Source: Owenia fusiformis (taxonomy: Eukaryota). From it: 64,000 bases of DNA. A program made the translations under genes and the position numbers. This document shows positions 1 through 64,000 of the stretch, piece by piece. Within the stretch, counting starts at the first letter, position 1, and the number at the start of each line of letters is the position of its first letter. Where the stretch lies: positions 23,436,001 to 23,500,000 of the forward strand of contig CAIIXF020000001.1 of the NCBI GenBank assembly GCA_903813345.2, given 5' to 3'. Below the pieces are notes generated by a model. That model ran no database searches. It was not told the DNA's origin and was given only the letters and a program-made list of their open reading frames with translations.

Positions 1-365
1 TTCAAACTCATCTAGAAGTTCTCAAAAGTTAAATTCTGACTATAGATTTGACCTTGAATGACATTCTAAAGGTCCAAAAATATTTGACCTTCTCAAGGTC
101 AAAAAGGAGTTTTTTCAACTTGCTTCAAATTGACCAATTCTTTTTTGAAAAACATCAACAAGTTCTCAGAAGATTCAAATCTGACTTTAGACTTCAGATT
201 TCACCATCAATGACCTTGTCAGGGCCAGAAAAGATCTTTTTCAACTTGCTTCAAATTGACCAATTTTTATCTACAAGTTCTCAGAAATTCAACTCTGACT
301 TGAGTTTGAACTAATAATATTGTGAGCAACTAGGTGGTGACATTTTGTCATGTTATTGCCTTGTT
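1..365 (+). mobile_element. 3' part of a Helentron-like (HINE/DINE-1-type) non-autonomous element
   Basis: It carries ~125-bp core repeats (ttcaacttgcttcaaattgaccaatt...ttctcagaa...aaatctgact) and ends in gagcaactaggtggtgacattttgtcatgttattgccttgtt. This 3' end is nearly identical to those at 21396-21585, 27611-27746 and 30980-31488. Confidence 0.65.
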
Positions 366-665
366 TTCGTCTCCCACCCTCTGAATTTTCGGGGTCGCCC
401 CAGGTGTTGGTTTAGCATGGAAATTATTTATGTTTGGGCAGGGGGGTGCAATCATTTTCATTGGAATCGATATAAAAGTATTCTGACACTTACAATGACC
501 AAGACGTGCAAGCAATATTTATCATTGGGGTAAATGTTGTATGGTTATGTGTCAGATTGGAAATAAAAAGAAAGCATAGCATGTTGAATAGAAATGTACG
601 TAAAGGTTACATACATCGCTCTTCCCACAAAGTTATAACATGATCATATGTGAAACTGAGAGTGA

Positions 666-1197
666 AATATATTGTTTCTTGGTTTGGCAATGACTCATTC
701 GTTGCTGTAATTTAAATATAAACATAAAAATACGAATACAACTAACTTTTGATCGTACGTTTATATTTCACATAATTTTAAAGTAATTTTGTATCCTCCA
801 ACACATGCTTAATAAGGTTTTACAAAGACAATTCAAATAATTCAAAAATTAAATAATGACGATCTAAACAGTTTTATTAAGTACTTTCATTTCTCAAAAT
901 AATAATCTAAAAAAATTTTTTCCAAAGATATAATATATTGTTTCTTGGTTTTGCAATGACTCATTCGTTGCTGTAATTTAAATATAAACATAAAAATACG
1001 CATACAACTAACTTTTGATCGTACGTTTATATTTCACATAATTTTAAAGTAATTTTGTATCCTCCAACATACGCTTAATAAGGTTTTACAAAGTCAGTTC
1101 AAATAATTCAAAAATTAAATAACGACGATCTAAACAGTTTTATTAAGTACTTTCATTTCTCAAAATAATAATCTAAAAATATTTTTTCCCAAATATG
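666..1197. repeat. Tandem duplication, 2 x 266 bp
   Basis: aatatattgtttcttggttt...ctcaaaataataatctaaaaa starts at 666 and again at 932, with few mismatches. Confidence 0.9.
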
Positions 1198-1828
1198 ATA
1201 TTTTAATGTTTGGAGGATACAAAATATTGGACAGCCTAACTTGAATTCACGACACTCAAGCATATATCTCCATTGTCTGCAATCGAAGATATGTCATCAA
1301 AATGTACCTTCTGGCATATCTTTCACCAAAATAATGCATCAATAGTGTATATAAATATGGCCTATGTGTTGGAGGATACAAATATTTGACAAGTCGTATA
1401 CATATAGTAAAACACACTTAATTATGTGACTAAGACATATATCAAACATCCCGCTTACAAGAGTTGGTAGCACATACATTTTATTAACATGCTCAAAAAT
1501 ATCAGTGCAATCGATACATTTTAATTAGGTTAAGAAATCCGAGTTTATATTTGCCGAAAACATAAAATATTTCTTAATTGTCTAAAAATCCATCATTAAA
1601 GTGATCTTTTTTAAAAAGATAAGGAATATTCCAAACACGTACCTCGTGGTTATTGCTTAAAGTCTGGTCAACAAAAAATACATTGCATGTCCAGGAAATC
1701 AACATATGTCGCAGTCTCTAGTACAACGTCAACAGATTTCTAAAACATCAATTATCGTAAATTGTCCCTCATATTCTATCGATAAGGGGTAAACACCTAA
1801 ATGAATTTATCATCACAATCTAATTCAG

Positions 1829-3458
1829 GCCGAAGTTAATGGTTGGAGTGCTGCCCTTGCCTCTTGCGGTGATGACACGTCTGCAGACATGATACAATTA
1901 CAGCTGCTCTATTGGGGAATCAATATAAAAGAGAATGAACAGGAATGTCCCGGTCTGAATGTGGATGAGAAAATTTTAAAATATCTGACACCAAGTAAGT
2001 CTTTATTTCACACAGCTCCTCTGTTAAACATTATGATACAACCATACAACGTATCGACTACAGTAGGTCCAAGATATACGTGAGTTGATCCAAAAGGTCT
2101 GCACCGTTTAAACATAAAAACACCGCGCGTCGTTCAAAAAGTACTCCCAACTTCTAAATTATGATGAGGGACATAGAATTAGGAGTTTACTGTCAGCCGG
2201 GACCCGTTTAACGTATAAAGTATTTGATATTTATTTCAGGTAGTGTTAATAAGATGAATGAAATGAAGCAGGCGAGAGAAGGTAAGAAAAAAGCACTTAT
2301 GAGCTTTTAAATACTAGTGATGAGATAGTACTTTGTGAATGGATGGAGCTTCTCTATATCTAGTTTTCAAATACTTCTGATTTTGACTGCTGGAATTTTA
2401 CTGTTGCATGATATTTTTTACATATAATATATCAAAACTAGGTCCCTGATTTTTTAAAACTTTCCATGCATCGTTTCAATCACACGTCCGTATTTTTAAA
2501 GGTTATTCACAAGTGTGACTAATGGCGTCGTTCTCGTCCTAAAGAACCCTAAAATATTATATAACTTACACAATCAAAAAACGAGGACATAAATCTTCTT
2601 TTCTTAAAATATCAGATAAAATCTATATCTTATACCAGAGTTTCAGATTTGAGTTTCCATTTTTGGTAATAATGATTATGTTATATGTGCTATGTTATAG
2701 ATCTCTCTCCAGCTGAACGTAGCTGTATGCTGAAAGCAGAGGACAACATTTTTATAGCGGCGCAAAATCGCACAACTGAGGTCCTTGCTGATAGTGGTTC
2801 AATAGTCACAGACGTGTGTGATGAATTCATCAACCAATGGCAAATCAGTATGAAAATTACAATTTAATATGTATCATATCCCACCCTGACAGAGACAGAG
2901 CTACAAAATCAATATACAATTGGTCAAATTTTGTATCCTCAAATACCATTGTCCAATTACCGACGTACATAGTTAATAATAATATAACAAAAGCTGCGCC
3001 AGAACATGCCCTTTACTCATATTATATTATTTTTGGGGGTTACAAATTATTTGAACTGCTGAAAAAAACTCAAACGGTATATGTGATTGACATAATATGA
3101 CTTTTAGATAATTTATTAACTAATACTTTTGTACCCTACTGTAAAAATGGATGTTGTGATTCGTAAGACATTGATTGTATCACTGGCTACAATTTTCTTT
3201 TACACACCAGAAATATGAGCATCTTATAGAAAACGTCTAGTGAATTATTTCTACGTAATGTTCTGTGTTCATAAATTGTTATTAGAATATTTTTATATTT
3301 CAGACACGATCCCAGAGCTTGAAAAAGCCTGCAATGAGCCGTCAGCTGCCTTGCGTACGATTGCGCTAGAATGGCCGGAATCTGTCAAGAACATATTTAG
3401 TCCACTGAAGGGCACTGCAGCATGTGACGCAAGCACAGCCAGAGCAATGACACAATAA
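1829..3458 (+). CDS. 3' portion (4 exons) of an uncharacterised Cys-containing protein; 5' exons not located
   Basis: Exons 1829-1994, 2240-2281, 2701-2847 and 3304-3458 have AG/GT boundaries, with phase-1 introns between them. They join as AEVNGWSAALASCGDD...KYLTP-SSVNKMNEMKQARE-DLSPAERSCMLK...NQWQI-NTIPELEKAC...ARAMTQ*. Confidence 0.7.
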
Positions 3459-4040
3459 TTGAAGAACTGGAAGAAATTCATATTTCATGTGAATCTTAAC
3501 CATATAATGCAAATAGAAAATTTCCACAGCAAAACATATGACAATTTCAAAATATATAGGTCTGGGAGGGGTTTAATTGCATACTGCGTCGCTATTGCAT
3601 GAATTACATCACTATTTTCACAATTTTATTGATATTAGGTGTCAATTTATTTGAAGACCCCGAACTGGCTTAGTTTCAGAAATATCACATTGAACTCAAA
3701 AATGACCGTTAATCCGCACCATCCATCGTACAATTCAAAATGGCCGCTCATTGTGGAATTTTGCAATAATTTTCCTATCTCTTCAAAGTATGGCTATATT
3801 ATACTCAAATTGAAGGAATTTTAGAGTAAATCACATTTGTGGTATTTTACTGATTTGTGCCTAACAAAATTCAAAATGGCTGCCGAGAGTAGGAATTTGC
3901 TATTATTTTGAGATCTCTCCAAAGTATGGCTACATTATACATTTGACTTTGAAACTCCTAATTAAATGGTCACCCAAATGATTTAATCGGTGGAAATTCT
4001 GAGCTTATTGTATATATGCCTTTTAAAATCTGCCAATCAC

Positions 4041-4452
4041 GCAAATGCGAGTAGGTAGTTACCAGTTTCACCACCAGGTGGCTCGTTCGGGTCAGATAGC
4101 ATGGCGGGTATAGAAGAAAGTTTCATTTAAATTAAATCACATTCCTTTCAGTGGTTCAATTTTTATATAACCCTTATGTATCTAATAGTTATGGAAATTA
4201 TAATATGTCCAGTAAAAGAAAATGTTATCTGTCTATTACAAGAAAAGATATTTCACTTTTTGTGATTTTGTAACATGTAAAGGTCTATGGGGAATCAAAC
4301 CGAACTAGAAGTCACACTTTCAAAAAATTAAATTTTCAAAATAAAAATTTTCGAAATGAAACCACATTTCTAGATGTACTTTTACATGTAGATTTCAAAT
4401 ATAACATAACTTTGACTGAATTTTGAATATTTAATGACGTAAATCGCATCTA
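4041..4452 (+). mobile_element. MITE, same family as 38688-39123 (right end damaged)
   Basis: Shares atgcgagtaggtagttaccagtttcaccaccaggtggctc...gaattttgaa...taatgacgtaaatc with 38688-39123. A 5' fragment also lies at ~30244-30460. Confidence 0.8.
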
Positions 4453-4741
4453 GTCTATTAAATTAAGGGTATGGTGAATGGTACGCTTTGCATTCGCTTG
4501 ACTACGCTTCTTACAAGAGAGCTTTGTCTCTCAGTTTATAACTAGACTCTGCATGCACGGTCAGTAAATGGTACATTCTGACATATACAGATTCATAGTG
4601 TTCGTTGGAGTGGTGCTAGACCGTAGAGCTGCAGAGTACTAGTTCAAATAACATTTTAGAAAGGAAACATCCTAGCGAACTATAAAGTCCTTATATTTTT
4701 GTGCCGCAGATGATGTACATTAGTACATTTTATCTTCTCTG

Positions 4742-5237
4742 TAACACCCCAGTCACATTTGTCGCACGGCGGCCGCAAGTCGACCGCAGATCAATTAAAT
4801 CGGTGAATTTCTGCGGCGAGCGTAGAAAAACTACGCTCGCCTTGCGGCCTCCGTACGGCGAATGCAGATTTTTACAGGCCGCAGGGAAGGCGTAGAAATT
4901 ATAACTCGGAGTTATAATATTCGTTCATTTCTGAGGTCCCCGTAGAAATCAACTGGCTCAACAAGATTGAATCCTTATTTATCAATGTTTCACGATCACT
5001 TTTCATTTGATATTACATCCTAGCACTATGAATAACATTTTTAAATTGTCCTGATGTAAATAAAATGAAAAAAGTATTATTTATCGACAGAAATTTAAAA
5101 TTCACCGTGCGGCTGCCGTGGGAAATGTGACTGCAAAAGTATGAGAGCGCAGAAATTCTGCGGCGAGCGTAGAAAAGCTACTGGCCGCAGAAATGATAGA
5201 CCGCAAGGTCGCCGTAGGAAATGTGACTGGGGTGTTA
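4742..5237. mobile_element. MITE with terminal inverted repeats
   Basis: taacaccccagtcacattt (4742-4760) is the exact reverse complement of 5219-5237. GC-rich subterminal repeats (ttctgcggcgagcgtagaaaa twice); TA/TWA-like flanks. Confidence 0.85.
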
Positions 5238-6147
5238 GCTGAATTTAAAAGAATGTTGATTTTTGTTTTTTTGTTTACAGAGTACATATGGGGTATATGA
5301 TAAAACAAATAGTGACTGCCACATTTTCGGAAATAGTGTAAAAATGTTCCCCTCGCATGCTCCCTCGACCTGCAGCCTCGGGAACATGTCAGTGGACAGG
5401 ATATTCCCTTGCGAAAAATATTTTGCACTATTTCCCTCATCAATGGCAATCACTATCACTATCTCATATGCCATTTTGTTAATATGTGACGAAGGTTAAA
5501 TTCGCTCGGTCATTGTTAATTACAAATGAGAAGCATTTTAGATAGGTTTAGATAAAACCACATATAAGGAAACTTGCTAAATTGTAATTAAGGTGCACGC
5601 AGCACAAGCATATTCACACCATGCAGACAGATCGCACAAAATACAATCGCATGATGCGAGACTCGACAATAAGTAGGAAACAACAAAGATTTTGTCACCC
5701 ATTTTGCAAATTATTTTTACTACTTAATAAAGGGTGGATGACAGTCACATATAGTTCTGAATGAATATGAGAATAACATAACCTTTGGATATGCCAAGGA
5801 AACACGTTTGAAAAGCAATGACCTTGATCGAAAATACGACAAAACTGCAATTGGAATTTTGTAGATTTCTTTGAAAAACTAAGACACGCCCGGTGACTGT
5901 ACAAAAATGATGGAGAGGGATTAGGCAATTTCTACAACGCTCAACAAATTTGGAAGATTTATTTTTTCAAGAGAAAATTTACAACATATTTGAAACACAA
6001 ATATTAATCGAACTTATGATCGGACAATGTATGATCATTGATGTGTACTTAACATCATGCTTTTGTTTGATCATCGAATAATATTTGTGTTTCAAATATT
6101 AAATCGTAAGACATGTGAAACAAATGTTAGTGCAACCAGATGGAATT

Positions 6148-6225
6148 TACCCTTTGCATTCGTTTGACTTCACTTCTTAAAAGAGAGCTTCGTCTTTAGT
6201 TTAACTAGACTCTGCACGCAGGGTA
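6148..6225 (+). mobile_element. Very short (~80 bp) dispersed element bounded by TA-CCCT...AGGG-TA
   Basis: Copies at 4482-4562 (+), 45154-45229 (-), ~51839-51900 (-, partial) and 60399-60486 (-) share ctttgcattcg..gact..cttcttaaaagagagctt...aactagactctgcacgcaggg. Confidence 0.75.
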
Positions 6226-6877
6226 GGTGGAATTGGACCTGCCCATGTCCGTGCTTCCAAGAAATCACAAGGGATGGTGGGCATCACTCACATATTCAAA
6301 TATTTTTAAAACACACAATTTATCCATGAAGGGATTACAAAGTAGCCCGGACAGAATTGTTCAAGGGTCGCTTTTTCTTTGATAACTTTTTTAATTTTCA
6401 GTTTTATCAAAGATTAGTTACATATTTGAAAACTAGGGAAAATTCTGACATACAAAGAAATATTTTTTGAACATCTCTTAATATATTGATATTAAGCCTA
6501 TATGCGTTCATAAAATGAGTGACGCAAATACATAAGCTTAATTCATCATTTTGTCTCATATTTGCTCAAAAATGGCAGCATGTTTCGTGAATATGAATGT
6601 TCAGTGGAAAAATAATATCCAAATATTCCAATCTTGGTGTCCAATGACCAATCATAAAATACAAGAAGTCATTCTCCCTTCAAGGGTCATGAAGTCAATT
6701 CTATTGCAATGGTCGGCGCGGGGGTCATGTGTTCAAGAGGATGTGAAAAGCGGTGGCGCCCCAATGCAGTGCGGGGTGTGATGAGAGTAAGCCTAGGTCT
6801 CATGAAGCTAGTCAAGGAGTACATACCGAAGGGTTGATGCACAATGGTGTTCGGCTAGTTAGCTGAATCTTGCAGTA

Positions 6878-7517
6878 CAGGGTGTCCCGAAAGTATGCCC
6901 CCCCTAGGCAGACATATAACAGTGTCGTCATAGTATGTGTCATATATCATTTTAAAGCTTATCCAAGGTTACATTGATTCGCCAAGTATCATGTTTCAAC
7001 TCCCAAATGTGAAAAAATGACAGGCATTTCAAAATTTGGTGTTTGGTCAAAATTAAGTTCAATTTTACACCAAATCACTAGTCAATGTGTCCTCCCGGGC
7101 CATCTTAACAGCAGCAATTCTTTTCGGATCGGATGGATATTGAGTTAGAAAAAGAGAACGGTGAGGGTAGAAACTCTAAGGAAACTCTTCTAAAGTGCCT
7201 TAACAGGTTTTAAAACGGTTATAAAATTCCACACCCCTATTTGAAGGGCTTTTAAGGTCATATCTGAAAAGAATTGCTGCTGTTAACATGGCCAAGGGGG
7301 GATTCATTGACTAGTAATGTGGTGTAAAATTGAACTTTATTTTGGCAAAACACTAACTTTTAAAATGACTGTAACTTTTTCCCATTTGGGAGTTAAACCA
7401 TGATACTTGGCAAATCAATGTAACTTTGGATAAGCTTTAAAATGATATATGATACATTCTATGAGGTCACTGGTATATGTCTGCCTAGGGGGGGGGGCAT
7501 ACTTTCGGGACACCCTG
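6878..7517. mobile_element. Tc1/mariner-type MITE with ~250-bp inverted arms
   Basis: TA|cagggtgtcccgaaagtatgccccc...gcatactttcgggacaccctg|TA, with a TA target duplication. Arms ~6878-7125 and ~7262-7517 are reverse-complementary. Confidence 0.9.
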
Positions 7518-7759
7518 TAGTCATAAAATGTGCAGATTTCAGTTTTTTGTTTTAACATTTCGCCATGGTTATGATAGATAAGTGCTGTGGTAACATAAGC
7601 TGATCAAAGGGATAGTTAATGGTGTGCTCATTTAATGTTAGGCTTAGGCCTACCATAGGATACATCATACAGGAATATAAAGTACTGGTAGCTATAAACT
7701 GAAACCTTATGCTATATTAGTTTCACACGGATGCCGTGAAATACGCAATCATATGACGT

Positions 7760-8950
7760 GCACGGACCTGGGGACAATTCGGGAAATACGGGCTAATCTC
7801 AGCTCTTTAAGCGGTAATATCTGCCTTATTTAAAAAGCTAACTGTGTGCTTTATATATCATTTTGAAGTATTTTTTATTTGCATTTCTGACTGAAATTAT
7901 TTTTCCTTGAAAAGTTTAATGGGATCTACCATATTTTTAAAGTTAATTGTACCCCGACATCGTCAAATACGCTGTAAAACGTAACATTTCACGCTTACAC
8001 GGTTCGTTGAAATCGACATAACTTTTGAAATACTGATCAGAATTTTATTCAAATTTTATTCAATAGAACATGCGCATTTATGACGTCACAATTGCATAAA
8101 GGATACAAGTTTAAATTTTCTAAAATATGAACGCTTTAAAAAATTTCAAAATTCGGTGTAAGGCTTTGAAGGCGAAGGAGACTAGCAATAAGTTGACCTT
8201 TATTTAACCTTCTTATTTAGGTCTGATTAAAACAAAAATTAACCGCACAATATTGTCATGGCGAAATTTACAAAACAATAACCGATTTCTTTTATTTCAA
8301 ATAATATCAATAAGAGCTGCTTTTAGAGAAGTTGAAAAATGTCAACGCATCGATTTTTTACTACAAATTCCATACATATCAATTTTTACTAACGCCCCGA
8401 GTGGATATCCTGACCGTTTAGTTTTCAAAAATCAAAAACATTTTAGAAATATTGTCCTCGAGATCTTAGGATTGAATAAGAATAAAATATCTTATCTTTA
8501 GGTTGACTAAACGTGACAAAATGTAACGCTTGTCTTTGGCGTAGCGTGGGTATTTTATGACTGAGTGTACGCCACGAGTGAGCGAAGCGAACGAGCTTTG
8601 AGGGGGCGGGTTCTTTCCCCCAAGAAAGTTTGAAAAAATTAGATTGCATTTGAAGCGTTCTGCCGGGGGCGTTTTAAATACGAAATTCCGACTACGAAAA
8701 AATGATATGGATTAATAAAATGTTAGGCCATTACTTCAGAATATTAAACGTGGGTCATTTCAATATCAAAAATTCACGTTTCTCTAAACTTTGAGAGTAC
8801 GCTATGGCGTTTTATGCGTATATGACGCTACGCCACTGTTGACGTTATAAGGCTGAACTTGCGCCCTATAACCTACTGCCCATTATTTTGTTAAATGGTA
8901 TTTTGACGCCATGATGTTACGCTAATTGACAATTGTCCCCAGTTTCGTGC
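7760..8950. mobile_element. Non-autonomous DNA transposon, 20-bp TIR, 5-bp TSD GACGT
   Basis: gcacggacctggggacaatt (7760-7779) pairs with aattgtccccagtttcgtgc (8931-8950). gacgt flanks both ends (7755-7759, 8951-8955). Confidence 0.75.
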
Positions 8951-9107
8951 GACGTGTAGCTGCTATTCAAAAATCACTCTGGCCTTGCATTGTGTAAATA
9001 TTGCTACTCTATGAATATATAAAAATTTATCAGTTAGAAGATGTCGCTAGTATCAATGTTTGTGGACTTTTATAAGTTGCTAGAATTCACTCGATCATTC
9101 AGCGATC

Positions 9108-9179
9108 GGGGATGTAGCTCAGCGGTAGAGCGCGTGCTTTGCATGTACGAGGCCCCGGGTTCGAACCCCGGCATCTCCA
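9108..9179 (+). tRNA. trnA-TGC: tRNA-Ala (anticodon TGC)
   Basis: GGGGATGTAGCTCAGCGGTAGAGCGCGTGCTTTGCATGTACGAGGCCCCGGGTTCGAACCCCGGCATCTCCA folds as a full cloverleaf with A and B boxes and the G3:U70 Ala identity pair. T-runs (Pol III terminator) lie just downstream. Confidence 0.97.
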
Positions 9180-9398
9180 GAAGCTTTCTTTTCTTTATTT
9201 TTCATTTGTTTTTTCTTTTGTTTTTAAGATTCACATGTTTTGTGACTGTAATGGTTTATTGTTTCTTTGTAACTTTTTAGCAATGAAATCAATATATTAA
9301 TCCTGAAAACGATTTAACGACCTGTAGAATACAACGTTATTACTTTACGAGTATCTGTAGAAATATCAATAATGTGACGGTTGATATAAAGAAGTTAT

Positions 9399-9503
9399 TT
9401 ACAAGACGGGATTCGATATCATATTCGACATGTAAATAACGACCTTAATTTTTACAAGATGGGATTCGATATCATATTCGACATGTGAATAACGACCTTA
9501 ATT
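9399..9503. repeat. Short tandem duplication (2 x ~53 bp)
   Basis: ttacaaga.gggattcgatatcatattcgacatgt.aataacgaccttaattt occurs twice. Confidence 0.8.
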
Positions 9504-9738
9504 TATCCCGGCTTATACCATGGTCAAGAGCAATAGCTAGTACCTAGTTATAAAGTCCTCTGTTGAACAAGAGAAAAATATGTTTAACTCTTAGAAACAT
9601 TTAAGTTACATATTATCCCGCCCTAACGTGCATTGAGAATTTAAGAAAAAGAAAAACATAAAACTTAAAAAAAATTGAAAAATCAAAATTATTTTTCAAC
9701 TAAATAATTAACTTTTTGGAAAAAAATGTAAAATTTTC

Positions 9739-10446
9739 AAAGGTGCATGTGCAGTATGGGAAGTGATTTTAGACGGTCATATCTTTTACCTTGAGCACTT
9801 TCTGGCCACAAATGCAGTGGTTTCTATTAAGACTATATGTTTTCTTTCAAGTGAAGTCACCATACTACTAAAATATCAATCCAACTATCTGAAAAATTAT
9901 GGTTTAGGACCCCACCTTGGCTCTTTTTTAAAATTGTTTGGCTTATTTTCTAAAAAGAGGATCTTGTTTTTCTCAATTTAAACATACTGAACGTTTCTGA
10001 AAAGGGGATGGGTACTGATTACTGAAATGCGTGAAAGTTAAAAACCACATATCCCATGTAAATTTCACATAGAGAAAAGTAGTGCTATCTATTGTTTTCA
10101 GCATGATTTTGGTCATCAAAAATTGATATCTTCACTAGATCACTTTCAATACCATTCTACTTTTGAAGAAGTTTTAGACCCCTTGTTGAATAATCTTTTC
10201 ATGCGATAAAAATTAGAAAAAGAAGATCCTCTTTTGAGTTAATAGGTTCAACATTTTGATAAATTGTTGACATGTGGTCCGAATTCATAATTCTTTGAAT
10301 TGTTCGATTAATATTTTTATCATTGTGGGCATTTCACTTGAAAAAACATACTGCCTTAATAAAAACCATTGCATTTATGCTCAGAAAGTACTCATGGTGA
10401 AAGTATGACTGTCTAAAATTACTTGTCATACTGCAAATGGACCTTT
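9739..10446. mobile_element. Old MITE with long degenerate inverted arms (AAAGG...CCTTT ends, Kolobok-like)
   Basis: aaaggtgcatgtgcagtatgggaagtgattttagacggtcata... pairs with ...tatgactgtctaaaattacttgtcatactgcaaatggaccttt, and pairing continues inward for ~250 bp. The superfamily is an inference. Confidence 0.7.
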
Positions 10447-10961
10447 ACCCGTGATTATATCAATATCATCCCTGATATCATCTCTCTTATCCTTATATCA
10501 TCTCTGATATCATCCCTGTCCCAAGTATGTGGTATTATACTACCAATATCATAAGTGATAATTATATTTTATCATATTACTTGCATTTTAATAAGTCAAG
10601 GGGATAGGATTGTAGCCAGTCTGATAAAAACAATAAACTTAACCAAGTACAGTACAATGGGCATTAAAACTTTATTCATCATAATACAGAAAAATATGTG
10701 TATAAAAATAAAAATGTAAGACTAAGAGTATAAATACTGAAGCTTCGTTACAACATGGACGTACGGAGAAAGCAATATCCATGATACTTGAAAAAATCCA
10801 TTATATTATTAAAAGAATTCTGCCGACGCCGCTTTTACAAAAACATAAATATAAACATAAACAAAATTACATGTAGTTAATACATTACAATATAAATAAT
10901 AAAATAATTATCAACAGTGCAAAATATTTTAATGATTCCGATTCCATGAATTCAGATTTGC

Positions 10962-12441
10962 TTACATATTGAAGAAAATCTCAGGTGAATTGTGGGCTAT
11001 GGTCACTATAACAACCGTGTTACATTTGATATGTTCGGGTAATTTGTGATAAGTCTTTATTATTGTGTTTGCCACATTTGTCGAAGTAGCCCAGACGTGT
11101 AAAATTTGTTTCGACCAATTCTCCAAAGAATTTTGTGTGGCTTGGATCACACCTGTAACAAAACAATGAAAACTTTCAGATACCTCATAAAATAAGTACA
11201 TTTTAATAATTTTAAGGCATCGATTAGTTACATCATGGACTTTTATAGTTGCATGTTTTTATGTATTTACCTAAAAGATTACGGTATTAATCTAAGATTA
11301 ATGAGTTACAATCTATCAAGATCTATCAATCAAAGCAAAACATCATGTCACCCCACCTGTTAATTTCTTGACCAACAATTTCTCGGCGTCCTCATCTGTG
11401 TACTCCCCTCTGTATTTCATTGCTCTGGTGACCGATACACCTAACCTCGTTGAGAACATCTCACACACATAATCTGTGATAGACCCACCCTCAGGGAAGT
11501 ATGACACCTCCATCTCAGTCTGAAATTCAGTAAATTAGTTATAATACAATTATTCATTATTAGTGGATTGGATTAAGACTTGATTTACATACATTACATG
11601 CCGAAGACAAGTGACCGAGAAATATTATAATCAAAGCCTTTCTACAACGCACATGTACATGTACTCTCTCATATTCTCATTAATCATGGAAAGATGGTCA
11701 TTAAAAATTGTTATCTAATTTGGCAAAAGCAATTTTGTTGAAAAAAAACATTATCAAAATTTTAGTTTGAAATGCTTGGAAAGCCAAATAAACAATGTTG
11801 ATTTTAAATGATTCTCAGAGGTGGACCAATGCAACGTACCCTACAGCTCTCCTTCTGTCGCTTCGCTCGCACTGATATAAACCTAAAAAATCACACCCGC
11901 TTGAAATTTGCTGGCTCAGCCCCTGATGCCTGATCACATCTTTTAATCTTACCTTCAATAGTTTTGCACCGAAGCATCTTTTGAGCACCTCGTATGACAT
12001 AACTTCAGATATAACAGAACTTCCTCCAGCATTTGGGACATCCTGCAACTTCTGAGCATGTTCTGATAATTTCATGTTCCTTACTCTGCGAAAAGGATCA
12101 TATTCGTATTGTATCAGTCCTCCTTCTTTGTTATCATTGATACATTTGATTAATTTGAAATATTCATTTAATCTCACTGAAAAGTTTTCACCAATGTAAA
12201 TATTTACACTTTTAGTTTTTTGCCCAGTTTTGGGGGTGAATGTCTCCAATTTGCTTTTGAGGCAACTTTGGGGACTTGTTGCAGTTTTTGAGAACGCATT
12301 TTTCTTGTTTTTGAGGCTGGAATTTAGGGGAGATGTAATGGTCACTTTCCCCGGAATGTTCCTTTTGTGTTGTCGTGAACCCCGACCCCCGGGACCCCGA
12401 CCGCCGATGGTGTTTTCGATGTGTCGTTTTCGTTGCTGCAT
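10962..12441 (-). CDS. AAC4-like protein (AAC-rich mRNA clone AAC4 family), 3 coding exons, ~280 aa
   Basis: Exons 12441-11953, 11519-11357 and 11152-10962 (GT-AG, phases 0 and 1) give PNAGGSSVISEVMSYEVL...LLK-TEMEVSYFPEGGSITDYVC...LGVSVTRAMKY...LLVKKLTG-VIQATQNS..WSKQILHVW. I recognise these motifs from AAC4-like proteins. The start codon is tentative. Confidence 0.85.
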
Positions 12442-13893
12442 TGTTCATTGTTTTCCGTGTCATTATATGTGCCATTATAGCTGTTGTCTTTGCCTGTGTG
12501 GTTCAGTGGTAGATTCGCCTGTTTGGTTCAGTGGTAGATTTATAATTCAAGGCGTGATCGTATGGGTTCTTTTCATAATTATTCGTGTCTGATGAAATTA
12601 CTACGACACCAAGCTTTATAGTAAAAATTTCATCAATGAATCCAAATATAGCAAATGAGTAATGATTGGCCAATCAAAAGAGAAGAGAGTGACATCACTT
12701 TCCTTTTATGGATTTTAGGTAGCGATACAATTACGTATTTCGTCGTTATATTATTTACGAAGATTATCTTTTGGCATAATTATGAGTTCGTTTATTATTC
12801 TTACTATTTATTTGCATTATACTTTATATAAATATAACTTCAAGTATCAAGTATATTGTAGGCCTAAAGTACGAAAACATCTTATCCCAATTTAGAAACT
12901 AGGTCATTGAAAGATGAACAATTTTCATCTCTCCTTTCAAGATTTTAATCGATCAAGGATATTACAATGTACTTCATAAGATAAAGGACACCACTGTACA
13001 CATTCTGGTGAGTTATACGTTTTATACATTCCAATTTAATCCCTTTCTTAGGTGTACCGCTGCATTCGAGTAATTTTGGAACCATATTTTCACTTCCTCT
13101 TTCAACTTCAACTTGAACTTCCAAGAAATAATCAAAATCGAAAATGAAAACAAATATACAAGTATAGGCCGCCATTTATCTATCTGATTTTTGGGCTAAT
13201 GTAACATGCAAGATCTGATACAGTCACAAATAGGCTTCATAGATGTTAGGTGCATTCATGCACCCTCTGGGTCTCTGAGGATCTTGTTGGCCTTACGACA
13301 ATCCAACGCATTAGAGGCGGTGTTCACCGTCTACATAGATGTCGGAAAGATTATTTTGTAGGACTGATACACAGTGAGCACCATCAATCTTCATTATTCA
13401 TTATGTTATGTTAGATATTAGATAGATTATGCTGACTATGGACTGATAGCTACAGTTGGGAACATAAAGAATTACTAGACTAGGGCAAAGAGGTGTAACG
13501 TCGACTGGTGGGATTAAGTCGACATAAATGACGGGGTAACTTCGACACTTACTTATTAGAAGTAGAATTTCCGTTTCCGCCATTTGTTTGATTTCTGGAA
13601 AAATAAAATCTTGCGAGATCTCGATCCATGCGATAAAAAAACATGGCTTCCCCCAAGACTGTAACACCTCTAGTAACAAATATGCAAATTAATTTACTCC
13701 ATTGGTCATTTTGAATGGCACATCCTATGTAAACAAATAATTTTCCAATCCCAAATTTTAACATATGTGGGCTATAGTCTGAATATTTTCATTTCAAATT
13801 TCAAAAAGATTTCAGACTAGAGGTCTGTGATATTCCCAGGAATACTCATTTTCTGTTCAAAAACATTTACAATACAATATGTAAAACACAGAA

Positions 13894-14303
13894 TCACGCG
13901 GTACTAACTTTGACCGTTAATTTGAATTTTTGACCTACCAGATGCTTGAAAATCAAGGATTGCGAGTCTCATACTGGACCGTTTTTCTTCAAACTTATAC
14001 GATTAAAAGCAAAACTAAATTGCCTTTCTGTCGGTGCATTACTTTATTGTAAAGAGTCCCTCGTTCTAGCAGCGTTTTGGTCCCCAGCTGTTAGAAGGCC
14101 TTCTTACAGCTGGGGACCAAAATGCCACTGGAAGTAGGGACTCTGTTTAAGAGAATAATGTGCCATCAGAAAGGGATTTTTGAAATGCTTTGAATGGAAC
14201 AAGTTTGAAGAAAAACGTTGCAGAATGAGACTCGTAATCCTTGATTTTCAAACATCCGGTAGGTCAAAAATTCAAATTAACAGTCGAAGTTAGGACCGCG
14301 TGA
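13894..14303. mobile_element. 410-bp foldback (near-fully palindromic) element
   Basis: tcacgcggtactaactttgaccgttaatttgaatttttgacctacc... mirrors ...ggtaggtcaaaaattcaaattaacagtcgaagttaggaccgcgtga. The symmetry axis is the palindrome agaaggccttct at 14093-14104. Confidence 0.85.
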
Positions 14304-16191
14304 GTATATATGGTCAATAAAAGTCGCAATTCTTGATAAAAAGAAGTGGAAATCCCTGAAGATATCATCACCTAACTTCTAATTCAAGTCATGTTATCAC
14401 AGTAAATGGGTAGCTCGCATATTTCTGTTATACAAATATTAATTTGTAAAAAGTAAACATTTTATAAGCTGAGAAGGAATTTCCCGCTTTGACATGAAAT
14501 CATCAAAATTTGTGAAGGTAGACAAGGAAAAAAAGTATGACATTTTCTACCTGTCCTTAAAATAAAAAACTCATGTGATCCATTGCTTTCAGCTTAATTT
14601 TGGTCAACCATAATGGATATTCTTAAAACCCCTGAAGGAATCACTTATTCCTAAAACAATGCTATTTGTTAACTGTGTGTCAAAATGCAACATTTTGATG
14701 CAACAAAAATTGAAAAAGCAGGGATGGAAGGGGTTGAAAATCAGGACAACATTTCAGAAAAAACATGTGGGTGGGCTGTTTGCATCTTTCCTGTCTCAAA
14801 GTCGAAATTATTTTATGATCTCTATGAGTAGTTTTCCTGGAGGTAATTTATTGGCCTAACATATGCACCTGTTTAAATCCTCAGAAAATAGCCAAAATCC
14901 ATATGATTGCATGATATCTGTTGCGACACTTTCCGTCCTCTTTTCATGAAATAAAAAGCAAAATTGTTGAAAATTGAAATCGTGAATTCACTTAAAGTTT
15001 AACGCATAATCACATAAATATTCCAGAGGATCCAGAAACTTTGTTGTTGAAATTTCTTGTGAAGCTTTAGAATATTAAAAAAATTAATTCACATATTCAT
15101 CATGTTCCTTCAATGCAAATGATACATACAGTACACATACTGAATAAAACAGGTTTTTGAGGGTTACAAATAGATAAAGGTTATATGCGCTTAACATCCA
15201 AAGTCTACTTTATGCATATACATATATTGGAACCATTTTTATTATATGAGCTCTGGACACTTCATTGGAATCATGTTAGTCTATGTTAAATGAGTATTTG
15301 ATTTATATATTTATAACCTAATTAGTTATAAACCAAAGTTGAAGTTGAAAGATAACATTCTTAATATTGAGTATAGAGAACTGATGATCAGTTTAATTAT
15401 TGATAAAGACCATATATCTTAGAAGGGTGTTTACAGGCCATCCCCCAGATGCTATAAGACCAAATATATAACATGGTCGTTATCAAACAATTTTGCCTGT
15501 CCTTGACATTTGTCCCTTCATCTATAACCAAAAGTCTTCCGGACAAATGAAAACTGCCATTTTTTAACCTAATGCACACTCGGATCCATTTTATAGGGAG
15601 GAGTCCACGCAGATAATTTATATCATTTGTCCAATTGAGAACCAATTTTAAACCTTTTTTGAGAATTCATCAAAATATCATGTTTGTTAGAATATACAGA
15701 CTTAACATCAGAGCCCATTGGTCGTACCATATAAAAGGTGAAGGGGTGCTATTAGAAACACAAATGATGGTTGCTTGGAAAACAAAGGAATATCATGAAT
15801 CGTTCTACTGTAATATTCTATCGCAAATTAAATTGTTGAAGGATCTCTACAATGTCCTTGGTTTGGGTACTGTATAACATGAAATATTGCTGTGGATATA
15901 AAGTTGCCGATTGCCGAATGTAAAACAGAAACGGCAACATAAAATTCAGAAATATAATTAAGTAATTGAAGATCAATCTTTGTGGGCGATAATATGGTAG
16001 TTGTCTAATGTGTGTCAACTTACTTTAATAGGGTAATTTTCTAACAAGTATCAACTTACTATACTTTAACAAAAATCATAAATAAAATACAATAAAATCG
16101 AAGCTTTATTCCCCAGCATGAAATTACAATAAAAAGTCATGTTAAAAAGTTAAAATGTCAGAATCTAATTGTATCCAAGTGCTTTGGAAAT

Positions 16192-16251
16192 CCCAGTATT
16201 AAAAGTTTTTAATCCCGATATTAAAAGTTTTTAATCCCGATATTAAAAGTT
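16192..16251. repeat. 22-bp minisatellite (~2.7 copies)
   Basis: ccc(ag/ga)tattaaaagtttttaat repeated. Confidence 0.8.
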
Positions 16252-17644
16252 AAAATCACTCAAATGTCACTCATAATGTCAGGATGTCAGGTTTTCTGAG
16301 TCAGTAAAATGAAGGTGATTAAAATTCAGTTGTAAATCAAAATTATATTAGAGGTGTCAGCTTAGCAATATTTTATTTGGCTTTGCATTTAGGGGTGTCA
16401 GGTCGGCAAACTTTTATTCGGCAATAACAATTTTAATCCAATTCGGAAAATAAAGCACCCGGATTTAATACATGTTATACAGTATTTTATAGAAATACCT
16501 ATTTAATCCAATGATCATCATCAGGATCAGTTCTATTGCAGCGTGATGACTTTTGTGTCTGTTATATTATTGGGTGGAGAATCATTCTGGTTTACAACAC
16601 CCCCCCCCCCTCTTATCTGTCATTTGCGAGAATGGTTTAGCCCACTTTGGAAAGACCAAGACAAAAGGGGGCACTGTTATTGCGCTTGGTGGAGAATATG
16701 TATCTGCTATTGTTAGAATAGGACCATATGCTAAACAGGTCTCTGTGTGGAACATTTATGGAATTTGGATGTTTTGGCATTGGTTCATGTTACATGCCAG
16801 CATAATTCAATTAAACACCTCCCAGTGAATCTAATTACAGAACAGAATTAAGCTTGCATACATTTATATGGGTCTATCTGAGACGTAAACTGTAATGTGC
16901 AATGATAAACTTTCTGGAAAGCTGAACGGGAAACATCTGACAATTAATAAATATTTATACCTCCATGTAGATACAGATTACATATTGGTCGTTAAAAAGG
17001 CTCTTATTCAGATAAACACCACTGAATCAATAATGCTAACACCTTGGAATGTGAACACTTGAACAGTTTTATTCAGATCTAGCATTGTTCACTTTAAGGT
17101 ATGTTCTCTTTTAGACGTATGATGTCATTTTTTTTCATTTCATTGATTCACTTAAGAATACAGTTCAGAATAAAATCCTAAAGTCATAGATTGTTAACAC
17201 ATCAATGTGATTGCTCTCTTATTACTTTACTTGAATTTATGATCCATCATCACCAGTTGTGTTTTTCAGTGTTACATTGTATGTATGCTTGCTTTCTTAA
17301 AATATTGCCATTTGTGCTTCGTGGAAGGCCTCAAGACTCATTCTAGAAAACAATACGATCATCATGCAATGTTATTTATACCAGCTTGTAAAGGGTGTTG
17401 CCTGAGTATCTGATACCATGATTGTTAATATGATCAGGTTTTCATAATCATTGAAAATTGTCGAGCTAAATGTTACATTCCATGACATGAAGAAGGAGGA
17501 CGAGGGAGCAGGGGCGGATCTGGGAACCAACAAGAGGGGGGGCAGATCCTCCAGTGGGGAGGGGCTGATTGCAGTCCCTGGATATACTGCTTTAGTATAT
17601 TACAATCAATTACAAAGGGTTTCATTAGAATTTATGACAAAAGG

Positions 17645-17855
17645 CAGGCCCGTAGCCGGGGGGGGGGGGGGGGGGTCGATGGGTTCGAGCGAACCCCCCC
17701 TGGCCAAAAAATCTTTCAAAATCATGCAGTTTTCACCATTCTGAGCACTTTTTAAGTGATCTTGGCCATTTTTGAACCAGAATTGTCACAAGTGAACTCC
17801 CCCTGGAATTTTTCAAAAAGTGAACCCCCCTTGGCAAATCCTGGCTACGGGCCTG
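17645..17855. mobile_element. hAT-like MITE (TIR caggcccgtagcc)
   Basis: caggcccgtagcc...ggctacgggcctg. Related partial copies at ~39819-40010, ~40044-40080, ~42505-42645 and ~47340-47485. Confidence 0.8.
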
Positions 17856-18193
17856 ACAGGAAATGTGAATTTGAAAACAAGAGGCGAAATAATTAGAAAT
17901 AACTTTGAAACAGTTGCTATGGATCCCTCAAAACAGCAGGATAAACAACTGAAGAAAGTTTCCAGTTGTCTGAGGTCTGTTGCTAACGAATCTCTTACAC
18001 TATTGTACCATTATAAAACTAGTTGAGGGAGGCGGGTCAGAACCCAAAATATGTAAAATCTTATTAAAAGTTTTGCCATTTATCGTTTTTATCAGAAGAA
18101 TTATTGTAGTCTGTTCAGTTTTAAGTAAAATTTTCACACCTGGTTGTAAAACCTGCTGTTTGCTTTAATGTCATGTTTTTACGTGTTTCAGGA

Positions 18194-21100
18194 ATGGAGT
18201 CAGGGTTCCAACAGCGCAGGCTGCTTTCCCTTGATGAGGCCTACCAAGCAACTGCAGACTTCCTGCCTGGCAGTGAAGCAGGGATGTTATTTGTTGCCAT
18301 ATCAACCATTTGTGCTTCCATGGTGATTGTGATAGCGTTAGCTCTGTGCGTGTGTGGGAAGAAAGAAGGGTAAGTGAGAGCCAGAATCAGAAGTACAGTA
18401 TACAATTGTTGACCTCTCCAGAGGTCAACCGGCAAAATTGTATACCGAGACTGTAAACTGAGAAACTACTGTTGACAGAGACCGAAGGTCGAGGTCAACA
18501 GTAGTTTCAAGGTTTACAGTCGAGGTATACGATTTTGACGGTTGACCGAATGGAGAGGTCTACAATTGTTTTGTTAGTCCGAAGAAACTAGTAATACACA
18601 ATCATATAGACGGCAATCATCAATCGGCATGGCTTCATTTCATAATCTTTTCTCCGAACCACGTCAGCAATATTTTTTTAGAAATTCTGAAGATAGTGGT
18701 AGCTAAACTCTCTATATTCGGCACATCACGGTAGAGTCATTAGTAAATTAATGTTGATTTTACGTTTCTATTTGCATTTTTGCCATTCTTGTCGTCTAGT
18801 AAACTCAAAAAATCACTTTCATCAACGTTTACAATATTATGACGTCATGGAACTTTTTTCAAAAGTAGCGGTCAACAGTATCTAGTAGCGGTCAACAGTG
18901 CATATTGTTGACCGCTAATCAACCAATCAGAATCGAGTATTTCAGTTGAGGTACTAACAATATAGGTTGTGACAAAATGGCAAGATTATTTTGGGAATCA
19001 AAATATTTATAATTGTGAAGAATATATTCATTGGTAGGACTTGCCAATATATTCTTCACAATCACAAATATTTTGAAATGTTGCAAATGATAAAACATGG
19101 ATTTCCACATATAGAAAATGAAAAATCAAGTGTTAAATTCTCCAGTAATGTTTTGTGTACATGTTGCCTTTCTAATCTAAATGCACAGCTGATACATTTT
19201 GTTATATAAATAAAATATTAAAAATGGAGCTAACAGTAATGTCACACTTTCACAGTTTCTCATTGTAAAAAAGGAATCAGTTCATAAATGTTAAATTAAA
19301 TAAAGGTCATGAATGCCAAAGAATTAAATTATGAATGTCAGTTTAATCAAATGATGAATATCAGTTAAATAAAATGATGTAAATTGAAATGATGAATGTC
19401 AATTAAATGAAATGATGTATTATTTTTTCAGAGATAAAAATCTAGAGTTGAAGACTGTGACCCCAAGAGTTGATAGGAGGTCATCAAGAGATAATGTGAG
19501 TTCAAATAATATGAATACAAATAATGTGAGTTCAAATAGTTTTTCATGACAATTATAAATCAACCAGAGGCATAAAATCAAAGACATGAACACAAACATA
19601 TACAAGCAAGCATATATTATAAACTCTGTGTCAAGAAAACAGTCTCAAATACCCAAAAGACAAGCATACATACAAATATACTCAGTGTCAAGTATGCAGA
19701 CACAAACTTGTATACTTACAGGGAAGCAAAGAGACACAATGTACCCTAAGGCAAGCACACAGACACATATACCCAAAATCAAGCACACTGACAAATATAC
19801 TCAGTGTCAAGTATGCAGACACAAACTTGTATACTTACAGGGAAGCAAAGAGACACAATGTACCCTAAGGCAAGCACACAGACACATATACCCAAAATCA
19901 AGCACACTGACAAATATACTCAGTGTCAAGTATGCAGACACAAACTTGTATACTTACAGGGAAGCAAAGAGACACAATGTACCCAAAATCAAGCACACTG
20001 ACAAATATACTCAGTTTCAAGCATTCAGACATAAATATGTATACTTACAGGGAAGCAATGAGGCACAATCTACCCAAAGGCAAGCATGCAGACACATAGA
20101 CACGAGGCAAACACCTAGAAAACTTGAATTTTACAATCATGTATTTGTTTTATAGGATATTGTGGACTCAGCAAATCTCCAAATTGAAGTAGAGGGGGCT
20201 AAAAGACAGAGTAATGGATCTGCAACACATGAACATATCAGAGAAAATGTTTCATCAAACAGCAATGATAAACACAGGTATATAATCAAATATAAGTTAA
20301 ATGTTAATGCCTAATGTTTTGTCTTTTGTATTCAGTTTGCCTGAAATTAGAATTACTATACATGTACTTTTTGTACAGTAAACCAGTAGTATGTCTATGT
20401 AGTGATGATTGATGGTGTTTTCAGCACTGTATTCTACATTACTTTACCAATTCTGATCAAAATATCCTAATTCTCCATAACTTACCAATTTTCACTTGCT
20501 GGTATCAATGTGTTATGATTTGATATCATCTTCTATGTATTTTCCAGGGCTGAGTCAACCAAGTCAGCCACTATTGCTCGCAGACTTCCCGAGATCCCTG
20601 GAGTCCATACACCCCTCAGTGGCTCAGATGATGCCGTTTTTGAGGGTAGAGAAGAGAACTATTACAGTATACCAAAAGACTATCCTCAAAATATTGGCAA
20701 ACAGGCAGCTGAGAGGTCCAGTGCTATTCCTGCAGGTGTTGATGATGATAAGGATGATAGCATTATTGATCCATATAATACAGTGAAAGATGACACTAGT
20801 GAGACAGCTGGTGACTCTGCAAGTGGGGCTGTTGGAGGAGTAGACCCAAAATACACTAGAGTCAAAGGAGAGCCCCCCTATGCCAAAGTGAAAGGAGAGC
20901 CTCCATATTCGAAAGTGAAGGGTGAACCTCCATACTCCAAGATTAAAACAGATACTTCCAAGAATGACACTGGTGAAGAGGACCCCGACTATGCCACAAC
21001 AGAAGATGACTATGCTGCTATTACTCCACCCCCTGTACCCAACAGAGGATATCTTGACTCTAGCCCCCTACAACAACCCCCCAGATCCACGAGCCCAAAC

Positions 21101-24100
21101 TTACCATCTAGAAATCTCAACCCCCACATTCCAGCAGCTAATCTACCCCTCAGTTCCTCTGCTCCTCAGGGAACAAGTTCAGTGACGGACCAGGAGAGGG
21201 AGCCACCATACAATCAAGTAACAGTACGTGAGTCGTTGCAGAGTATCCGTGAGCGTCAACAGGAACAGCTCAGGGAGGCCAACTCACGTACTCTTAGTAA
21301 TGTGGATGAAGATTATGCCTCTGTAGATGCTGACAAAGTAAAGGTCTGTTCATTTATATCGCACCCTTGGGTGCTATAATATATTGTGCTATATTGTTCA
21401 AATCTGACTTCAGATTTGAGAATGACTTCTCAGGATCAAAAAACTCCAGATGTTGACCAATTTTTTTTCAAAATCAAGTTCTCAGAAATTCAAATCCGAC
21501 TTAAGATTGAACTCATTGTATTTGCATTGTATTGAGAAACCAGGAGCAACTAGGTGGTGACATTTTGTCATGTTAATGCCTTGTTATTTTCTATGGTATG
21601 GGAAATACAATTGGCAAATTGATGATATTTCAAGCATACTCCTTTATTTGAGGACACAGATTTTTGTATCCTGACAATCTACATGTACATTTCCATCAAT
21701 ATCATAAGTATTTCCTCGTAGGTTATGTAAATAAAAATTCAAATATAAAAAGGCTTCAACAAGTATGGTTGCCAAACTTGTGGAGGGGAGTGTATATTTG
21801 ATCATATGTTTATAAATGTGTATATTTGATAGATGCATTAGCTTCAGAAAAGGCAATCCTAGGTATAAAAGAGTATAAAATGAAGCGACACATTTTTAGA
21901 TGAATAACATAACATGAATGTCCAATATAATATTACGACCCCTTGGATTAGTGTACCACTCCCAATTTACCTTTTTGGGGACCTAAATTCTATTACATTA
22001 TTGTTTAACAATATGCCATACATTGGTGTTGTTGCATCATTGCTCAAATCTAGAGGAGTGTTTTTGCATCTTCGGTTTGGTGTTGTTGCATCAATAGTGA
22101 GGAACAAAAACCGTGAATTAATTGTTTCTTGATGATGCTACATGTATACCAATGGCAGTTATTTAAAACATAGATCGTGCACTAACTCTACGTGTATGGT
22201 TATTGAGAAACTCGTCTTAGAAATGGGTTAAAATTGGGAAAACAAAATATCTTACGAAAATCTATCACCGGAAGTCTGGCCATCTTGATGCAACAACACA
22301 GTGTTGTTGCATCACGATACTCCCCAGTGAATACTGAGTTGATTGATGCCTGTCAGTAGTCAGGTTTGTAAGGAAGATTTGTTTTATTGAATTATATCAG
22401 AAGTTGTTTGAAAATGAAAGTAAAAAGTAAGTATTGAGTCAACTGGTATAGTACTAGTATTATGAGGAAGTTGGAGGATTAAGTTGGGCATTAAGTTTAA
22501 GGAAGTGAAACCCATTGTATTACCTATATACACATTGTTTATGTACTCTGTCTAGTCTCTTTATCTCTCAAAATAATACATACAATCTAACTTTCAATAT
22601 ACTGTACATGTTGATTCCTGGGCTGATTCATTTTTATCACACAGATTTTAATCACATAGATTTCCAGAAATCAAATACTACGTGAGAAAAATTTTGCGCT
22701 TTATTGTAAGTCTTTAAAGTATGATTGGAGAGTACTTCCCCATGTCATAAAATGAGGGAAAGTTTGTAAGATTAGACATTTATGTTTGAAATTTTGGAGT
22801 CTGAAGAGGAATACATGTACGTTGATTTTAACTTGTGCATAATTACAAGTAGTTTTGTGTATGGTGTCAATTGGAGCTAGGGACACATAGTCAACCTCTA
22901 TAATTTTCCAAATACTGATGTTTTGAACAACTGAGATCACCCTTTATGTCCTCCATTCAAAGTTATGGATGTTAGAACACCCTGTTACATTTTTTCCATT
23001 TCAGAGTGAAGACAGTATCCCATTTGTCACACCCCCTCTATCAGATTTAAACAGAACTAGCCAGTACAGTGCCAGCGAGGTGTATGCTGAAATATCCCCT
23101 AACTCAGGTATGATAAGTTTATATATGTTAACTACATGTACAAACATAAGTCAGCTTCCCAAGTTTGGTTTTCTGAATGTTCCATATCATATCTCATGTT
23201 CATGCATCTTTCAATTGTTGCTTTTATTGTTTTTATGAAGTTTCAGCTCAGTAGTGATGTTTATATATATATGTTCGCTGCAATTATTTACCTTTTATGT
23301 GCTACCCTGTATTCAAATCTATTTTCTTTTTGACCCAATATGCCTATTATCAGAAATACAGAGTGATCATGAAATTTAAGGAATTTTTGATCACCATGTT
23401 CATACAGTAATCAGGATTACTGTGAACTGCATAAATGCATGATTTGAAAATGACAGTAGTTAAAAATTATTGCGAGGATGGGAATTGCATGGGGTTTGAA
23501 TTGAATTAAACTGAAGAATACACCAAAGGACACTTGGCATATTTGTTCCACTAGGAATGGTGTGTGGAATGGTGTGTAGTGTATAGCTGGTGCAGCACAC
23601 TGGCCAACAAATGCTCAATACGTGTTTGAGTATTCTTAGGTTGGTTATGAAATCACAAAAACAGTTTTTTTCTACTCACAATCTTTTTTATTTGAAAGAA
23701 TGTTTCGAATCCTAACTTGATCCTGATTTCAGTTCAGTGTTTTAAAACAGTAAATAAAGGGTCTGATCCGAAATGTTCTTTGATTTCGAATGATAAAGGT
23801 TGTGAATAGAAGAAAACTGTTTTTGTGATTTTTCAAGTTGAATAAACATGGTTTAATAGGCATATTTTGGATATTTCCCTATTATAGAACAATTTTAGAA
23901 GCTTCTGAAATAGGGCTTGCTGTTTTTGTGTTTATTGTTATGTTTACTTTTTGTGTTGTTATTGTCATGGTTACCATGTGAAAATGTTGTTGTTGCTAGG
24001 TGAGAACTCCAACCGTAGCTCGTTGTATGCAGGTATCCAGGACTCTGCTGTTAGCTCATCGGCCAATGAGAAACCTGCTAGTAGAAGTAAAGGTAGTTGT

Positions 24101-27100
24101 AGTTTGTTCTTTAGCCTTATGATCTTTTTACACTTCTTTAGCCCCATGGAAGTATGTATTACATGATTTAAACCATATATATCTTGTGTCGAGACTGCAT
24201 GAGGAGTGCAGCCCAAATTCAAAGTCTATGATACAAGACATGAGTGCATTGAGTCATCCACAATTCATCAAATGGTTTTGTATTGTATCACTAAAAAGAA
24301 TGATTTTTGCAAGGTTTGACCTCAAAGAAATGTGTATCATGTGCATCAATTATTTTAAAGAAAACAACATTTCTTGCCTTACAGAAATGTGTACAGTGAT
24401 CTCCACAAGATTTTTTCTCAAGTGGTTGCAAAATTCTCATTTTCACAATTCAAACCAAATTGGTCAAAATATGCCCATTTTTCATGATTTCTCTCATTTT
24501 CAAATTTTCATTTTGCAAATGGATTTTCAGGTGGGCGCAAGCCTATTTACAAAATCTGAGGTGGGTGCTGCTCCCACTATCTTTAATGCTGGGGAAATCA
24601 CTGGTGTATCATTATCCCAACAAATGAAATTTACAAAAAAAATCTAATAAATCAAGAAAATCTGTTTATGTAGAAGAATACTTTATCAAAAGACTGGAGC
24701 TTTCCTTCTGTTATGATTCACCAAAAAAATGTTGATTCATATGAGAATTTTAGTGCCAATAAAGAACACTGTTGAGAACCCTACATTTTTACATTGAATG
24801 TTTGACAAAAATGTAGATACAACAAATATTATGATAATCAATATTCAATATAGTTGCGGAAAATAGAGGTCAGTTAAAGGGTGGAAACTTTTTATGATTT
24901 TATGCATTTACCTTTAATATTTATTTAAAATTTAAATCCTCATAATTTCAATATTCCATATCTACACATGTCCTGCAAAACTATAATTGGACAAGGCTGG
25001 TGAGCTTCAGAAAATGTTCTAAGATCCAGTTTTTGGAGGAGGAAAGAAGATAACAGAAGCTTCTTTAAAGTGATTTGGAGGTTTTTCTACTCCTAAACCA
25101 AGCTGTTCTCCGACTCCATACTTTCTATGATACATGTCACAGTCCAGTGGTCCAAATCCATTTTCATCATATTTTAGATAAGTCTTGGTTGTGAAGGTTA
25201 TCACATCTGGCTCACTGCTAAACCCACATTCTTGATCAGTTTCCATTAGATATGCTCCCATGAAGACAATAGCTCCTTCAGGGATGGTCACGTTTAAACC
25301 ACCTGATAATAGATATATTATATGAGGGGTATATGTTATGGGGGGTTTTAGATATGGATCCAAGGTAAGGTATCATATTTCCTAAGGGAAACTAATCCAT
25401 TGGAGCTTTTGCAAAGACTCTACAAGTGGACATAAAAGATTTTGGCATATATTTCATCAGAAAACTGGAAAGTGGGAAATATCCCCATGTTATTTCTTCA
25501 GTAGACATTAGCACAGCCACAAAGGTTAACATCGTGTAAGAAGCTTGTGTTTGTATTGCAATACAAACTAAACAAACTTGACCAAACCCATGAACAATGT
25601 AGCTTACAAAGTGTAAAAAAAATACTAGAAGCTCCATACCTGTGGCCTTATATGTGTATGGTACCTTTGGAATTATGAGAAAAGCCCCATCATCGACTTC
25701 TGTATTCCTGTAATATTTAACCCTGGAAGGAGTTGTTTCTGTTATAACTCTAAATGATATATCAGGTTTGTATGGGCTAAAGATGAAATCACCCAAGTCC
25801 ACCTCATCTCCATTGGTCAACTGGTCATCTGTTACTGCATTAGCATCAATGCCATATTTCTCCTCTGCCCACATGATGAATTCTCTCCCTTTGAAAAACA
25901 ATGCTTATCTACATATTACTTCATTTCACTGGTTTACTATAAAATATGTATTGATAGGGTTCAAACAGCAGATAGCTGATTATCTTAGAAATACTTACAT
26001 ATGTCATATATACTTACCAATTAATCATCCCTGTTTTTGTCCAGCTTGACATTAATCTGGACTGGGAAAACAGGACTGTTCGTGAGATGTCAATGAAATA
26101 ATATTAATTGAATATTAATCATCTCTTAATGATTATGAAATGTTTGATTTTTGATTTTATTGATGCACGCCACATCCTCACAATAACAATATTTAGATGT
26201 ACCATCAATATTGAAAATTTTGAGCATCTTCACTAGCATCTACACTGAATCATTAGCTGAATATACTAGTATATAGTACTACCCAGACAGGCGGCTTCTG
26301 GAAATTTTCTTTTCCTTTACAAAGAGAAGTGTCACGGAGTGCAAGAGTTGTCTACTGTCGAGGAGCAATTTTTCATAAAAACACAAAAAATTGTATGTTA
26401 CATTGTAACAAAGAAAATTAACTACTTTATGCATATTGGTATATCATTTGCTTCTGGTCGAAGTCCAATAATGCTAGGTGTAAAAGCTATTGAAAACGGC
26501 ACCAGATGTTATCATACTCAACAATGTGCCGTTTCTTTTTAACTTTTGAATAGCACAATACAGTATTGTGACATGATAATATTTACATCTGGTTTAAGTA
26601 TAACTTTGAAGATATTAATTCGATCTATAGGTATTGGGTCTTATACATTTTTTTCATAAAATAAATGTTTAATTTTTTGTCCGCCATGGAGGAGCAGTTT
26701 CAAATGTGAAAGACCTTAATAATATATCTATTGCAATGTCAATTTGGGAAAGGGGTTCGAAACATTTTCATGTTTTTGGGTAAAACTGGGAAATTATAAA
26801 TGTCCCAAATGATTTTTTGTGTTTCAAAAGTCTTTCTACTAGATCCTTTTCTATTTTGATGACCAAAACCCAACATTCAGTCTATAAAACTTGAAATTGG
26901 TTTTGAAAGACACAACTTGTTTACTCATTTAACCCAAAGGTTAATTGCTTAAAGATACAAAATTCTTCACCACAGTTCTTACCAAACTTGACTGCCGATG
27001 ACCCAATATCATGCCAAAAGTCCTGCCATGTTTTTGGCCATGGAGCTTTCGTGAATGAAAGCCTCACCCCATCAGCAACTATTGTAAATGTTCTTTCATA

Positions 27101-28916
27101 CACAGTGAAGTTCGTTGGTGTTCTATTTTTTGGTCCTTTTCTTTTTGTACATGATCCTGACATCTTCTTTGATGCATCTGTGAAAATTACTACTGCATTG
27201 AATGTTAAAATTCCTAAGATTACAATATGTTTTAAACTTTTCATTTTGAATTTTCGGTATGTATGCATATAGTTTATGAGTAGATTGCTTTTATGAATAG
27301 ACATTAATTAGAAAGCAATAAATTATTTGCAATATTGTACAGAGGAACCCTAATAAAACAGAACAGCTCAAAATTGTAACGAATTCTTTTATAAATGTGT
27401 AATTGATCTAGTAAATTAAAGTAACTTAATGACATTATGCTCATTATCTTGTCATGGAGAATCAAATTATTTGTATACTTTACAGATCTGCATTGTGCAT
27501 TTTAATTACCTAAAAATTGGACGTATCCTTAGATTTCTATACCCTCGAAAGTATAATGCTGATAACATAGATTATATTACAAGTAATTACAATTTTAGGT
27601 GATTCCATTTTTATGTCACCACAATAAGTGGTGACATATTGTTATAGTCGTAGCCTCCAACTTTTTTGTGGATGGTGTCCAGTAGTTGGTGTTTGGCATC
27701 TGTAACAAATGGAAGGTGGTAACATTTTGCATGTTAATGCCTTGTTTTGGTTACCCTGTATGTTATCATAGATAAGGACAAGGTGAAATTATTGATGTTC
27801 GCCTACTAATTTATTTAATTATTACTAGTAAACAAAACAAAAAACAAACAAAAAACTGCAATGAGTGCAATAAAGAAGTTAATAGCCCGGAACATAATAA
27901 AAATTAATAAAATAGTGATCACTGGTCAGTATCTTGAGCCAAATGTCCACAGTAAAGTGGTTTAATGCAATGGTATAATAAAATCAACACTTACCATTCG
28001 CTATTTTGAAAGAGAAGAAAATGGCCCTCATCTTCATCAGATACTGACTCATGATGATGTTCACTGCACAAAGCAATACATGACCAAATCATAAACACAT
28101 GTTCACTGCACAAAGCAATATATGACCAAATCATAAACACACTATTTAATGTTCTCTTGACACAAAAAAACAATATTTTACATGCATACAATTTATTTTT
28201 CAGATGACACAGATATTGACCCTAGATATGATGTGATCAGTCGTCCAAAGAGTAGTGTGGCATCCAGCAGCTTCCCAAGTCCGCAGCTTGATCCATCAGG
28301 GTCCCCTCTGTACTCAGAAATAGACAAATCTAAGAAATCAAGAAAGACAATACATATCGATGACCACGCCAGGTTGAGCCAAGGTGCCAGCAGTAACATG
28401 CCTTTATATTCTGTTGTAAACAAACCGAGGAAAAGTCGCTTGGCTCCTGGGTATGATAACCATATTCCTCAAGCTAGAGCATCACCACCAGATTCTATGT
28501 CAAAAACAGAACATAATAATGGAGGGGTTGATATGACCTCTGTAGCTAAACGACACCCGGGACTAGAAGGTATTGATGTCCCGGGCTATCAGACTGTGTC
28601 AGATGTAGAGCGAGTAAGGATGCGTGGAACTGGAGATCACGTAGATTCTGAGACAGGTGATCCAGGATATGACTGTGTTCGACCTCTTAGTGATATGTCC
28701 CAGTCAAGCACTGGAAGCAGTAATAGATTGTCCCAGAATGAGATGGTACATATAGACTCTCACCATGTCCCAGACACGTTCTGGCAGAAATCTGAACATT
28801 TGTATCAGGAGATACCTGCTGACTCTAGTCGTAAACCATCCAAACATAAACATAAGGAAAAGAAGAAAGGAAGTTGGAGGAGCAGTAGGAGAAAGGATAA
28901 AGGTGCATCTCATTAG
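18194..28916 (+). CDS. PAG1/Cbp-like type III transmembrane adaptor protein, 7 coding exons, ~686-688 aa
   Basis: Exons 18194-18369, 19432-19495, 20156-20277, 20548-21343 (or 21337), 23005-23107, 24000-24092 and 28204-28916 join in frame (phases 2,0,2,0,1,1). The protein has a short ectodomain, one TM (MLFVAISTICASMVIVIALAL), juxtamembrane CVCG+KK, the SH3-ligand RRLPEIP and ~17 YxxI/V motifs including LYSVVNKP. Confidence 0.85.
18401..18960. mobile_element. Hairpin-type non-autonomous element (Crypton-like, inferred)
   Basis: A ~170-bp stem-loop at 18401-18570 centres on gaccgaaggtc, followed by gcggtcaacagtgcatattgttgaccgc and aaccaatcagaatcgagtatttc. The architecture matches 56192-56952. 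Confidence 0.6.
19672..20100. repeat. 119-bp intronic tandem repeat (~3.6 copies)
   Basis: acaaatatactcagtgtcaagtatgcagacacaaacttg... starts at 19672, 19791, 19910 and (after a 28-bp deletion) 20001. Confidence 0.9.
21396..21585 (+). mobile_element. 3' fragment of the Helentron-like family
   Basis: Core-repeat remnant plus the 3' end gagcaactaggtggtgacattttgtcatgttaatgccttgtt. Confidence 0.65.
23650..23831. repeat. Imperfect hairpin, possibly a Penelope-like terminal remnant
   Basis: aaatcacaaaaacagtttttttctactcacaatc pairs with ggttgtgaatagaagaaaactgtttttgtgattt. Internal tttcgaatcc and gatccgaaa motifs are present. Confidence 0.45.
25019..27244 (-). CDS. Uncharacterised secreted protein, 3 exons, ~264 aa, nested antisense in the last intron of the PAG-like gene
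   Basis: Exons 27244-26983 (G|GTAAGA), 25888-25640 (G|GTATGG) and 25302-25019 are joined by two phase-1 introns. They give MKSLKHIVILGILTFNAVVIFTDA (signal peptide)...SAVKFG-REFIMWAEEKYGID...YKATG-GLNVTIPEGA...DCDMYHRKYGVG...KTGS*. Confidence 0.8.
27611..27746 (+). mobile_element. Minimal Helentron-like copy lacking core repeats
   Basis: The 5' hairpin ttatgtcaccac-aataa-gtggtgacata is joined almost directly to the 3' end aggtggtaacattttgcatgttaatgccttgtt. Confidence 0.65.
28057..28140. repeat. 42-bp tandem duplication
   Basis: atgttcactgcacaaagcaata(c/t)atgaccaaatcataaacac occurs twice. Confidence 0.85.
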
Positions 28917-28919
28917 GAT

Positions 28920-29320
28920 AAGGTATCCATAAAATTTGGGTGGGGTATCTATCATATTGGGGTGGGGTATCTATCAGATTTAAGTGTTGTCTTAAACATA
29001 TTTGCATAAGGTACCGACTGTTTCTTTTTATGATGGGTAATGGGTATCCATCACATTGGTGTACTCTTGACACTATTTTCGAATATTCATCTCATTAGGT
29101 TTGGTATCCAACACATTAGAGTGAGTATCCATCACATTAGTGTATCCTTGACACTATGTTGGGGTATTTATCACATTAGGTTGAGTATTCATCACATTAG
29201 GTTGGGTATTCAACACATTAGAGTGTCCATTACCATCATATTAGGTGGGTATCTATCAAATCAGGGTGTTGTATCTATCAAATTAGGTCAAACTATCAAT
29301 TGCATTAGGGTGGTGCATCC
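28920..29320. repeat. Degenerate ~21-bp tandem repeat right after the PAG-like stop codon
   Basis: Recurring unit resembling gggtatccatcacattagg(tt). Confidence 0.7.
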
Positions 29321-30979
29321 ATTCTATAATGGTAATATATGAATGGCTCGTAATTGTAAATCAATGGATTTAATTTTATTTGTAGTTTATTTGGGATAGT
29401 AGATTATTTATTTGTGTCATCAACATTGTTTGAGACAAAAATTTGTATGAGCGTTGTTAAAAAAACGTGTGTGATTTTTAACATTTTTTCAGTCAATTTG
29501 ATTAGTTTATGAACTTGTCATGCAAAGTACAACTTTAAATCAGCATACACATGTGTCTGATGTTTAATGTGTCTGATGTTTCATAAAGGTTGTCTGTACC
29601 TGGGTTAACTTATGTCATGTGGATTTATTTAATAACCAAGTTATTTAAGGTTTCCTCATCTGTTTACCATCTTCGTTCACTCGGCTCCAGTCGATTGATA
29701 AACACAGTGAAGACCGAGTTTGCGAAGATGTCTGTATACCAGAAGCAAAGTTTTCACACATTATATGAAAAAAGTCAATGAGCACATAATTGGAAATATG
29801 AAATAATTGGTCTTGCACTAAGCCCTTGTGTTTTTTCTGTATTCTTAGAAGGATTGGGGCAAAATTCAAAATAGGACAATGTGTTATTAATTACAAGTCT
29901 GCTGTATGATATGACATGTATATCAATGAAGCCAATGTGTAATTTATAAAAAAAATAAACTGGGTAAATAAGGAATTATAGAATACCATAAGCCTGTTAC
30001 ATTAACTGTCACATTTTTGCTATAGCGATTTGCAAAAATCTTTCTGAAGTTTTGTCTTGCTAAAAATTGTAATTGTATAAAAATTGTTTAAAAATAGGTT
30101 TATTTATATGCCAAGATTTATATATGTTTTAGTAGGTAGCTCACAGTAACTTTAAAATAAGAAAGGATGCGGAGCTTGGACAAATACTAATGTGTAAAAA
30201 TAAACCTGGTTTTGTTGAATTAAAAATGATTGAAATTCAGTAACTCAGATGCAAGTAGGTAGTTACCAGTTTCACCAGTAGGTGGCTCGTTTGGGTCAGA
30301 TAGCATGGCGGGTATAGTAGAAAGTTCCCTTTAAGTTCAATATTTATCCGTTTTAGTCGTTCAATTTTCGTATCACCCTTATGTATCAAATAGTTATGTA
30401 AATTAAAATATGTCTAGTAAAAGAGAATGTTACCTGGCCAATACAAGAAAAGATATTAGTATAATTTAATGAAAAGGGTGACAATTCTTTGTTAAATAAG
30501 TTTTACAAACTAAAACTCTTCCCTTGTTTTTTAAAAACAATTTTTTTTATATATATATGATACATTCATGAATTTCACTAATGTACTTTGGGGAAGTATG
30601 GAATTTGTGAATATAATTTGTTAAATATACCACATCATTTTATCAGATATAAATGTGTACAAAATCAATTGTAAATAGTCAATATAAGATAGAATAATGG
30701 GGTATGTCTGTAAGTAAACTTATGTTTTACAGCTTAAAACTACAAACTCCAATACATAACTACAATTAATTGAACTTCTATTGAATGCTTGCATCAGCAG
30801 ATAAGTGACTGATGGTGTGTTAGTTGGCATTTTCAACATGATTTAAATTGAATATTTTGATGCATATATTACATCACCTCTCCTTTGAATGTGAGGTACA
30901 GTAGGTTACATTAATGTGTTTTTGTAAAGTGTATTAAAATGTGGCTTCAAAGGTAAATGAGTTGGAGTATATGCTTTTG

Positions 30980-31488
30980 TTATGTCACCACCAAAAAGTG
31001 GTGACATATTGTTATGGTCTCCTTTTTATGGGGGTTGGTGGTTGGCGATCAGCTGCGGCGTCTGTAACAAATTCTTACAACTTCCAATAACTTAACAAAT
31101 ACTGTTCAGACTGACAACAATTTTTTTCAAAATTATCTACATGTTTTCAGAAGTTCAAATCTGACTATATATATAAGATTTGACTTTCAATGACCTTTTC
31201 AAGGTAAAAAAAGGTCGAAAAGTATTTTTTCAACTTGCTTCAAATTGACCAATTTTTTCAAAATCATCTACAAGTTCTCAGAAGTTCAAATCTGACTTTA
31301 GATTTGAGATTGCACCTTTAATGAACTTTTCAGGGTAAAAAAGGTCTTTTTTCAACTCGCTTCAAATTGACGAATTTATTTTTTCAAAATCATCTACAAG
31401 TTCTCAGAAATTCAAATCTTACTTAAGATTGAACTCATAATATCGTGAGCAACTAGGTGGTGACATTTTGTCATGTTAATGCCTTGTT
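30980..31488 (+). mobile_element. Complete Helentron-like (HINE/DINE-1-type) element
   Basis: It has a 5' subterminal hairpin (ttatgtcaccac...gtggtgacata), ~122-bp core tandem repeats and a 3' subTIR (ggtggtgacat) followed by a short conserved tail. Both junctions are T-rich and there is no TSD. Confidence 0.7.
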
Positions 31489-33168
31489 TAGTCTTCTAAT
31501 TGTCTGAGAAGAAAATTTATATGATTGTACATGTTTTGCTTTGTAAAATGAAATATTAGTTATGTGCATTTTTGTGCCCGTACTTTGGGAGCTTTGTACA
31601 TTGTACATTGAAAGTATATAAGGCACAGCATTCATAACTTAACTTAAAGTATTAGTCACTAGCCTAATATATGGTTTATTGGAAGCATCATAAGACTTTT
31701 GTATCAGTTTAATTATTTTAGGTAATTATTTATCTATCGGATGGTAAGCTTTCCTAAAATAAGGTAATTGTTGTGACTTCTTGTTGCCTTAGAAACATGT
31801 AAAAATATCAAATGTGTGCAGATATTATATTTAAATTTACATTATTGTTTTATATGAAATAAAACCTGACAAATGAATACTTAAGTTGTTTTTAAATAAG
31901 TCTCCAATGTTGCCCTTCGGTATATTTTGTCTTGAAAGATAGAGGGCAGTTGCTATTAAAATTGTTATCAAATCGTTCACCAGCCTCAGTATAAGACCTA
32001 TAGTATTTCTTCTGCTTACTTTGCAAATAGCCTTACTTAATTGTAAATTGAAAATGATATTGAAATTAGTCAGATTGAATTTGTAAAAGTTGAATGCTCC
32101 ATTCATTGACCTTGCTTAAAAGGAATCACAATGGTAAAATGTAGAAATGCACTCACGGTATTTATATAGTTAAGTCAATATGATTACAGTTTGGAAAGCC
32201 CCTGTTATTTGCCATGTTCATAGATACCATAGAGGCCAAGTTTAATTTATCTTTATGCAAACTCTACATCCCCCAAAATAAGTTTGAAACTCGAGGGCTA
32301 CCGGAATGAAGAGTGGTTTTGATTATGAGAATTCCAGTTTAACAGATGACTAACATACATGGGCCTAATATTAAATAGAATCAGATAAACCAAGTGCCAT
32401 AGAGGTTTGGAATTCTTTTGGCCTTTAGGGTAATTGAAAAGTGAAAGGTAAAAATTTCGATTCAAGATATAAAAATACTGAATTGACCTTAATCAAACTT
32501 CATTCTATAATGAAAAATAAATACAATTTCAAAGGATGAATTTATGAAAAGGTTATCTAAACATTACATTTGTAATGTCTCACTATTTGAACTTGTACTT
32601 CTAGCCCACATACTTGAGTGGGTCATGAATCACAAAATGAACAAAAGGCAAATTTGATTTTATATTTCCTTTTTATTGAAAACAGTAGTGAAAATATAGT
32701 TACAAAATCACAGATGGAAGATGACTGATTTCCACTATAGTTACAAGCTTTTCTCATGTGCAATGAAATAATATGTTTACAAATTCTTTGATCAATGTAG
32801 GCTGAGTATGACAATTTTGAAACCTGTTTACATACGTTTGCGAGCCTAAAAGTAAAAAGTTCTACTCGCCTACCTTATGAGGCACAGTGAAGCTTAGTTT
32901 TAATGAGGCTCTTGTTCTTATTAGGAGAGAGCTCCAGAAGAGAAGCCTCTTACTCTGCCTTTATAATTTCACACATTGTAGTGAGTAATTTATTCTGCTT
33001 GAATGTGCCACATTTTATAAAATCACCATGGTTTCTTTTATTTTCCAAAAATAGTTAAATCTACCATACATAAATAGATATACAACAGTTATTTACATTT
33101 TTTTCAATCACAGATCACAAGTTGCATTGTTGTTGATGTACATGTTAATATAAATGTTTATATATTTA

Positions 33169-33414
33169 CAGGGTGGGACAAAAAATCAATACTCAAGTTT
33201 AAAAATGAATATCATAGGATATGTTGAATCATGACATGTATTATATATAATTTTAAAGATAAATCATTTCCTAACAATATGACACCATCCGATTGGAACC
33301 GTTGTTTTCTTGTGGAGTTGGAGGCTAAAATTGACACCAGGGGTGCCTTAGTTTAAGATATATCATATGAAACATTTATCTTTAAACTTTGGTATTGGTT
33401 TTTTGGCCCACCTG
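33169..33414. mobile_element. Tc1/mariner-type MITE
   Basis: TA|cagggtgggacaaaaaatcaatactcaagtttaaa...tttaaactttggtattggttttttggcccacctg|TA. Confidence 0.75.
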
Positions 33415-35630
33415 TACATGTACTGAGGAAAAAAGAACTATTGAGGACAAAAAGAACTATAAACATTAGATCTTGTATAGTAGGGGTAGGTATTCTCTAT
33501 ATGCCACAGTCAGGTTATTTGTAGATTGTATTATTGTATTTTGTTTATCAATACCACCAAGGCAAGTGAATATCCCATATTTCATAGTTTTTTTTATGAT
33601 GGAACCATAAAAGACCCATGGATAATTGTTTGTGGGATCCTGATATTGTTGTATGATGTGTGGTCCGCTTATTCAAACACTCTGAATATCAACAAGTAAA
33701 CAAAAAAAAGTATTCTTGTCTAGACTGGGTATAAACGTAGGCCCATTGTGTCATACACATGGAGACTATGAGTGAGATAAACACATGAACTAAAGAACAA
33801 TTTTGTATAAAAACATCATTTTGGTGGTGACATTAAAAACCTTAACACAACTGTAACTGTAAAAATAATCCTGATCTAATGTTCATAGTTCTAACTTTTC
33901 CTCACTGAAGCTATTCTTCCTTGTTTAATGTATGTACTGTAAAATAAGCAAGCATAAAATACATCATGATGACAAATACTAGGCTAGTACATGTACATAT
34001 AACTTGTGAGCATTTTGGTAGTTCTGTACAAAATCTATAAACTCTAATTACAAAAGACACTTGATTTTCACATACATGCATATGATGAACAGATGGAAGG
34101 ATATGACTTCTTGGCTTTCAAAACCAGAATCACTAGTGGTTTTGATTTCATTATCCCTCAATTTAAAAATATTCGATAATGAAAAAATACAATCTCAGAC
34201 CATTCTCTTGTAGTTTGGCTCCCCTTGCTACTGCATATGTAAAGTTAAAGACACTTTTTGCCATTGATGCAAATACACATATGCAACAAGTAAATATAAA
34301 CATTGATCATAACAAATGGTTGAGAAGTAGTTGCAAATTCATACAACATCAAGCTGAGTGTATACGAGCAAGGGGTCATTAACAGAAACTTCGTTAAGTT
34401 ACAAATTCGTAAATCAATTGTTGTAACCATGGATATAATGACATCATAGTTAGAGTGCAATGGATTTTATGTATTCTTAACTAAATAAAGTTTCTGTTAA
34501 TGGCCCCCAGCTCGTATATCTCTAAATATGAGTTTGTACCTCATTTATAGAACTGGCCTCCATTTTACTACTTCATATTTTGCAATTCAGTTAGAATGTT
34601 GGGCACCAACCATGCTTTTCAGTTAATCTACATCGTCATGCTGAGTGCTTTCAAAATAACTATGACAATGTCCTATGATTAGTATGAAAAAGAAGAACAA
34701 CTCATGCTTTTGATGTGAATATTTCATATAATCACATTTTGGAATTTTCCTATTCCAATATCTCCAACATATAAAAAATTGAAAAAATGTCCAAAAAGTA
34801 CAATTGATTAGACAATTTGGTGAATAATTTCAATATGCAAACTAATCACAGGATAGAGGGTTGCTCCCTGGCTAGAATTCTATTAGTTTTTAAAGGTTTA
34901 TCAAACATTTGATAAGCCATGTGCTAGATCCACATTGTCATAAATAAGGCTGTTTCATTCGAACATAAGATTTTGATATTGATATACATGTACATGTAAG
35001 TTGAAAATCCCATTTACTCCATTTTGTTACATCATTGAAATAGTAAAACTACCTACACTATCTATTTTCAATACCAGCACTTATATTCTGTACAAATAAG
35101 ACAATAGACACCATAAAGTACTCACAGGGGAAGACTTTGCTAAACATAGTACTACCATTCCTGAAGATTGTTTCAGTTGCTATGCATTGGTTGCTAAGAG
35201 ATTCTCTGACACTCACTGTCATGACAACACTATATAAATAAAGCACATTGTGAAAAATCACTATTAAATGGCATAATAAAAGCGTATCTCAAACTGCATG
35301 AAGGCACATGTGTATAATATAAAATACTGACATGTTCAAAGACATGTACTGATATAAATATTCTATAAAGAGATACAATTCCAAAGCTTGACGACTGGCC
35401 ATAAAATCGAGCAAAACAAATAAATGCACTGTATGAAAATGTCATGATATAGAACTGTTCTACATCTGATACATACAAGTATGTAAACATAGTTTTTGAT
35501 ATGATAATATCACGGTGATTCAAAAACATTGAAACAGCCGCTTTAGAACTGTTCTATGTTGTGGACGCACAATTCGTAACTATTCCATCAATTAGCTTGT
35601 TTTCCTTTGGGTCTGTTCTCTTATAATCTA

Positions 35631-35814
35631 CAGTAAAACCTGTCTTAGTGAACACCTTTCTCTGGTGAACACCTTTATTTAGTGAACACTGAACACCACT
35701 TCAAGACACATTTTACATTGCCTCCTGTTGTATTAAATCCCCTCTGCAGTGAACAACTACCTACAGTGAACACTTTTTTGGTCCATAGGTGTTCACTGTA
35801 TACAGGTTTTACTG
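35631..35814. mobile_element. pogo/Tigger-type MITE (cagtaaaacctg TIR)
   Basis: TA|cagtaaaacctgt...acaggttttactg. A related element lies at 39607-39779. Confidence 0.75.
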
Positions 35815-36403
35815 GATATCAATGTTATACCAGATACTGTCTTGATAGTACTTGTCACCCCAAACCCATGAACAATGGGCAAACAATGCAAAAGGTAAGC
35901 ATCAAAGCACTACTTCTCACAAACCTAATGTAGGTGGGTTTCTGTTAAGCTCAAACCTCTTCCAGTAATATGTTAATATATAACAATCTCCTGTTTTTCA
36001 GTCCTGGATTGATGTCAAGTACTGTTGTTCTACTAATGTAGCATGATTTTGGCAATTTTTGGCAGAGATAATAGAAATGAAGTGAACTTCATTCATTCTT
36101 TCCACTTTATCTCACTTGATTAGTTCTGGGTCATAATCACCAAATTAAAAACAAGTGCCACATTTAGCATAAGAACAGTATTTGCAAATCATATACATAT
36201 ATACATGTATCTGTATATGCATATGATTTCTTCATGGACATAATTATTATTTCATGTCTTCTGATTCCCGATCAGTCTGCTAGTTTGAAGTCCCTGTCTT
36301 CTTTATACCTTGTTTATCGAGTTTCTGTTATGATTTGCCAATTCAATAATAATTGTTCATGGTTGTCATAGCTACTGCATATATTTTGTCATGGAAACAA
36401 TAA

Positions 36404-39400
36404 TCAATATGGTTTCCATGTGCTTGAGAGATCAACATTAGTTCCTCTTATCAAATGTTCGTGATTTCCTTCAAGAATTTCGTCAAAATATTCAACATTT
36501 GGAATTTCTGCAAATATACAAACATTACATTTGTAGATATCTTATGAGACTTGAACTTTGCTATCTTCAATAGATGGCAGATTCAGTACTATAAACAAAA
36601 AAATAAAATGAAATGAAATGAAAGAATCATCTGAGCTGTTTTTTAGTAATGTTCGCCATTCTTCCATTTCAAACTGATAATCAGATGTACAGTACAGTAT
36701 ATGGGCGAACCATGAAAGACAGTTACATATTATTTTTTATATCATAATTCATATCATTTTTTAAAAATATCCTACTGATATATAATGTCAATTTTAAAAT
36801 AAAATTTCAAAACAATTTCAAAACACAGCAGATGGTATTAAACAATTAATGTCCATAATCCCTCTCCCCATATTATAACAAAACAAGGTGATCAATCCCA
36901 TAAACCGGGTTTTAATTCAAATACACAATAATATTAAAGGGGTAATAGCTGTGAAAGAAGGTTTATGACCAAGTCTCACACATCATTCTGAATTTAAAAT
37001 ATTTAAGGATTATTTAAGATGTGAGCTGCAGCTATAGGCTCTTTTAATGCAAACAAGAATATGAGCTTACTGAAGGCCTTTCTCAGGAATCCCACTACAG
37101 CTCTGGTATTGATGTGCATACAGCATTTTGGGTCCAGAGTGTGTCTCATTCTCATGAATCGACCAGCCTGTTTGCTTATCATGAACTGAAAATCAGTCTG
37201 GCTTTGATGGCACCCACCCCTGTAAAACATGCATTACAATATGAACAAACATGGGTTTAAGTCAAAGATGAACAATTTTATTTAGTTATGCATGGATATT
37301 ATCTGAAACAGGCATTAAGGTATCTTATATGTGTAATGCCAACTGCAATTTTTAGTAACTCTCCTCTGTCACCTTAGATTATCCACCAAACAGAGCTTGA
37401 GCTAAGGGCTGGTCAACTGGTCATTGCCAGCGCGGAATTACTTCTGACATGGACCAGTTGTTTTCATTGGAAAATAATGAAAATGACCAAGTTTTCAGTA
37501 GATATAGGAAAATAATGAAAATGACCGAGTTTTCAGTAGGTATAGGAAAACAACATGTCAACTGGTCCATAATGCCATTTTGACCAACTGCTCTGAGAAT
37601 TTCAACTCCTGCCACCTGATACATGTATATAATAATCATGCTTCTAATTTTCAAGGTATTTCGGTTGAAGATGCATTCACAGTTTTCAGTGTATAGTATG
37701 GCTTTCAAATGAGGTACAATAAGGACGTATCATTGCCTTAAATCAGAACTAGGTCAAGATGGCAACAAACCTACATGTACTTCATATATGTGAAATCTTT
37801 ATAAACAAAGAGACTTACATTAAGGTGATCATTTTTCTCTTCTCTTCTAGGTCACCTTGGTCATTATCTAGGTTGCCTGGCATTAAACGGAATTGATCTT
37901 TGATGTTATCAGCCCATTGGAATGTTTCATTGTTTAGAAGCAAGATGGGCTGATCTTGTATCTTGGAATAAAGTTCTGACTCTACTGGGTCAAACCAGCC
38001 ATCTAGTGCAATGGCAACTCTGGAAAAATGAAATATATGAAGGTGATTTGGTATTTAACCTCATGACTACCTGGAGTGACGATAATGAACTAGAAACCCA
38101 GAGAAACAACCAAATTTGTCACAAAATTTTTCACTAAAATTGGTCCTATTTGAACAATTTTCGTCCAATTTACACAAAATTGTTTTAAAATGTGTAGAAA
38201 TGATCTCTGCCATCTAATTTTACTAGGTTGAGCATCTAAAGTTGCACAATGTCAAAAAGTGGCAAAAATGAAATATTCTCTGGTTTCAGCTGATTTTAGA
38301 GCCTGGGATTCAAGTGGTTAACAAAGAGTCTGTGGAAAATCCTTCATTGTGTTCTGTGGTTCTATCATACTTCAGGCCAAGGTTGTCAAATTTCTTTTGT
38401 CTAAAGTAATTCCATAATCATGTAAAAAGTCATCATATTTTTATTATATAGGTAGATATGAGAATTGCAGGATTACAAAGGTTTTGCTTACTTGAATCTG
38501 GAATCTTTGGTAAGAGCTGTGACTGCTGTGCCACCCCCAAATGAGTGGCCAACTACTGCAACTTGGTTCAAGTTGAACCGATTCTAGAAGGATAAGGTGG
38601 TATTTCAATGATAACATGCAATCAAGATTATACAATTATCATTGATAAAAGAATGTGAGATAATATATCAATGATGACACGCAATTACCCAAATGCGAGT
38701 AGGTACATGTAGTTACCAGTTTCACCACCAGGTGGCTGATTCGGGTCAATTAACATGGCAGGTATATAAGAAAGTTCCCTTAAACTTGAATATTATCAAT
38801 TTAAGTGGCTCAATTTTCATATAACCCTTATGCGTCTAATACTTATACTAATGAAAATATGTCCAGTAAAGCAAAATATTATCTGTCCACTAAAAGAAAA
38901 GATACTTCATTTTTTGTGATTTTATAGCATGGGGTCTATGGGGAATCTCCCCGAGCTAGAAGTCACATTTTCAAAGAAAATTAATTTTTCAAAGTTGATA
39001 AACACTTTTTAAAACCACATTTCTAGATGTAATTTTACATGTAGATTTCAAATATGATATTACTTTGACTGAATTTTGAAGTTTTAATGACGTAAATCAA
39101 GATTATTTCTACTCGCATCTGGGTTATTGTGATGCATGTTTATATCATCATTGACAGAAGAATTAGGTAGTATTTCAATGACAACATGCAATCAAGTTTA
39201 TATTATCATTGATACAAGGATGTGAGGTAAAATTTCAATAACTTAATGCAATAATGATGCATCCCCATAATAATACCAATAGAAGAATGTAAGGTATACT
39301 AATTTAAAGAAATGACATGTCATCTAGCAATGTTCATATTAACATTGTTCCAAATGGTTTAAGTTTTTTTACATAGATCATGTGCATATCAAATACATAA

Positions 39401-42400
39401 TCTTTCTATATTCAACAATGAATAAACATTCATTTTATGACTCATCAAAATAATATGAAAACTGCATTGTCTGTAAGTCTCAATTACAGTCTGTAAATCA
39501 ATAAAGTTCCCTGCACACGAACCAGAAACTTATATCCTGGTATATAACTGTAATCTGATCGACTTACAGGTGGCTTATTACTTTTCAATAATATTACAGG
39601 TATGTACAGTAAAACCTGTGTAAGTGGAACATTTATGGTACCATTTAAAAGTGTTCCACTTGGGAGGTGTTCCACTTAAAGGGGTCAATTAACATTATGT
39701 CAATTGGTCATTGGATTTGAGTGTTCTACTTATGCATGTATTCCCCTTACAGAGGTGTTCCTCTTTACAAGTTTTACTGTATAAGATATACCTTAAGATA
39801 AATGCTATTATAATAGATCAGGCCCGTAGCCAGGATTTGCCAAGGGGGGTTCAGTTTTCAAAAATTTCCAGGGGAGGTTCACATCTGACAATTTTGGCCC
39901 AAATGTTGCTAAAATCACTTGAGAAATGCTCAAAATGGTGAAAACTGCATGATTTTGAAAGAATTTTTGGCCAAGGGTGGGTTCGCCCAAACCCTGCGAA
40001 CTGCGAACCCATCGCTTGTTTGTACATTATAAATGATAATCTACAGGCCCGTAGCCAGGGGGGGGGGAGTTCGCCCAAACGGGAAGTGTGGAAACTTCCC
40101 AATGGATCTGCAAAACTTACTTTAAAATTGAGCGCTGTTAATTCCTGGAAGCATAGGACGTTGTTGATGTCTCCTCCTTCATTGAGAGCTGTCAGTAGAT
40201 TCAATGTATTAACACATTCGTCAGCTCTGTGGTGGACCTAGAACACAGCAAGACCACATATTGGAATTTATCATTTCATGTGGGTAAGGGAGGAAGGGGG
40301 GGGGGGGGGGGGGTAGGAAAAAGAAATTCTAAGTCAAAGTGTACGAAATCCAATTGAATATTGTCTAAATGCCATACAATACTTAAATACCCAGATTCAC
40401 AGAACAACTTTTACCAATTATGTAAATAACCTCTGAACTCCTACAAATCATTAGGAATGGTATTGAATGATGTACAATACTAATACAAGCTTAGGTGAAA
40501 CATTTCTCAAACTTTTGGGAATCACAATTTCTTTAAGACATGCATACTGGATATACTTGTCAAGCTAATAATTTCCCTGATGTTTCAGTATTATTTATGA
40601 TTCAATGGAGAAGCAGGATATAACTGTAATTAGAAATAGTTCTAATAATTAGACTCTTGGTGCAACTGATACCCTATCTGGCCTTATCTACCTTATCTGA
40701 ACAAAATGTAATTACATAACCCTGCTATCTGAGATATGCGCTACCTCTAGTTAGACAGCTATGGTAAATGATCATTACTAGTTGATCATGATTAGAAATA
40801 TTAATCTGACATATGTTCAATAACAGACACATATTTGTACAGATCTTATACTATCCAGTTAACAAATCAAGTTCAAGACCTGCCATTCAAAAGTATTTTT
40901 CAATCAATTATTTTTCATTGCTCAACACAAAAACATTCCTTTCAGATTGTCTTACATGTGATTGAACACAAGATTTGCAGGTTCTCCCACTGATAAGGTG
41001 CAGTTGCTATGGTGATAAACAAATGGTGAATGTAGACAGCGATTGATGGTTTCCAAGGTAACAGTTGCAAAGTTAGTAAACAACAGGAAAGCTAAATATT
41101 TGATTGGAGTGTAGTTGAATCATTGAAAACCTTGAACAGCGTTTATTTGAATCTGATCATTGAACAGTTAAAACATCATGACATAAAAGAGTCAAATCAT
41201 CCTACAGTTTGGCAAGTAAATACCATAGTTTGAACGATGTGGAGTCCAAAGTGAAAACAAGACATTAACATGTCAACCCATTGTCTTTCTTGATGTATAA
41301 AATGAATTGTATGATAACATGAAATTAAATTTCTTGAGTCATAATTTTTTATGAATGGCCTCCGGATTAGCCTTTAGGCCAATCCAGATTTTATCAGATT
41401 CAGAACCACTCATTTTTACATTTACTTTTTAACCCTTATATAAAAAAAGAGAAAGGCTTCAGTGAAAGTGACATTTATGACTATCATATTTGCATGTTGA
41501 TAACACAGACAAACATTTGATACATTAACATACCTTCCAAAGGCCTTACAGGATTATAGCCAGGGGGCATAAGTCAATTTGTAAACAGTCACTTTCCAAA
41601 CATTACCAACTCAGCTAAACATGCATGGCCATCAGGATTTATCCAAAATGGGATAGACTAACAAACATTGATCATTCATTTGCACACATGCCTTTCAGTT
41701 CATAGGTCTTTTAACAAGATTTAATCATTTAGCCAGTTCAAGAATAAAAAATATGCAAGTAGACTGCGTGACCTAGTCATAGTGCCTGACCTATCGATTT
41801 TACAAGACCAAATTATCAAAACATCACCTGATGATATTAGCCTACCTCACAAAAATAGTTTTTTAATCACCCACACCATGCTCATAGTGATACAGTATAA
41901 ATGTAGCTAAATTGAAACCTTTGCTATATTTGCTCTAAAAATAGTCCCATGTGATTCATAATTAAGTGTCATATCAAGAGATGAGTGGAAGTCATATAGA
42001 TATCCGGCACACTAGAGATAGCATTTTCGTCCCATAACCATGCAAAGTAAAATTTGCAGAATGTAAATGGAATGTAAATATCAGTACAGCTTTAATTTGA
42101 TAAATCACTTTTTAACCACTCCAATTTAGCACCTATTCGTTAGTAGTGATATTTTCAAGCATACCTGTTTATTCCGAAATTCAAAGTTAAATAATGGTGA
42201 GATTTTTTCATATTTGAGCCACTCTGCATCGTGAGTAAAGCTTGGAAGCCTGTGGAAGTGTTCCCCTCGTGTTTCACCCACATTGTTGTTAAAGCTGTCT
42301 TTTAAGTGATATGTCATAGATGCTGAACCATCTCTGAAAAACAAATGTTTTTAATGTTAAATGCCTGAAATGACTTTTCTCATAATTTCATGATTTTGAG

Positions 42401-45400
42401 TTTATTAAACGTGAATACCATTTTCTTGAGAACAGGAGAGAAAAATATAATATACAGTAATGCATTTCAAAATTAAAATATACCAAAAATATAATATTTT
42501 ATTTCAGGTCCGTAGCCAGGATTTGCCAAGGTGGTTCACTTTTTGAAAAATTCCAGGGGGGTTCACTTGGTCCAAAAGTGGCCAAAATCACTAAAAAAGT
42601 GCTCAGAATGGTGAAAAACTGCATTTTTTGGCCAGGGGGGTTTATGGCAAAAATTATTACAAGCTTCAGATGTAGCGAACAAATATAAACAAAAAATTGT
42701 CTCAATTTTAAAATATTTTGGGCTAATATCATGTCTATTTTCTAAAAATCCTAAAAATTGGGAACAGTAATTCATGTTTCAGTCTACAGGTTTCACTGGA
42801 CAATTAAATTACCAGAAAAGCAGGTTTCACTGTATATTTTACCAGACATGCAATGAGCTGATTGCAATCATGGCACAAAATATTGTTACTGTTACCATTT
42901 TCAATCATTCAATAATGAGTAACCTAAGGACAATCAGATGCGTTGTGAACATTTGCAAAACCCATTTTGGCTCATTATCAAAAAATCAATTACAAATATA
43001 TTTTCATAACAATTTTGAAGATTTAAAAGCCACTGTTGTTGTCCTGACATTTCCTAGAATGAAACCTTCCAGTCCAGCACATATGTATTTTCAATAAACT
43101 TTATTTTCAATAAACCAACGTTACATGTTTCTCACCTGTGTTCTATAGCAGCTACAACAAAGCCATAGCTGGCGACATCCATCAATAAGGTTGTATTTGT
43201 GGTACGATTGCCCCCCATACCATGGGAGAATACAATTACTGGGTACTTGTGCCCACGTAGTATTGAGGCCTGCCACAATACTGGGGCGTACACATCTCCT
43301 AAAATACAAATAAAATTGTGTGCATTTGTTCAACAATGTCCTTCAAGGTTAAAAGATTAATGTTCATTCACGATATATTTGGCAATTTGGGAAACACTCT
43401 GGAACAATAAATTATGTTTTTTCATCTATCATTTTAAAGATATTTTCCAGGATCTAATTCAAAGATACAAATGTTCAATTACATTTTTGGAATAAGGGAT
43501 CAATCAGAAATCAATTTAATCATTCTTAGAAATAACATGATATGGACTCCGCTAAGTCAATAAGTGTTTCTATAATCTTGCAAATTGAGAACTTAACTCT
43601 GATTAAAGGAGAAAAAATTCTTAGATCAAAATGGAGAAACTGGCATTCTTCCTTGTCTTGTTTCAGTCTGTAGAAGAACTGATAACATAACTGCCACAAG
43701 TGTTGCTAAATATGACGGAGTGTTTCATATGTTAGTTCCTTCCTGAATTTCTGATATTTCATCTTTACCAGATTTTCATACGTAGAGTAAGAATTTAATA
43801 AGATATGTATTAAGCATTTTTAATAAATCGTATAACTATAGAGGTAATAAGCAAATATCAATAATAAGGGTTATGCATATGATCTCTTATTTATCTAAAG
43901 CTGATCATGAGTCGTATGACATTTATATTAATTCAAGGCTGATTTTGACATTCACAAAATACCCTGCAGTTTAATTACAATTACAGTGCTTTTACCTCCG
44001 AAATATTGTAACAATTTCCCGAACACCTTGGCAGGCCAATTGAGGAAATCTGCATAACCCTCAAAGTAATGTTTCCGTGGTAACCAAAGGGGCCATTGAA
44101 GGTGCCTTTCCTGGAAAGAAATGACAAAACTAGACATTCTTAAACAAAAACAGTATGACATTTTGTTAAATTTAATTGATGACCTATAAACATTTTATAA
44201 TACATGTAAGGGATGATACAATGGATTGTAAGTACATGTATGATAATTGTCAATAATTGTCAAAAACAGTCAACCTGCCAGTTATAACAGCTCAATAAAA
44301 GTAGCTAAACAAATACCAACAATAGAAGATCATAACTGATTCATTGGGGAACCTGGGATTCTGAAGTAGATAAATTTTCAGGAAGCAGAGGGAGTCTGTA
44401 TTGATTCTTTCAAGAATTCTATATGAAGAACCAAGGAATGACAGGTGGTTTATAGACCTTCCTTTTCAGAAAATAAGTCCAGGGATTTTCAGATTCTCAT
44501 ACAGATAACTTTATGATCCAAGGGATTTAACCTTGGGGAGGACATAAAGCTTAAAGCGGAAATAATGTCAGGTATCCTAATCATCATTATATGTAGTTCC
44601 AATACTACTGAATAAAATGCAATAAGTTGAAAATCTTGTTATGTGTTAGTTTTTGTATAATATTGAAAATAAAAATAATAAATTGACCCAGTGACCCAGT
44701 TGTCTGTTGGACGGGGCTCGCCATATTTCCCTCAGAGACCCGGATGTAGACCGGAAGTGTGACGTTTCTGCGACCTGAGCCGATATAAATGACAATTGCC
44801 ATTTTCTCATTAAACCACATTGAAACAATTCATCTCTACATCTAATGGTATAAGTAACATTTTTAATCATTGAAAAGCTTGAAGATTAGTGTTAAAGCTT
44901 AAACTGCCTATTTGTTCGCTTCTGAAATATATAGCAACACTATAATCAAATCAACCTGTCACTTTAAACATCAATATAGACTCTGTTGCAAACATTATTT
45001 TCGCATTATACTAAATGCACTATTCATCAATGACATGGAGCAACAGATACTTTGACCACTCCATCATTTGTTATTTAATTGAAGGTCATCAGTTGATCCA
45101 CCAGGTTTATATTAGTTAAATTAGCTAGTTGCTTGGAAACAGTTAGGAGGTGCTACCCTGCCTACAGAGTGCCGAGTCTAGTTAACAAAGCTCTCTTTTA
45201 AGAAGAGAAATTGAACAATGCAAAGGGTAACCAGGGGCAAATTCTGTTGATCAAATTTAACAAAAGGATTATAAAATATGATATAAAAGAAAAAGTATTC
45301 TTAACATATAAATTGTTCTTTCAAGATTCTTGACGTCATTCTTGAATTTTATTTCAACGACTAAAAGGTTTTATAAAGTTTCAAGAGAGTTAAATGTCAA

Positions 45401-48400
45401 CAAATATCACAATGAAAGAGGGTTGCTGATTTTCACAGTGAATGGGAAGGATATTGACACTTAGCATACACTTTTGAGCTTTTTTTATAAAATGCCAATG
45501 ATGTGTTTACACTTACAGTAAATTCAATGTTTATGTGGGAGTTCAAAAATGTATAGCGACCCGTATATTTTTACTCATACATTTAACCTCAGAGCAACAT
45601 AAAACTCTCTACGCTGAATTTAATTCCTAAAACCTACAAAATACCTGAGTACATGAGCACCCATACTTAATTTAACCCAGTATTTATCCCAGTATCTAAG
45701 GATGTACTGTCATGTGCCATTTTTGAGCTCACTTAACAGTTCATGTATATTTACGATTCCTTCAAGGGAACAGTTTACGTAACCATATAATGTCATCTCT
45801 AATTTGAACAAAACAATTTAAATGTAGTAAACTTATGTAAGAATTAAGTCAATCATAATTAGCCAATACTATGTGCATATGAAGAGGTAGCCACATTTCT
45901 GATAACAATATAACAATAAATGCGTCATCAAATTATGAAAAAGATCAGAAAAGTATTTTTATTTTGAGGAATTCACTTTGAAATGGTGACCAAATATACA
46001 GGTTTTACTGTACAGTAAACTGATCAGTTAGAGTGAAAAAGGAAAATAGCTAGCCATATGAACATGGTTAACACTGGGTGGGTCTCAATCATAAACTAAA
46101 GCTTAGAGTGCACTAACAAATGTTGTACATTACTCCAACTGTCTCATAAAAGCATCCCTGATATAGTCAAATAGAAAGATTGTGTCCAAAATTTGAAAAT
46201 ATCATGAGAGCAAAGAGATTTCAATAAGTTGTTAAAAGTTCTCATATCTCAAATAAAAGCAATATAAAAAGTCCATCTCAGGGTATTACTAATTGGAAAA
46301 AACCAATGAATTTACACATGACATCCTGAATAAGCAGTAAGTGGGCGTATCAGTACCTATACCAAATATATTACATGAGTAACCAAATACCAAAAAACAC
46401 ACTTAATGTTTCTTCAAAAATTTAGAAATTGAATATAAGTATACATGTTGAAAGCACTGATACATCACACTAAGTAATATACAAATCGGTTGTATGAAAC
46501 TTTTAGTATTAATTGTGTCATTTTGTATCAGAGTCTGTAGTTTTACTTTTTGTTTTTGTTAAATTGACTGATACATCATTTGACATAATTTAATTTAGTC
46601 AATAAAAAATACAACACATAACACTATATCAAAACATACTATTACAAGACATAAGGACAATTCATAATTATTTCCTGATAGTTGTCTACTATATACTGCA
46701 TTGGGAGTCATACCAATTGAATTAAAACAATTCTACCTGAGGAAAAATGTACATGACGATGATGATGTGAAGGTGGATTGACTAATCTAACATGGATGTT
46801 CAAATTCACCTTCTGGGTTAACATTACGGATCATGAGATATTTATGATGCTATTTTATCATCATGTACTTTGTACTGAGTACTGCCCACTTAATTTATGT
46901 GTACATGTTTCCACCTACCTAGTAATGTCAAAAGATAACATTCTTTAAGCAGTGCACTTTAACCTGGGTTTGTCACTTAAGTCTTTCCTTTTCATTAATT
47001 CTGAATTAATTTCTGACAGAATTAATTATTGCAAGAATTATATTATTCAACTCAACTAATACTTTACCTATTTATGATCTACATAAATAGCCCATTATTT
47101 GAAAATTAAAATTTTGGATAAATAAAGTTAAAATATGTAAAACTGAAACACAATTTGGGGTAATACCTATAGAAACAGGATAATTCAAATCACCAATATA
47201 AAATCTCTGGAATCATTCTGATGAAACTCATTTCAAAACATGTGTTTTATACAGACATAAATTCATGAACTTTGTAAAAAAAAATAATGACAAAATACAA
47301 TAGGACATCAGCCACATTTGTTTTGAATTTTCAAAATATGCCCCTGCGTTTTTCTGTAGCAAGGTTTTACCAAGGGGAGCTTTTTACACTAAAGAGCTAA
47401 AAATTTATGCAAATAGTGCTCAGAATGGTGTAAAACTTCATGTTTTGAAAGAACTTCTGGCTTTCCCCCTCCTAGCCATGGGTCTGCTGTGTTTTGAATT
47501 GTTTTTCATCTACTTCACTAAATGTTAAAATAAAACACCATTTCGGGTATGTCAGACGTTTCATTAGAAACAGCAAACAGGCGATTTTCACTTGTTTTCA
47601 CAAAATCACATGTTGTCATAAGGGACCTTTCAACTTTTATGATTTCCATAATTATTTTTTTCTATTTTCTCCGTCCCTGACATACAAATATAGTGGAATT
47701 TGTGTCCATAATGATAAATAGGAACTTGAAAATTTGAACTGATATTCAAATGTTAATGCCGACTCTTCAAATGTTGAGGTGATTTGGGAGCCCGATTACG
47801 CCGCAAGGAGGATTGGCTCCCAGAATGCAACATGACACGTGCCAGCTTTCAAAATGCCGTTCCACCATTTTGAAACCTGTCACGAGTAAATAAGGTTAAC
47901 TGATGTTGCATTCTGGGAGTCAATCCTCTTTGGATCACAAACATGCTGATTCATGAAAACATTCGTTCGATTTGGTAGGAATTTATCCATCATTTGCAGG
48001 TATGAAGTTTTGGATTCACTTATTGTGCTACTTACCATTATTTTTCTACCGCTTGGGAGAGTTTGAGACATGAAATCTAGAATTTAGCTCATTGTGACAA
48101 CTTTTGATGGTTGAGGTTTATTATGATGTCTCCGACTGTAATTATGTTCACCACTTAAGGTTCGGCTGGAAAGTAACATTTTGGTAAAAAATTGCTATAG
48201 GCCTACCTGCACATGTTATTTTCTGGTACAAAATTAAGTATGAAGTCATGTGTGTATTTCTTTGCTTTTTTCAGGAAAGTATCATTACACTGTCTACTTT
48301 TAGTAAACCTGGAAACAGGTCAATGGTCGTAGCTCCTGTGTTGTCTGGAAACTTTGAAAGAAAATTTGGAAAAATAGAAAGTGTGAAATATCAGAATTTC

Positions 48401-50307
48401 CATGAGTTCCCATTGAACTCCTACTAGATATTCTTAAAGAAGACAATATAATGATACTTTTCTGAAAAAAGCAAGGCAATTGACACATGTCTTCATACTT
48501 TATTTTGTACCAGAAAATAACATGTGCATGCTGGTATAGCAATTTTTTACCAAAATGTGAGACCCTATCTGTTGCAAGACTAACGCCTGGCGTAACCGTC
48601 ACCATGTTATATAGTGTTTTTTAAGTAGCGCAAGGATCCTGCCATGACCGTGGTAATGTTATCGTGAAAGCCTGGTATAACCGCGACAATGCTGTATTAT
48701 ATTGCAATGCCTGCCATGACCGTGACAATGTAATATAGTTCTGCAAGGCTTGGTATGACCGTAACAATGTAATATGGTACTGCAAAGCCTGGCATGACCG
48801 TGACAATGTAGTATAGTATTGCAAGTTCAGGTATGAGAGTGGTACTGTAGAAATTTACGATTAGGACTGCTATAACCGTGACAATGTGTATTGCAAAGCA
48901 TTGCATGACCATGACAATGTATTATGGGATTGCAAAGCCTGGTATGACCGTGACAATGTAATATAGTATTGCAAGGCCAGGTATGAGGGTGGTAATGTAG
49001 AGATTTAGGCTTAGTTCTACTATGACCGTTATAATGTATTGCAATGACTAGTAAATATGTATGATATTATGCCAGGAATATCCTTAACAATTCTAAGTGA
49101 TCCTCATTACAATTAAACAGTTTAATACTATGATCATGGTGTTTAACTACCTTAATCATGTCAAAATCAAAATTACTACTACATTAATATTCACATTCGC
49201 TTATAAACCACAATAAAGGCTACGGTCGCGCCAGGCTTCCACGATAACACTTCCAGGGTCATGACAGGCCTTGCAATAGAATACAGCATTGTCACGGTTA
49301 TACCAGCCTGTCACGGTTATACCAGGCTTACACGATAACACTACCACGGTCATGGCAGGATCCTTGCGCTACTTAAAAAACACTGATTAACATGGTGACG
49401 GTTGTGGCAGGCGTAAGTCTTGCAATAGATAGCATGTGCAAAATGTTAGGCTACTTTCCAGCTGTACCCATAGGCTAAGGGTTAAGTAATAGTAAGCTGT
49501 ATATATAAGAGACAGGTCCACAAGTAAGATTGAAAATTATTCAAATTTTTTTAGTCTTGGCACTAGTTCTCCTTACTGGTATCAAATTTTATTCCAAAAT
49601 TTCTCCAAAATCTTCTTCAAAGTGTTTTTCAAACTTATATCATTGTTTTTTTCAAATCTTTATCTAAAAACTGCATATTATACTGCATATAAAACAACAA
49701 CTATGGAAACCTACAATTGCCTGGCAAGCTGAAACTGATTGTCACTGGTGGAGGTCAGGGAGGTCAGCAGTGACCAATCAGATCACTTGTTTACTAATGA
49801 ACTTGCCAGGCAATTGTAGGTTTTCAGAAATTCTCTCTTTTAGACAGCATTATTCACTCTATATCATCTGACTGAGTTTCAATCTTAGGTAAGAGCTACA
49901 AACTATCAATTTTATATCAACTCCCCATGGCTTTTTGAAAATAATACACTAAATATTGTTGAAATCTCCATCTTAACAAGTGGTCTAAGTCAGAGTTGTT
50001 CACCTGTCTCTTATATATACAGCTTACTATTACTTAACCCTTAGCCTATGGCTGTACCTAAGGCGTTCTAAACTGAATAGATCTATATAAATGTCAAAGG
50101 CAAAGTCAAACTTACAAATATATCAGTCGACTGCGTCGGGTAGAACAATCTGACGAACGTTCCATTCTTATTGGGCTCACTCATCAAGTCTAAACATCCA
50201 ACGGTGAACGGCCCTGTAGGAATTGGCAAATGCTTTCGTTCAATCCTTCTCGAATTCCTATTCGGCTGCTTGAAAAGTCCCATATCGATATCTTCTTTCC
50301 TCCCCAT
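36404..50307 (-). CDS. PAFAH2: Platelet-activating factor acetylhydrolase (PAF-AH II / Lp-PLA2 family), 9 exons, ~433 aa
   Basis: Exons 50307-50116, 44110-43996, 43298-43136, 42333-42165, 40237-40121, 38583-38492, 38019-37819, 37219-37071 and 36507-36404 join in frame. Motifs: LPIPTGPFTVGCLDLM, RLFYP, YPVIVFSHGMGG, AAIEHRDGSAS, catalytic GHSFGG (Ser), LDGW (Asp) and HQSQTDF (His). An MG start and no signal peptide suggest the intracellular type; orthology to PAFAH2 versus PLA2G7 was not tested. Confidence 0.95.
38055..38321. mobile_element. piggyBac-like MITE remnant
   Basis: TTAA-cctcatgactacc ... gggattcaagtgg-TTAA, with subterminal gaaacccagagaa / ttctctggtttc. Confidence 0.45.
38688..39123 (+). 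mobile_element. Intact MITE, 15-bp TIR, 3-bp TTA TSD (PIF/Harbinger-like)
   Basis: tta|cccaaatgcgagtag ... ctactcgcatctggg|tta. Confidence 0.85.
39607..39779. mobile_element. pogo/Tigger-type MITE
   Basis: TA|cagtaaaacctgt...acaagttttactg|TA. Confidence 0.75.
48559..49438. mobile_element. Foldback/MuDR-like element with long TIRs containing 39-bp tandem repeats; TSD CAAAATGT
   Basis: ctatctgttgcaagactaacgcctg...ttaagtagcgcaaggatcctgccatgaccgtggta is mirrored at ~49315-49432. 39-bp units start at 48703, 48742, 48781 and 48820. caaaatgt flanks both sides (48551-48558, 49439-49446). Confidence 0.8.
49469..50050. mobile_element. Young MITE, perfect 49-bp TIR, 8-bp TSD GCTGTACC (P- or hAT-like CA...TG ends)
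   Basis: cataggctaagggttaagtaatagtaagctgtatatataagagacaggt has an exact reverse complement ending at 50050. gctgtacc lies at 49461-49468 and 50051-50058. Confidence 0.92.
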
Positions 50308-50917
50308 ATATATTTAGGTCTAATATCTTACATCATTGTGTTCTTGAGATTCTTAACTATATCCCTGCATCATGTGTAACTCCTTTTGAGCCGTATAAAC
50401 TACATTTTTGACGAGTTTTCAAACTTTTTTCTTTAATTCTGGAACATCATGGCGATGGTTGTCATGGCCAGGCCCAATATAACCCTAATTATGCGCGACC
50501 TTGACCCCGATAACACATTCCATAAAAATGTCGGTATTTCCACGTTAATTATTAACAACCCTCTTACGATAAGTGTTAGTTGTCATTGTTTTGTCATTGA
50601 TCTTTGTCCAACCAAATTGTTTTGATAAAGTATCATTAAAAATGAAACAATAGTTGTACACAAATCAATAAACTCTTTTAATGTTTACATTTTATGTCAA
50701 AGGTCACCCACGTGACATGAAATAAACAACCATCTGTTGCCGATGAGAGCAATTGAAACAGAAGATTGTTGACTTAAAAATCGATCATAATCTTAACAGT
50801 TACACTACAATCATACGTGGCTTTGCCTCGTTGTCTTAAAATTCAAGAACGTTTTAAGTGATAAAAACCAAGCAACGTCAAACAATTGATTGTGCTGTGA
50901 ATTTCTGGATTTATAAA
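50308..50917. promoter_or_regulatory. Putative bidirectional promoter between the PAF-AH and JmjC genes
   Basis: 610 bp separate the divergent start codons. The interval contains cacgtg and locally more CpG. Inferred from gene geometry. Confidence 0.55.
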
Positions 50918-53900
50918 ATGGAGCTTCATTTTTGGATGGTTCTGGTGCAGATTATGACTTTGGAAGTGATTTGGGGGAAAATAGGATTTAAAAAAGACTT
51001 AAATATGAACGTGGAATTCCCACCTACTATAATACGACACAGAAATGAGAATATTCCAGCCGGACATCTTAGACCCCTCGGTAAGATTACATGCAAATAA
51101 ATAAGAATGAACGCGACAGTGATACGTGGATTGCGTCCCAAACTTTCTAGGATTCAATGAACCATGGATGATACATGTATATTCTATTAACTTTTATTCT
51201 TATGTTTTACAAATACGTTTAACTGATCTACAAATTTTCAGGTTATTCTTTCTTTCACTGCGACTAAAAATATTTTACCCGCTAGAAAACCAACTGAAGA
51301 TACATGTAGGCTTACTGTACATGCAAATCTGGTGAAAGTATACCAGGTGAATAAACTCTAGAAACTCCATGGTGTGACAAATTACAGAGGGCTTAGGAAA
51401 GGCGGGGTAAACAAAGACAAAGAGCAAAATTTATTTACTTGCACGCGACTTTCATTTTCTTCATTTTCTTGGAAACATGAACCTGGGGGTCTATTTTGGA
51501 ATTGGGACCTGTCGTAACTTACGATTTTGTCAGCTCAAGTCACTGTTCCTCTTTCAATGAACGGCTGTTTCCAAAGAGTCGTACCAAAATCGGCCATTGT
51601 CAAAAACGCTCGTCTTTTTAATGACTACTGCAAGGGGGTGGAAATATACAGTTCGCAGCTAAATTATATTAGAACAACTACGTGTCTATTTATTCGGATG
51701 TAACCAAATATTATATTTGTTTATGTTACACCATGGACTGTATGATGTAATTATTTGGGAATTATAGATTATGATCAACAGCATACATTTGGATTTAGAT
51801 GATGATCATATTTCTATCGGAAATCACTAATTCAATCTTAACCCTGAACGCAGAGTTTAGTTTTAAACTAATGAAGCTAGCTTTTAAGAAGCTAAGTCAT
51901 CTGATGTAAAGGATGATCTTTCATGTGCAATGTATTTATTTTATCTCGGCCTATGTTTGATGTAAGACGCTTTCATTAAAGAGGGAGCATGGTTTTCGAT
52001 AATTGCGTTTTATGCCTAGGTCCCATTTGCTCCGATTCATTGGCCGGCGCCCGACCGTTGTAGTATTTTGTTCAAAACTGATTTCAACTTGCTTCAAATT
52101 GACCAAACCTTTTTTTAAATCATGTACAAGTTCCCAGGAGTTCACAAGTGACCTCAAATTTAAGATTTGACCTTCAATTTTGAACAAAATGCTCAATCGG
52201 CCGGGCACCGGCTGATGAATTGGGGCAAATGTGACATAGGCTTTGGCTTTGCATGAATAAATCGATCCAAATAATTAAGCGATATTTTGTTTTTACATAT
52301 CCATTGTTATTACAGGCTGGCAAAGAAGACCAGAGGGCAAGATCACAGAAGAAAAAGAAATGTTAAAACCCCAGAAGTTTTATTCTCGTTTTGTAAAGAA
52401 CAAGAAGCCTGTTGTATTTCGTGGAGTCGCTGATGAAGTTCCTGCAATGAAACAATGGGAGAAAGATTCAACCTTAGATAAGAAGTGTGTTTGTACAATA
52501 AATTCTCCTAAACTGCTTTTAAAAGTGACAAAAGTGACAATACCACATTAGGGCCTAGTATGAAATTCATTTTCATAATCTCTCGAATTTTCCTTGATCA
52601 TGACATACATGTAGTTTAGCCCGACACTTGGCCTTATTGTCAAATCAAAAAATCATTTACATTCTCTTTTTAAGGTATGGTAAATTAGATGTTATGGTAA
52701 CAGTAAAAAACTCAATGTTGAAATCGACCGGGCCGATCAAACTCAAACTGAAGAAATTCTTGAGGGAGTACGAATACGAGAACTGGTACTTAGCTACTAC
52801 AACTCCACATGAGATGATGCATGAACTCTTGGTAAGGCATTGTCGCAACCTGATTAGAATACAATGAAATAAAATACAATCACCTATGATCAACTTAGCT
52901 TTAAAGATGTTGATTTAAGAGCAAAAAAAGGCTCCAAAACTTAATAAAATATGTAGTTTGGATGTTCATTTATGTCTGTGGATTATATTTTATACCACAA
53001 ACACTTTATAAATACCTGAAATTTGCAATAAAAGTGCCCAAAAATTGTTGTTTCGAAATTCCCCATTTTTCCTGTATCGCGCTAGTCACGTGACCATTAC
53101 ACGTAGCAGTCAATGTACAGATATTACAGTACATATAATATGTTCAATATGGCAAACATCAGCGATTCTGATTCCCGGGTTCTGGGAAATGACTATATAA
53201 ATCGGCGAGAGGGTGTAATTTGAATGAAGACAATTTAAGGATATGACGGAGAATCAACTAAAAATGTGAGTTCTGGAATGAAGACCCGTTGCCATTGACT
53301 GAAGCGATACTATTATCATACTCAGTTTGAATCTAGACGCGGAAAACAGATTATGAAAACAGGTTTTCTGCAAAGTTATCAAATTTAGAAGATATGGATC
53401 TTGTTTTTGAGTGGCTTAACAAGCATTTAGATACCAGACTTGGCGCTATCTCTTGTCAAATACATGCACTGGACTTGCAGTAAATTGGCCATTGCAAATT
53501 GCAAAATCAGATCGTCAAATTAATCGCTTCGTTTTTAAACCTACGCTTCATATCTTCTTCCAAAACTTTAGGATTCGATAGAGATAAGTTATAACTTGTA
53601 CAGGAAAAAATGGCAGATCCTACCTTAATTTAGAATCGCTGATTTCTCTGGACAAATTCCGAGAAGAAATTGTTCAACATCGCGATCACCCCAGACAACA
53701 TGTCGCGTGCGTGTCACTCTGAACTCACGTGATAAAATACGGCATCTTGATTGGTTACTACTCGTGTTGTCATGACGTGAAAAGCAGTAGTAAACACTGA
53801 ATATGTTAATGAACTGCCATATATGGAACAATTGTCTTTCTGATTGGTTAACTTTACACGCCTCCTAAATGAATATAGTAGTCGTAGTAAATGATTCATT

Positions 53901-56900
53901 GATAACTCTGAAAGTGGGCGTGACCAGCTTCATTTTGACACCAAATTCAAGATGTTTCAAATCAAAATGGCCTCGCAAGACGAGGTTGAAATATCAGTAA
54001 TTTGATACTGATATGGTCTACGATAGATCAAAATTGACTGCCCCGCGTCACATGTCACGTGAGCCTATATTTGTTGAAAAATGAAAGAGATAGTGACACT
54101 TTTTAATCTTAAGTTTATACCAATATTACAAACACATATCTATTTTTTTCATTATATATTTATTTCTTCATAATACATACATTTGTTTTATACTACATTG
54201 ATTTATTTTTGCAAAACCTTTGCTATTAGATCTTTAACTGAATTGAGATAGACATGATCTTTACATGATGAATATATAGCAATGCGTTGTGATACAACAA
54301 ACACTCAACAAATATCTCTGCTAAGGTATCGAAATGACGTCAGTCAAAAAATAAACATTTTTCCAAGAATTTTGACAATTTTACGCTGACGTCATTATGA
54401 CGACTTGGTATAGTGTCTTGACGATGTAATCGTTGTCACTAATAAATAATTTGATACGAAAAATTAAAGATTTTCAGCCTAACCCTTAAAGCTTCTGATC
54501 AAATATCACTCTTTTTAGATATTCTTTTTGAAGAAAGACGTAAATATATATCAGAGACAAACACGTTCGCATTCTTGAGTGGAGTATATCTTTTTGGTAA
54601 CTTTTCCCATATCCCTGACTTTTTTACAATATTAGATTATTCATTTCTTGCGAAAATGTTTTTGAAATGTACGAGTTATAATAAAAGTTGTAGCAAAATG
54701 AAAATTTTGGACGTTTTCTCCCACTTTCACTTTAGTTGCCCAAGTGCCTGCGATGCAGCACCATGAGAAAGAACCTCGTTGAGAGTGAAGTTTGGATGTC
54801 TTCTGGTGGAACAAGTTCTACGCTTCATTACCACGCAGACCATGACATTCATTGTATATTAGATGGGCGCAAAGATTTCATCCTCATCCATCCAAAATAT
54901 AAATCTGATATTACTTTTGTTGAGAAGGTATTGGTCGTCTTTTCCCTTATTAGTGATTGTAGTTTAATCATAGTCAAATTCGTAATCATATTTCAAACAC
55001 AGACTTCTCCTTCGAAAGACTACGGGACATACTTGGGGTGGCTACCTACTTTGGCAACGTACATGTATGTCTTCGTATATAAACCAACTACCTAACGACA
55101 ACTTAGCAATAACACGAATAGTTCCACGCTTTTTACAATTTCTGATTTGTTACTACTTGCGGATTCACGACAGTTTCAGACTACCATGATATCCAGGAGA
55201 AAGTAGTAATTTACGAAGTCAATCGAAAATGGTAGTCTCCCGGGGGAAGTCTCAAATATATGTTCGTATATCAAATATATATTCGTATATCTATATAAAG
55301 GTATTATTATGATCAGTTTTAACTCTATTTTATACTGCAGAGTCCACATTCAGGCTCTGGTCACTCAACGGTAGACGTGGATATGGTAAACGCATTCAAA
55401 GACTCAAAACTTGCTGCGACTCCATGGCACTACACCACACTTCTTGCTGGGGATTGCATCTTCATTCCAGCAGGTTAATCTACGAAAACATCTTCTCCAT
55501 CCTTTTTCCTTCATCTCATATATATGCTGAGAAGCAATAAAGAGTACTTGCTGTATTATGTATTATTTTAGTATAAATAAACTTTCTCCATCATCATAAT
55601 TTTCACGCTGGTTTTTTTGTAATGAAATGAGGCCATGAAAATTCATCATATTTTTATTTCTCTTTTACAGATTACCTACATCAAGTACGCTCTTATGGGC
55701 GAAGCATTTCCTATACAGTTCTGTGGTCCCCCACACCCAAGGTTGACATCAAGGACTGTAACGAAGAAGTCGAAAATAAATTCACTTTGCTTACCGATGC
55801 TTCATTTATGTGGACTTTCGCCGATGGTGACAAGGTATTGTAATATTTTGCAGATTTTATCCGAACAACCGCACTTTATGTGAAGTAGAATAAAATATGT
55901 GCGTTCACAAAATGATGGAAACTGTGGATGCTCGTATGATTCACTTGATCTGGAATATGGAACTGGTATCCATATTCACCCGGGGTCTCCAGCATAGTAA
56001 CAAAGATTATTCCATAATAACATGTTTTCCCTGGGAAAATAACAGGGAATAAAAGTGTTATTTGAAAAATCCCGTATCAGATCCCGTATCAGCCAAAATC
56101 CCGTATCAGATCCCGTATTGGATCCCGTATCAGCAAAAATCCCGTATCAGATCCCGTATCAGAAAAATTGAAAAAAAAATATTATGAAATAAATAGGTTA
56201 TTGATGGTCGTGATGGAATATGGATTTATTCCTTGAGAAAATATGATATTGGCCTCAGAAAATATCATATTGACACTCGGGCTATCGCCCTCGGTCAATA
56301 TGATATTTTCCTTGGCCAATATCATATTTTCCCTCGGAATAAAATCCATATTCCATCCCTCCCATTGAATAACCTCTATTTATTCCATGATGGTGAAATT
56401 CCCTGCAATCTGATTGGTCCACGTGACTTAAATATATTCTGTATTTACACGCACTTTCCTGTGTCAATGACGTCAGCGTTGGGATACGGTCCAGTATCCC
56501 AACGCCCCAGATTTCCATCCAGGATATGACTGTTACTGAAAAAAATCAATGGCGATTACTTTGCACCAACGCATGCTTATCTTTGAATTTTGCTATAAAT
56601 ATCTGATTCAAATATCAGAAACGTATACTGTGATCACCAGAATCAATAATTTTAAGAGGAAAAAACGCAAACAAAAAGCAAACAACAAGGACATAAAGAT
56701 TTTGAAGGAATATCGATGTAAAATACCTCTGAGGTGAGAAGGTTGATCTGTTTCTCCGGCCCCAAGCCAACGGACTTGATTTAGGCGAATTTTATATGGG
56801 TAATCATGGAATAAAAACGTTATTCAATGATTTCTTGTGAAATACAGAAAATATTCTTCCCTTGAACGTCTGTATTTCACTCTGCTAGCGCATCGTGAAA

Positions 56901-57617
56901 TACAACCTTCTCGGGAAGAATATTTTCTGTATTTCACTCGAATCATTGAATAACTTATAATATACGCATACATATAGTGAATTATATTACATATAGCGCC
57001 ATAGAGCTGTTCCAAATTGCGAGTCCAAATTTAAAACATTCTTATCTTATTTTTGCAGTTGTTGTTCAACTCTAGACTAAATCCAGAAAGTACAAGGCAA
57101 CATCTTCTTGGTTTGATGAGGACTGATAGCGAACTGTATTATGATCGCTTTCATCTATTCTACAACGAATCTCTTAGCGAGGTACGTATAACACTCTTAA
57201 AAACCAGAATATTTTTTAGTTTTTAAACCACAAGCGTTATTCTTAATTCAATGAATGGCGTAAATAGGAAAGAGGATTGAGCTTTGACACCCAAGTCTAC
57301 ATGTATTGCATGAAAACAAATTGCAAGAGGCAGTAATGACCAACACCTAAGAAAATCAAAATCAAAGTATCTATCTTAAACTGCGAACTTTACATATCAT
57401 TCCTTGCCCCGTCCGACTTCCAATGTTTTAAAGCTTGCGTTCATTTCAGGTACGAGATGCACCAGATTCATCGGAAGTGTTTAAGAGCCTTGACCCAAAC
57501 AACCAGGGTTTCATAACCAGAGAAGCCGTTGAGAAGTTGGACAACATGCGACTCCAAGAACTAGCAGATGTCCTCAACAGAGCCCATGCCCATGGTCATA
57601 AACACGACGAACTCTAA
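50918..57617 (+). CDS. JmjC/cupin-8 domain protein with signal peptide, degenerate EF-hand and C-terminal HDEL; 8 exons, ~422 aa
   Basis: Exons 50918-51080, 52316-52484, 52675-52831, 54736-54927, 55341-55473, 55671-55834, 57059-57181 and 57450-57617 join in frame. Motifs: GHLRPLG, KPVVFRG, WMSSGGTSSTLHYHAD, CILDGRKDFILI, GDCIFIPADYLHQVRS, DPNNQGFIT and HDEL*. Confidence 0.92.
52901..54237. mobile_element. Probable old non-autonomous DNA transposon (TTAAAG...CTTTAA, Kolobok-like) filling JmjC intron 3
   Basis: ttaaagatgttgatttaagagcaaaaaa versus ttttttgcaaaacctttgctattagatctttaa is only a weak TIR. The interior is CpG/cacgtg-rich. Confidence 0.4.
56069..56162. repeat. atcccgtatcag minisatellite (~7 copies)
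   Basis: Direct repeats of atcccgtatcag with short spacers. Confidence 0.9.
56192..56952. mobile_element. Double-hairpin non-autonomous element (Crypton-like, inferred)
   Basis: Stem-loops at ~56192-56375 (centre cgggctatcgccctcg) and ~56820-56952. The motif gaaattccctgcaatctgattggtc follows the first hairpin. Confidence 0.65.
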
Positions 57618-58662
57618 AGCCCAACAAATACCAAGATGGAACCTCTATAGATATATGTTTGGACACATATTTGAACTAGATCTAAATTAGACTTATTCCT
57701 AGAGGCAGTGATCTGGAATATGAAACCGTTAACCGTTGACGGATATTTCATACGTTATTTGCCCGTTTTTGTACCTAGATTAGTGATGTACCATTTCCGG
57801 GGTACCATTATTGTCAATTCATCTGTATGAACCAGTCGTCAGCAGTTGTATTCGTTATCGTCATTTATTATAATTGTTGTACAGAACAGTTTTCTTCATC
57901 TTTAGCCATCCTTTGTAAGGATACTCCATTTAGGCTTTAGCCAGTAGTGCATGTGGGAAGGGAATCCTTTAATATGTAATATTGTCTAAAATCTCAAAAA
58001 TGTCATTATAGGATGCATATTCTCTCCTATTCGATAACCCTAGGATGAAGAAAAGAACGTTTCCATGAAATCAAACAAGTATGACTATCCCTTGGATCTC
58101 ACAAGCTTTAGATAAAGATAAACTCTGATAAATCAAAATGCGAAAATATATTAATAAATGGAAGGTGGCATTTGTTTCCGATCTTATCATATATTTATAT
58201 TTTGTATTGAGTTGAAGCTGGTGGGAATTTAATCGTTGAGATATTTGTAGATGTGTTTATTTTTGAGATTTCCTCTTTAATTCTTCATGCTTGATTTCCT
58301 TAATCTTTCATTTTGTGAGGGATATTTGTTTTTGAACAATCGGACTTATAGTTATTTAGAATTTATTCTTTAATACTTCTGATTTTACGTTTTAGTCATC
58401 CGAATTTGTCATGCGAACTATGTGATTTAGGAATAAATTATGTATAAGCAAGGGAATCACTCTTGGAGTGTACCTGTATTCACATGTACATGTGGAATTT
58501 TGATTCAGTAAACCTGCCAGATGGCTTTTTCCATCAGGATGCCATAGAAAATTGCTCAGAGTATAAAATAACAGTGAACTCAGAAAAGTAGAACATAAAA
58601 CTCTACAATGAGGATTCGACCTGATATATTTGTTAGAAGTAAGATTAATACATGAATTTGGG

Positions 58663-59721
58663 ATGCAAATTAAGAAATATAAACAATCTATGTATGAGGA
58701 GAGAATCGAGAATGAGAAATCAATAAAGTCCGGTGATGAAGTCGTTGCGAACATCAACATAGACATAGAGGACCGTCCACACAAGGCAACAGAGGGGATA
58801 ATGAAGGAGAATGAGTCGTTGAGGTTGATGACGGGCTTCATGATGTTCACAGGTGGAGGAGTAGCATTCGGATTGCCCGGGGTGTTGTTCACGATACGAA
58901 ATAACAACCCAAACAATATTCTAACGTCCTTAGGTCCCGTTCTCATCTCGATAAGCCTTGTCATGATGGTTGGATCATTTATAGTGTGTACATATGCATT
59001 TGATGACTCTGACGATGATGCCACGGACCGCAAATACAAATCACAATACCGGAAGGCATGCGTTGTGCTATTCTTTGGGGCTCTACTCTGTGTACCAGGG
59101 GGTGTAGCACTTGCTCTGTCCAGACACTATGGATTTAACTCGGAACATGCATTGTCAATAGGCGGCATCATCAGTGCTCAAATAGGCGGTGGTCTACTTG
59201 TATCAGGGTTGATAATGTGTTGTGCTATTCGCGTGCGTAAGAAAATGACGAGGCGTATTGAGGACAAAGCGACCTCAGAAGAAAACCTATCGGGTTCACA
59301 AAGTAAGATGACCATTAACCGTGGTGTTGCACGTTGGTCACCGGTGGATACACCAATGATGGACTCGGACGCAGACGTTTGTGACTGCGCTTATTGCCCT
59401 CGGCACGGCTTGATGCTTACCGGCAGGCAACCAGAAGAAGAGGCAGAGCCCTGGTGTCCATTCAGCTCCAGTTCAGATTCCGATGGACGCGTTGATCCAT
59501 TGATCGAAAGGATGCAATTAAGAGTGATGCAAGGACGGAGTAGAAAATGCCAGAGAGGCAAGAAAATTGGTAAAAAGGGTGCTGGTAGAAAGAATAAACG
59601 GAGACAGCAATTAGATATTGATAGTGGTGATGATATGAATGACTCTGATGATATGGACGATGAGGGCGTTGATGCGTATGATGGAATGGTTCAAATAATT
59701 GGAGAAATCATGCCCATGTAA
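58663..59721 (+). CDS. Intronless membrane protein with 4 predicted TM helices and a basic/acidic C-terminal tail (~352 aa)
   Basis: A ~1-kb open frame in AT-rich DNA. Hydrophobic segments: FMMFTGGGVAFGLPGVLFTI, LGPVLISISLVMMVGSFIVC, ACVVLFFGALLCVPGGVALAL and IGGIISAQIGGGLLVSGLIMCCAI. The start is at 58663 or 58690. Confidence 0.8.
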   Translation: MQIKKYKQSMYEERIENEKSIKSGDEVVANINIDIEDRPHKATEGIMKENESLRLMTGFMMFTGGGVAFGLPGVLFTIRNNNPNNILTSLGPVLISISLVMMVGSFIVCTYAFDDSDDDATDRKYKSQYRKACVVLFFGALLCVPGGVALALSRHYGFNSEHALSIGGIISAQIGGGLLVSGLIMCCAIRVRKKMTRRIEDKATSEENLSGSQSKMTINRGVARWSPVDTPMMDSDADVCDCAYCPRHGLMLTGRQPEEEAEPWCPFSSSSDSDGRVDPLIERMQLRVMQGRSRKCQRGKKIGKKGAGRKNKRRQQLDIDSGDDMNDSDDMDDEGVDAYDGMVQIIGEIMPM

Positions 59722-61410
59722 ATGGCACACCTATACAGATCATCAAATAGATTGGAGCAATTGATAAAATAACAGCTATCAAATGATCAAAGCCATTGTG
59801 GGATCCACAACATGTACTATCCCTTATAATACTTCTCAAGTATAAGATGAAGAGGAACGCTGATGAATCAGAATGGATCAAACTTAGTATGAACGGTATT
59901 CATATTAATTAATGGATAAACATACTGGATGGTTAGAAGTTTTTTTTTCATCGGGAACTTTTGATCTATTTAGTTGTGCATATACCAGTTTTTGCTCTGT
60001 CCTCGTATTAAATGGATGTTTTCCGTTCGTGAGCTTTTTGTTTTCTTCATTTATTTAGCGACAGATAAATGGCGCTTTTGGCGTAAAGTCAATGTGATTA
60101 GGGTTTACTCGCAGTGGCCTTAGAAGAAGGTAAATTAGGGTAGAGAAGTATGATACTTGGTACTTGATAATAAAATCAAATTCATAGATATCGAAATCAA
60201 CACCATCCGCCATATTAGATGCGAAGTTTACGGCCGTTACCTTCGCTTAATACTGAGCAGTGACAATGGGGGACAACGTTATATTTCAAAACACTAAAAA
60301 TAAAGGATTGACTGCATAATTGATTGGTACATCCCATGATACATCCCAAATATATGCATGCATCATTGAAACATTGAATATGGGACCATCGAATAACTTA
60401 CCCTGTGCGCAGAGTCTAGTTATAAACTACCGACGAAAAGACGAAGCTCTCTTTTAAGAAGCGTAGTTGAACGAATTCAAAGGGTACGAATAACTGGTTT
60501 GCTCAGACGAAACCAAGAGTGCATTCACACCCTGGACGAAGTGATAAGGTCAAAACAAGTGGCTCTGATTTAGGAAAAAACGATCTTCCTAAAAATTAAT
60601 AATTTTTGTACCCCAATTTTTGTAAGGTTAAATTCTTGTGGACAAAGAGGAGAATCATATACAATTTTGTATTATGTTCAAGTGGTACATCTTAAACTAC
60701 TCAGTTCGTGTGTTTTAAATTGAATGGAACGCGCATTAGTGGCTGGAGTGTAAATTAAAGTTGAGAATTATATCTCCCGCTAAAAATTACGATTTTATAT
60801 TGTCAAAATATCTTTCATTGATGATCAATGATGCATATAAACGTTCATGCACACCATCATGATATACCATGACATCTCATTTCTTCTCAGCCCTGAGATT
60901 TCAGGTGAAACAGAAAGATGCTATGAGTATCAGAATGCATGCACACCGAGATTGTATGTTTCTTTTCATATGTGCATTTACAGCATCGACAGTTATTTTA
61001 ATTTGATGTGATGCCCATTGTTTTACTCCCGACGACGAACATTTGAGGAAAATAAGCGGTTATTGATTTGCGATGGTGATTTGTGATAAAACGCGGCTTT
61101 CTATACCTGATTTAGTTTCATTAATTTAACGTTTTCCAGTCATGTCCTATGACAATCGCCGTTATGAAGCGTCGAAAATCTCTTTATATTACATCAAGTC
61201 ATGTGGAAGTGGCCTTTGGATGAAATAAGAGTCTAAGATACATGCAGCTTGTTAGACGTACGATGCCCGTTGTCAACGCAAAGTCCAAAGATCTGGATGT
61301 CAAAACAACCCCTTTATTTACACTGCCATTGCACATGAATGGGAATTATGTTTATGTCCACTATTTTAGTAAATCGTCTTGGACATTTACTATAGAACAA
61401 ATCATTTGCC

Positions 61411-63560
61411 TTACTGTATCTTTTGTTTAAGTATTGTGCGTATAGATCCATCGTCGGCAAGTCGTTGAATGACATCAGGTAACACACTGGTGAACTCATT
61501 TATTAGATCTTCAATATTTTCATCTAGCATCTGTATCGTTGCATTGCCATCTGTGGAACTGTGTGCTTCATTGCTGTGACAAGATTTCAGGCAAGAGTAC
61601 CGACAATTGTCGGTACTCTAGACTCTGAGGTGGTGGCACGCTAGAGGACCGACGAATAAATTGTCGGTACGGGAGATATGCTGTGTTTACACGCTAGAGG
61701 ACCGACAAATATTGATTTTCGAATTTTCTGGCGCATGCGCAATGCGCGGGGGATATTTCAGATATCATACGGATATTTTGGGAACAAGTGCAAAACCCGC
61801 GGAGGGCATTACCAAACCCAGTCAAAAAATGGTAGCCCGGGAACAGGGAATGGTAGTAAACGTTGAAAACCCAATATAAAAAACATGAACAAGTAAGACG
61901 TTAGAAAGCTATTAATGCAGAGTAAACGGCTATACATATTCTATACAGACAGGATATTACTCCTGAGCCGATCAGGCGTAGAAACGGGCGTTTGCTACCC
62001 ATTAGATAGAAGAAAATAGCTAGAATGTTTTTTATTTGAAGCTTATGGTATGAGGTTCCATATCCATCCGCCAAAAGGTATGACCCCTATATAGTCCATT
62101 TAAAAACCAGTGGTATCGTTCTAAATAACCCATAGTTGGCTTCTAGGGTACCTAGTATGCCACTATTTGGTATCAAAATAAAGAGGAGTTCAACTTTCAT
62201 TTGAATTACGAAAATAGCGATGTAGGTCAAAATAGTTCCGAACGTGAGCATGTTTACTACGCGTTTGCCCGTCATATCAGAATTGAGGAAGTGGTAGCAA
62301 ACGCGAGTTACAATAAACGGACGCTGATATCTCAAAAAGTAACCTGACTCCCTATAATTTGATGTAGGTCAATCGAACCCCTATATGGACAGGTGCATTT
62401 TGATATATAACACTATGGGGGGGGGGGGTAAGCGTTTCATAGTTGGTCACGAACGCCATATGTGCAAAGTATTGTTATGAATTTTCGAATTTGGTGTTGG
62501 ATTACGGTACTCATACCTTATAGCACAATTTTTGATGGAAGTTGCATTTGGCTCCCTTAGTTAATGGCCACGATTCCATCTCGCATGAGAGAGCTACCAA
62601 ACGCAAAGTAAACAGTGATATATTCCAAATGAGATATTTCTCCTGTGCCATGGCGTAGTAAGGGTAGAGAGCGACGGGGGCGAAAGCATCCCCTCCCCTA
62701 ACTGTATATATCGACCCATTAGATAGAACAAGAAAAAAGCTTTAAAATGTTTTTTAATTGAAGCTTGTAGGACAATTTTGATGGAAGTTGAATCAATTTT
62801 TGTCGAAATAAATTATGGCTCAATCCGAGTGTGTTCGAGTCGTGCTCGCTAACCACGAGGCTACCAGTGATGAGGTTATTTCTAAAAGTAAAAGTAGTCG
62901 ATTTATCTATGAAATTGTCGGCTCTCTAGCAAAAACACGTAGTAGCCACTTGCGTACCGACAATTGTCGGTTCTCTATCTGGCACTACTAGGTGACGATA
63001 GAGTGCCGACAATTGTCGGTACCCTAGCAAATACCCCTGGACAGTCTCCAGTACCGACTTTTGTCGGTCCTGGAGCCACTCCGTGTATTATATCATTCAT
63101 TTCATTGGTGATTTCATTGGTGGTTTCATTTTCAATTTTATTTTCAATTTCATTTTCTTTTTCAATGTTATTATCCATTGTTGTACGACATTTCATTTCA
63201 TTGTTACTGTCAATATCTAATTTTGAGCATTTAGATACATGGGGAACATCACTGTCCAAGTACATTGTACTGGGCTATTGATATTGTCATGGAGTCTTGA
63301 TCCTGAATCACTATTTTTTTGCCACTGGCTTCGATCTCACTGGGAATCACATCTGAGAAATTTTTTGTTATCAATTTAATCGTTCCATTCACATTAATAA
63401 TTTTTCTGATTTTCATTTCATTTTCAGGATGTTTTAAAATCAAGTGTTGTATTATTGCATTAAATTGTTTTGTTTTCCCGTCACAATTGTAGCATTGGAA
63501 GCCTACACACCTGAAAGTAAACAAGTGATTAATTAGACATCCATTCCACGTATTTTCCAT
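61411..63560 (-). pseudogene. Disrupted transposon ORF with an N-terminal C2H2-like zinc finger
   Basis: FQCYNC-x12-HLILKH (63249-63560) is followed by a frameshift into an Asn/Glu-rich linker, which the nested element interrupts at 63085. An apparent continuation lies at ~61590-61411 (…DENIEDLINEFTSVLPDVIQRLADDG…*). Confidence 0.6.
61591..63085. mobile_element. Nested element with CACGG terminus and repeated palindrome accgacaattgtcggt (left end truncated)
   Basis: The right end reads ...ggagccactccgtg. Palindromic accgac(aattgt)cggt motifs lie at ~61599-61670 and ~62957-63068 in mirrored arrangement. Confidence 0.7.
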
Positions 63561-64000
63561 ATATTCTGTGGGAATCAGAGCCGCGTTTTTTCCAGAAAAT
63601 AAATCTAATCTCGTCTCAGGGACGTAAATTACTTCTTGTATTAGAAAAGTAATGGTGATATGACATTCCCTGGTTCATAAACTATCATATCGCCAAATAT
63701 CAATGCAATTTGAAACAGAGTATCTACCATTTTTTCGAAAATAATCAAAAAAAAATATTGCGGTTATTTACAAAAATATATTATTTCAATTCGTATTCAT
63801 TTCGTTTCTTAGTATTAATCGTTACAATATTATATATAGACAGGTGGATATGTCTTGGATCAATGTACCGAGTTTGAACATGTCAGGTGGCCAAGAAAGG
63901 GTATAATTTAAAGAAATAAATCACCCCTGCTCTGCCATGTTTATTTTTAGGAAGATCGTTTTTTCCTAAATCAGAGCCACTTGTTTTGACCTTATCACTT

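Follow-up and report, generated by a model that had tools for sequence, protein, structure and literature searches.

A disordered, tyrosine-rich membrane protein of annelids and molluscs with the layout of a PAG-type adaptor

Does an annelid possess a counterpart of the palmitoylated adaptors known from vertebrate signalling? The question is raised by a locus in a 64,000-nucleotide stretch of the Owenia fusiformis genome (the window), in which a sequence-only reading had proposed an invertebrate PAG1/Cbp-like adaptor. The gene lies on the + strand, as do all features described below, and occupies positions 18194-28916 of the window. It comprises seven coding exons with GT-AG ends throughout and a single open frame of 688 residues, identical to the NCBI 'unnamed protein product [Owenia fusiformis]' (P0001), and only a single copy was found in the Owenia genome. 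The exons are located at 18192..18369 (ATG at 18194), 19432..19495 (64 nt), 20156..20277 (122 nt), 20548..21343 (796 nt, holding most of the conserved motifs), 23005..23107, 24000..24092 (93 nt, for which in-frame skipping is possible) and 28204..28916. The intron phases are 2, 0, 2, 0, 1, 1; PAG1 and LIME1 probably begin with phases 2, 0, 1 and have a fourth exon of large size. Stranded RNA from three raw-read runs covers exons 3, 4 and 7 on the + strand (example depths of 2/5/12 at 20587 and 5/1/7 at 28688 in the three runs), with at most one read at each of 10 listed positions in intron 3. None of the gene's splice joints is among the 15 joints listed from the RNA reads, in a table swamped by repeats that extends to 103 more. 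The gene is genuine and transcribed.

The protein has one hydrophobic segment, with a best 19-residue Kyte-Doolittle window of 2.67 and no window above 0.25 past residue 60. AlphaFold places a single transmembrane (TM) helix at residues 29-54 (18278..18355), encoded like the preceding 28-residue ectodomain by exon 1 and ending in a CVC motif (residues 52-54; 18347-18355) that is a predicted palmitoylation site. The short ectodomain without signal peptide, the single TM segment and the CVC described in the sequence-only reading are thus borne out by the hydrophobicity profile, the AlphaFold model and the NCBI protein. Of the juxtamembrane elements in that reading the CVC stands but the basic patch is weak, with 3 K set against 3 D/E in the following 10 residues; in the family described below there are 1-4 K/R in the 10 residues after the corresponding CxC, and the patch is weak or absent. 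Beyond the membrane the chain is predicted to be disordered, with a mean pLDDT of 48 over the protein and no globular domain, and neither P0001, the family profile nor two peptides used as queries gave any PDB sequence match. An Atlas structure search with the model of the Tegillarca relative was set aside, its TM scores of below 0.3 being meaningless for a disordered chain. The isoelectric point is 4.7-5.7 in six family members. PAG carries a PDZ-binding C-terminal end, whereas a PDZ-type C-terminus is absent from all 25 full-length members.

Upstream exons exist, because the TM exon opens with an acceptor AG only two bases before ATG 18194. A second NCBI isoform (P0013; 719 residues) gains 31 residues from 12655-12718 and 12981-13007, the latter a 27-nt exon spliced to 18192. 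The ATG of the 12655..12718 exon sits just before an ATTGG/CCAAT pair in a head-to-head promoter region, and this exon may therefore be untranslated. The RNA reads leave the 5' end of the gene unplaced. The acceptor and the unplaced 5' end could be taken to mean that the gene encodes a receptor-like protein of type I, with a signal peptide and an ectodomain that have been missed. Such an interpretation would also make use of a luminal RRLL motif (residues 8-11; 18215..18226), which fits the site-1 protease consensus, recurs as RxLL in Haliotis, Babylonia and Solemya, and would be the processing site that releases both parts; in the Solemya model a 170-residue N-terminal part places a signal-like segment ahead of RRLL. 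We nevertheless regard a type I receptor as very improbable. Of the 25 full-length members, 24 have the first Cys of the CxC at residue 29-52, and the short form includes RefSeq models of Haliotis, Mytilus, Ostrea, Mya and Dreissena. The longer Owenia isoform also has no signal peptide, and none of the 22 donor-like sites in 9200-18150 yields a convincing in-frame signal-peptide exon.

On its sequence, the protein belongs to an uncharacterised family of annelids and molluscs that includes clams, mussels and snails. Eight motifs are collinear in all 25 full-length members, in the order CxC, RxLPxxP, PYxK[VI]K, PxxPxRxY, a YxxxTxRES helix that closes with YA[ST]V, DPxY[ED]xV and HxY[EQ][ED][IV]. 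Two of these, CxC and RxLPxxP, had been named before the alignment was made, and the remaining patterns were read off it. The RxLPxxP motif, in Owenia the class I SH3-type ligand RRLPEIP (residues 132-138; 20579..20599), lies 67-98 residues past the Cys pair in every member and is followed later by the second proline-rich motif (PPVPNRGY in Owenia; 21029..21052). The most conserved block (21200..21325) consists of EPPY342, the TxRES helix at residues 347-373, with a pLDDT of 81-92 in its core blocks, and Y377ASV. A profile built from molluscs only recognises the Owenia protein with 72.5 bits in three ordered pieces, compared with at most 5.7 bits for residue shuffles and 23.9 bits for 8-mer block shuffles (1000 each). 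The features on which the sequence-only reading depended are retained, with the TM exon present in the annotated proteins and the Cys pair, the RxLPxxP motif and the YxxI/V sites kept by the relatives. In other searches, exon 4 run against a 1.84-billion-protein set gave 10 matches, three of them in the family (P0001, P0004 and P0005) and seven rejected as repeat-driven from their sequences and names; the Haliotis protein returned only a tandem repeat on C3 of the Owenia genome and not this gene; and metagenome scans yielded nothing at first and later a single contig whose last exon resembles that of clams.

The low-complexity tail is rich in tyrosine motifs. In Owenia 17 of the 24 tyrosines lie in YxxI/V sites, compared with a mean of 2.3 and a maximum of 8 in 10,000 tail shuffles, so that the tail with RRLPEIP and 17 such sites had been correctly described. 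Family members have 17-34 sites each, amounting to 55-81% of their tyrosines. In exon 4 a tandem array of 9-residue repeats (YTRV, YAKV, YSKV, YSKI; 20852..20944) has a 27-bp period in the DNA, and the corresponding PYxK[VI]K motif varies from 1 to 18 copies per member. Exons 5 and 6 contribute YAEI (23083-23094) and YAGI, and exon 7 carries YSVVNKP (residues 520-526; 28407-28427), YQTV, DPGYDCV and HLYQEI ahead of a basic C-terminus and the stop. The variable repeat array, the conserved helix and the luminal RxLL had gone unmentioned in the sequence-only reading. Endocytic or lysosomal sorting signals (YxxPhi) have the identical pattern, and would make this a trafficking protein. We consider this extremely unlikely, given that the +3 position is I or V in 17/17 sites and never L, and that sorting needs neither so many sites, nor the SH3 ligand, nor the conservation of the flanks. 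Very probably, the family proteins are instead phosphotyrosine docking scaffolds.

Which SH2 proteins would dock is a finer question. The sequence-only reading had set LYSVVNKP beside the YSSVNKP-type Csk-binding site of PAG1. The motif is present around Y520, but it is not the tyrosine motif that the family conserves: exact YS[SV]VNK occurs in 0/24 relatives, Y[AS][VST]VNK is found anywhere in 10/24, and a looser motif falls within the interval of Y520 in 5/24. YA[ST]V (25/25 members; Y377 in Owenia) and the Y[TAS][KR][VI] repeats are better candidates, the Y377 block being the best. The pattern Y[TAS][KRQN][MIVR], the Csk SH2 preference widened by us to include S, is found at four sites in the Owenia protein against 0.23 expected; in its strict form without S it is found at only two, and at least once in 17/25 members. 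Across the family the +1 residue of the repeats is N in 156 of 251 cases, S in 58 and A in 25, and this predominance of N fits the Csk preference less well. YSSV is the type of Csk site present in PAG (PMC3492796). The Owenia genome contains a Csk SH2 exon (best PDB match CSK, E 3.4e-27), the domain being divided among several exons, as well as an SH2 exon with a Fyn-related kinase as best match. On balance, the chance that Csk is a main partner is slightly better than even.

The abundance of sites could also point to an activating multivalent platform resembling LAT or the substrate region of p130Cas, in which the phosphotyrosine array would lie downstream of a receptor and gather Src, Nck, SHP2 and other SH2 proteins, with Csk incidental. 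The numbers of YxxI/V sites and PYxK[VI]K copies exceed what one Csk site would need, the repeats are mostly YNKV, and the DPxY[ED]xV and HxY[EQ][ED][IV] motifs, present in 25/25 members, resemble the YEEI/V Src SH2 motif (PMC3492796). LAT-type outputs are, however, unconserved, since Grb2-type YxN occurs in 8/25 members (once in Owenia), YxxM in 6/25 and ITAM spacing in 8/25, whereas YA[ST]V is universal. We therefore think an activating platform unlikely.

We favour, as the probable account, that annelids and molluscs possess a type III single-pass disordered adaptor whose mode of action is that of vertebrate PAG/Cbp and LIME. What survives of the sequence-only proposal is thus the working likeness and not membership of the PAG1 family; we infer the former because the layout matches published PAG (PMC2213442) and a Csk SH2 exon is present in the genome. 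In such an adaptor the TM segment would insert with no signal peptide to guide it, and S-acylation of the CxC would favour ordered membrane domains. The SH3 domain of a Src-family kinase would bind RxLPxxP, and the docked kinase would phosphorylate the YxxV/I sites of the tail. SH2 proteins could then dock, with Csk most likely at the YA[ST]V that follows the conserved helix and on the Y[TAS][KR][VI] repeats, and Src-family or Nck-type SH2 domains at the acidic C-terminal YE[ED][IV]-type sites. Recruited Csk would phosphorylate the kinase tail and so damp Src signalling.

The claimed identity as PAG1/Cbp itself is not shown. None of 23 members matches Pfam PAG (PF15347) or LIME1 (PF15332) at E<=10; single exons, P0001-P0003 and the 23 aligned members are likewise without a match to Pfam PAG, LIME1 or LAT, and the LIME1 profile finds nothing in the Owenia genome. 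The Cys pair is CxC in 25/25 members and CxxC in 0/25, whereas LAT, PAG, NTAL/LAB and LIME have CxxC (PMC2194117), and the YS[SV]VNK motif is absent from the relatives as noted above. No vertebrate protein is present in the exon 4 search, nor among the 17 named of 48 matches in a further search, all 17 of which are labelled uncharacterised, hypothetical or with a low-complexity look-alike name; the blank on other phyla in the 48-match search is weak because that search missed the Owenia protein itself. These data bear on whether the family is truly co-orthologous to vertebrate PAG1 and LIME1 and has escaped recognition in protostomes, its sequence eroded by fast evolution of the disordered tail. 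In an ESM Atlas language-model search the nearest named cluster to the Owenia protein is LIME1 95%/PAG 36%, at 0.91 with 181 shared features, although scores of >=0.9 are reached by 4-10% of shuffled proteins; the same cluster is nearest for the Tegillarca protein (0.88, a lead only). Unnamed arthropod-rich clusters score 0.93-0.94 against the Owenia protein and hint at a wider family, while SCIMP clusters score 0.84, with one member touching PF15050 at E 4.9. The succession of TM-Cys, RxxPxxP about 70-100 residues on, second proline stretch and tyrosine motifs parallels the order in PAG, where the first proline-rich SH3 ligand lies some 90 residues past the Cys pair, and the genome holds this gene in single copy with no better candidate found. 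Weighing these points against the profile results, the CxC and the ease with which short linear motifs converge, we see co-orthology as a serious prospect that falls somewhat short of an even chance.

A separate locus, L001, was considered as a PAG orthologue and rejected as improbable. It matches PF15347 with E 0.84 in the genome search and, as a single exon, with E 7e-4, its 19.2 bits falling below the cut-off of 27. The match covers the TM segment plus Cys only (profile positions 16-55 of 428), the frame stops about 50 residues past the TM segment, similar TM exons with ectodomain-like exons surround it, and there is no Tyr-rich frame of >=75 residues within 30 kb downstream.

Csk is conserved across animals and reaches the membrane only via a phosphotyrosine scaffold (PMC3492796), and the partners named for Drosophila Csk are dASPP and paxillin, with no PAG counterpart (PMC5909926). 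The palmitoylated adaptors described in the literature searched are all mammalian, and no invertebrate PAG-like adaptor is described there, most subscription journals being outside its coverage. A bolder proposal, which we offer as speculation and think rather unlikely as a whole, is that the family is an invertebrate Csk anchor sharing an ancestor with PAG1/LIME1, that the Src-Csk scaffold dates from the bilaterian ancestor, that its array is tuned over 1-18 copies and that RxLL trims the ectodomain. If so, a membrane Src-Csk feedback scaffold would be older than vertebrate lymphocytes, lophotrochozoans would tune it through the length of a tandem phosphotyrosine array, in a manner similar to the variation of EPIYA number in CagA, and a site-1-protease-type RxLL trimming the ectodomain would persist in older lineages. 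The family offers a specific candidate that is conserved in annelids and in molluscs under cultivation, namely oysters, mussels, scallops and abalone, and would date the origin of the palmitoylated-adaptor design, whether by descent or by convergence.

Among the closest known systems is PAG1/Cbp, a type III protein with no signal sequence, a 16-residue ectodomain, a CSSC followed by a basic hexapeptide, two proline-rich stretches (131-138, 257-263), an acidic character, 9/10 tyrosines in YxxV/L/I and recruitment of Csk through Y317 (PMC2213442). Like PAG, the family has no signal peptide, a tiny ectodomain and one TM segment with a juxtamembrane Cys pair, and its acidic tail bears two proline-rich stretches and has most tyrosines in YxxV/I, but it has CxC for CSSC, a weak basic patch, a tail of 630-1050 residues rather than 397 with no PDZ-type end, and 17-34 YxxI/V sites with tandem phosphotyrosine repeats rather than 9 YxxV/L/I sites. 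LIME1 is alike in its short ectodomain, TM segment, Cys pair and RxxPxxP, which in mouse is a type I SH3 motif (RQLPRAPP; PMC2194117) and in molluscs reads RQLPAPP or RELPAPP; it differs in its CxxC, 5 tyrosines and 242-residue tail. LAT, NTAL/LAB and SCIMP have the same membrane layout but are much shorter, and their Grb2-type YxN is unconserved in the family. The repeat array finds its analogue in the EPIYA-repeat proteins H. pylori CagA and Pragmin, which are unrelated to the family and for which we claim no homology. These proteins carry Csk-binding tyrosine motifs in variable number, and the activity of CagA tracks that number (PMC4030455); the repeat reads EPPYAKV in Owenia and mostly DPYNKV across the family.

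The adaptor gene comprises seven exons with AG/GT ends (18194-28916, forward strand) that join in a single frame of 688 amino acids, within A+T-rich, animal DNA. Translated, it agrees with P0001 at every residue; NCBI lists P0001 as an unnamed product of Owenia fusiformis, in an annotation drawn from a same-species genome and not independent of the window. In three raw-read runs, exons 3, 4 and 7 carry stranded RNA of the expected strand, and intron 3 has at most one read at each of ten listed positions. This RNA support is exon cover at low depth, with the splice joints themselves unseen owing to that depth and to a joint table swamped by repeats. The genome holds one match for exon 4. A tandem repeat in an intron (19649-20086; 119-bp period, three copies, 95% matches) creates a spurious 198-codon frame. 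Intron 6 contains, on the opposite strand, an acidic 170-codon open frame (25392-25904) with no Pfam match and almost no RNA, probably a mobile-element remnant.

The second annotated isoform, P0013, has 31 more residues, encoded by exons 12655-12718 and 12981-13007. The start codon of this form is flanked by C at -3 and A at +4; beside it lies an ATTGG/CCAAT pair, with a head-to-head gene some 200 bases away. The TM exon starts at an acceptor two bases upstream of ATG 18194, which once spliced has G at both -3 and +4. From these contexts and the setting of the P0013 ATG, translation is inferred to begin mainly at 18194. A signal peptide is absent from both forms, as the sequence-only reading had noted, and none of 22 donor-like sites checked upstream gave a convincing signal-peptide exon. 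The head-to-head neighbour (10962-12444, reverse strand; exon-like frames 11815-12444 and 11343-11534) begins some 200 bases away from where annotation places the adaptor's first exon and has weak RNA on the matching strand; its frames found no match in Pfam.

The 688-residue protein contains one hydrophobic segment, in keeping with the single TM helix originally proposed. AlphaFold (23-sequence alignment, mean pLDDT 48) predicts three helices: 2-21, the TM helix at 29-54, and 347-373 in the tail. The approximately 17 YxxI/V motifs first counted are confirmed, accounting for 17 of 24 tyrosines; 10,000 shuffles average 2.3 and reach 8 at most. Of the proposed juxtamembrane motif the Cys pair stands and the basic patch is weak, consisting only of KK in a neutral stretch. 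The architectural features of a palmitoylated transmembrane adaptor that can be read from sequence are present, and by layout the protein is a predicted member of that class.

Single-sequence searches led to one Tegillarca protein, one Logan protein and two further bivalve-type proteins. A six-sequence profile gave 48 matches, 22 with an N-terminal TM; the 17 of the 48 that are named are all bivalve or gastropod. Motif counts leave out the other 26, which are partial or single-exon pieces, and refer to 25 full-length members (P0001, 21 of the 22 TM-bearing matches after dropping a near-duplicate Mytilus sequence, and three cluster members) that include close kin and are not 25 independent lineages. 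Against a mollusc-only profile the worm protein reaches 72.5 bits, split into three ordered pieces; its shuffled versions reach at most 5.7 (residue) and 23.9 (8-mer block). Eight motifs are collinear in 25/25: CxC, RxLPxxP, PYxK[VI]K (1-18 copies), PxxPxRxY, YxxxTxRES, YA[ST]V, DPxY[ED]xV and HxY[EQ][ED][IV]. The first two had been named beforehand and are each conserved in every member; the other six derive from the alignment, so that their score is partly by construction, but not their occurrence in the annelid. The most tightly conserved block, EPPY...TxRES...YA[ST]V, is the site of the sole confident cytoplasmic helix. YDH motifs occur in all 24 relatives and not in the worm protein. An RxLL motif lies 35-44 residues N-terminal to the Cys pair in five members (Owenia, Solemya, two Haliotis and Babylonia), and longer ectodomains are confined to these five. 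The motif is compatible with the consensus for site-1 protease, RX(L,V,I)Z, as given in bioRxiv 2023.03.28.534447, and cleavage there is a guess. All named members are uncharacterised, as had been expected.

Membership of the PAG1 or LIME1 family itself, as opposed to the PAG1/Cbp-like design originally proposed, was not borne out: the Pfam PAG1/LIME1 families match none of 23 members, the PDB has no match for the family, and the Cys motif is CxC in 25/25 and CxxC in 0/25, in contrast to the CxxC of LIME and CSSC of PAG. In the ESM Atlas the nearest named cluster to the worm protein is LIME1 95%/PAG 36% (0.91, 181 shared features), and the Tegillarca protein reaches the same cluster at 0.88; unnamed arthropod-rich clusters rank above it (0.93-0.94). 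This is the one sign of kinship, and shared layout alone can yield feature similarity. The six-sequence profile found no arthropod or deuterostome matches, a weak absence because only 8000 word-sharing candidates were scored and P0001 itself was missed. We place common ancestry with PAG1/LIME1 somewhat below an even chance. No invertebrate PAG-type adaptor is described in the literature searched, which lay mostly outside subscription journals and included PMC5909926, PMC7550700, PMC4030455 and PMC5253658.

A weak PAG-profile match elsewhere in the genome was judged unlikely to be the PAG orthologue, as it spans only a TM and Cys exon and belongs to a different kind of gene. The region concerned (C10 16653000-16672100, reverse strand; L001, L003 and L004) groups TM exons that resemble one another and have luminal CxC, a juxtamembrane Cys and short tails. 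Signal-peptide, collagen-like and ectodomain-like exons are interspersed with them, and one of the TM exons matches the PAG profile weakly, through its TM. Near C10 16662200 (L003 1-585, forward strand), a long frame strongly matches pectate lyase (PF00544, E 1.3e-28) and apparently extends the open frame in which L004 ends; such an enzyme is unusual in an animal genome, and horizontal transfer is possible. Near C3 34010200 (L007-L010), a tandem repeat can be read, within a 194-codon frame, as about 27 copies of a six-residue PYNTIK-like unit; its match to the Haliotis repeat is one of composition. The window also contains a tRNA-Ala(TGC) gene (9108-9179, forward), a Cupin_8 (JmjC-like) exon (54736-55092, forward; E 5e-7, above cut-off), a single frame of 369 codons that includes several hydrophobic segments (58612-59718, forward; TMEM100 E 4e-4 and PIRT E 3e-3, both weak and below cut-off) and a frame with a weak actin-like match (63252-63674, reverse; Actin_micro, E 0.005).

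PAG, as described in PMC2213442, lacks a signal sequence. It has a 16-residue ectodomain, CSSC with a basic hexapeptide, ten tyrosines and two proline-rich stretches (131-138, 257-263), and its Y317 recruits Csk once phosphorylated by a Src-family kinase. LIME, according to PMC2194117, is palmitoylated at CxxC, and the mouse protein carries RxxPxxP, an SH3 motif of type I. Parts of these kinds recur, similarly ordered, in the worm family, and a Csk SH2 exon and an FRK-like SH2 exon are present in the worm genome. This likeness, with the SH2 exons, suggests a chain in which CxC would be acylated, a Src-family kinase would dock at RxLPxxP through its SH3 domain, the tail would be phosphorylated at multiple sites, and SH2 proteins, most likely Csk, would then be recruited. 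The best candidate Csk sites, judged on motif grounds, are Y377 (YA[ST]V, 25/25) and four Y[TAS][KR][VI] repeats (0.23 expected), a pattern we take to reflect Csk preference. Y520 (YSVVNKP), favoured in the sequence-only reading, is a weaker choice, with exact YS[SV]VNK in 0/24 relatives and a loose equivalent within the corresponding interval in 5/24. Against a purely Csk-directed role, most of the family's repeats read YNKV, with N at +1 in 156/251, and the acidic C-terminal sites resemble Src SH2 ligands. The family is a real, conserved and unnamed lophotrochozoan one; its design is that of an established vertebrate class, to which it adds features absent from that class.

Follow-up and report, generated by a model that had tools for sequence, protein, structure and literature searches.

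Gene structure and metal-site motif

The window analysed here, a stretch of 64,000 nucleotides (G000:C1:23436001-23500000) within the 500-Mb animal genome of Owenia fusiformis, carries on its + strand an intact eight-exon gene encoding 422 amino acids, and the fourth exon of this gene holds an H-x-H motif at the metal site of a JmjC domain. For the gene model, GT-AG boundaries were sought near eight candidate exons and of the four open solutions the simplest was taken. The exons and the residues discussed below are located as follows (window positions; 2OG, 2-oxoglutarate).

50918..51080, + strand: exon 1, start codon, hydrophobic signal-peptide-like N-terminus and start of GHLRPLG (open GT-AG model)
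52316..52484, + strand: exon 2, start of the Cupin_8/JmjC domain (PF13621 positions 1-37, E 2.5e-5)
52675..52831, + strand: exon 3, with Tyr149 (52787-52789), equivalent of JMJD5 Tyr272, a 2OG C5 ligand
54736..54927, + strand: exon 4, double-stranded beta-helix strands I-IV with HxH (PF13621 E 1.6e-7, over the cut-off)
54793-54795, + strand: Trp183, matching JMJD5 Trp310
54817-54819, + strand: Ser191, matching JMJD5 Ser318
54826..54834, + strand: His194-Tyr-His196, first metal ligand and the His in place of the Asp ligand (JMJD5 His321, Asp323)
54844..54846, + strand: Asp200, at the site of JMJD5 Asn327 (2OG C1 ligand), variable among His-type orthologues
54850..54855, + strand: His202 (54850-54852) and Cys203, both older than the Asp-to-His replacement; His202 takes the place of JMJD5 Leu329, a residue that lines 2OG
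54871..54873, + strand: Lys209, equivalent of JMJD5 Lys336, a 2OG C5 ligand
55341..55473, + strand: exon 5, insert and strand VI, with Cys266 (55455-55457)
55671..55834, + strand: exon 6, distal His275 (55679-55681), Val277 and Cys301
57059..57181, + strand: exon 7, helical C-terminal domain (helices in the orthologue model) with one N-glycosylation sequon (residue 362)
57450..57617, + strand: exon 8, EF-hand-like loop, C-terminal HDEL and stop

A contig of 1,685 nt from run X15 (contig 9; the kind of run is not on record) joins four listed pieces across introns, including exon 1 to exon 2, and its unlisted parts match the lengths of exon 3 and exons 5-7. Since the contig spans introns with matching exon lengths, splicing very probably follows this model. 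Among the differences listed between contig and gene, all five exonic ones are silent. In the spliced model GHLRPLG begins in exon 1 and is completed across the first intron, and the N-terminus reaches its hydropathy maximum, the sole measure applied to it, of 2.13 at residues 8-18. The EF-hand-like loop of exon 8 scored below the Pfam cut-off (EF-hand_7, E 0.0056, 17.4 bits versus a cut-off of 30).

The + frame from 54736 reads SSTLHYHADHDIHCILDGRK at 54814-54873, with the codons of His194 at 54826-54828 and of His196 at 54832-54834. Thus, instead of the canonical JmjC triad HxD/E...H the Owenia protein carries HxH...H. A first-pass annotation of this DNA had proposed a His at the carboxylate-ligand position and a distal His retained in YLHQVRS, and both observations were confirmed: the motif is read in frame and conserved in 37/37 rows (see below), and the distal residue is His275, encoded at 55679-55681. 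The interval given for the site (54796-54870) started six codons early and ended one codon short.

The motif stretch aligns without gaps to JMJD7 (HKD) and JMJD5 (HQD); in these alignments His194 coincides with the first ligand, and the Asp (Asp323 in JMJD5) is matched by His196. The same H-x-H was found in all 16 homologues of the first search. It is very improbable that the motif reflects a sequencing error, a private allele or a register shift that makes H-A-D the true HxD motif, which it formally fits. A shift would require His196 on the first ligand, but the ungapped alignments put His194 there, and orthologues with the aspartate read HYDADH, so that the ligand Asp is present besides the Asp of 'HAD' that follows it. 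Over 54675-54912, an independent DNA contig from run X1 showed four differences, all listed and none in the motif, and the two exonic ones were silent; it agrees with the assembly at the His codon, and the His is shared by 37/37 rows. Neither a private variant nor a register shift, the two cases that the first-pass annotation had named as fatal to its proposal, is therefore borne out. Asp198 could serve as second-shell helper residue.

Family membership and spread of the His-type site

In 2010, Iyer et al. described a 'secreted JMJD5-like family' of animals that vertebrates, arthropods and nematodes have lost. Conserved cysteines and a GHxxxhG motif mark its members, and their predicted activity is hydroxylation of cell-surface proteins (PMC2938197, excerpt). 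Judged by its sequence, the Owenia protein is a member of this family: it shares the motif, the cysteines, the signal-like N-terminus, the invertebrate range and JMJD5 as nearest solved relative. GHxxxhG (GHLRPLG in Owenia) was found in 59/60 named rows, and Cys170, 203, 266 and 301 are present in 62, 62, 63 and 63 of 63 named rows, respectively. As judged from sequence and hydropathy, 55/60 named rows have a hydrophobic N-terminus and 59/60 a KDEL-like end (HDEL in Owenia). Whereas the family was predicted to act at the cell surface, this C-terminal signal points to residence in the ER, and the Owenia protein is probably ER-resident. Proteins of this type that are annotated 'JMJD5-like' or 'lysine-specific demethylase 8-like' carry such an ER tag. 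In the excerpted family description HxH is listed for JMJD8 only, and most members examined here carry HxD (122/168 rows).

JMJD5 is the closest JmjC match, and the named homologues are all invertebrates outside arthropods and nematodes. The JmjC double-stranded beta-helix is indicated by PF13621 in the Owenia protein itself; evidence on the fold comes from P0001, the Lingula orthologue (49% identical to the Owenia protein), whose AlphaFold2 model (pLDDT 73.6, pTM 0.76) matched JMJD5 best (Foldseek E 1.5e-15; VIA Z 21.2, rmsd 2.8, 218 aligned). No thiol dioxygenase appeared among the 50 matches listed in a wide fold search with this model, which is not evidence of difference. The arginyl C-3 hydroxylase JMJD5/KDM8 (PDB 6f4n; PMC5862942) is the best match in fold and sequence. 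Its His321, His400, Tyr272, Ser318, Lys336, Trp310 and Val402 have the same residues in the Owenia protein, but Asp323 is replaced by His, Asn327 by Asp (variable), Leu329 by His and Trp414 by Leu. Identity is about 20%, and JMJD5 is intracellular whereas the Owenia protein is predicted to be secretory.

For the distribution of the two site types (Asp-type, His-type) we scored 63 rows with organism names, several of them from the same species; the phylum labels are our own. The orthologue alignment that the first-pass annotation had recommended revealed H-x-H...H (His194, His196, His275) in all 37 named non-bdelloid spiralian rows, which cover six phyla (molluscs, annelids, a brachiopod, nemerteans, a flatworm, monogonont rotifers); Macrostomum carries the His type. 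Among named non-spiralian rows (echinoderms, hemichordates, lancelets, tunicates, the placozoan Trichoplax, the sponge Oscarella), Asp was found in 18/18 scorable rows, one row being gapped, and the ctenophore Mnemiopsis (P0050) also has Asp. No named cnidarian or ecdysozoan row was among the homologues found, so the replacement can be dated only to between the deuterostome split and the spiralian radiation. Asp-type and His-type orthologues are 40% identical overall and 56% over the active-site exon. When a hemichordate Asp-type protein was searched against the Owenia genome, the HxH gene was the best match (E 1.8e-19), which fits replacement in the orthologue rather than in a duplicate. An exact-pattern search, which can miss a copy, found no Asp-type copy of the subfamily in this genome.

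A wider alignment, built from the first hits, the window protein and the best 150 of 3,978 representatives, comprised 168 rows, of which 122 are HxD and 32 HxH. From 89 hand-chosen rows, with near-duplicates and fragments dropped and nine motif columns left out, a quick LG+G4 tree was calculated. In the free tree, two changes are needed for the 42 His rows, which fall on one branch (SH-aLRT 97) together with Asp rows, some from tunicates and some unnamed; one of the latter, P0031, could be a reversal. When the His rows were constrained to one clade, the likelihood was 28.65 higher than the free search had found (p-AU 0.815). These data permit a single origin of the replacement, which they do not prove.

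Bdelloid rotifers differ. In bdelloid-type rows (P0028, P0251 and the P0254-P0281 set) His194 is lost in 6/7 named rows and in 21/24 when unnamed ones are included; the second metal His is lost in three rows. The gene and its ER tag are kept, and so are Tyr, Ser and Lys of the pocket (7/7 named rows each), His196 (7/7), His202 (7/7) and His275 (6/7). The bdelloid-type protein is likely a lineage-specific pseudoenzyme with a decayed site, and since the pocket outlasts His194 in these rows, a kept pocket alone is no proof of catalysis.

An ER JmjC protein with HxH...H had already been described, which the first-pass annotation overlooked, as it did the family description of 2010. JMJD8 is listed with HxH in a table of PMC2938197 (excerpt) and resides in the ER lumen, where its localisers suspected inactivity because of the HxH (PMC5684140, excerpt). 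Demethylation with release of succinate and formaldehyde was later reported for this protein, and a double His-to-Ala mutant was dead (PMC9820096, excerpt); this is a single report, and its substrate is cytosolic although JMJD8 is an ER protein. In July 2022, before that report, a review called JMJD8 function undefined (PMC10083964), and a review of 2024 repeats the activity claim and asks for more work (PMC11241480).

The Owenia protein shares with JMJD8 the His for the Asp ligand and, as predicted from its sequence, a signal peptide and the ER lumen, and the same HxH...H in the same predicted compartment might suggest that it is simply the JMJD8 orthologue, its HxH thus being already known. 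We regard this as next to impossible. Using a motif-based pattern, we located a separate JMJD8-like exon, also HxH, on another Owenia contig (L020:1458-1598, - strand; G000:C9:13898742). Lingula carries both genes, and its two proteins are 25% identical over 110 residues. The nearest relatives of the Owenia protein are Asp-type secreted JMJD5-like proteins. JMJD8 is also shorter (about 260-285 versus 420-460 amino acids in the Owenia type), its strand II is one residue shorter and the Lingula JMJD8 has no KDEL-bearing helical tail. JMJD8-like rows keep the basic C5 ligand (Lys), lack the Asn and read HxH in 60/60 cases, with no Asp-type row seen, but our search words favoured HxH rows. Since JMJD8 is a separate gene in the same genomes, the spiralian HxH is a second, independent case.

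The 2OG pocket and the chemistry of an all-histidine site

In JMJD5 the metal is bound by His321, Asp323 and His400; 2OG is held at C1 by Asn327 and at C5 by Lys336, Tyr272 and Ser318, and its methylenes are lined by Trp310, Leu329 and Val402 (PMC5862942, excerpt). The C5 pocket residues are present in Owenia (Lys209, Tyr149, Ser191), and among the 37 named His-type rows we found Tyr in 36, Ser in 36, Lys or Arg in 37, Trp in 37 and Val in 37. The Lys site is Lys in 22 and Arg in 15 of these rows, the Arg occurring mostly in gastropods and Octopus (P0003, P0005, P0018, other gastropod rows, P0233). In contrast, the C1-binding Asn is found in 19/37 named His-type but 18/18 Asp-type rows (59/97 versus 40/44 when unnamed subfamily rows, which are related to one another, are included). 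The site varies (N, D, T, L, Q, Y, I) in His-type rows and only after the replacement; Owenia has Asp200 here, as do 5/37 His-type rows.

The first-pass annotation correctly called the surroundings His-rich, but Asp198, His199 and His202 are common to Asp-type orthologues (His199 and His202 in 17/18 each). These two histidines are therefore older than the replacement and no part of the active-site change.

For the protein as a whole, we give about an even chance to a three-histidine Fe(II)/2OG oxygenase acting in the ER. According to this reading, the Asp ligand of an ER-located secreted-family JmjC protein would have been replaced by His in the ancestor of the sampled spiralians and then held fixed. 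Fe(II) would be bound through His194, His196 and His275, and 2OG would be held by the kept Tyr149/Ser191/Lys209/Trp183/Val277 pocket. The three-histidine face would be neutral and the grip on the C1 carboxylate loosened. In the manner of JMJD5-type enzymes it would hydroxylate a protein or glycoprotein of the secretory pathway, and it would work as JMJD8 is reported to, without being JMJD8. Several observations are consistent with such an oxygenase: the invariance of the three His (37/37) together with the kept pocket (36-37/37), JMJD5 as closest fold of the Lingula model, the KDEL-like ends, and the spliced contig with its silent exonic differences. The Asp in all scorable non-spiralian rows and in the ctenophore, and the hemichordate Asp-type protein that matches the HxH gene best, also fit, but the free quick tree needs two changes and mixes His with Asp rows.

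Part of what speaks against an oxygenase also argues for a pseudoenzyme, in which the replacement ended catalysis and the protein was kept as ER binding partner, chaperone or metal/2OG sensor, with the His serving metal binding or the fold. We consider this rather unlikely, though well worth keeping in mind. Asp-to-His exchange inactivates collagen prolyl 4-hydroxylase (D414H, an engineered three-histidine site; PMC2767507, excerpt), and JMJD8 was suspected of inactivity for the same reason. The Asn site relaxed after the replacement, and bdelloid-type rows retain the gene, the ER tag and the Tyr/Ser/Lys pocket despite the loss of His194. On the other hand, the three His and five pocket residues persist in 36-37/37 rows from six phyla, and dead JmjC domains usually keep fewer site residues than these rows do. 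Moreover, loss of His194 was seen in bdelloid-type rows only, and the HxH protein JMJD8 is reported to be active with 2OG-coupled turnover, although that rests on the single report with a cytosolic substrate.

The first-pass annotation had pointed to the 2OG-independent chemistry of three-histidine cupins such as cysteine dioxygenase and had named altered catalysis, a different metal or a pseudoenzyme as outcomes. With changed chemistry, the three-histidine face would bind another metal, or a substrate would occupy the 2OG site, and oxidation would proceed without 2OG as in thiol dioxygenases. This is unlikely in our view. Cysteine dioxygenase and other three-histidine cupins do carry their His in HxH...H order on a beta-helix, as in the Owenia sequence, and it is in enzymes working without 2OG that three-histidine sites are typically found (PMC2767507, excerpt). 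The Asn site varies only after the replacement, and His196, His202 and His275 persist in named bdelloids (7, 7 and 6 of 7) after His194 is lost. The cupin motif is G(X5)HxH(X3)E(X6)G, which the Owenia sequence fits with Asp for Glu, and in a variant His202, or Asp200 in Owenia, would possibly act as fourth ligand, comparable with 3-His-1-Glu cupins. Asp200 was dropped as a general 3-His-1-carboxylate ligand since Asp occurs in just 5/37 rows, and His202 predates the replacement and has a JMJD5 equivalent that lines 2OG, not the metal. Thiol dioxygenases lack a 2OG pocket, but the JMJD5-type pocket, including the C5 carboxylate site that is 2OG-shaped in JMJD5, is kept here in 36-37/37 rows, the Owenia protein retains the JmjC extensions, and the closest folds are 2OG enzymes. 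Because of the JMJD5-like fold and the kept 2OG-holding residues, the cysteine dioxygenase idea is not supported so far as leading explanation, while the conserved His in place of the carboxylate ligand stands.

One evolutionary version of changed chemistry appears doubtful: at the spiralian base an ER 2OG hydroxylase would have moved to a different reaction or metal, a three- or four-histidine site (His194, His196, His275, possibly His202) oxidising a carboxylate-bearing substrate in the old 2OG pocket without 2OG. If true, and counting JMJD8, ER-luminal JmjC proteins would have moved to an all-histidine site twice independently, which would suggest that the luminal environment selects for such sites; a hitherto unrecognised modification of secreted proteins, specific to spiralians, would also be indicated.

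It is not settled whether an iron site built of histidines alone can sustain the work of a 2OG-dependent oxygenase. The engineered prolyl hydroxylase is dead (PMC2767507, excerpt) whereas human JMJD8, the natural example in the literature searched, has one activity report (PMC9820096, excerpt). JMJD8 has no Asp-type row here for comparison, and the subfamily of the Owenia protein supplies this comparison as a natural set: deuterostomes, placozoans, sponges and a ctenophore have Asp, spiralians have His, and in bdelloid rotifers the site has decayed. Expression of one orthologue of each type makes the question directly testable. A literature search, mostly outside subscription journals, did not find the HxH of the spiralian secreted JMJD5-like subfamily, but the supplementary alignments of PMC2938197 may show it. 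As far as this search shows, what is new is another HxH lineage that arose independently, spans phyla and has living orthologues of the Asp type; HxH in an ER JmjC protein is partly anticipated by JMJD8.

Neighbouring sequences and paralogues

On the - strand, 50083-50313 is an exon that matches platelet-activating factor acetylhydrolase isoform II (PF03403, E 3.2e-9) and lies head to head with the HxH gene, at a distance of about 600 bases upstream of the start codon; the two genes possibly share a promoter. Downstream, at 58612-59721 (+ strand), an open frame runs uninterrupted for 369 codons; its product would have several hydrophobic stretches and a tail that is acidic, and weak TMEM100 (E 0.00038) and PIRT matches were both below the cut-off. 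Intronic interspersed repeats, with contig depth thousands of times the exon level, occupy 52000-52250, 52870-54310 and 56000-56960, and a short tandem run near 56070-56165 lies within them. Inspection by eye also showed degenerate tandem units at 48600-49400, each about 50-60 bases long and some of them inverted.

Elsewhere in the Owenia genome, two secreted-family paralogues carry canonical HxD (L002 on G000:C10; L003/L019 on G000:C11). HxD is also shown by four other JmjC genes among the Owenia loci, which we take to be JMJD5-like, JMJD7-like, FIH-like and one more. A Cupin_8 protein at L006:771-2020 is unlike the other JmjC genes seen; it has an HFD motif and is preceded by a long extension at the N-terminus.
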